Positions 1-24,000 of a stretch of DNA of 24,000 nucleotides are shown piece by piece; the first letter of the stretch is position 1, and the number at the start of each line of letters is the position of its first letter. Location: assembly GCA_035999915.1 (NCBI GenBank), contig DASYGJ010000358.1:6050-30049 (forward strand). The letters are read 5' to 3'. The notes under the pieces are model-generated. The model made no database searches. It saw nothing but the letters and a program-made list of their open reading frames with translations, and was not told where the DNA came from. The DNA comes from Leifsonia sp. Lineage in GTDB: Bacteria; Actinomycetota; Actinomycetes; Actinomycetales; Microbacteriaceae. The position numbers were made by a program, and so were the translations under genes.

Positions 1-607
1 GGATGTCGTTCGGGATGCGGCCCCGGCTGGGCTTGAGGCCGACGAGGCCGGTGGCCGCCGCGGGGACGCGGATGGACCCGCCGCCGTCGGAGGCGTTGGC
101 GATCGGGACGATGTCCGCCGCGACCGCCGCCGACGCGCCGCCTGACGACCCGCCCGACGTGTAGTCGAGATCCCAGGGGTTCCGGGTCTTACCGTGCCGC
201 GCGTTCTCCGTCGCCGTCAGAGCACCGAACTCGGGGCTGTTCGAACGACCGAAGAGGACGAAGCCCGCGGTCTCGAGCAGGTCGACCGTGACCTCGTTCG
301 CCTCAGCCGGCCGCTCGGCCACCGAGAGCGATGAGTAGGTGAGCGGCTGCCCCCGCACACCGACCAGGTCCTTGATGGGCATCGGGACGCCCTCGAACGG
401 CCGCGACGTGTCGCCGCTGCGGAGCCGTGCGTCTGATTCGCGAGCCCGCCGCAGGACGTCCTCCCGGTCGATCCACACGATGGCGTTGACGGCCGGGTTC
501 GCCGCGTCCATCCGGCCGAAGTAGTGCTCGGCCACCTCCACGGCCGAGATCTCCCCGACGCGGATGCTGCGAGCGAGCTCGGTCGCTGAGATGTAGGACG
601 GGATCAT
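1..607 (-). CDS. Amidase (amidase-signature family), N-terminal ~202 codons; gene continues past the left edge of the window
   Basis: Absent from the ORF track because it runs off the window. My reverse-strand translation from ATG (607-605) reads [49 protein letters not shown]...[13 protein letters not shown]...[42 protein letters not shown]. It has the PxxxKD catalytic-Lys context and the GGSSGG...GGSIR amidase signature. SD GAAGGAGG (rc of 611-618) lies a few nt upstream of the ATG. Confidence 0.85.
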
Positions 608-630
608 GTTGCCTCCTTCAGGCGGGTAGG

Positions 631-2187
631 TCAGTTAGCGATGCGGTAGATGGGGTCGTCCAGAGCGCCGCCGAGCATCTGGACTGTGAAGCCAGGCCGA
701 GACGCGTAGATGAACGCGTCGTTGAGCAGCGGGAGCGTGTCCGACCGGCTGACGAGTGACTGGACCGCGTCGTTGAGCGCGGTGCAGCGCTTCGTGGCTT
801 CTGCCTCGGCGTTCGCGTTTGCCAGCGCTTGGTCCGCGGCGGCGTTGCTCACAGCCCCGTAGTTCGTGCCACCGGCGTCCAGGGTGGGCCCGGTGAGGTT
901 GAGCAGCGGGCTGGCGAGTGAGCCGATGAAGTTGAGGTCGGCGAAGACCGTGAGGTCCCAGTCGCCCGGCTTCGTCACCACGGTGGTGATCCATGAGCCG
1001 ACATCGGTGTTGCTCAGCTGGACCGTGGCGCCGGCCGCGCGCAGCGCCTCGGCTACATACTCGTTGCCGGCGCCCGCGGGGCCGACGATGGTCGGGGCGA
1101 CGAGACGGATGGTCTTGCCGGCCAGTGCCGTCTTCGCCGCGGCGACGTCCTGCTTCGGGATGTCGATGTGCGAACCCGGCACGCAGGTCGTCTCGGGTGC
1201 GGCCAGCGAGGTGAGTACCACGCCGGTCTTCTGCGAGGTCACCTTGCCGAACATCGCGCGATCGATCGCCTCCATGACGCCCTTACGCGTTGCTTCATCG
1301 GTGAACGGGCTGCCGCTGCGCTCGTTGAAGACGAGGTAGCTGTCCGAGAAGTGGTTCACGGTGACCCCGTAGCCCGACTGGCCCTTGAAGCGATCCATCG
1401 TGGTGGCCTGGATCTTCCCGATGTCGAGCTGGCCGCCCAGGATCAGGTTCGCCGTGGCGGTGGAGTCGGGCGAGACCGTGTAGACAAGGTCCTTGGCGGG
1501 CTTGCCCGAGATCTTCGTGGACCACTCCGGCCAGCTCTTGTAGTCGGACCGCAGGGTGTATTCGTAGCGGACGCCCGGCGCGAACGACTTCAGCACGTAC
1601 GGTCCGGATTCCGCGCCCTTCACCGACCCCTTGCCGAGGGCGGTCGGGTTCGCGAGGCCGGCGGGGCAGATGATGCCGCTGCTGGCGACGGACATGGCGT
1701 CGACGAGGTAGGGCCACGGGTTCGTCAGCTGGACGGTGACCGTGCCGGCGGAGTCGTCGGCGGTGATAGTGGGCGTGTTGCCGGGGCCGAACGTGTAGAC
1801 GACCTGTGTCGACCCGCTGTTGGGCCGTGCGAAGTACTCGAGGGAGTTCTTGACGATGGTCGGGGTGATCTTCGTGCCGTCCGAACAGGTGGCTCCGGGT
1901 CGGATCGTGAAGGTGGCCTTCGTCGGCGTGGACGTCCACTTGGTGGCCAGGCCGGGAACCAGACCTCCCTTGTCGCGCCGGACCAGGGTGTCGTACGACG
2001 CCCGTGCGAGGAGGAAGTCCGGCAGCGACGTCGTGAGCGTCGGGTCGAACGTCGCGGGTATGTCGATGGTGGTGCGGATGGTGTCCGTGATCGGCGAAGC
2101 CGATGTGCTGGTCGTCGTGCAGCCGGACGCCGCAAGGGCGATAGTGACTCCGACTGCCGCGGCCGCTAGGCCGTGTCGCTTCTTCAT
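631..2187 (-). CDS. ABC-transporter substrate-binding lipoprotein, solute-binding family 5 (peptide/nickel/opine type)
   Basis: 518-aa ORF with N-terminal signal peptide and lipobox (MKKRHGLAAAAVGVTIALAASGC, Cys23). Length and overall sequence character fit DppA/OppA-like family-5 binding proteins. The stop lies 23 nt upstream of the amidase start at 607, so they are probably co-transcribed. Confidence 0.85.
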   Translation of the reverse strand: MKKRHGLAAAAVGVTIALAASGCTTTSTSASPITDTIRTTIDIPATFDPTLTTSLPDFLLARASYDTLVRRDKGGLVPGLATKWTSTPTKATFTIRPGATCSDGTKITPTIVKNSLEYFARPNSGSTQVVYTFGPGNTPTITADDSAGTVTVQLTNPWPYLVDAMSVASSGIICPAGLANPTALGKGSVKGAESGPYVLKSFAPGVRYEYTLRSDYKSWPEWSTKISGKPAKDLVYTVSPDSTATANLILGGQLDIGKIQATTMDRFKGQSGYGVTVNHFSDSYLVFNERSGSPFTDEATRKGVMEAIDRAMFGKVTSQKTGVVLTSLAAPETTCVPGSHIDIPKQDVAAAKTALAGKTIRLVAPTIVGPAGAGNEYVAEALRAAGATVQLSNTDVGSWITTVVTKPGDWDLTVFADLNFIGSLASPLLNLTGPTLDAGGTNYGAVSNAAADQALANANAEAEATKRCTALNDAVQSLVSRSDTLPLLNDAFIYASRPGFTVQMLGGALDDPIYRIAN

Positions 2188-2217
2188 AGTGTGCCTCTCG
2201 AATCGGGTGATGCAGGT

Positions 2218-2631
2218 CTAGTTGGGGACTTCGTAGACGTCGATGGTCGTGTCGTTCGGGTTGGAGTGGGCCCGTCCGACGAAGACGGACCGGGTGAGCC
2301 AGCTCAGCGTATGGGCGACGGTCCGGAAGCGCGGGGTGGTGAGGAAGTAGTCGTCGGCGTCGCGCACGACGCCGACGTTGACGACGTCGATGACGTCGCC
2401 GTCGGCGGTCCGGATGAGGTAACGCGCCTCCACCTCGAAGGTGCCGTCCGGGCGCACGAGGCACCAGTCGCCGCCGCCGGGGATGATCGCGCCCTCGATG
2501 TCGCCGGTCACGGGCCCGCCCGTGATCGGGATGTACTCCAGGGTCTCGTCGCCCCGGTGCTCGAGCGGGATGCCCGGATCGACCAGAGCGGTGATCCGGA
2601 ACCTGTAGCGCAGAGCGGGAGCAGCATCCAT
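2218..2631 (-). CDS. DUF3237 family protein (UPF0311-like beta-barrel)
   Basis: Sequence ...LEYIPITGGPVTGDIEGAIIPGGGDWCLVRPDGTFEVEARYLIRTADGDVIDVVNVGV... matches the DUF3237 pattern (GG.f.G..l.G.v.pgGaDw...r.DG...darY.l.t.DG). I prefer the ATG at 2631 (MDAAPALRYR), preceded by GGAGG (rc of 2636-2640), over the track start at 2730. Confidence 0.8.
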   Translation of the reverse strand: MDAAPALRYRFRITALVDPGIPLEHRGDETLEYIPITGGPVTGDIEGAIIPGGGDWCLVRPDGTFEVEARYLIRTADGDVIDVVNVGVVRDADDYFLTTPRFRTVAHTLSWLTRSVFVGRAHSNPNDTTIDVYEVPN

Positions 2632-2897
2632 CGGGGCCTCCGAGTGATCAAGGTTCGCGCTTCGTCGCGCGGTTGCCTCAGTATGGCCATAGTGGATGAG
2701 ATAGTCAATAGCATTCACTAAATGATCCATGTCGTGCTATACAGGTCCAGAGGACATGGCGTCGCGGAGTGAGGGTGGATCATGGGTGATCACGGTCGAG
2801 GGCCGGGGATGGTCGGCGTTTACGCGTCGTACTGGCCCGGCCGGCTCTTGGCGATCGAAGTCTCAACATCTGTCGGCGAGAATTCGGGACTTCGAGC

Positions 2898-3578
2898 ATG
2901 ACTCAGGCCGCCCATACCCGACGCAAGCGTGGATCGCTCAGCCGCGATGAGATCGTCGCGGCGGCCCTCCGGCTGATGGACGCGGAAGGCGAATCCGCCC
3001 TCACCTTTGCACGGCTTGGGGAGGAGCTGCAGTCGTCGCCTACCGCGGTGTACCGCCACTTCACAAGTCGCAACGAGCTCTTGGAGGCGCTTGGGGATCA
3101 CTTGGATGGGATCTCGCTCGAAGGCTACGAACCGACCGACGACTGGCGCGCCGATCTGACGGACCTGGCTTGGCGGGCGTGGAGAACGGCCGCTGCCCAT
3201 CCCGCAGCGGCGGCGTTGACGTTCACTCTGGTGGCGAACGGAACCAATGAGCTCCGCGCGGTCGAGTGGATACTGCGTGCTTTGTCGGTCGTGGGCCTGC
3301 GCGGCCGTAGGGCGGTGATCCAGTATCAGGCGTACGCGACGATGGTGCTCGGTGCGGCCGCTTCCTACGGTGCGCGGCTGGCGAACTCGGGCTCGCGCGA
3401 AGTGGCGGACGGCTGGATCCAGGTCTACGCGCCGACCGACCCGTCTCTCTACCCGCACGCGGAGGCCGCCAAGGCCGACCTGGCCTTCATCAACTACGAA
3501 GAGGTCTTCGAGGTTCAGCTTGAGATGTACCTGACGGCGCTGGACCTCGCGGTCGCACAGAGTGACGGAGTCGCTTGA
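2898..3578 (+). CDS. TetR family transcriptional regulator
   Basis: N-terminal HTH LSRDEIVAAALRLMDAEGESALTFARLGEELQSSPTAVYRHFTSRNELLEAL is a classic TetR_N pattern. 226 aa; divergent from the DUF3237 operon across a 266-bp spacer. Confidence 0.9.
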   Translation: MTQAAHTRRKRGSLSRDEIVAAALRLMDAEGESALTFARLGEELQSSPTAVYRHFTSRNELLEALGDHLDGISLEGYEPTDDWRADLTDLAWRAWRTAAAHPAAAALTFTLVANGTNELRAVEWILRALSVVGLRGRRAVIQYQAYATMVLGAAASYGARLANSGSREVADGWIQVYAPTDPSLYPHAEAAKADLAFINYEEVFEVQLEMYLTALDLAVAQSDGVA

Positions 3579-3587
3579 GGTCACGCC

Positions 3588-3707
3588 TCATTCCTGCCGG
3601 CCGCCATCTTGGTCACGCGCGACGATCACGAGCCGCACGGGCCCGTCCTTGAACTCGGCGGATACTTCCTCAACTTCGGCGTGCTCCTGATCCTGTTGGG
3701 ACGTCAT
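3588..3707 (-). pseudogene. Possible remnant of an IS3-family OrfA N-terminus (tentative)
   Basis: 39-codon ORF MTSQQDQEHAEVEEVSAEFKDGPVRLVIVARDQDGGRQE*. The S-x-E-F-K-x-x-x-V-x-L-V stretch resembles the conserved start of IS3 OrfA (for example FSAEFKRESAQLV in IS911). No HTH or later domains follow. The match is a short motif only. Confidence 0.3.
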
Positions 3708-3739
3708 CAGGCTGTACCAGACTCGGGGCACAACAGCCG

Positions 3740-4126
3740 ATGAACGTGCGTAGGCTCAGTGGAGTGACCTATATCTCCATCCTCCCCAAGAATGAGAACG
3801 CCGAGTCGCGGATGACTGAGAACCGCGACGCCCTCATGGACCTGCTGTTCATTGCCGCTAAAGAAGTTCTGGAGATTCCCGACAACGACATCATCGTGGA
3901 GTTGAACCGGTGCACCACGATCTCTTTCAATCGGTCGGCAGTGGACGCGGCGGTGGCACCCGACGTAGTCCTCACGTTCGCCACCAGCGATGGTTACCTC
4001 CAGCCTCGATTCCAGACTCTCAGCGACCGGGTGGTGAGCGACTGGAACGGCCGGTTCGGAGACATCAAGCTGGAAGTGTGGATAAGCCTGATCGACGCAG
4101 CGGGAACCAACATCGAGTTGTCATGA
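3740..4126 (+). CDS. Hypothetical protein (orphan, lower-GC)
   Basis: 128-aa ORF (ATG 3740; alternative GTG 3764) in a stretch visibly less GC-rich than its neighbours. I cannot assign any motif with confidence. There is a weak by-eye resemblance to tautomerase-superfamily proteins, but no N-terminal Pro. The stop codon (4124-4126) lies 17 nt upstream of the IS3-like remnant that starts at 4144. Confidence 0.55.
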   Translation: MNVRRLSGVTYISILPKNENAESRMTENRDALMDLLFIAAKEVLEIPDNDIIVELNRCTTISFNRSAVDAAVAPDVVLTFATSDGYLQPRFQTLSDRVVSDWNGRFGDIKLEVWISLIDAAGTNIELS

Positions 4127-4143
4127 GCTCACGAGGAACGGCC

Positions 4144-4269
4144 ATGGGCTATCTCAGCCCGATCGAGTTCGAAGCCTTTCGCACGGCCGCCGAGATCGCG
4201 GCATGCTCAACACAACAACCGCGTCCGGAGAACCGGGTCAGGCTCCCAAACGCTGAAACCGCGGGTTGA
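4144..4269 (+). pseudogene. Remnant of an IS3-family transposase (OrfB) C-terminus
   Basis: Translation MGYLSPIEFEAFRTAAEIAACSTQQPRPENRVRLPNAETAG* carries the (L)GYLSP(A/I)EFE motif that closes the integrase-core domain of IS3-family transposases. Nothing upstream in this frame resembles a DDE domain. Confidence 0.5.
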
Positions 4270-4404
4270 CGAGATACGGAAGCTTCATAGAAGAAGCGCA
4301 GGGAGCGTAGCGACGTCACGGCGCCACTCGCGCGTACGCCAAAGCACGCTGCTCATCGCTCCGGCTACCCTGGGCCTTTCACCTCGCTTGGTGTGCCGAC
4401 GTCA

Positions 4405-5343
4405 TCACAGGCTTTTCAGTACACGGGTGCGGTCTTTGCGCCACCGACTCGCGAACGGAGAGTCGAGCGCCATCGAGTCATAGGCATGAGGGGCTCCGGG
4501 ATGGACGTGCAGCTCGGTCTGCACACCCGCCTGCAGGAGCCGGCAGGCGTAGCGGATATCTTCATCTCTGAAGAGGTCGACGGCCCCGACTTCGATATAC
4601 GCGGGCGCGAGACCGGCGAAGTTGTCGAGCCGGGCAGGAGCGGCGGATGCGGGGACGCCGGCAGTCGCGATCGCATCCCCGAGCAGGGCGTGCCAGCCGG
4701 TGTAGTTGTCTTCGTGCGTCCACGTGACGAGCCGGCCGAGGGACGGATCCTCCTGGGTGGTGCGGTCGTCGAGCATGGGGAAGATGAGGATCTGCTGCGC
4801 GATTTCGATGCCCTCGTCGCGCGCGAGTATGGCTGTCGCGGCGGCCACACCCCCGCCCGCGGAGTCCCCCATCACGCCCACGCGTCCCGCGTCGACACCG
4901 AGTTCCTCGGCGTGTTCGCGAAGCCATCGCAACGCCGCTGTGGCGTCGCGCGCGGGCGTGTCGCCCGTCGCCTCGGGTGCCAGGCGATAGTCGAGGGACA
5001 GCATCGGCACCCCCGACCAATGCACATGTTGGGCGACGTAGGGATCATAGATCTTCACTGAGCCAGCGATGAGTCCGCCGCCGTGAAGAAAGAGGGCTGC
5101 AGAGCCAGGACTCGACCCCCGTTTCGTGTACCAGCGGGCGAGGAGGGTCGCCCCGTCATCGGCCGAGACGGTGATATCGCGACGTGAGACGTCGGGGATC
5201 GGCGAGATCCGGCGTGACTCTTCGAGGAGTATCGGATCGAGCGCGGCCCGAAGACCGAGCGCGTCACCTCGCGCGATCTCCGGGAGATGGGCGGCGGCGT
5301 CGTCCAGGGCCTGCGTGAAGATCTGATCGGGTCTGATGGGCAT
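4405..5343 (-). CDS. Alpha/beta hydrolase, hormone-sensitive-lipase-type esterase/deacetylase
   Basis: 312 aa with the oxyanion motif FLHGGGLIAGS, nucleophile elbow GDSAGGG and C-terminal HVHPGAPHAYD. SD AAGGAGGG (rc of 5348-5355). Confidence 0.9.
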   Translation of the reverse strand: MPIRPDQIFTQALDDAAAHLPEIARGDALGLRAALDPILLEESRRISPIPDVSRRDITVSADDGATLLARWYTKRGSSPGSAALFLHGGGLIAGSVKIYDPYVAQHVHWSGVPMLSLDYRLAPEATGDTPARDATAALRWLREHAEELGVDAGRVGVMGDSAGGGVAAATAILARDEGIEIAQQILIFPMLDDRTTQEDPSLGRLVTWTHEDNYTGWHALLGDAIATAGVPASAAPARLDNFAGLAPAYIEVGAVDLFRDEDIRYACRLLQAGVQTELHVHPGAPHAYDSMALDSPFASRWRKDRTRVLKSL

Positions 5344-5422
5344 GAACCCTCCTTAGGGCGGCAGGGCGGCGAAGCAGCGTCGAGAGCAGGGGTTTCGAGT
5401 GCGCTGACCGTAGTTTTGACGA

Positions 5423-5437
5423 GGTTCTGGAAGAACC
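5423..5437. promoter_or_regulatory. 15-bp palindrome GGTTCTggaAGAACC, candidate operator upstream of the esterase gene
   Basis: Perfect 6-bp arms with a 3-nt centre, about 80 nt upstream of the esterase start, inside a 427-bp gap that has no convincing ORF. Confidence 0.25.
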
Positions 5438-5770
5438 GCCTGAACGTGGCGGCGGCATCTGTACAGCTTCGATCGCATTCTGCCCGCAGCCCTGGTGGTT
5501 CGGCCTCAGGCGTCAGGTCTTGCATGACGTGTGCTAAGCCCTCAAGAGGAAGCCGATGCACGACGGAGGAGGGATTGTCCTCGCCGCGCGTCACGGATCG
5601 TGTGGCGGCTGTGAATGATTGGTGAGCACGTCTTCAGGTCCACAAGAAAAAACATGCACCGTTTGTTAGTCGATGGCTACGCAGAATCTCACGGTCACGC
5701 TTCGGTGCCTCGCCCGGGCTCTTGAGAGTTGAGTTCGACGGCTGCACCGTGAGTTGGTCGCGCCACAGGA

Positions 5771-7222
5771 TCACTCGGCGTCGGCGTCGGCGTCGGCGTC
5801 GGCTTCGGCGTCGGCGTCGAGGAGGAACCGGTCGATGCCGCGCGAGCGGAGGTAGGCGAAGTAGTAGGCGTAACCGGCGACGACGATCCCGCCTGCGATG
5901 CTCAGGCTTACCCATTGGGTCGGATCGAGCACGCCTAGGATGAGCACACTTGCGATGACCACGAGAGCGACGAGGGCTGGGAGCGGCCACCAGGGCATGC
6001 GGTACAGGTCGGCCGGTTGGTCGTCTCGTCTCTGGCGTCGCACGGCGATGGCTGCCAGAGCGATGAAGGCGAATCCGGTGACGACGGTGGAGCCTGTGGC
6101 GTTGACGAGGACGGTCATCGGAATCAGGCAGGCGAGTCCGGAGAGGACCCCCATGACAATGGTCGCAACCCGCGGCATGTGGGCTACACCCGATACACGG
6201 GCGAGGGGCTTGGCGAGGAAGTCGGGAAGGGCATGATCACGAGCGGCGACGAAGAGAAGGCGCCCGGCCTGGAGGCTGAGGGCGATGTTGGCGTTGAGGA
6301 TGGCCAGCGCCATCGAGAGCAGCACGAAGACGGAGACAGCGTGGCCCGCGCGTTGCTCGAGGAACGCCTCCACCGGCAGGTTCGCGCCGACCAGACCCTT
6401 GATGGAGTTGGCGCCGAGCATCACGAAGATCAGCGGAACGGTCTCGACGATAACTGTGATGATGGCGGAGTAGATCACGGCTCTGGCTACGTTGCGACGG
6501 GGACGGATCGTCTCTTCCGCGAAGTACACCGCGCCGCCGTATCCGTACTGTGCGAAGACGCCCTGCGTGACCACCAGGACCAGCCCTGCTACGCCGATGG
6601 GCGCGAGAGCTCCGCTGGAGTTCAGAGCCTCCGGATTCAGAAGATCGGTGAGGGGGCGTTCGATGTGCACTGCGCCCAGGAACGTCAGCAATGCGATGGC
6701 GGCCATCTCCACGAAAAGGAAGGTGCCCGTCACCCAGGCGTTTGTCCGGATGTTCAGGCACGAGACGAACGTGGCGATCAGCGTGACCACCAACGCGGTG
6801 GCGATGGGGTCAAGTCCGGCGAACGTCACACCGAGGTAGTCCGACACGCCGAGGGCGAAGATCGCTTGCGACAGCGGCAGGCCGATGAGTCCGAGTACGA
6901 ACACGGCGGATCCGGACGCGGGACCTAGCGTGCGGCTCACCAGCGCATAGTCCCCGCCCGCGATCGGATGGCGCGAGCCCAGCTCTGCGTAGCACAACGC
7001 GACGAGAAGGCTGATGACGCCGGCGATCAGGAATCCCCAGAAGACTCCGGTGCCGTAGGAAGACAGTGCCGCCCCTCCGAGGATGAAGACGCTGGCCGCG
7101 GGAGAGATCGACGACAATGTGAGGAGGACGTTGCCGCCGACCCCGAGTGTGCGAGCGAGCTTCTGGACGGGCCCGACCGCCTCGGCTGCTAAGGCAGTTT
7201 GAGGGTATTGGTATTCGGACAT
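5771..7222 (-). CDS. APC-superfamily amino acid/polyamine permease with an acidic (Asp-Ala)n C-terminal tail
   Basis: 483 aa, about 12 hydrophobic segments, APC hallmark ...LCYAELGSRHPIAGGDYALVSRTLG.... It is the last gene of the 14060->5771 operon. SD AAGGAAG upstream of ATG 7222. Confidence 0.9.
   Translation of the reverse strand: MSEYQYPQTALAAEAVGPVQKLARTLGVGGNVLLTLSSISPAASVFILGGAALSSYGTGVFWGFLIAGVISLLVALCYAELGSRHPIAGGDYALVSRTLGPASGSAVFVLGLIGLPLSQAIFALGVSDYLGVTFAGLDPIATALVVTLIATFVSCLNIRTNAWVTGTFLFVEMAAIALLTFLGAVHIERPLTDLLNPEALNSSGALAPIGVAGLVLVVTQGVFAQYGYGGAVYFAEETIRPRRNVARAVIYSAIITVIVETVPLIFVMLGANSIKGLVGANLPVEAFLEQRAGHAVSVFVLLSMALAILNANIALSLQAGRLLFVAARDHALPDFLAKPLARVSGVAHMPRVATIVMGVLSGLACLIPMTVLVNATGSTVVTGFAFIALAAIAVRRQRRDDQPADLYRMPWWPLPALVALVVIASVLILGVLDPTQWVSLSIAGGIVVAGYAYYFAYLRSRGIDRFLLDADAEADADADADAE
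5777..5818. repeat. Tandem hexanucleotide repeat (GGCGTC)x7, one unit GGCTTC
   Basis: Read directly: seven consecutive 6-nt units at 5777-5818. They encode the permease tail DADAEADADADADAE on the minus strand and generate poly-Arg shadow ORFs in other frames. Confidence 0.9.
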
Positions 7223-7255
7223 GACGCAACCTGCTTCCTTGAAGGTGGTGAGGGG

Positions 7256-7273
7256 GAGTTGGATGAGTTGGAT
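7256..7273. repeat. Tandem 9-bp repeat (GAGTTGGAT)x2 in the SDR-permease intercistronic spacer
   Basis: Read directly at 7256-7264 and 7265-7273, between the SDR stop (7291) and the permease start (7222). Confidence 0.8.
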
Positions 7274-7290
7274 GTGGAGAACGCTGCGGC

Positions 7291-8070
7291 TCAGAGGCCT
7301 CGTTCCTCATTGATGGAGTTTGCGCCGTCAACAACGATGAGTTGCCCGGTAATGTACGAGGCCTCGTTGCTCGCCAGAAAGGCGATGGCTGCGGCGACCT
7401 CGCCGGGGGTGCCTGATCGGCCGACCGGCGTCGCGCGGCCCATGTCGAGCTCGTGCTCGCTGGAGGACGAGGTTGCGATCCACCCGGGTGCCACGGCGTT
7501 GACCGTTATGCCGGAGGTCGCCACATCGAGCGCAGAGGCACGCGTGAGGCCCAACATCCCGGCCTTGGCAGCGTGGTAGGCGACGTCCCCGGTGTAGGCC
7601 ATCACGGGACCGGAGATGGATGCGACGTTGACGATGCGACCATATCCGTCGACGCGCATTCCAGGGAGGACGGCACGTGTCATGCGCAGCGCAGTGGTGA
7701 GGTTGCGCTCAATCGACAGGCGCCACTGTTCGACAGATATTTCGTCGATGGACGCAGGGCTGTCCGGACTCGACAGGGATGTCATCCCGGCGTTGTTGAT
7801 CAGGACGGTCGGAGCTCCGAAGGTCTGGGTGGCGGTCGTGACGAGGTTGTCCACGTCACGTTGCACGGTGAGGTCGGCGACGATACCGGATGCTTCGATT
7901 CCCGCTTCGCGCAGCTCTGCCGCTCGCTCGTGGATACGGCCGGTGGTGGAGGTGACGATGACCCGCATTCCGTTTCGGCCGAGGTGGCGCGCAGCAGCCA
8001 TGCCGATGCCTTCAGCGCTCCCTGCGCCGGTGACGATGGCTACGTCGTTGGATTGTTCTGACATGATCAT
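7291..8070 (-). CDS. SDR family oxidoreductase (FabG-like)
   Basis: Cofactor motif VAIVTGAGSAEGIG and catalytic YHAAK (YxxxK) with upstream NVASISG. The second ATG at 8064 has better spacing from AAGAAGGA (rc of 8071-8078) and may be the true start. Confidence 0.9.
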   Translation of the reverse strand: MIMSEQSNDVAIVTGAGSAEGIGMAAARHLGRNGMRVIVTSTTGRIHERAAELREAGIEASGIVADLTVQRDVDNLVTTATQTFGAPTVLINNAGMTSLSSPDSPASIDEISVEQWRLSIERNLTTALRMTRAVLPGMRVDGYGRIVNVASISGPVMAYTGDVAYHAAKAGMLGLTRASALDVATSGITVNAVAPGWIATSSSSEHELDMGRATPVGRSGTPGEVAAAIAFLASNEASYITGQLIVVDGANSINEERGL

Positions 8071-8076
8071 TCCTTC

Positions 8077-9105
8077 TTATCCGAGGGCGGGCTGCTGCTG
8101 GGTGATGCAGTGGATGCCGCCGCCACGGTCAAAAAGCGGTCGGGCGTCGACGGTGACGACTCGATGCCCGGGGTAGGCGGCGCCTAGGATCTCCCGCGCA
8201 CGCGCATCGGCGATGTCGTCACCGAAGCCGCAGGCCACGACTCCGTCGTTGGTGACGAGGTGATTGATGTAGCTCCAGTCGACCCAGCCGTGCGCGTCAC
8301 GCAGTCTCGATGGTGCCGGTACGCCGGTGATGGTGACCGATCGATCTCGTGCGGCGAAGGCCGCTTCCAGCTCGCCGCGAATCGTGTGCGAGACCTGGTA
8401 GTCGGGGTGGGAGGGGTCCGTCTGCTCGTGTACGAGGACATGGTCCGGTGACGCGAGCGTGGCGACGATGTCGACGTGTCCGTTGGTACCGAGCTCGTCG
8501 TAGTCCCGAGTGAGTCCTTGTGAAAGCCAGATCGCGTCCGTTGCGCCAATGGTGCGAGCCATCTCTCTCTCCACGCGTGCGCGATCCGCGTAGGGATTTC
8601 GTCGAGGGTCGAGCTGCACGGTTTCAGTCAGTAATACCGTTCCGGCGCCGTCGACGTGCAGGCCGCCGCCCTCAGCTACCAGCAGGGAGTCGATGATCTC
8701 AGAGCCAACATGTTCGGCGACGAGGCGGGCGATCGCAGCAGACTTCTGCCATTCAGCCCAGTCCGGTGCCCCCCAACCGTTGAAGATCCAGTCCACTGCG
8801 CCGAGGACGTCCGGCCGGTCGCTGTCCACGACGAACGTGGGACCCATGTCGCGCATCCAGAACTCGTCGACGGGCGCTTCGATGATCTCGATCGCCGAGT
8901 CCAGCATCCGCCGGGCGCGCGCGATCTCGGTCGGATCGACCACCATGCTCACCGGCTCGAACTGGAGGACGGCGTGAGCGACGTCGGTCCAGGCGCGATA
9001 GCCTTCCTCCCGGGTCTCGGCTCCTTCTCCCAGCGTGAACCCTTCACGGGGGAACGCCATCCAGGTGCGTTCGTGTCGGGTGGTTTCGGCGGGCATGCGC
9101 CACAT
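8077..9105 (-). CDS. Agmatine deiminase family protein (Porphyromonas-type peptidyl-arginine deiminase fold, PF04371-like)
   Basis: N-terminal ...ERTWMAFPREG... and C-terminal ...FDRGGGIHCITQQQP, the family's catalytic-Cys signature. 342 aa; alternative start at 9096. Confidence 0.9.
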   Translation of the reverse strand: MWRMPAETTRHERTWMAFPREGFTLGEGAETREEGYRAWTDVAHAVLQFEPVSMVVDPTEIARARRMLDSAIEIIEAPVDEFWMRDMGPTFVVDSDRPDVLGAVDWIFNGWGAPDWAEWQKSAAIARLVAEHVGSEIIDSLLVAEGGGLHVDGAGTVLLTETVQLDPRRNPYADRARVEREMARTIGATDAIWLSQGLTRDYDELGTNGHVDIVATLASPDHVLVHEQTDPSHPDYQVSHTIRGELEAAFAARDRSVTITGVPAPSRLRDAHGWVDWSYINHLVTNDGVVACGFGDDIADARAREILGAAYPGHRVVTVDARPLFDRGGGIHCITQQQPALG

Positions 9106-9120
9106 GGTGTCTTCTTTCTC

Positions 9121-9135
9121 AGTGGAGTGGAGTGG
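9121..9135. repeat. Tandem pentanucleotide (AGTGG)x3 in an intercistronic spacer
   Basis: Read directly, between the stop of the fusion gene (9136) and the start of the deiminase gene (9105). Confidence 0.8.
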
Positions 9136-12000
9136 TCAGAATCCGGTGCTGAGCACTCGATCGAGCGCGTCGACGAAGGCGTCGGCCGAAGCGATGGTGA
9201 CGACGAGGGGCGGCTTGATCTTGAGGACGTTCTGGTGGTCGCCGGTCGGTTGCATGATCACACCGAGCTCGAGCAGCCGCGCGCAGATGGCAGCGGTCTC
9301 GGCCGTGGCGGGTTCGAGCGTTTCGCGGTCGCGCACGAATTCCAGCCCGAGGTACAGGCCCGATCCGTGCACGGTTCCGACGATTTCGTGAACCTGCCCG
9401 AGCTGTTCGAGGCGTCGCTTCAGGTGCGCTCCGACGATGCGGGCGTTCTCTTGAAGACCCTCCTCCTGGATGACGTCGAGCACGGCCATGCCGATCACCG
9501 CGGAGACAGGTGAGCCGCCGGTCGAGGAGAAGAAGTATCCCTGCGAGCGGTAGCGGTCTGCGATCTCCCGACGCGTGATCACCGCACCGAGAGGGTGACC
9601 TCCGCCGATGGACTTGGCCACGGCGACGATGTCGGGCACCACACGTTGCTGTTCGAAGCCCCAGAACCAGTCGCCGAGCCTTCCGTAACCGACCTGCACC
9701 TCGTCGGCAATGGTTAGACCGCCGTGACGCCGGATCGCAGCGTAGACGGCAGAGAGGTAGTGGTCGGGTAGGGCCACGCCGCCGGCGTTTCCGAAGTAGG
9801 TCTCGCAGATCATGCCGGCCGGGGGACGTCCGGACGCCGCGAGGTCGTCGATGACGGCGACGGCTTCGGGCGCGTAGCGGTCGGAGTCAGGGCCGCGGTG
9901 GCGGCCGCGATACGGGTTCGCCGCGTCGACGGTGTGCACCCACCCGGGTCGGGTCGCCAGGGCGTTCGGGTTGTCGGCGACTGACGTCGACACAGCGTCG
10001 CTGGCGTAGGTCCATCCGTGGTAGGCCTCCCTCATCGCGACGATGTCGGGCCGACCTGTCGCGGCCATGGCGAGGCGGATTGCGAGGTCGGTCGCCTCGG
10101 ACCCGGAGTTGACGAAGAACACCGTGTTGAGTTCGTCGGGCAGGGTGGCCGCGATGCGCTCGGCATAGTCGGCGATCGCGCGGTAGTGGAAGCGCGAGTT
10201 GGTGTTCAGGAGGTGCATCTGGCGTGCGGCGGCGTCGACGACGTGCGGGTGCGCGTGACCGACGGAGGCAACGTTGTTGACCATGTCGAGGTAGACGCGA
10301 CCGTTCACGTCGATGAGGTATTCGCGCCAGCCGCGTTCTATGCGTGGCGGAGCGTCGTAGTAGTGCTCCTGGACTTCGGCGAGTACCCCGTGTCTGCGGG
10401 CCAGGACATCGTCGTCGACCGGCGCCGCGGCAGGTACGCCGATGGCTGCGCCCGGGTCCCCGGCGACCGTACGCCAGGCAGCCGCGAGTACCGGTGTGGT
10501 TCGAGCGGGCGGGGTGACGCCCGTCCGGGAACGCTGAACGACCAGTCGTGTCCGTGCGGGGAGCTCGTCCGAGACACCTGTGGCGCCAGAGATCGTCACT
10601 TGCTCATCGCCCGACGCCCACGATAGAACCCCATCGGTCTCCGTGACGGAGCCCGCGGACGCGTGCAGCCTGGTCGGTTCGGCCAGCCACAGGATCGCGC
10701 CGGTCGGGATCGTCTCCGTTGTGGACGGCAGCGGCTCGGTCGTCCCGGTCAGTCGGGCACGCCACGCTGGGACCGTGACGATCGCTGCGCCATCGTCGAG
10801 CGCAGCGAGAGCTGCAGCATCCAAGGTCGTCGCGTCGAGCCACGCCCCGGCGTCGTTGAGCGGTGATTCCGGGGATGCGTCGAGTTCCACGTGCGGGGAG
10901 AGCCGGGGCAGCAGGGCGTCGATCGCCCAGGGCCGCTGGGTCTCGACGGTTCGTCCCAGTGCGGTGCGGATCGCGGCGGTGATCACGGGCAGCGGGATCG
11001 ATACCGCTTGCTCGAGGATCCGGAGCTCGCGGTCGAGCGCGACGGTGGCGTAGGAATTGCCCTCGTCGAGACGCACTTGGGCGCGGCCGCTGAGAACCAG
11101 AACTGCCCCTCGCAGGACGACGAGGGGCCACAACGCCGTGATCTCCGCATCCGTGAGTTTCCGGACCCGATCGAATTCCTCGATGGCGGGCAGCGTGCTC
11201 TCAGGCCTCGCCCCGCTGTGATGCAGGATGGACGACACGGTGACCGCGAGCTCTCCCACACGCCACGAAGAGCAGACGTCGCCGAAGTCGATCACCGCGT
11301 CGGGCACAGCCGTTCCGGCCGCCCGCAGGACGTTGTCATCGGTGACGTCGAAATGCCCGAACTGAGTGGGGAGCTCGTCCTGCACGGGTCCCAGCGCAGC
11401 TCGGGCGGCGTCGACGGCGTGCAACACCGTCGCCCGTACCTCCGGGTCCGGTTCGCCGGGCAGCAGTGTGTCGACCACGCGCTCTGCGTGACGCAGATCC
11501 CACTGAAGGACGCGTGCGCCGGCCGGGTGGGAGAAATCGGCGAGTCCGAGGCTGATCGCGGCCGCCAGAGAGCCCATGCCCCTGACCGTGGCGGGGGAGA
11601 GGTATTCGGAGCCCATGAGTGTCGTGCCGGCGATGTTCTCGATGACCCGCGCATGCAGGTGGCCTTCGGAAGAACGCCACCAGGCGGACATCGCCCCGCG
11701 GGGACCCTCGACGAGACGGGGAATCCGCAGCTGGGGGTTTGCGTCGGCGACATGCGCAGCCGCGGCATCCTGCATCTCGATCTCGCTGCCGCTGAAGGCG
11801 GGGTTGCTCAGCTTGAGCACGCCCAACGGGCTGTGCGAGCCGGCCGGAAAGACGCGGAAGTTCTGATCTTGTTGACTGCCCAGCGGGTGAACATCGACCG
11901 CGACGCCGAACTCCGTGGCGAACAGCGTTGTCACCTCGTCGGCGGAGAGGGTGGGTGTGGGCAGATCCACGTGTGCGAAGTAGTCGAAGAATTCAGACAT
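9136..12000 (-). CDS. Fusion protein: APH/hydroxylysine-kinase-like phosphotransferase domain, ~200-aa central region, and class III PLP enzyme of the phospho-lyase (ETNPPL/PHYKPL-like) type
   Basis: 954 aa from ATG 12000 (MSEFFDYF). The track start at 12123 would overlap the upstream amidase.
- Kinase part: LGSQQDQNFRV, catalytic loop HFDVTDDN (aa 216-223), IDFGD (237-241).
- PLP part: NSGSEA (631-636), DEVQVGYGR (766-), PLP-Lys in VAVAKSIGGGHP (K796), and NVLKIKPP (924-931). This last motif is the one I recall as characteristic of AGXT2L-type phospho-lyases. Confidence 0.9.
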   Translation of the reverse strand: MSEFFDYFAHVDLPTPTLSADEVTTLFATEFGVAVDVHPLGSQQDQNFRVFPAGSHSPLGVLKLSNPAFSGSEIEMQDAAAAHVADANPQLRIPRLVEGPRGAMSAWWRSSEGHLHARVIENIAGTTLMGSEYLSPATVRGMGSLAAAISLGLADFSHPAGARVLQWDLRHAERVVDTLLPGEPDPEVRATVLHAVDAARAALGPVQDELPTQFGHFDVTDDNVLRAAGTAVPDAVIDFGDVCSSWRVGELAVTVSSILHHSGARPESTLPAIEEFDRVRKLTDAEITALWPLVVLRGAVLVLSGRAQVRLDEGNSYATVALDRELRILEQAVSIPLPVITAAIRTALGRTVETQRPWAIDALLPRLSPHVELDASPESPLNDAGAWLDATTLDAAALAALDDGAAIVTVPAWRARLTGTTEPLPSTTETIPTGAILWLAEPTRLHASAGSVTETDGVLSWASGDEQVTISGATGVSDELPARTRLVVQRSRTGVTPPARTTPVLAAAWRTVAGDPGAAIGVPAAAPVDDDVLARRHGVLAEVQEHYYDAPPRIERGWREYLIDVNGRVYLDMVNNVASVGHAHPHVVDAAARQMHLLNTNSRFHYRAIADYAERIAATLPDELNTVFFVNSGSEATDLAIRLAMAATGRPDIVAMREAYHGWTYASDAVSTSVADNPNALATRPGWVHTVDAANPYRGRHRGPDSDRYAPEAVAVIDDLAASGRPPAGMICETYFGNAGGVALPDHYLSAVYAAIRRHGGLTIADEVQVGYGRLGDWFWGFEQQRVVPDIVAVAKSIGGGHPLGAVITRREIADRYRSQGYFFSSTGGSPVSAVIGMAVLDVIQEEGLQENARIVGAHLKRRLEQLGQVHEIVGTVHGSGLYLGLEFVRDRETLEPATAETAAICARLLELGVIMQPTGDHQNVLKIKPPLVVTIASADAFVDALDRVLSTGF

Positions 12001-12023
12001 GGGGGTTCCCGGGTGATGGTGTG

Positions 12024-14060
12024 TCAGAGAGGAGAAAGGGGAGTGGTGGCGACGGCCCCGACAGTACCGCCAGCGGCATCCCGTGCGATGAGGACAACGA
12101 GCGGGCCGAAGGGAGCCATCCACGTGCTGACCGGCTCGAGGTAACTGCCCAGCGGCACCTCGGTGGAACCGGTGAGTCGGTTTCCGGTGAGCGTTGCGTC
12201 AACGCGAACGCCGTCGACGTATGCGCCGATGTCGATGGCCGGGCCGCCGGCGATCGTCGCAGAGAACTCCACGACGGTACGTGCACCCTGGCGCTCAACC
12301 GCGACGACGTCGATGTTGATGCGGAGGCCGGTGTCCGCCGGCGGCCGCGACTCCGCGAACACAGCCTCGTCGTCGAGGGTGGGAGTGCGCGTCGGCGTGG
12401 TGCGCCGGTTGCGCAGAGCGGCGATCGCCAAGCCCAGTCGGATCAGGCGAGTGTCGCTATAGGCTCGACTGGCCATCGTGAGTCCCACCGGGATCCCGGT
12501 GTCCTCCATGGTGCCCATCGGAACGACGACCGTGGGGATCCCGAGGTGACGCGGCACGAGGTTCCCGTTCGAAACCCAGACGCCGTTGCGCCACGCTCTC
12601 TCTGCCGAGGCGGGGTTGACATCCGCGTCCGCCGGTCCGACGTCGGACTGCGTGGGGAAGATGACGGCATCGAAACCGCGGTCGTCGAGCCATTTCTCGA
12701 AGTCTTCCCGGCGGGTGCGTTCCAGTCCGCGCAGCCCGTCTTCGAGGCTGCTGATGTTCCGCCAGTCGGGCTGCCATTCCCGGGCCCGCTCGACGTAGTC
12801 GCCGATGTCGTAGGAGATGTCGTAGTGCCGGAGGCCATACCGGTCGGGGAGCGCATCCGGCGGTTGCGGGAAGATTTTCGCGGCATCAGCGTCGGCGATG
12901 CTGTTCAGAGTCGGATCCCCGTTCTGGTGCAGGAAGGCATCCATGGCCCACACTGCGAGGTCGCCGACCTCGTCGTCGAGGAACTGACGGCTAACGAACC
13001 CGCGATCGAGGAAGTCGCGGTCTCCGGGGTGCAGCTTCTCGTAGCGGTCCACGACCGGGAAATCGGCCTCGACCACCTGGGCGCCCGCGGCCTCGAGGTC
13101 AGCGCGAAGGTCTCCCCAGAGGCGCAGGATGCTGTCACGGGTGACGATCGGGGACGCGTTATCCGGGTCCTGGTTGATGTAGATGCGGGGCACGGCAAGG
13201 CGAAGACCCTCGAGCGGCAGCGGTTCCAAGTCGGCGAATGACTCGGGGCGGACCTCCGACGGGCGCGGAAGTTGGATCCACGTTTGCATGCGCCAGAAGT
13301 CGCCGTTGCTGTCCGGATCGTCCGCGACGACCGCGTCCAGGACGTGGAGGAGATCCTTGATTGTGCGGGTGTGTGGGACGACGACGTCCATCGTCGGCAC
13401 GAGCGGCCAGTTCCCTCGCACTGAGATCACTCCGCGTGACGGGGTGTAGGCGACCAGCGCGTTGTGCGAGGCGGGAGCGCGACCGGACGACCAGGTCTCT
13501 TCGCCGAGTCCGAAGGCGGCGAAGCTCGCCGCGGTCGCCGACCCGGATCCATTGGAGGAGCCGGAGCCGAACGCCGAGGTGAGATAGTCACCGTTGTACG
13601 GCGACTCGGCTCGACCATAGAGACCCCGCTGCATGCCGCCGGCCGCCATCGGGGGCATGTTCGTCAGTCCCAGAAGGATCGCGCCCGCCTCCCGCAGTCG
13701 TGCCACCGCGAACGCGTCGTCGCCTGCGATCAGATCGGCGAACGCCGGCGACCCGGCGGCCACGGTCAGACCGGCGACGCGATAGCTGTCCTTTGCCGTG
13801 AAGGGGATGCCGTCGAGAGGACCGCGGCACTCGCCTCGGGCGCGGCGGACGTCAGAGTCACGAGCCTCGTCGAAGACCGAGGCGTTCAACACGGGCACTG
13901 CGTTGAGACGGATGCCGCTCCGGTCGTACGCCGCGATCCGATTCAGATACCGAGCAACCAGCTCCACGCTGGTCACCTCTCCCGCGTCGAGCGCGGCGCG
14001 CAGGCGGTCAATGTCGGCTTCGACGACACTGGGGGCTTCCGTAGACATGGCCGTAAACAT
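12024..14060 (-). CDS. Amidase (amidase-signature family), long form with a C-terminal ~130-aa extension
   Basis: 678 aa with PFTAKDSY (catalytic Lys) and GSGSSNGSGSATAAS...GRAPASHNALVAYTPSRG (variant of the GGSSGG signature). A beta-rich tail follows ...AIAALRNRR. The alternative start ATG 14048 (MSTEAPS) fits a leaderless transcript. Confidence 0.9.
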   Translation of the reverse strand: MFTAMSTEAPSVVEADIDRLRAALDAGEVTSVELVARYLNRIAAYDRSGIRLNAVPVLNASVFDEARDSDVRRARGECRGPLDGIPFTAKDSYRVAGLTVAAGSPAFADLIAGDDAFAVARLREAGAILLGLTNMPPMAAGGMQRGLYGRAESPYNGDYLTSAFGSGSSNGSGSATAASFAAFGLGEETWSSGRAPASHNALVAYTPSRGVISVRGNWPLVPTMDVVVPHTRTIKDLLHVLDAVVADDPDSNGDFWRMQTWIQLPRPSEVRPESFADLEPLPLEGLRLAVPRIYINQDPDNASPIVTRDSILRLWGDLRADLEAAGAQVVEADFPVVDRYEKLHPGDRDFLDRGFVSRQFLDDEVGDLAVWAMDAFLHQNGDPTLNSIADADAAKIFPQPPDALPDRYGLRHYDISYDIGDYVERAREWQPDWRNISSLEDGLRGLERTRREDFEKWLDDRGFDAVIFPTQSDVGPADADVNPASAERAWRNGVWVSNGNLVPRHLGIPTVVVPMGTMEDTGIPVGLTMASRAYSDTRLIRLGLAIAALRNRRTTPTRTPTLDDEAVFAESRPPADTGLRINIDVVAVERQGARTVVEFSATIAGGPAIDIGAYVDGVRVDATLTGNRLTGSTEVPLGSYLEPVSTWMAPFGPLVVLIARDAAGGTVGAVATTPLSPL

Positions 14061-14073
14061 ACACTGATTGTTT
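14055..14073. promoter_or_regulatory. AT-rich divergent start region with dyad AAACA-N9-TGTTT and two overlapping TANNNT -10-like hexamers
   Basis: Only 14 nt (26 nt if the amidase starts at 14048) separate the amidase and TetR start codons, and neither has an SD. TACACT (14060-14065, + strand) ends 9 nt before ATG 14075. TATGTT (14061-14056, - strand) ends 7 nt before ATG 14048. The 5-bp inverted arms at 14055-14059 and 14069-14073 span both hexamers. Confidence 0.3.
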
Positions 14074-14074
14074 T

Positions 14075-14785
14075 ATGGGCACCACAACTATTTCGAGACT
14101 CGCCGGCACGGACGGCTGGGACGGGTGCGTAAGCTCAGGAGGGACCTTTGGGAGGTACGTCATCGGTAGACCGTCCACGCCGATACTCAGCCGGGATCTC
14201 ATCGCGCGCACGGCGCTCGCGCTCGTCGATCGTCATGGGCCGGAAGGCGCGAGCATCCGCCGTGTCGCTGCGCGACTCGGGGTGAACCCCGCTTCGCTGT
14301 ACAACCACGTGCCGAATCGAGCCGCGATGGTCGAAGACGTGCGAGCGCTGGTCTCGGCGCGCATCGACTCGAGGCCATTGCGTGAACTCCCGTGGGAAGA
14401 TGCTCTCCGAGCCTGGGCCAGGTCGTACCGGCGAGCGTTCGCGAGGCACGCTCGGGCTGTGCCCCTGTTGATGACGGAGCGGATCTCGGCGCCCGTGCTG
14501 CTCGCCGAGTACGAAGACTTCGTGGTGGCTGCCGAGGCGGCCGGGTGGCCGCGTCGCGATGTCTTACCCCTGCTGACAGCGTTCGAGTCCTTCATCCTCG
14601 GCAGCGTCATGGACATGTCTGGTCCGACGGTCGTCTTCGATCCGACGGGGCAGGAGGACTCGTTCCCGCGATTTGCCGCGGCATTCGAGACGCTTGGCGA
14701 CGAGGATCCCGCCGACCCCGTCGCCACACGCGCCTTCGAACTGGGTCTCGACATGCTGATTGCCTCCGCCCGCCCTCGCGGTTGA
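14075..14785 (+). CDS. TetR family transcriptional regulator
   Basis: HTH ...LIARTALALVDRHGPEGASIRRVAARLGVNPASLYNHVPNRAAMVEDV... There is no in-frame alternative start downstream before the HTH. Divergent from the amidase operon. Confidence 0.85.
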   Translation: MGTTTISRLAGTDGWDGCVSSGGTFGRYVIGRPSTPILSRDLIARTALALVDRHGPEGASIRRVAARLGVNPASLYNHVPNRAAMVEDVRALVSARIDSRPLRELPWEDALRAWARSYRRAFARHARAVPLLMTERISAPVLLAEYEDFVVAAEAAGWPRRDVLPLLTAFESFILGSVMDMSGPTVVFDPTGQEDSFPRFAAAFETLGDEDPADPVATRAFELGLDMLIASARPRG

Positions 14786-14801
14786 CCAGGAAGGTCGAGA
14801 A

Positions 14802-15620
14802 GTGGACTCATCCGATATCCAATCTCCGCTGGCCACCGAAGCAGGTCGGCGGCTGATCTGCCTGACGCTCGCATGGGATCAGATCCCTGAGTCGATCTCG
14901 ATGGAGGGCGGTAGCGACGAGATCCTGCGCGAGCCCGTCTGTGCGATCCTCGTCGACACCGCGATCGGCTGGGTGCTGCTGGACACCGGCACGGACGCGC
15001 GGAGGTTTCGCGGTCCGAACCCCGACAGAGACCTCTACGCGCCGGCAGGCCTGCCCGAGTTCCTCACGGATGGCGACCCTCTCATCGATGCACTCGCCCA
15101 GCATGGGCTCGCACCGAGCGATCTCGTGCTCGCCGCGATCTCGCACCTGCACTTCGACCACTCCGGAGGCCTGCGGCACCTGGCTGAGGCGGGGGTCGAG
15201 GTCTGCGTCCAACGGCGAGAGCTCGACTTCGCCATGAACGCAGCGACGCGACACGATGCGTACCTCCGGGAGGACTACCAGGACCCGGCCATCAGGTGGC
15301 GCATCCTCGACGGCGACGAGGTCATCGCTCCGGGAATTGACGCCGTCTCGACACCAGGGCATACGCCGGGGCATATGTCGTACCGAGTGAGGATGGCCGA
15401 GTCGGGAACGTGGATTTTCGCTATGGATGCGATTGACTTGCAGAGGGGGATTGACCTCGACCGAGTGGTCGGGACACACGCTGTGCCAGCGGACGCGCCC
15501 CTCGTACGACACTCGCACAATCGTCTGGTCGCCCTTGCACGCGACGAGGGTGCTCGCCTGGTGGCCGGGCACTGCCCCGACACCTGGCCGGCATTGGCTG
15601 CCGAGGGGGTCATCGCCTGA
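14802..15620 (+). CDS. MBL-fold metallo-hydrolase, N-acyl-homoserine-lactonase-like (AiiA/AhlD type)
   Basis: ISHLHFDHSGG is nearly identical to the AiiA zinc motif HLHFDHAGG. Later STPGHTPGH and AGHCP. I prefer GTG 14802, preceded by AGGAAGG (14788-14794), over the track's TTG 14760, which overlaps the TetR 3' end. The start lies 16 nt after the TetR stop. Confidence 0.85.
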   Translation: MDSSDIQSPLATEAGRRLICLTLAWDQIPESISMEGGSDEILREPVCAILVDTAIGWVLLDTGTDARRFRGPNPDRDLYAPAGLPEFLTDGDPLIDALAQHGLAPSDLVLAAISHLHFDHSGGLRHLAEAGVEVCVQRRELDFAMNAATRHDAYLREDYQDPAIRWRILDGDEVIAPGIDAVSTPGHTPGHMSYRVRMAESGTWIFAMDAIDLQRGIDLDRVVGTHAVPADAPLVRHSHNRLVALARDEGARLVAGHCPDTWPALAAEGVIA

Positions 15621-15635
15621 CCCCGAAACGGGGTC
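15619..15635 (+). terminator. Putative stem-loop terminator GACCCCG-aaa-CGGGGTC
   Basis: Perfect 7-bp GC-rich stem overlapping the lactonase stop codon (TGA 15618-15620). There is no U-tract, as is common in high-GC actinobacteria. Confidence 0.45.
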
Positions 15636-15880
15636 GGCTCTCAATCCTCGCGCCGGGACGACGCCTGCGCTCGTATGCGATCAAGCCGACGGTGATGGTC
15701 CACGACTCTAATGCATAGACACGCAAGACGCGCGGACCGGCTGTGCGGGTGGGGGATGAGCGATCGAACCGAAGCGGCACCGCCCCGGTGGTCGCCCCGA
15801 CCGCGAGCAGGACGATGGCGCCAAGACGGCGGATCCATGAGGATTACATCAGCCAACTAGGCGCTTCTGGGCCCACCGCT

Positions 15881-15904
15881 AGAGTTCGAATCCCACGCCC
15901 TCCG
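15881..15904 (+). repeat. tRNA 3'-end-like fragment, left copy of a 24-nt direct repeat (att-like)
   Basis: AGAGTTCGAATCCCACGCCCTCCG. GTTCGAATC + CCCAC + GCCCTCC + G has the layout G53/T-loop, T-stem 3' strand, acceptor 3' strand, discriminator. Upstream there is no matching T-stem 5' strand (GTGGG expected, TAGAG found) and no D or anticodon arms, so it is a fragment rather than a gene. It matches 23710-23733 at 23 of 24 positions. Confidence 0.6.
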
Positions 15905-16171
15905 GCGGTACAAAATACCTGATCAGAGCAAATTTACCGTTGGCCTAAATGCCGATTTTGCCCCCAATCCGACGACATCCTCGTGAATTCACCTGGGGCC
16001 AAGCCTTGTGGGATAGCTGCAATTGGCACCCAAGTGGTGGGCAACTCTGCAATTCCTGGATACCACGGTGTCCCTGGCCGGATGGAAGTCACGCACCGGT
16101 CGACCGAGCGATTCGCATGGTCCAGAGGGTGCAGAATCGAATGGTCGCACCAGGCTGAATGGAGTCAATGA

Positions 16172-17140
16172 ATGGATGACGTCCGCGTCCCTGGGCTGGA
16201 ATCGGTCGCACCCGGTACATGGTCAGTGGGCATGCCCATGCCAGGTGGCCACATCCCATTCAGTGCCCTGTATCTCATCGAAGATGAGACGCGGGGTTTG
16301 CATGTGATCGATCCGGGCTGGGGGTCTGATGAGAACTGGCAGGTCCTCGGCGCGGCCCTCGCCCAGCTCGGTCGAAACGCAGGCGATGTGCGCACCATCA
16401 CGGTCACGCATCTTCATCAGGACCACCTGGGGATGGCCGACAGGTTGCGCGCCGCATCCGGCGCACCCGTCGTCATGCATCGTTTCGAGCAGCAGGCGAA
16501 GGATGGGATGGCCGGCGGAGTACCGGCCGAGGCGGCCGCGCACGAGATCGAAGGATGGGGTGTGCCGGGCGAGCGCCGGGGCGAACTCGACCTGCGGGCG
16601 ATCTCTTCGGCGGCGCCGCCGTCGGCGGATGCGGACCTGCTGGTCGACGACGGCGACCTGCTGCCGATCCCGGGACGCGAACTCGAAGTGCTGCTCACAC
16701 CAGGGCACACGCCCGGCCATATCTGTCTGCGCGATGCTCAGCACAGGCTGATCTTCACCGGCGACCACGTGCTGCCGACGATCTACTCCGGGCTCGGGCT
16801 CGGCGGTCGCACCGAAACCAACGCGATGGCCGACTACCTGGGGTCGCTCGCCCGGGTTGCGCTGTTCGACGATCACGAGGTGTGCCCAGGCCATGGCTAC
16901 CGGTTCTTCGGCCTGGCAGAGAGATGTCGTCAGATCTCCGAGCACCACCTCAGGCGCACGCGTGAGGTTCTCGCAGCGCTCGACGAGCGTCCGGATGCAT
17001 CGGTGTGGGGCATCGCGAGCGGCCTCACCTGGACGGCGGGTTGGGAGAAGCTGTCCGGGTTTTATCTGCTCTCGGCGCTCAGCCAGACGGCGATGCACCT
17101 GGATTTCGTCCGCTCGGGCGGGGCGCGGGCGTTCGTCTAG
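16172..17140 (+). CDS. MBL-fold metallo-hydrolase
   Basis: VTHLHQDHLG (HxHxDH), TPGHTPGH, CPGHGY; 322 aa. SD GGAG (16161-16164) lies 7 nt before the ATG. Confidence 0.85.
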   Translation: MDDVRVPGLESVAPGTWSVGMPMPGGHIPFSALYLIEDETRGLHVIDPGWGSDENWQVLGAALAQLGRNAGDVRTITVTHLHQDHLGMADRLRAASGAPVVMHRFEQQAKDGMAGGVPAEAAAHEIEGWGVPGERRGELDLRAISSAAPPSADADLLVDDGDLLPIPGRELEVLLTPGHTPGHICLRDAQHRLIFTGDHVLPTIYSGLGLGGRTETNAMADYLGSLARVALFDDHEVCPGHGYRFFGLAERCRQISEHHLRRTREVLAALDERPDASVWGIASGLTWTAGWEKLSGFYLLSALSQTAMHLDFVRSGGARAFV

Positions 17141-17535
17141 CCTGCGGTGACCGCCCAGACCGGTGCTGTCTCGTCGCGATCTCCGGTTCCGGTCGGCACG
17201 AAGGTGACGTGGACAGCGGCTCCGGTCAGGTCCGCGTCGGGGTCCGCGTCGAGCTCGCCCCACCACCAGGGGCCTTCGGCGAGCTGTACGACACCGACGA
17301 CGACCCGGTTCGGGGCGCCATCGCTGCCTCGGCCGTGGACGACCGACCAGCTGACGATCTCGCCGGTACCGGCGGCGGCCACATACTCGTAGCGCTCGGA
17401 CCAGAGCGCGACGTCGGTCTTCGAGTCGAGGAACTCACCGGTCGACGTGTCGCGGACGATGAGGAACTTTCCTTCCGCGGTGCCGTCGAAGAAGGCTGCG
17501 CTTGCGGCGTCGCGCCGCACGGGGAACAGTGGCAT
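17137..17535 (-). CDS. DUF35-type OB-fold protein lacking the zinc-ribbon cysteines
   Basis: Real start is ATG 17535 (MPLFPVRRDAASAAFFDG...), preceded by GGAGA. The 312-aa track ORF is an artefactual N-terminal extension through the upstream gene. The pattern FFDG..EG.F......G....GEIVSWSVVH...VVVGVVQLAEG...L...GAAVHVTF fits DUF35. The 132-aa protein contains no Cys at all. Confidence 0.8.
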   Translation of the reverse strand: MPLFPVRRDAASAAFFDGTAEGKFLIVRDTSTGEFLDSKTDVALWSERYEYVAAAGTGEIVSWSVVHGRGSDGAPNRVVVGVVQLAEGPWWWGELDADPDADLTGAAVHVTFVPTGTGDRDETAPVWAVTAG

Positions 17536-17543
17536 TGCGTCTC

Positions 17544-18704
17544 CTAGAGGGTGCCGAGGACGAGGGTCGAGTGGTGGTCGAGGACGCCGCCGTTGCCCGA
17601 GATGAGCACGCGGTCGTGGTTCTCGACCTGGCGTTCGCCGGCCTGACCCCGGGCTTGGATGATGCCCTCCGAGAGTGGGGTCATACCCCACATGTAGTAC
17701 GAGGAGAGCTGGCCGCCGCCCGTGTTGACTTTGAGCTTGCCGGCCGGGCCGAGCATCCCAGGTTCGGAGACGAAGGCGCCGCCTTCGCCCTTGGCGCAGA
17801 ACCCGTAGTCCTCGAGTGAGATGACGGCCGTATAGGTGTAGCAGTCGTAGAGTTCGACGACGTCGATCTCGTCGAGGGTCGTGTCCGCCATCCGGAGTGC
17901 GGCCGGCCCTGAACGTGCGGCGCCGGTGACCAGCCCGAAATCGTCGTTGCGGACGAACGATTTCCCGGGATGCGCCTGCGCCCAGCCGAGGACACCAACC
18001 GCAGGCTGAGCAAGCGCGGCAGCGCGCTCCGCGCTCGTAACTATTACGGCGATTCCGCCGTTGGAGACCAGGCAACAGTCGAACAGGTGGAACGGCTCAG
18101 CGATGTACCGCGACGCATGGTACTCGTCGAGGGTCAGGGGTTTCTGGAACTGGGCTCGCGGGTTCATCGTCGCCCAATCACGCTGGGCGACGGCGACGTG
18201 ACCGAGCTGGTCGCTCGTCGTGCCATACGTCTCCATGTGGCGGCGCGCGGCCAAAGCGTAGAACGTGTTGGCGCTGTACAGGGACGACGAGGCGTTGAGC
18301 CCCATGAAGCCCTTCGGCAGGGCAGTTGCTTCGCGGTAGGCATCGCCACCACCGCGGTTCTCGGTGAGCGGCGCATCCGCCCACACGCACGCAACCGTGT
18401 CGACCATGCCGCTCGCGACCGCCATTGCCGCGTACTGCACCATCTGGCCGGCGGTCGATCCGTAGCCCTGCATCTGGGTGAGGAGCTTCAGGTCGCGTAG
18501 GCCCAGTTCGCCCTGCGTGTTGAGTCCGACTTCGGTGCCGATCCCGCCGGATACCAGTAACCCATCGATGTCACCGAGCGCGAGTCCGGCGTCGGCAGCG
18601 GCGAGGGTCACGGCTTCGGCAGCGAACTGGGGCGCGGTGCGTCCGTAGACTTTGCCGAGCTCGGTGATTCCGAGACCGGCTATCGCGGCTGCTTTCTGTG
18701 CCAT
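17544..18704 (-). CDS. Thiolase-fold protein of the SCP-x/nsLTP (Ltp2-like) type, without the nucleophilic cysteine
   Basis: Start is ATG 18704 (MAQKAAAIAGLG), preceded by GGAAGGGA and lying 2 nt after the crotonase stop. Motifs QYAAMAVASGMVD, LFDCCLVSNGG, ELYDCYTYT, GFCAKGEGG and VNTGGGQLSSYYMWGMTPLSEGIIQARG are typical of DUF35-partnered nsLTP-type thiolase-fold proteins. The canonical Cys position reads GYGSTAG. Confidence 0.85.
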   Translation of the reverse strand: MAQKAAAIAGLGITELGKVYGRTAPQFAAEAVTLAAADAGLALGDIDGLLVSGGIGTEVGLNTQGELGLRDLKLLTQMQGYGSTAGQMVQYAAMAVASGMVDTVACVWADAPLTENRGGGDAYREATALPKGFMGLNASSSLYSANTFYALAARRHMETYGTTSDQLGHVAVAQRDWATMNPRAQFQKPLTLDEYHASRYIAEPFHLFDCCLVSNGGIAVIVTSAERAAALAQPAVGVLGWAQAHPGKSFVRNDDFGLVTGAARSGPAALRMADTTLDEIDVVELYDCYTYTAVISLEDYGFCAKGEGGAFVSEPGMLGPAGKLKVNTGGGQLSSYYMWGMTPLSEGIIQARGQAGERQVENHDRVLISGNGGVLDHHSTLVLGTL

Positions 18705-18706
18705 TG

Positions 18707-19534
18707 TCAGCGTCCCTTCCATTGCGGTGCCCGCTTCTCGGCGAACGCGACCAAGCCTTCGCGGGCGTCCTCGCTGCGCATCAGGTTCTTACCTTCCGCG
18801 GCGGTGCGCGCCCAGTCGCCGTCTTCGGCGGCGACATGCTGATCGGTGATGCCGCGAGCAATACGTTTGCTCGTCTGTACCGCGAGCGGCGCGTTCTGGC
18901 AGATCAGTTCGGCCAGTGCGAGGGCCTCGTCGAGCAGGTTCTCGAGCGGTACCACCCGGTTCACAAGGCCGAGCTCGGATGCACGCTGGGCGGGGATCGG
19001 CTGGCCGGTGAGGATCGCCTCCATCGCGACCTTCTGGGGGATCTGTCGGGGCAGTCGGAATGCCCCGCCGGCCCCGGCGAAAATGCCGCGCTTGACTTCG
19101 GGGAGACCGAACGACGCCGACTCGGCGGCCACAGCGAGGTCGCTGGCGAGCACCAATTCGGTGCCGCCTCCCAGCGCGAAGCCGTTGACGGCAGCGATCG
19201 TTGGCTTAGAGATCGCGTGGCTGACGTAGCCGGCGAAGCCCCAGCGGGCGAGGCGTTCGTCGCCGTTGCCGTTCAGCCTGCCGGCTGCGGCCTCCTTCAG
19301 ATCGGCGCCGGCGCAGAAGGCTTTGTCGCCCGAGCCGGTGATGATGACGACCCAGACCGAGGATTCGGCTTCGGCATAGTCGAGTGCTTCGCCGACGCCG
19401 ACCGTGAGGTCGAGGTTGACGGCGTTGCGCGCCTCCGGCCGGTTGAGGGTGATGAGGAGGACGTGTCCGCGTTGCTCGACGAGGACGGCGCCGTTCGCGT
19501 TCACCTCGATCGGGACAGCAGTGTCGATGGTCAT
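18707..19534 (-). CDS. Enoyl-CoA hydratase/isomerase (crotonase) family protein
   Basis: 275 aa: ...FCAGADLKE..., ALGGGTELVLASDL and FGLPEVKRGIFAGAGG. Both canonical catalytic Glu contexts are present. Confidence 0.9.
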   Translation of the reverse strand: MTIDTAVPIEVNANGAVLVEQRGHVLLITLNRPEARNAVNLDLTVGVGEALDYAEAESSVWVVIITGSGDKAFCAGADLKEAAAGRLNGNGDERLARWGFAGYVSHAISKPTIAAVNGFALGGGTELVLASDLAVAAESASFGLPEVKRGIFAGAGGAFRLPRQIPQKVAMEAILTGQPIPAQRASELGLVNRVVPLENLLDEALALAELICQNAPLAVQTSKRIARGITDQHVAAEDGDWARTAAEGKNLMRSEDAREGLVAFAEKRAPQWKGR

Positions 19535-19568
19535 CGGGAGGATGCCTTTCTCGTGTCTCTGATGATTC

Positions 19569-21983
19569 TTACGCGCGCTGCAGGTCGACGGCGGGGTGGA
19601 CCTGCAGGTCGCCGGTCTGAAGCAGTGCGTCGATCTGTTCGTCGGTGAGCCCCAGGGCGGAACGCGCGATCTCGCGGGTGTGCTCAGCCTGGCGGGGCGC
19701 TGGCTCGAGGAGCGGTGCCGGGATCGACTCGAAGATCGCCTCGCTGAGGTTGGTCATCATCGGCTCCGGCCGCAGCGGGTGCACGAGTGTGCCGAACACG
19801 CCTCGAGCTGCCAGGTGCTCGTCCGTGTCGAAGTCGACCGGTCGCATCATCGGTGCGGCTGGAACACCCGCCTCCTGCAGGAGGTCGGCTGCGGCCTTCG
19901 CGTCGCGCGCGGAGGTCCAGTCGCTGAGCGCGGCGCGTAATTCGCTGTCGAGGCCGAGCCTGCCTTCGGCTGTGGCAAGCCGGTCATCCTCCAGCCAGTC
20001 GGCGCGACCGATGGCGGCGGCCAGCGCACGGAACTGCTCATAGCCGGTCGGGTCGACGACGATCCACTGGTCATCACCGGCCGCGGGGAAGATGCCGCGC
20101 GGGGCATCCCCTCCCCGATGGTTGCCCTGGGCCTGGACAGACCCCGGCGCCAGCGACTCGAGTGCCAGCTGTTCCGACATCGCTGAGAAGATCGCGTCGA
20201 CCTGGGCGGTCGATACGCGCCCCCCAAAACCGGTGATCGATCGACGGATCAGGAGCGAGGTGACGGCGATCGCATTGAGCCTGCCGACGACGTGGTCGGG
20301 GTAGATGGTGATGGCGTCGCTGAACGACCCGTCGACATCCGGGTAGCTCCAGATGCGGCTAAGGCCGGCGCTGGCGCGAACAAGCGGTCCGTATCCCATC
20401 CGTCGGCTCCAGGCTCCGTGGTCGCCGAAGGCGCTGGACTCGGAGAGCACGATGCGTGGGTTTATCGCGGTCAGTTCGGCGTATCCGAAGCCGAGCGATT
20501 CGAGGGTGCCCGGTTTGAAGTTCGCGAGCAGGATATCCGAGGTTTCGATGAGCTGCGTGAAGAGGCGCTTGCCCTCCTCGCTTTTCAGGTTTAGGCCGAG
20601 GCTGCGCTTGTTGCGCTGGCCTCCGGCGAACCCGTCTGTGATCTCGGACCCGTCCATCGATCCGCGACTGCCGTCGGGGAAATCGGTGCTCTCGATCTTG
20701 ATGACTTCGGCCCCGTAGTCGGCGAACAGGCGGCCCAGTTCAGCGCCGACGACGATCACGCCGAGGTCCAGGACGCGCAGCCCGGAGAACGGTCGCTCAC
20801 CGGTGAGCCAGGTCGGAGCGGTGTGCTCTGCCCGGACGGGGAGGGGCTCCGTGGCACCTCCGACTGCGGGCGCGTTGGTGCGGATGCCGCTGCGCTCTCC
20901 GTCGAATTCGAAGATGCCGGAGGCGACGGTCACTGTGCGGCCGTCCGGCAGGGGGCTCTCGGTGAATGATCCTGCACCGGCGAAGGCGTCGGTCTGCAGC
21001 GCTTCAGTCAGGTCGGAGAGACCTGCCGTGGGGACACCGAACGACTGGCCCGCTTCGGTCGCTGCTTCTCGCGTATAGGGCGCGAGCATCCGGCCGATCA
21101 TCGGGTAGAGCGTTCGGATCGCGCCGAACCGCACTGCGATGTTGTTGTACTTGGGGTCTGCGAACTCGTCGGGTTCGCCCAACCAGCGAAACATTCCCTG
21201 CCACTGGCGAGGGCTGAGGATGCACAGGCGCACCCATCCGTCGGCGACCGGGAAGATCGGGTAGAGGTGGCGCGAGTCCGGGCGCCCGGGTGGCAGGTCT
21301 TTCAGGGACTCGCCGGCGCGCGCGCTGCCGCCGATTCCGAGAGCCGGGTCGAGAATCTGGATCAGGCCGTCGTTGACGGAGAAGTCGACGAACTCGCCGG
21401 TTCCGCGGCCGAGCGCCGACACGAACGCGAGTAGCACCGCCCAGGCGGCCTGAGCGGCGGCGGCCTCATACGCGAGGAACACCGGTGGAAGAAGGGGCTC
21501 GGTGATCTCCGGGAGTCCGGAGCGGCTGAGCACGGTACTCATCGCGAAATGAACGTCAGGGCTGCCGAGCCATCCGCTGCGCGTGCCGGTAAGTCCGAAC
21601 TCGGTCAACGATGCGACCACGAGGGAGGGGTGCTCGCGACGGATCGCGTCCAGGTCGAAATCCCATTCATGCTGCTCGAGGATCGTCGCATCAGTGAGCA
21701 GGATGTCGGCGTCTGCAAGCAGGAGCTCGAGGCGGGCTGCACCTTCGGGGGTCGACGGATGCGCGACCACGCTGGTCTTGTTGGCGTTGCGTGCTTCGAA
21801 GGTGAGGCTGGTGCCTTGGTGGAGCGTGCCTTCCTTGCGTGAGCGAGCCCCGCCTTCCGGTTCGATGCGGAGAACTTCTGCGCCGAGGTCGGCGAAGATG
21901 CGTCCGGTGCTCTGGAGCGGACCGTCGACGATGTCGAGGACGCGTACTCCGGCGAGCGGAAGAGTGTCAGGTCGTGCATTCAT
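19569..21983 (-). CDS. Tandem-duplicated family III (CaiB/BaiF/Frc-type) CoA-transferase, 804 aa
   Basis: Start is ATG 21983 (MNARPDTLPLAGVRVLD), preceded by GAGGGA. There are two copies of the family III N-terminal motif: LAGVRVLDIVDGPLQSTGRIFADLGAEVLRIEP (aa 10-42) and FSGLRVLDLGVIVVGAELGRLFADYGAEVIKIES (aa 399-432). Each is followed by a GyD..aqA.sGl-like segment and an R-x-G-x-G segment. Confidence 0.9.
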   Translation of the reverse strand: MNARPDTLPLAGVRVLDIVDGPLQSTGRIFADLGAEVLRIEPEGGARSRKEGTLHQGTSLTFEARNANKTSVVAHPSTPEGAARLELLLADADILLTDATILEQHEWDFDLDAIRREHPSLVVASLTEFGLTGTRSGWLGSPDVHFAMSTVLSRSGLPEITEPLLPPVFLAYEAAAAQAAWAVLLAFVSALGRGTGEFVDFSVNDGLIQILDPALGIGGSARAGESLKDLPPGRPDSRHLYPIFPVADGWVRLCILSPRQWQGMFRWLGEPDEFADPKYNNIAVRFGAIRTLYPMIGRMLAPYTREAATEAGQSFGVPTAGLSDLTEALQTDAFAGAGSFTESPLPDGRTVTVASGIFEFDGERSGIRTNAPAVGGATEPLPVRAEHTAPTWLTGERPFSGLRVLDLGVIVVGAELGRLFADYGAEVIKIESTDFPDGSRGSMDGSEITDGFAGGQRNKRSLGLNLKSEEGKRLFTQLIETSDILLANFKPGTLESLGFGYAELTAINPRIVLSESSAFGDHGAWSRRMGYGPLVRASAGLSRIWSYPDVDGSFSDAITIYPDHVVGRLNAIAVTSLLIRRSITGFGGRVSTAQVDAIFSAMSEQLALESLAPGSVQAQGNHRGGDAPRGIFPAAGDDQWIVVDPTGYEQFRALAAAIGRADWLEDDRLATAEGRLGLDSELRAALSDWTSARDAKAAADLLQEAGVPAAPMMRPVDFDTDEHLAARGVFGTLVHPLRPEPMMTNLSEAIFESIPAPLLEPAPRQAEHTREIARSALGLTDEQIDALLQTGDLQVHPAVDLQRA

Positions 21984-22040
21984 GGGGTACTCCCTCGTAC
22001 CGGTGGTGTTTGATGTCAGGATTTCACCGGTGTGATCGAA

Positions 22041-22059
22041 GCAAAAGCGTTCGTTTTGC
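22041..22059. promoter_or_regulatory. Dyad GCAAAA-N7-TTTTGC in the LysR/CoA-transferase divergent region, candidate regulator site
   Basis: Perfect 6-bp arms, 58 nt upstream of the CoA-transferase ATG and 115 nt upstream of the LysR ATG. It reads A-N11-T rather than the classical T-N11-A, so the assignment to LysR is weak. Confidence 0.3.
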
Positions 22060-22173
22060 ACGCTGAATCGCGCCCGCGATGGCGGATGCATCGGTCACAG
22101 AATGCACGGTGCGATTATCAATGCTTTGCCGAAACTGGTGGATGCCCGCTCGGATGGTTCCTAAAGTGGGTCC

Positions 22174-23082
22174 ATGGAACTAACCCAGCTCCGGGCGTTC
22201 GTCGCAGCGTCGCGCGAGCGCAATATCGGAAGAGCGGCCGCTTCGCTTCTGCTCACCCCGTCGCCTGTGAGCCGCACAATCCGCCAACTGGAAGGAGAGC
22301 TGGGCGGTGATTTGTTCGTGCGCGAGTATCACGACCTGCAACTGACTGCCTTGGGGGCGGCTCTTCTGCCAGCGGCGGTCGAGGCGCTGGCGCAGATCGC
22401 CGAAGTGTCCAGGGTCGCGGTGGGCGGCGAGCGGTCGCTCCGCATCGCGTCGACGCCGTGGGCACCGAGCCGCTACTTCGATCAATTGCGATTGCGCGCC
22501 GGGGAGGCGTTCGGTTCGAACGTTGCCGTGACAACCGAGATCTCCTCTGTCCTGCTGCACAGGCTTCGACACGGTGACCTGGACATCGCCGTCGTTCACC
22601 TACCGCTGGAGATTCCGGGCATCGCTTCAAGGCCGCTTGCGCGATACCAGTTCAGCGTTTTTGCGCATCCTGAGCATAAGTTTCGCAATCTCGAAAATGT
22701 GGGGTTATCGGACCTTGCCGGAAGCGAGATCATCATGCTCCCGTCCGAGTTGCAACCTGTCGCCATGACCGCTTTGAGAAACCGCTTGATCGAGGCCGGG
22801 ATTGAAAACGTGTCGACCATTGAGCTTCGTGACTGGGTCACCTTGCCTACACGGCTTCGGGAGCGCGACGCGATCACCCTTGGGTCGCTCTCGACGGACA
22901 CCCCCTTCACCCACCTCTTGTCGGCGAACCACCTGATTTCGGTTCCCCTTCGTCAGGGCGCGGCGGAGATGCAACTGGGAATCGCGTGGCGGGCGAACGA
23001 TCAGCTGAATGCCGAAGCTCTTGTCGAAATCGACAGGCGGATGACCCCTCGGGCGGCCCGTCCGCTGGACGTCCTCGACTAG
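22174..23082 (+). CDS. LysR family transcriptional regulator
   Basis: MELTQLRAFVAASRERNIGRAAASLLLTPSPVSRTIRQLEGELGGDLFVRE is the canonical LysR HTH. 302 aa; divergent from the CoA-transferase operon. Confidence 0.9.
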   Translation: MELTQLRAFVAASRERNIGRAAASLLLTPSPVSRTIRQLEGELGGDLFVREYHDLQLTALGAALLPAAVEALAQIAEVSRVAVGGERSLRIASTPWAPSRYFDQLRLRAGEAFGSNVAVTTEISSVLLHRLRHGDLDIAVVHLPLEIPGIASRPLARYQFSVFAHPEHKFRNLENVGLSDLAGSEIIMLPSELQPVAMTALRNRLIEAGIENVSTIELRDWVTLPTRLRERDAITLGSLSTDTPFTHLLSANHLISVPLRQGAAEMQLGIAWRANDQLNAEALVEIDRRMTPRAARPLDVLD

Positions 23083-23095
23083 TAGTTGCCGCCTC

Positions 23096-23260
23096 TCAGC
23101 GCTCCACGACGTTGACCGCCGGCCCGCCGAGGCTCGAACTATCAAAAACCTCGGGCGCAAGCTCGACGAGCGCGCCTTCGCGACTGGCGAGACGGTCCCG
23201 TTCATAGCGGGTCTCCGATGATGAATGCGCGCCGCAGACCGGCTCGATACCGTCGCGCAA
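23096..23260 (-). CDS. Small ORF (54 aa, TTG start) or C-terminal fragment of a disrupted gene
   Basis: My translation: (M)RDGIEPVCGAHSSSETRYERDRLASREGALVELAPEVFDSSSLGGPAVNVVER*. It reads protein-like but has no recognisable family. Its 5' end lies 10 nt from the IS-like hairpin at 23271, which suggests truncation. Confidence 0.25.
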   Translation of the reverse strand: MRDGIEPVCGAHSSSETRYERDRLASREGALVELAPEVFDSSSLGGPAVNVVER

Positions 23261-23270
23261 TGCTGTTATG

Positions 23271-23477
23271 TGTCAGGACATCCCTGACAGTTCTGAGTCA
23301 ATAGATCTCTGACACGTCGGCGAGGGATGAGCCGTGTTGAACCCGTTGATCCTCCGTCTTGCCATCGTCCAGTGGCCTCCGGATGCTCTGAGGGGAGCGG
23401 TAAGCACGTTCTGCGCCGAGCACCGGATCTCGCGCGGGACGTTTTACACGGTCCGGAAACGGGTGGACCGAGATGGC
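23271..23477 (+). mobile_element. Truncated left end of an insertion sequence (IS481/IS3-class HTH N-terminus only)
   Basis: Perfect inverted repeat TGTCAGG-acatc-CCTGACA (23271-23289), then SD GAGGGA (23322-23327) and GTG 23334. The ORF opens VLNPLILRLAIVQWPPDALRGAVSTFCAEHRISRGTFYTVRKRVDRDG, which resembles the ..SR.T.Y.W..R..-type HTH of IS481/IS3 transposases. No DDE catalytic domain follows. Confidence 0.45.
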
Positions 23478-23682
23478 CGGCTTCCCGCTCGCCGGCACGT
23501 ACCGAACACCCGAGGGTGTCACGAGCAACGTCATGGAACGGCTCGGCGAGTCGTGGTCGGACTGGACGGCGCACGACGACAAGTACGTGGTCGATGGAGA
23601 CGATGTCGTCGTGCTCGCGCGGTACACCGCCCACCATCGGATCACCGACAAGCACTTGGCCGTGCGCGACGCCAGTGCCTGA
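23473..23682 (+). pseudogene. Internal fragment of an NTF2/SnoaL-like protein
   Basis: FPLAGTYRTPEGVTSNVMERLGESWSDWTAHDDKYVVDGDDVVVLARYTAHHRITDKHL matches the central pattern of SnoaL-like proteins (pl.GtyrG.eev..ff.rl.......v....fvadGd.VvVl.r......G). About 35 N-terminal residues and the C-terminal strands are missing. Confidence 0.5.
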
Positions 23683-23709
23683 GCGAACCACGCACGCGGG
23701 AGGGCGGAT

Positions 23710-23733
23710 AGAGTTCGAATCCCACGCGCTCCG
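23710..23733 (+). repeat. tRNA 3'-end-like fragment, right copy of the 24-nt direct repeat (att-like)
   Basis: AGAGTTCGAATCCCACGCGCTCCG, 23 of 24 identical to 15881-15904. As with the left copy, no upstream tRNA arms are present. Confidence 0.6.
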
Positions 23734-23871
23734 CATGGTGAGTGTCGGTCTCGAGTGGAGGCAGATCGACCTTCCCGGCGCCCGCGAAGGTCGGTTTGCC
23801 GCAACTCGAGGACCTGCGAGGCTGGCGCGACAAAGGAGTTGACAAAGCGTCCTGGATGATCGATGATTCCG

Positions 23872-23883
23872 TGTATCGATACA
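23872..23883. promoter_or_regulatory. Perfect 12-bp palindrome TGTATCGATACA upstream of a partial ORF, candidate operator
   Basis: Read directly; ends 21 nt upstream of ATG 23905 in a locally AT-richer spacer. A TTGACA hexamer sits at 23839-23844, but I found no well-spaced -10. Confidence 0.3.
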
Positions 23884-23904
23884 AATCGCAGGGAGCGAAC
23901 GACG

Positions 23905-24000
23905 ATGTTGTCTACCGAAGCACAGAGGAAGGGCCACCTTACGGCTGCCCCGACCTCAGGAGCGCGCAGTCGACTCCCGCTCAACGACCCGGAATCCGCT
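23905..24000 (+). CDS. Partial ORF (first 32 codons), unknown function; runs off the right edge
   Basis: ATG 23905 preceded by GGGAG (23890-23894). Translation MLSTEAQRKGHLTAAPTSGARSRLPLNDPESA... is too short to classify. Confidence 0.3.
   Translation, partial: MLSTEAQRKGHLTAAPTSGARSRLPLNDPESA

Follow-up and report, generated by a model that had tools for sequence, protein, structure and literature searches.

A recurring actinobacterial unit of deiminase, amidase and kinase/phospho-lyase fusion genes points to an undescribed breakdown route, half of which is already published

Across many actinobacterial species, genes for an agmatine deiminase homologue, an amidase-signature (AS) amidase and a kinase/phospho-lyase fusion recur side by side, a pairing that points to an undescribed breakdown route, half of which is already published. 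The case described here lies in a 24,000-nucleotide stretch of DNA from Leifsonia sp., an actinobacterium of soil or plants (the window; Table 1). In the reading that we prefer, to which we give a probability of roughly 0.4 on sequence grounds, the three proteins would work one after another on an agmatine-type compound that carries a hydroxyl, such that removal of the guanidino group unmasks a vicinal amino alcohol for the fusion. An earlier, sequence-only reading of the same DNA took the combination of deiminase and AS amidase to be undescribed, a view that is now outdated: Li, Baniasadi, Phillips and Michael (2025, Biochem J 482:999, PMC12283126) showed that Tse8-like AS amidases (AguY) hydrolyse N-carbamoylputrescine, AguY being a non-canonical N-carbamoylputrescine amidohydrolase paired with the agmatine deiminase AguA, and one validated AguY comes from Microterricola gilva, a Microbacteriaceae species. 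That reading had held that a published characterisation of the cluster would count against it; one exists for the deiminase/amidase half only (PMC12283126), and the literature that was searched yielded no account of the trio with the kinase/lyase.

The five genes from amidase to permease had been described as co-directional with short gaps (6-68 nt), and so they are: all are read on the minus strand, separated in the ORF calls by 23, 30, 6 and 68 nt, with Shine-Dalgarno-like purine-rich stretches ahead of the last three starts. A scan for terminator-like hairpins came up empty in all the gaps that separate the five genes; its two minus-strand matches both fall within coding sequence, and its total of 6 is not above chance (3.6 +/- 1.6 expected). 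Pfam bears out the earlier family assignments (PF01425 for the amidase; PF01636 + PF00202 for the fusion; PF04371 for the deiminase; PF00106/PF13561 for the SDR; PF13520/PF00324 for the permease). The inventory of five genes was therefore sound as far as it went, but it missed a divergent TetR-family gene, the candidate operator conserved beside it and an esterase gene that is likely the sixth.

Table 1. Features of the Leifsonia locus, in window coordinates
Feature	Position	Strand	Basis
TetR1, a TetR-family regulator read divergently to the operon	14075..14785	+	PF00440 + PF02909
Conserved palindrome AAACAATCAGTGTATGTTT (consensus AAACMNNCRNNGTRTGTTT), candidate TetR1 operator	14055..14073	-	conserved near TetR1
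Long-form AguY-family amidase-signature amidase, 678 aa	12024..14060	-	PF01425, PRK06565, Tse8 match
Fusion, whole, 954 aa from MSEFF	9136..12000	-	mechanical ORF runs on to 12123
Fusion, N-terminal APH-fold small-molecule kinase domain, about residues 1-360	10921..12000	-	PF01636, motifs, Foldseek
Fusion, linker/middle region, about residues 361-529	10414..10920	-	without recognisable domain
Fusion, C-terminal class-III PLP domain, phospho-lyase (ETNPPL/PHYKPL) type	9136..10413	-	PF00202, PDB matches
AguA-type agmatine deiminase homologue, 342 aa	8077..9105	-	PF04371, PDB matches, motifs
SDR oxidoreductase, 259 aa, accessory	7291..8070	-	PF13561/PF00106
APC-superfamily permease, 483 aa, accessory	5771..7222	-	PF13520/PF00324
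Second, weaker palindrome copy TAACAAACGGTGCATGTTT, between permease stop and esterase gene	5650..5668	-	two mismatches to consensus
Abhydrolase_3 (hormone-sensitive-lipase-type) esterase, possible regulon member	4405..5343	-	PF07859

Partner genes were counted within 10 kb of the fusion in 73 species-level actinobacterial loci carrying a fusion homologue. Amidase and deiminase both accompany the fusion in 26 loci, the amidase without the deiminase in 6, the deiminase without the amidase in 2, and neither in 39 (Fisher p = 6e-12 for co-occurrence, uncorrected for shared ancestry; because the loci are related by descent, their counts overstate the number of independent events). The core gene arrangement is more than chance. 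Trio loci (aguY-fusion-aguA) are spread over Microbacteriaceae and Mycobacteriaceae, the trio was also recovered when the search began from the amidase (locus L093), and its junctions are tight, at 23 and 30 nt in Leifsonia and with a 4-bp overlap in L004. The conserved unit is TetR, long-form AguY, fusion and AguA, not the five-gene set of the sequence-only reading, as the trio occurs with the SDR in only 2 of the 73 loci and with the permease in none. SDR and permease are variable add-ons; outside the 73 loci, Rathayibacter sp. VKM Ac-2805 has both, on the opposite strand. In many Microbacterium loci a PAP2 phosphatase and a DUF1206 protein adjoin the trio.

Homologues of TetR1 (70-89% identity) adjoin the fusion or the amidase in 39 of the 73 loci. 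The conserved part of TetR1 starts at about residue 26-30, and the protein probably begins farther downstream than the predicted ATG. The palindrome reaches across the amidase ATG (14060) and adjoins the predicted TetR ATG (14075); it has one exact match in the window (0 expected) and is present in 31 of the 39 loci with a TetR1 homologue, always less than 400 nt from the TetR1 gene, and in none of the 34 loci without one. A search allowing two mismatches gives 4 matches in the window, from 2 sites read on both strands, where 0.04 would be expected. Judged by its sequence conservation, the palindrome beside the TetR gene marks a regulon. The esterase gene, co-directional with the operon and 305 nt downstream of the second palindrome, is possibly a further member; in Rhodococcus sp. 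Leaf278 (L048) a homologue (51% identical) sits 219 nt downstream of the fusion. A parallel is the aguBA operon of Pseudomonas aeruginosa, reportedly found by Nakada et al. in 2001 to be repressed by the TetR-family AguR; that operon likewise sets an agmatine deiminase and an N-carbamoylputrescine hydrolase under a TetR-family repressor, but the hydrolase is the nitrilase-fold AguB and there is no kinase/lyase.

[quoted passage not shown] Tse8 is secreted as a toxin, has an immunity gene and does not lie beside aguA, whereas the Leifsonia homologue would be a cytoplasmic operon enzyme; to the Tse8/AguY-like body (residues 11-562) it adds a C-terminal extension of ~115 aa that has no Pfam match. 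With the short-form AguY of L089 it shares only 61% identity, and its 120 closest homologues measure 635-711 aa, all but one at least 668 aa. This long-form subfamily accompanies the fusion, while short forms occur in plain aguA-aguY pairs without it; long forms without aguA within 10 kb were also seen (L042, L044-L046, L048, L087), as was one beside TetR alone (L094). Compared with the AguA-AguY pathway (PMC12283126), the Leifsonia locus has the same PF04371 deiminase and Tse8-like AS amidase (PRK06565), with the same expected chemistry, and comes from the phylum, indeed the family, of the Microterricola gilva enzyme. It differs in its longer amidase (678 aa against 568-584 aa) with the extra C-terminal domain, in the 954-aa fusion, absent from PMC12283126, that splits aguY from aguA, and in having its own TetR and candidate operator.

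The kinase domain of the fusion scores 51 bits against PF01636, and Foldseek matches its AF2 model (pLDDT 69.7, pTM 0.76) to YihE (1ZYL), aminopropanol kinase (6EF6, E 9e-6), homoserine kinase (2PPQ) and choline/ethanolamine kinases. An inactive kinase had been named beforehand as a finding that would tell against the pathway, but the catalytic motifs are kept - K63, H216-x-D218-xxxx-N223 and I-D238-F-G-D241 are invariant in 14 sequences with identity down to 49% - and from motifs and model the domain looks catalytically competent. Model pLDDT is low from residue 358 onward, and the middle region has no Pfam match even at E = 5. The PLP domain scores 247 bits against PF00202, and the whole fusion 1189.7 bits against NCBIfam PRK06149 (cut-off 973). 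The comparison proposed earlier, of ETNPPL/PHYKPL with transaminases, puts the PLP domain on the phospho-lyase side: human ETNPPL (6TOR) is by far its closest solved relative at 342.7 bits, followed by the Arthrobacter phospholyase 5G4I at 251.3, against 191.9 for the best non-lyase, so that in sequence it clusters with ETNPPL-type phospho-lyases, not GABA/putrescine transaminases. The motif NVLKIKPP is identical in the fusion and ETNPPL, at a position where class-III transaminases presumably have a carboxylate-binding Arg. Veiga-da-Cunha et al. are said to have identified hydroxylysine kinase (HYKK/AGPHD1) and the phospho-lyases PHYKPL and ETNPPL in 2012 and to have noted bacterial bi- and tri-functional fusions. 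The Leifsonia protein likewise joins an APH-fold kinase to a class-III PLP domain, with vicinal amino alcohol phosphorylation and then elimination of phosphate and ammonia as the predicted reaction, but is embedded between guanidino-removing enzymes.

The deiminase, which ends ...RGGGIHCITQQQPALG, matches PF04371 over its full length (324 bits) with catalytic Cys, His and Asp present; it scores 242.7 bits against TIGR03380, under the cut-off of 381.8, and its best PDB matches are plant and bacterial agmatine deiminases. The AguA of a plain aguA-aguY operon shares its catalytic motifs TNGHVD and GGGIHCITQQQP. The SDR has generic FabG-like similarity only, with no aminopropanol dehydrogenase among its 60 best PDB matches, and its homologues (54-77% identity) adjoin fusions in 9 of the 73 loci, and in 7 of these both amidase and deiminase are missing. 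The permease reaches no NCBIfam equivalog (ethanolamine permease 79 bits, cut-off 382) and occurs together with the trio only in the Leifsonia locus and Rathayibacter; other APC permeases lie directly upstream of fusions elsewhere. Similar gene content is known from the aminopropanol module of the RMM1 microcompartment locus in Rhodococcus and Mycobacterium, comprising an SDR, an APH-type kinase, a class-III PLP enzyme and an amino-acid permease (Axen et al. 2014, PMC4207490), and the match of the kinase model to 6EF6 at fold level fits the likeness. However, shell proteins are absent, the regulator is TetR instead of GntR, a single fused protein holds both kinase and PLP enzyme, AguA and AguY are encoded as well, and the SDR has no detectable closeness to aminopropanol dehydrogenase.

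That guanidino removal feeds the kinase/lyase is still the best single reading, though we infer each catalytic step, the step order and the substrate from families and linkage. The operon would be TetR-repressed and catabolic, with the core aguY (long form) - kinase/phospho-lyase fusion - aguA. AguA would deiminate an agmatine-like guanidino amine to a ureido compound, and long-form AguY would hydrolyse the terminal amide, the resulting carbamate losing CO2 to leave a primary amine; the published chemistry runs from agmatine through N-carbamoylputrescine to putrescine (PMC12283126). The fusion kinase would then phosphorylate a hydroxyl adjacent to the primary amine, and the PLP domain would eliminate phosphate and ammonia in the manner of ETNPPL/PHYKPL, leaving an aldehyde. 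For example, 3-hydroxyagmatine would pass through N-carbamoyl-2-hydroxyputrescine, 2-hydroxyputrescine and its 2-phosphate to 4-aminobutanal, NH3 and Pi. In the Leifsonia genome the APC permease would import the substrate, and the SDR, possibly also the esterase, would be accessory. Putrescine, the published product, has no hydroxyl, and the fusion would therefore have no role on plain agmatine. The alpha-amino acids suggested earlier (hydroxyarginine, hydroxyhomoarginine) are unlikely substrates given those known for the AguA and AguY families. As candidate substrates, hydroxyagmatine and 2-hydroxyputrescine amides are reported from cereals, and many carrier strains are plant isolates, judged by strain names only.

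Against a serial pathway stand the active-site motifs of trio AguA, equal to those of plain aguA-aguY operons, the lack of any hint of a hydroxylated substrate in the sequence, and a linkage that is not obligate, neither partner being beside 39 of the 73 fusions. The main rival, which we consider doubtful, is that two independent but co-regulated amine-scavenging modules share one operon and regulator, AguA/AguY converting imported agmatine to putrescine while fusion, SDR and permease degrade an unrelated amino alcohol (such as ethanolamine or 1-amino-2-propanol) to an aldehyde, ammonia and phosphate, with no metabolite handed over. The activities of AguY and AguA are established on N-carbamoylputrescine and agmatine (PMC12283126), the motifs do not distinguish trio AguA from that of plain pairs, the 39 fusions without aguA/aguY come with permeases and dehydrogenases of their own, much like the aminopropanol system of Rhodococcus/Mycobacterium, and SDR and permease move independently of the trio. 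Separate modules are harder to square with a fusion inserted between aguY and aguA at tight or overlapping junctions in many genera, with a separate long-form AguY paralogue that goes with the fusion, short forms being the ones that serve plain pairs, and with a single TetR and operator over both, and over fusion-only loci.

We think it improbable that the operon simply takes agmatine to GABA, with a PLP domain that works on putrescine (or 4-aminobutanal/GABA) as an aminotransferase, a kinase domain that is vestigial or only regulatory, and an SDR that handles the aldehyde. Putrescine is indeed the published AguY product (PMC12283126), the PLP domain shares the class-III fold with SpuC/PatA/GabT, and its sequence is no strict bar to transaminase activity; but it scores only 133 bits to the polyamine:pyruvate transaminase 9J4Z and 152-169 to the closest GabT/PuuE entries, it shares NVLKIKPP with ETNPPL, which is described as a 1,2-elimination enzyme and not a transaminase, and the invariant catalytic residues argue against a vestigial kinase. 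Equally improbable is an ethanolamine hub, a sub-case of the serial pathway with another substrate, in which feeders free ethanolamine from conjugates (AguA and long-form AguY acting on 2-guanidinoethanol, e.g. from the annelid phosphagen lombricine; Amidohydro_3/esterase on N-acyl/ester conjugates) and the fusion offers a B12-independent route to acetaldehyde. Such a route, also named earlier, is old biochemistry and not new, Jones and Turner having reportedly described B12-independent kinase plus phospho-lyase degradation of ethanolamine or aminopropanol in the 1970s. A hub of this kind would suit a PLP domain whose closest solved relative is ethanolamine-phosphate phospho-lyase, a constant fusion with varying feeder hydrolases and transporters, the PAP2 phosphatase and DUF1206 protein of Microbacterium loci, and an adjacent Zn-ADH or SDR fit for acetaldehyde; yet AguA has the channel motifs of agmatine-type enzymes, there is no ethanolamine permease equivalog, and nothing points to a guanidinoethanol supply for these bacteria.

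The fusions accompanied by an SDR only in L012 and L014 (75-76% identical) nest within the trio clade, a placement that suggests a single amino-alcohol hub common to both. Identical in kind, TetR and palindrome also stand ahead of fusions without aguA/aguY and ahead of Amidohydro_3/transporter operons, and this sharing would mean a regulon centred on the fusion, with the feeder hydrolases as its variable part.

The five open reading frames of the operon lie on the minus strand exactly where a reading of the sequence alone had placed them, and Pfam agrees throughout with the families then assigned. In order from the amidase they are separated by gaps of 23, 30, 6 and 68 nt, with purine runs resembling Shine-Dalgarno sequences ahead of the last three genes. 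The G+C content of the window is ~66%; a promoter scan of it returned one promoter-like site against 1.0 expected, and a terminator scan returned six terminator-like sites against 3.6 expected, with none in the intergenic gaps of the operon. The nearest relatives of the fusion protein come from the Microbacteriaceae, namely Humibacter (82% identity), Microbacterium (78%) and Rathayibacter (77%), and an identical copy is present on a 5.8-kb metagenomic contig.

Features of the window and of homologous loci (L-numbers) from other actinobacterial genomes
Feature	Position	Strand	Remarks
Amidase	12024-14060	minus	678 aa; PF01425
C-terminal extension of amidase	about 12024-12380		
Kinase/PLP fusion	9136-12000	minus	954 aa
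Region between the fusion's domains	10414-10920	minus	residues ~361-529
Deiminase	8077-9105	minus	342 aa; PF04371
SDR	7291-8070	minus	
APC permease	5771-7222	minus	
Esterase, Abhydrolase_3 (hormone-sensitive-lipase-type)	4405-5343	minus	co-directional, 427 nt past permease, downstream of second palindrome
Palindrome (candidate operator)	14055-14073		overlaps amidase start codon, abuts predicted TetR start
Weaker second palindrome copy	5650-5668		between permease and esterase gene
TetR1, predicted gene	14075-14785	plus	divergent from operon
Second cluster, whole	631-3578		runs off left end of window
Second cluster, SBP_bac_5 binding protein	631-2187		
Second cluster, DUF3237	2218-2730		
Second cluster, TetR	2898-3578	plus	divergent from DUF3237
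Two metallo-beta-lactamase-fold genes	14760-17140		after TetR1
First metallo-beta-lactamase-fold gene	14760-15620		26-nt overlap with TetR1 end
CoA-dependent operon	17137-23082		LysR-controlled; double CoA-transferase family III protein (840 aa), enoyl-CoA hydratase, thiolase-like protein, ChsH2-type OB-fold protein
Amidohydro_3/transporter examples	L037 7052-9981; L044 7043-9993; L003 1000-3959; L007 4178-7023; L051 6018-9261		
Unfused APH kinase and class-III enzyme	L012 6553-9070; L014 2439-5047		adjoin SDR-fusion operon
Second cluster in relatives	L002 979-7122; L003 13950-21973		
DUF1206/PAP2 neighbours	L003 4768-7150		also in Microbacterium loci

How far is this arrangement conserved? 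A scan with one genome per species recovered fusion homologues of 54-78% identity at 80 loci, every one of them in Actinomycetota (Microbacteriaceae, Mycobacteriaceae, Rhodococcus, Kineococcus/Kineosporia and Quadrisphaera). Because our own ORF calling missed some genes, co-occurrence was counted not from clustering but from tblastn of the window proteins, over those 73 loci that span 15 kb or more and within 10 kb around the fusion. Amidase and deiminase are both found near the fusion in 26 of these 73 loci, the amidase alone in 6, the deiminase alone in 2 and neither in 39, and a close TetR1 homologue (60-89% identity) is present in 39/73. The Microbacteriaceae share the order of the window, with TetR divergent from amidase-fusion-deiminase, and with a 4-bp overlap between amidase and fusion genes at one locus (L004); in mycobacteria aguA lies on the other strand, beyond TetR. 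The SDR accompanies the trio of amidase, fusion and deiminase in 2/73 loci and the permease in 0/73; Rathayibacter carries both SDR and permease, convergent and with their own regulator, and fusion and SDR occur without amidase or deiminase at seven loci. When the fusions are placed in a neighbour-joining tree, those associated with the trio fall into one large clade, within which SDR-only and context-free members are nested. Taken together, the locus counts and the tree identify the conserved unit as TetR, amidase, fusion and deiminase, not five genes. Of the gene set proposed from the sequence alone, amidase, fusion and deiminase recur together, and the SDR and the permease fall outside the conserved unit.

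The amidase scores 838.8 bits against the NCBIfam equivalog PRK06565 (cut-off 575). Among solved structures, Tse8 of Pseudomonas aeruginosa is by far its nearest relative (679 bits, E 6e-203), in an alignment that spans residues 11-562 and keeps the AS motif region; peptide amidase (141 bits) and allophanate hydrolase (101 bits) follow. Tse8-like amidases adjoining aguA have been shown to be a non-canonical N-carbamoylputrescine amidohydrolase, named AguY (Li, Baniasadi, Phillips, Michael 2025, Biochem J 482:999, PMC12283126), with validated examples in Shewanella oneidensis (568 aa, kcat/Km 1.8e5 M-1 s-1) and in Microterricola gilva, a member of the Microbacteriaceae (584 aa, kcat/Km 6.4e5 M-1 s-1). 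According to the same study, aguA-aguY pairs are found in alpha-, beta- and gamma-Proteobacteria and in Actinomycetota, and the proposed roles are putrescine synthesis or agmatine catabolism (PMC12283126). On its sequence we place the window amidase in the AguY/Tse8-like AS family, so that hydrolysis of N-carbamoylputrescine is predicted as a family-based expectation. The earlier view that a pathway joining a deiminase to an AS amidase was undescribed has thus been overtaken by the 2025 publication.

There are nevertheless differences from the validated enzymes, which are 568-584 aa long and consist of a single AS body, whereas the window amidase, at 678 aa, departs from them in size and architecture: about 115 extra C-terminal residues extend past the end of Tse8, and this extension has no Pfam match. 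The aguA and amidase genes share the operon, and the 2.9-kb fusion gene stands between them. All amidases adjoining fusions are 664-678 aa long; the 120 best database relatives of the window amidase are 635-711 aa, all but one of at least 668 aa, and carry only the label 'amidase'. Plain pairs have short forms of ~566-634 aa, as in the NCS1 permease-aguA-aguY operon of Agromyces (L089, AguY of 577 aa) and in Microbacterium rhizomatis, where an IclR gene is divergent from aguA-aguY (AguY of 572 aa); judged by length, the validated M. gilva AguY is also a short form. Compared with the L089 short form, the window amidase has 61% identity, and short forms from Agromyces, Arthrobacter, Streptomyces, Leifsonia and Humibacter have 81-98%; across Agromyces, Arthrobacter and Streptomyces, the latter level suggests horizontal transfer. 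Since plain pairs use short forms and fusion loci long forms, the long form is, on sequence, an uncharacterised AguY subfamily that travels with the fusion. The long form occurs without aguA within 10 kb at six loci. Of two independent look-ups starting from the amidase, one gave TetR-amidase-fusion-deiminase again (L093) and the other, near a relaxase gene, TetR and amidase only (L094). A second AguY paralogue in M. gilva is mentioned in the 2025 paper (PMC12283126); it is absent among the 120 best matches of the searches with either the long or the short query.

The deiminase matches PF04371 over the whole profile (324 bits, positions 1-321 of 321), and the solved structures closest to it are agmatine deiminases from plants and bacteria. 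Its GTNGHVD and C-terminal GGGIHCITQQQP motifs align with the catalytic His, Asp and Cys of AtAIH, residues whose roles in agmatine deiminase have been described (PMC6447857). Scores against TIGR03380 (242.7 bits, below the AguA equivalog cut-off of 381.8) and NF010070 (237.1 bits, cut-off 483) stay short of the thresholds. In MtAIH, Asp220 and Asp89 hold the terminal amine of agmatine and Trp91 and Trp125 line the channel; the window enzyme keeps equivalents of both tryptophans, has Glu in place of Asp89, and shows Gly before TNGH after a D-[DE]-[LFM] insertion. We considered whether this last pattern, Gly for Asp plus a three-residue insertion before TNGH, marks a trio-specific pocket, and rejected the idea because the AguA of the plain L089 operon has the same motif.

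What can be said of the fusion that separates these two genes? Its C-terminal class-III PLP domain (PF00202, 247 bits) scores 342.7 bits against human ethanolamine-phosphate phospho-lyase (ETNPPL, 6TOR) and 251.3 bits against the Arthrobacter phospholyase 5G4I. The best non-lyase is dialkylglycine decarboxylase at 191.9 bits; GabT/PuuE entries reach 152-169 bits and polyamine:pyruvate transaminase 133 bits. Around the catalytic Lys, VAVAKSIGGGHP of the fusion aligns with VTMGKPMGNGHP of ETNPPL, and the C-terminal motif NVLKIKPP is identical in ETNPPL. A motif of this type would set lyases apart from transaminases through an Arg-versus-Lys difference; when PDB alignments were sought for this contrast with transaminases, only ETNPPL and racemase-type entries were returned. 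Within this subgroup, 1,2-elimination is documented for ETNPPL and its close relative (PMC8154272). By these comparisons the PLP domain is nearest to phospho-lyases, not transaminases, and elimination of phosphate and ammonia is predicted.

The N-terminal kinase domain matches PF01636 at 51 bits (cut-off 23.2), and Lys63, H216-x-D218-xxxx-N223 (GHFDVTDDN) and IDFGD (238-241) do not vary among 14 homologues, the most distant of which has 49% identity. A search of the PDB with its sequence gave nothing at E < 0.01, and a profile search gave a marginal match to the homoserine kinase 2PPQ (E 0.28). With an AlphaFold model of moderate quality (pLDDT 69.7, pTM 0.76), Foldseek returned YihE (1ZYL, E 3e-6), the microcompartment aminopropanol kinase 6EF6 (E 9e-6, TM 0.53/0.63), the ThrB2-type homoserine kinase 2PPQ (E 1.2e-5) and also choline/ethanolamine kinases, so that the modelled fold resembles those of solved amino-alcohol/hydroxyl kinases. 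The fusion as a whole thus looks like a genuine amino-alcohol kinase/phospho-lyase; the possibility that it is a plain transaminase with a dead kinase, which would have undone the sequence-only reading, is at odds with the lyase-type PLP scores and the invariant kinase residues. Between the domains lie ~170 residues that have no Pfam match; where the model reaches into them, from residue 358, its confidence is low. PRK06148 covers only the PLP part of the fusion (626 bits, below the cut-off of 1128); tri-functional relatives carry a peptidase-like middle domain. Bacterial kinase-lyase fusions reportedly gave the clue for the 2012 identification of hydroxylysine kinase and two vertebrate phospho-lyases. 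L012 and L014 each hold two kinase/lyase systems next to each other: an SDR-fusion operon is adjoined by an APH kinase and, as a separate protein, a class-III enzyme of lyase type (motif NVLKIRPP in L012, 37% identity to the fusion PLP domain).

Regulation offers a second view of the unit. The palindrome AAACAATCAGTGTATGTTT at the amidase start is a candidate operator of TetR1: its consensus, AAACMNNCRNNGTRTGTTT, has one match in the window against 0 expected, and at two mismatches there are two sites against 0.04 expected matches. Of the 39 loci that carry a TetR1 homologue, 31 have it, never more than 400 nt from the TetR gene, and it is missing from all 34 other loci. The palindrome also stands ahead of the fusion where aguA and aguY are both missing (Quadrisphaera, L005/L074) or aguY is missing (L040), and ahead of MFS/Amidohydro_3 operons beside or within the cluster (L003, L007, L037, L048); from its distribution it appears to mark a fusion-centred regulon. 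A homologue of the esterase that follows the second palindrome copy in the window, with 51% identity, lies directly after the fusion in Rhodococcus sp. Leaf278 (L048). Between the predicted TetR ATG at 14075 and the start of the amidase gene there are only 14 bp. As TetR1 homologues align only from residue ~26-30 (window 14075-14160), the true start is probably further downstream, which would give an intergenic region of ~60-95 nt, as in other loci.

Around other fusions lie APC permeases, a Zn-dependent alcohol dehydrogenase or Amidohydro_3 enzymes. The picture is of a constant hub, the amino-alcohol kinase/lyase, around which transporters, dehydrogenases and hydrolases that release amines can be exchanged; the commonest hydrolase front end is AguA with long-form AguY. 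By clustering, ~17 loci carry an Amidohydro_3 enzyme (PF07969) together with an MFS or APC transporter, either next to the cluster or within it, in several cases behind the palindrome, and this hydrolase may be an alternative amine-releasing front end.

In many Microbacterium loci the trio has a DUF1206 membrane protein (21 loci) or a PAP2 phosphatase (14 loci) as a neighbour, sometimes with the SDR, possibly hinting at a phosphorylated extracellular precursor. In relatives the second cluster extends into genes for an AS amidase of 475-484 aa and for ABC permease and ATPase components; it adjoins the trio in three genomes, co-directionally in Humibacter, and a functional link is possible. The metallo-beta-lactamase-fold genes after TetR1 are not conserved with the cluster, the first being weakly AHL lactonase-like (~102 bits, far below cut-offs), and the CoA-dependent operon beyond them is unrelated.

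The locus joins two known kinds of system. With the AguA-AguY route it shares both enzyme families, although the published route has no fusion between them, and the second kind is a kinase/phospho-lyase pair of the HYKK-PHYKPL/ETNPPL type. Half of the novelty first claimed is thus already published. The combination itself, said in the sequence-only reading to have no described pathway, was likewise not found described in the literature searched: the AguY paper mentions neither aminotransferase nor kinase (PMC12283126), and a 2022 review of bacterial polyamine and ethanolamine metabolism mentions neither phospho-lyases nor ethanolamine kinase or phosphoethanolamine. The RMM1 module for aminoacetone/aminopropanol utilisation likewise encodes together an SDR, an APH kinase, a class-III PLP enzyme and an amino-acid permease, but has microcompartment shell proteins and a GntR regulator, whereas the regulator in the window is of TetR type and no shell-protein domain was found among the 17 window gene products scanned. 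The SDR was also considered as an aminopropanol dehydrogenase, which is not supported, its PDB matches being generic FabG-like only.

The linkage is most simply read as a serial pathway, to which we assign a probability of roughly 0.4. AguA and long-form AguY would turn a guanidino group into a primary amine by the published chemistry, and the fusion would then phosphorylate a neighbouring hydroxyl and eliminate phosphate and ammonia, as in a conversion of 3-hydroxyagmatine via 2-hydroxyputrescine to 4-aminobutanal. The PLP enzyme requires a free amine, and a compound with a hydroxyl next to the guanidino-bearing carbon would therefore become a substrate only once the guanidino group is removed. 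Amides of hydroxyagmatine and of 2-hydroxyputrescine are found in barley and wheat, and many carrier strains are, judged by name, plant isolates. The linkage is real and recurrent; the substrate is a guess. Alpha-amino acids, which figured among the substrates first listed, are unlikely for an AguA/AguY pair. In a bolder version the operon would be a dedicated catabolic route for guanidino amino alcohols, the most attractive candidate being hydroxyagmatine released from cereal defence phenolamides, in which long-form AguY would act as an N-carbamoyl-2-hydroxyputrescine amidohydrolase and the fusion would convert 2-hydroxyputrescine to 4-aminobutanal. In this specific form we regard the proposal as doubtful.

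Against a serial pathway stand the active-site motifs of the trio AguA, which are those of a plain-pair AguA, the half of the fusions that lack AguA/AguY partners, and the fact that no feature of the sequence identifies the substrate. The first two would fit two independent, co-regulated amine-scavenging modules, an explanation that we judge somewhat unlikely. The hub could also act on ethanolamine, with guanidinoethanol as the precursor; ETNPPL is the best-scoring solved lyase, yet we consider this improbable. A plain route from agmatine to putrescine followed by transamination would need only the published chemistry of AguA and AguY up to its last step, but the lyase-type PLP domain and the conserved kinase speak against it, and we give it little credence.

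Were the two modules independent, the locus would be an ordinary nitrogen-scavenging operon made of known parts. The conserved TetR and palindrome provide an experimental handle for finding the substrate. If the three enzymes of the serial pathway do act in sequence, they would constitute a new bacterial route for hydroxylated compounds of the agmatine or putrescine type, or for further guanidino alcohols. The long form of the recently discovered AguY, a widespread but uncharacterised paralogue, would gain a function, and bacterial fusions resembling hydroxylysine kinase and phospho-lyase would be placed in a physiological context for the first time. Should the route for guanidino amino alcohols in particular be true, the bacterial kinase-lyase fusions, which have been known since 2012, would gain their first physiological substrate, and degradation of polyamine-type compounds would have a new pathway under a conserved TetR and operator.

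Follow-up and report, generated by a model that had tools for sequence, protein, structure and literature searches.

An operon of four minus-strand genes in DNA from Leifsonia sp. encodes a CoA-transferase, an enoyl-CoA hydratase, a thiolase-fold protein and a DUF35 protein, and no acyl-CoA or hydroxyacyl-CoA dehydrogenase gene is present in the operon block or on its contig. What could such a set of genes do? The window (the whole stretch of 24,000 nucleotides analysed here) comes from a soil-type actinobacterium. Our analysis suggests that the operon is probably a self-contained catabolic module, which would shorten an imported carboxylic acid whose beta-carbon bears a hydroxyl or can be given one. 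A first-pass annotation of the sequence had proposed CoA transfer, hydration and retro-aldol cleavage with a reusable acyl-CoA product. This scheme is indirectly supported, as catalytic residues, homology to the ibuprofen-pathway protein IpfD and a context of hydratase and carbonyl-processing genes all fit it.

Organization of the locus

The main features of the locus are given in Table 1. The operon genes are separated by only 34, 2 and 8 nt, in agreement with the tight packing (2-34 nt) and the divergent LysR gene first described. The same gene order, with no ACAD gene, was found in 24 of 86 related actinobacterial loci in diverse genera, so the arrangement is not due to chance. No transporter gene was found in the operon, a point against our explanation. 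The control region contains small dyads, of which GCAAAA-N7-TTTTGC (22041-22059) is a candidate LysR site. A sigma-70 consensus scan of this region returned no promoter-like site, a result without weight in an actinobacterium of high GC content.

Table 1. Features of the locus (positions within the window)
Feature	Position	Strand	Details
Direct repeat, 25 nt, left copy	15880-15904	+	tRNA T-arm-like
Convergent MBL-fold hydrolase	16172-17140	+	PF00753, E 1.4e-22
Stand-alone DUF35 protein	17137-17535	-	132 aa; PF01796, E 7.5e-10, above Pfam cut-off
Thiolase-fold (SCP-x type) protein, predicted retro-aldolase	17544-18704	-	386 aa; PF22691, E 2.9e-41
Crotonase-type enoyl-CoA hydratase	18707-19534	-	275 aa; PF00378, E 4.6e-63
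Fused tandem family III CoA-transferase	19569-21983	-	804 aa; two PF02515 stretches, E 5.8e-134
Divergent control region	21984-22173		190 nt, between operon and LysR gene
LysR-type regulator, divergent	22174-23082	+	PF00126, E 2.7e-16; PF03466, E 2.3e-18
Direct repeat, 25 nt, right copy	23709-23733	+	24/25 identical to left copy

The MBL-fold gene closes the 3' end of the operon, overlapping the DUF35 stop by 4 nt. Its closest NCBIfam model is Strvi_7410 (158 bits, below cut-off), and a homologue 47% identical to it adjoins the module in a Salinibacterium locus (L021). Whether this hydrolase belongs to the pathway is uncertain. The two copies of the 25-nt repeat, the only ones in the whole assembly, enclose the MBL gene, the operon and the LysR gene; no tRNA genes were found in the window. 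Of 200 further genomes sampled within the family, 2 contain an orthologue; two genomes of the same genus have none. The module is an accessory block, patchily distributed in this bacterial family, which we call horizontally acquired.

Catalytic residues of the thiolase-fold protein

In the thiolase-fold protein (residues numbered from a longer ORF starting at ATG 18722, 392 aa), Gly88 aligns with the nucleophilic Cys of the archaeal thiolase 7yvy and is invariant in 12 homologues, which bears out the earlier observation that the Cys is missing. Because glycine replaces the nucleophile, the protein should be unable to carry out classical thiolysis. Tyr292-Asp-Cys294-Tyr295 and Tyr343 are likewise invariant in 12 homologues, and Tyr343 aligns with Tyr344 of TcLtp2 (chain residues counted in the alignment). 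Mutagenesis has implicated Tyr302/Cys304 of CtSal and Tyr294/Tyr344 of TcLtp2 in retro-aldol catalysis (PMC12329534). The active-site alignment that the first-pass annotation had suggested thus shows a Sal-type Y-D-C-Y dyad together with an Ltp2-type second Tyr. The best solved relatives are 4u4e (8.7e-63), TcLtp2 (6ok1_A, 2.5e-56) and CtSal (9myr_A, 2e-41), while the protein does not reach the cut-off of any NCBIfam thiolase or lipid-transfer-protein model. Its match to IpfD covers 383 residues at 50% identity (E 8e-106). The catalytic set differs from that of this nearest relative, since IpfD has YDAF rather than YDCY, and the difference counts against our explanation. Taken together, residues and homology support the prediction that the protein is a retro-aldolase. 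IpfD, a retro-aldolase of the ibuprofen pathway, had been missing from the first list of comparisons.

Could the protein instead be a true thiolase of the BbsAB kind, cleaving a 3-oxoacyl-CoA made by a 3-hydroxyacyl-CoA dehydrogenase encoded elsewhere, in an ordinary beta-oxidation begun by CoA transfer? Its fold, its DUF35 partner, the BbsF-like half of the CoA-transferase and the one FadB-like dehydrogenase of the genome would suit this. It is nevertheless highly unlikely, given that Gly88 stands invariantly in the family where the acyl-accepting Cys would be, that the score on the NCBIfam BbsB model is 84 bits (cut-off 750), that no conserved hydroxyacyl-CoA dehydrogenase neighbour was seen among the related loci, and that the closest studied relatives (IpfD, Ltp2 and Sal) are aldolases.

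The DUF35 partner

The DUF35 protein has no Cys among its 132 residues and hence no zinc ribbon. Its AlphaFold model has a mean pLDDT of 93.4, and the top structural matches are ChsH2(DUF35) (6ok1_D/B, TM 0.73-0.76), BbsA and Shy(DUF35) (9myr_B, TM 0.75), over 112-136 alignment columns (127-129 for the ChsH2 chains). The Pfam assignment, the model and the fold search agree, confirming at the level of the predicted structure that the protein has a full DUF35 fold despite the absent Cys. A zinc-free partner was found in 54 of the 88 loci examined (86 non-redundant loci and two duplicate places). Characterised DUF35 partners all bind zinc (PMC12329534), which we count against our explanation with its zinc-free partner.

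DUF35 proteins also scaffold complexes that form C-C bonds, such as the archaeal thiolase/HMG-CoA synthase/DUF35 complex and the acyltransferases PhlABC and MucABC. The fold search matched such complexes (TM 0.6-0.68), and PhlC is among the weak sequence matches of the thiolase-fold protein. We give very little credence, however, to an operon that builds a compound, with the pair forming C-C bonds or serving as a scaffold: an HMG-CoA synthase or PhlA-like partner is absent, the distribution is accessory and patchy, and the context of LysR, transporters, CoA-transferase, hydratase, ACAD, aldehyde dehydrogenase and monooxygenase is typical of catabolism.

The CoA-transferase and the crotonase

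The tandem family III CoA-transferase proposed earlier is indeed a single chain with two transferase stretches. Its C-terminal half has as best solved match a subunit of benzylsuccinate CoA-transferase (9fn0_B, 8.8e-45), and Asp563 (YPDHVVG) of this half is invariant in 35 fused homologues. The N-terminal half is closest to Rv3272 (1e-15), with 9fn0_A just behind (7e-15). Here Tyr172 aligns with the Rv3272 Asp that is altered in the D-to-A variant 5yiy, and none of the 35 fused homologues has Asp at this position. Judged from these alignments, the catalytic Asp is kept by the C-terminal half only.

Both catalytic Glu residues ascribed to the crotonase were located, Glu126 (GGGTEL) and Glu146 (GLPEV). 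The protein passes NCBIfam PRK08252 (285 bits, cut-off 282), and its best solved structure is 3r0o (1.5e-91), a structural-genomics entry whose label 'carnitinyl-CoA dehydratase' is putative. Its top-scoring model is EchA19 (301 bits, below the cut-off of 400), one of several hints of a steroid or bile-acid side-chain module built around a Sal/msSal or Ltp2 orthologue. Ltp2 and Sal are the best solved relatives of known function, Sal has the same YDCY motif, and M. smegmatis has a stand-alone DUF35 protein (msShy) next to a Sal-like aldolase (PMC11333196). Such a module is nonetheless scarcely credible. Every lipid-transfer-protein and EchA19 model stays below its cut-off; the thiolase-fold protein shares 61% identity or more with the members of its family and 50% with IpfD, whereas Ltp2 and Sal score far weaker. 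No steroid genes were found nearby, and a 3.4-Mb genome with a single hydroxyacyl-CoA dehydrogenase and only seven ACAD-like genes has far too few of these to degrade steroids.

Related loci and the missing dehydrogenases

The neighbourhood survey recommended in the first-pass annotation shows a near-constant thiolase-fold/DUF35 pair with varying partners. The thiolase-fold gene is followed by the DUF35 gene in 84 of the 86 loci. The activating partner across the set is a CoA-transferase or a ligase; the fused CoA-transferase occurs in 51/86 loci and is adjoined by a LysR gene in 44. A crotonase orthologue precedes the pair in 50/86 loci and a split MaoC hydratase in 8/86. That the hydratase directly upstream is either a crotonase or the unrelated split MaoC speaks for hydration as the step that supplies the cleavage. 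In a tree built from the thiolase-fold protein, loci of the crotonase, MaoC and ACAD types are intermingled.

Genes for carbonyl processing recur beside the pair and count for the retro-aldol reading: an aldehyde dehydrogenase in 9 loci, a Baeyer-Villiger monooxygenase in 6 and a Zn-alcohol dehydrogenase in 7. The aldehyde dehydrogenase gene of three Streptomyces loci lies directly downstream in the same direction, and its best model is the benzaldehyde dehydrogenase MdlD. SDR genes are present in some related loci, which we count against our explanation.

A heteromeric ACAD pair is added in 24 of the 86 loci, which makes 'dehydrogenase-free', as the locus was first called, a property of the locus type rather than of the family: the description stands for this locus and 23 others. 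A nearby, co-regulated dehydrogenase, named at the outset as evidence against the scheme, is accordingly found in relatives but not in this genome. The nearest SDR gene (7291-8070) lies 9 kb away, in an operon that has no relation to this one. ACAD-like genes of the assembly number seven, and there is one true (FadB-like) 3-hydroxyacyl-CoA dehydrogenase; this contig has none of these, and the assembly has no orthologue of the ACAD pair. Since the genome is only about 90% complete, a needed dehydrogenase could sit on unassembled DNA.

The same mechanism might therefore act on a saturated acid, with an ACAD encoded elsewhere or on unassembled DNA supplying the 2-enoyl-CoA. PimCD/IpdE2-like ACAD pairs do adjoin orthologues of the thiolase-fold/DUF35 pair in, among others, Mycolicibacterium, Amycolatopsis and Nocardia, and these loci are nested among window-type loci on the tree. 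We consider a saturated substrate unlikely here, as the best match to the ACAD pair in the genome is just 26% identical and the recurrence of the ACAD-less order in diverse genera marks it as a stable arrangement.

Proposed pathway

We propose that the fused CoA-transferase, with a single working active site and resembling a BbsE-BbsF heterodimer in one chain, would move CoA from a small acyl-CoA to the acid at no cost of ATP. The fold and the catalytic Asp are in place for this step; donor and acceptor we infer. The crotonase, with its catalytic residues present, would then hydrate the 2,3-double bond of its presumed substrate, forming a 3-hydroxyacyl-CoA. From its residues and homology, the thiolase-fold protein, bound to its zinc-free DUF35 partner, is predicted to split the C2-C3 bond in a retro-aldol reaction. 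Here Tyr292 would be the base acting on the 3-hydroxyl, and Cys294 and/or Tyr343 would protonate the enolate. An aldehyde or ketone and a two- or three-carbon unit, acetyl- or propionyl-CoA, would be released, and the freed acyl-CoA may prime the next round of CoA transfer, like succinyl-CoA in benzylsuccinate oxidation. The LysR protein probably switches the operon on, with the acid or an intermediate as signal.

As substrate we favour an aromatic or otherwise ring-bearing 2-enoic acid, for example of the cinnamate type, because sister loci have an aldehyde dehydrogenase and an MFS transporter whose nearest family is that of the aromatic-acid/H+ symporters. Another possibility is a 3-substituted 2-enoic acid, which on hydration gives a product that cannot be oxidised. 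The idea of abscisic acid as substrate got no support.

Comparison with known systems

DddD, a DMSP CoA-transferase/lyase, has two CaiB-type family III domains (1-416 and 439-821) and belongs to a LysR-controlled operon (PMC7174347). Likened by description, independently of sequence comparison, it shares with our locus the one chain of two family III domains and the LysR control. DddD differs in being itself the lyase, with no hydratase or aldolase partners, and in being marine proteobacterial.

The bbsEF/bbsH/bbsAB genes of Thauera and Geobacter resemble the operon in combining a crotonase with a thiolase-fold/DUF35 pair, and the CoA-transferase halves are similar to 9fn0_B (C-terminal) and, just below Rv3272, to 9fn0_A (N-terminal). 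However, BbsEF consists of two separate subunits rather than a fused chain, BbsB is a true thiolase with the nucleophilic Cys in place, and the pathway requires two dehydrogenases, BbsG and BbsCD. In the benzylsuccinate pathway the final acyl-CoA product serves as CoA donor for the first step, as we propose for the operon.

Sal-Shy(DUF35) of Comamonas testosteroni (9MYR; PMC12329534) has the same YDCY (Tyr as base, Cys as acid), Gly at the nucleophile position, and the kind of products predicted here, an aldehyde and acetyl-CoA. Like the window, msSal/msShy of M. smegmatis (PMC11333196) has a stand-alone DUF35 protein, and an aldehyde-handling enzyme adjoins it as in some sister loci. Sal has Gln at the position of the second Tyr, Shy has a Cys3His zinc finger where the window protein is zinc-free, these systems act on a bile acid or sterol, and the match to Sal is lower than those to Ltp2 or IpfD. 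Ltp2-ChsH2(DUF35) of Thermomonospora curvata and M. tuberculosis (6OK1, igr operon) is also a nucleophile-free thiolase fold, with Tyr294 and Tyr344 corresponding to Tyr292 and Tyr343, and its DUF35 domain is the most similar to our model. The igr gene logic is shared as well, since loci related to ours include either a heteromeric ACAD pair or a split MaoC hydratase. Ltp2 has YDHF rather than YDCY, its DUF35 domain forms one chain with the hydratase and coordinates zinc by four Cys, whereas ours is separate and Cys-free, its substrate is a steroid, and the NCBIfam lipid-transfer model gives the window protein 268 bits against a cut-off of 469.

The closest relative with an assigned role is IpfD-IpfE of Sphingomonas Ibu-2 and of plasmid pIBU218 of Rhizorhabdus wittichii MPO218. 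This pair has been described as a retro-aldolase that converts ibuprofen-CoA dihydrodiol to propionyl-CoA and 4-isobutylcatechol; an ipfD transposon mutant does not grow on ibuprofen, and the assignment comes from genetic and metabolite data, not from work with purified enzyme (PMC9195938). IpfD has Gly at the nucleophile position and keeps the equivalent of Ltp2 Tyr344. IpfE, like our DUF35 protein, has 132 aa, lies directly downstream and is without a C4 zinc ribbon. Both pairs would convert a non-steroid 3-hydroxyacyl-CoA to a carbonyl compound and a short acyl-CoA, as is predicted for the window. The ipf cluster is proteobacterial and plasmid-borne, its 3-hydroxyl is installed by the ring dioxygenase IpfAB instead of a crotonase, and CoA is added by the ATP-dependent ligase IpfF instead of a CoA-transferase. 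The mechanism proposed here is thus a familiar one, since the closest studied relative performs the same step in the breakdown of ibuprofen.

Operon structure and genomic background

The assembly (3.37 Mb in 376 contigs, about 90% complete) is that of a high-GC actinobacterium, and its nearest homologues with a named source belong to Microbacteriaceae, Agromyces and Herbiconiux among them. The first-pass annotation described four packed minus-strand genes with a LysR gene lying divergently, and this description is accurate. The block spans 17137-21983, with intergenic gaps of 34, 2 and 8 nt; its features are summarized in the table below. Because the convergent MBL-fold gene overlaps the stop of the DUF35 gene by 4 nt, the operon consists of exactly four genes. 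A scan with promoter consensus sequences, which are uninformative for this kind of organism, found no site. The MBL-fold hydrolase may serve the same pathway as a lactonase or thioesterase, or else be a passenger. The remaining genes of the window (amidase, agmatine-type, TetR and lactonase-like) are unrelated to the operon.

Features of the operon and its surroundings, in window coordinates
Feature	Position	Strand	Product length	Remark
25-nt direct repeat, left copy	15880-15904			resembles a tRNA T-arm
MBL-fold gene	16172-17140			convergent
DUF35 protein	17137-17535	-	132 aa
Thiolase-fold protein	17544-18704	-	386 aa
Crotonase	18707-19534	-	275 aa
Fused double family III CoA-transferase	19569-21983	-	804 aa
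LysR gene	22174-23082			divergent from the operon across 190 nt
25-nt direct repeat, right copy	23709-23733			24/25 identical to the left copy

The thiolase-fold protein as a predicted retro-aldolase

The thiolase-fold protein has an SCP-x-type thiolase fold (PF22691, E = 2.9e-41) and matches three solved structures over its full length: 4u4e (8.7e-63), whose function is unknown, and the retro-aldolases TcLtp2 (6ok1_A, 2.5e-56) and CtSal (9myr_A, 2e-41). It had been annotated as lacking a nucleophilic Cys, and this is borne out by the alignment: the residue that aligns with the acyl-accepting Cys of the true thiolase 7yvy is Gly88 (numbering follows a 392-aa ORF starting at 18722), and a Gly is also found at this position in Ltp2 and Sal. 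By counting chain residues in the alignment, Tyr292, Cys294 and Tyr343 correspond to Tyr294, His296 and Tyr344 of Ltp2, respectively. All four residues, Gly88 included, are invariant across 12 homologues from eleven genera. The motif Y-D-C-Y of the window protein is the same as that of CtSal. In CtSal, mutagenesis assigned the role of base to Tyr302 and that of acid to Cys304, and Ltp2 uses Tyr294 and Tyr344 (PMC12329534). Since the YDCY motif and the second Tyr are both present, the window protein holds the catalytic sets of both Sal and Ltp2. The general acid may be Cys294, as in Sal, or Tyr343, as in Ltp2; the sequence is compatible with either and cannot tell which.

The protein scores below the cut-off of every NCBIfam model for thiolases, lipid-transfer proteins and BbsB, including the Ltp2/lipid-transfer models PRK07855 (268 bits vs a cut-off of 469) and PRK06158 (304 bits vs 421). 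A thiolase of the type of BbsAB, the benzylsuccinate thiolase, is not what the sequence resembles: Gly88 stands in place of the nucleophilic Cys, and the BbsB model gives 84 bits vs a cut-off of 750. Closer than any solved structure is IpfD, the thiolase-fold member of the IpfD/IpfE pair, described as the retro-aldolase of the ibuprofen pathway (PMC9195938). In a search of plasmid records, IpfD on pIBU218 was found to be 50% identical over 383 residues (E = 8e-106), its gene lying between ring dioxygenase genes and an OB-fold gene. Its motif is YDAF rather than YDCY, and the second Tyr is kept.

Elsewhere in the same genome (contig C256, 2005-3204) lies a gene for another thiolase-fold paralogue, which shares 32% identity with the window protein.

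Related loci and their gene neighborhoods

Relatives of the thiolase-fold protein are encoded in at least 570 species genomes; the best 80 of these are 61-79% identical and nearly all from Actinomycetota. The best relatives, together with loci fetched through a protein index, gave 86 non-redundant loci, onto each of which a panel of reference proteins was mapped. The DUF35 gene follows the thiolase-fold gene in 84 of the 86. Other components near the thiolase-fold gene vary: a fused CoA-transferase lies within a few kb in 51 loci, a crotonase orthologue in 50, a LysR gene in 44, a heteromeric acyl-CoA dehydrogenase (ACAD) pair resembling PimCD/IpdE2 in 24, an MFS transporter of the aromatic-acid type in 14 and a split MaoC hydratase in 8. 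The transferase is replaced by an AMP-forming ligase in 12 loci. The order found in the window (transferase, crotonase and cleavage pair, with neither ACAD nor MaoC) accounts for 24/86 loci and is seen again in Agromyces, Arthrobacter, Paenarthrobacter, Nakamurella, Frondihabitans, Nonomuraea, Streptomyces, Frankia and Actinoplanes. In a tree of the thiolase-fold protein the window clusters with Agromyces, and loci carrying the ACAD pair or the MaoC hydratase are nested within those of the crotonase type.

The module had been called dehydrogenase-free, which holds for this locus but not for the family. No orthologue of the ACAD pair was found in the approximately 90%-complete assembly, where the best match is 26% identical; the seven ACAD-like genes and one FadB-like dehydrogenase that the assembly does encode all lie outside the window's contig. 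Since 24 loci carry the ACAD pair, the absence of dehydrogenases is not a family trait.

Unbiased clustering of neighboring ORFs revealed further recurrent neighbors. An aldehyde dehydrogenase is present in 9 loci; in three of them, all from Streptomyces, it lies immediately downstream on the same strand, and the best model there is that of benzaldehyde dehydrogenase (MdlD-like). A Zn-alcohol dehydrogenase is found in 7 loci and a Baeyer-Villiger monooxygenase in 6. Directly upstream of the pair lie a phosphotriesterase-like hydrolase in 5 Saccharopolyspora loci (e.g., L042:8847-11561) and, on plasmid pR8L1 of Rhodococcus sp. 008 (L091:5303-9600), a P450 with its ferredoxin and reductase; the P450 set and the hydrolase are either other means of feeding 3-hydroxyacyl-CoA to the pair or a form of product handling. 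We read these neighborhoods as a conserved cleavage pair that is fed by whichever enzyme installs the 3-hydroxyl, often with enzymes acting on aldehydes or ketones after it. On our reading this pattern is what one would expect of a retro-aldolase, and a thiolase would be difficult to square with it.

Two CoA-transferase systems adjoin each other in Amycolatopsis thermophila and A. bartoniae (L006 and L011, about 600-16100 in each). One consists of TetR, a fused transferase and a split MaoC hydratase. The other comprises LysR, a fused transferase, an alpha/beta-hydrolase, a crotonase and the cleavage pair; behind it come genes for an ADP-forming acyl-CoA synthetase and an MFS transporter. In Salinibacterium (L021), a 47%-identical homologue of the window's MBL-fold hydrolase adjoins the module.

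The DUF35 partner and loss of the zinc site

The adjacent OB-fold protein is a DUF35 protein (PF01796). Solved DUF35 proteins all bind zinc through four Cys or, in Shy, the partner of Sal, through three Cys and a His (PMC12329534). The window protein does not contain a single Cys and has neither the C4 nor the C3H finger of the solved partners. A model built on 59 orthologues nevertheless has a pLDDT of 93.4, and its top fold matches are DUF35 partners without exception: the best are ChsH2(DUF35) of the Ltp2 complex (TM 0.73-0.76), BbsA, an archaeal DUF35 protein and Shy(DUF35), with matches spanning 112-136 alignment columns (the ChsH2 chains, 127-129). The confident model and its DUF35 fold matches suggest that the fold is kept without the metal site.

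Loss of the ribbon is common. Partners without any CxxC are found in 54 of 88 loci (the 86 non-redundant loci plus two duplicate places) and a C4 or C3H-like ribbon is kept in 34, and on the tree of the thiolase-fold protein the zinc-free state arises at least three separate times. IpfE likewise lacks the C4 ribbon.

Three states of DUF35 occur in one orthologous group (loci L008-L087, e.g., L063:11193-11573, L033:11175-11570 and L019:11186-11578): an intact CxxC...CxxC ribbon in Nonomuraea, Streptomyces and Frankia; CPDGH...CxxC, which resembles the Cys3His finger that has been described as exclusive to Shy; and a Cys-free form in Microbacteriaceae, Mycolicibacterium, Rhodococcus, Amycolatopsis, Nocardia and Saccharopolyspora.

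CoA-transferase and crotonase

The first gene encodes a family III CoA-transferase fold with two PF02515 stretches in one chain. The C-terminal half is closest to a subunit of benzylsuccinate CoA-transferase (9fn0_B, 8.8e-45) and carries the catalytic Asp563, which all of 35 fused homologues share. Divergence is far greater in the N-terminal half, which has Tyr172 where Rv3272 carries the Asp replaced in its D-to-A variant; an Asp is never found there in the family. With Asp563 in one half and Tyr172 in the other, the transferase is predicted to have a single active site per chain and to resemble a heterodimer fused into one polypeptide. DddD, likened here by description rather than by sequence, is also a family III enzyme with two domains and is controlled by LysR (PMC7174347).

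The crotonase possesses both Glu126 and Glu146, in agreement with the two catalytic Glu contexts annotated previously. It passes one generic NCBIfam subfamily cut-off (PRK08252) and falls short of the equivalog for EchA19, the cholesterol side-chain hydratase (301 bits vs a cut-off of 400).

The crotonase is also very near (E = 1.5e-91) the structural-genomics entries 3r0o, 3r9s and 3r9t, named 'carnitinyl-CoA dehydratase' or 'EchA1_1'. The former appears to be a putative label of those entries and ought not to be carried over to the window crotonase.

Candidate substrates

Several features favor an aromatic or alicyclic acid as the substrate: at sister loci, the type of MFS transporter, the MdlD-like aldehyde dehydrogenase and the ring-tolerant kinds of ACAD and MaoC enzyme, and in the window the BbsF-like half of the transferase. 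The simplest guess is a cinnamate-type acid cleaved to a benzaldehyde and acetyl-CoA. The other natural class consists of 3-substituted 2-enoic acids, which become tertiary alcohols on hydration. Neighboring aldehyde dehydrogenases, monooxygenases and transporters, none of which occurs in the window, imply carbonyl products that differ by locus.

A steroid function was rejected: the genome has a small set of beta-oxidation genes, and scores on the family models are below threshold. Abscisic acid was considered as well, as the chemistry of its degradation fits the module (PMC7996341, PMC9599779). Its side chain loses C2 units to give dehydrovomifoliol and then 'rhodococcal acid', by enzymes that these papers do not identify (PMC9599779, PMC13619911). 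In a Rhodococcus-seeded search, no orthologue of at least 72% identity from the reported degraders R. globerulus, R. qingshengii and strain P1Y was among the matches listed; among plasmids, R. qingshengii has no more than a homologue of 60% identity, set in another context, and a transcriptome note on Novosphingobium names no such genes. With no close orthologue listed from these degraders, abscisic acid stays as a low-probability case.

Origin of the module

The module is best seen as an accessory block that was probably acquired. An orthologue is present in just 2 of 200 further genomes sampled from the family and in neither of two same-genus genomes. The two direct repeats, which have no further copy in the assembly, enclose the MBL-fold gene, the operon and the LysR gene. 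The window contains no tRNA and no integrase. An empty-site comparison with the two same-genus genomes found both flanks of the repeat-bounded block absent from them.

Significance and comparison with known systems

Our functional statements are inferred from sequence, structure models and gene context. The locus belongs to a large uncharacterized orthologous group in which one cleavage pair is combined with interchangeable parts: a CoA-transferase or ligase for activation, and a crotonase, MaoC pair, P450 or dioxygenase for installing the hydroxyl. Such modularity offers a helpful guide when catabolic routes are to be predicted for acids whose beta-carbon is blocked or bulky, for example plant phenylpropanoids, naphthenic and terpenoid acids, and drugs. 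If the acyl-CoA product is truly reused, acids would be shortened without ATP, which would be of interest for biocatalysis.

Cyclohexylacetate-degrading Arthrobacter possess a (1-hydroxycycloalkyl)acetyl-CoA lyase activity. A far broader proposal is that the thiolase-fold/DUF35 family serves bacteria in general as the lyase for acids that, once hydrated, have a non-oxidizable beta-carbon, that it supplies the gene missing for reactions known only by activity or metabolite, namely this one and C2 removal from the abscisic acid side chain, and that the operon runs an ATP-free cycle primed by its own acetyl-CoA; we consider it very improbable that all of this holds.

Thiolase-fold aldolases have been characterized for steroid side chains, and a role in ibuprofen degradation has been implicated genetically. 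A literature search for a characterized orthologous cluster returned only Ltp2, Sal, msSal and IpfDE, and nothing on this orthologous group. Three features are of enzymological interest: the hybrid catalytic set, a DUF35 protein that models as a full fold without a zinc site, and a single-chain CoA-transferase with one dead half. The predicted mechanism is familiar from IpfDE, Ltp2 and Sal; previously undescribed are the coupling of this chemistry to a crotonase and a fused CoA-transferase with a single active site, all within one closed operon of four genes, the combination of Sal and Ltp2 catalytic residues in one protein, and its zinc-free DUF35 partner.
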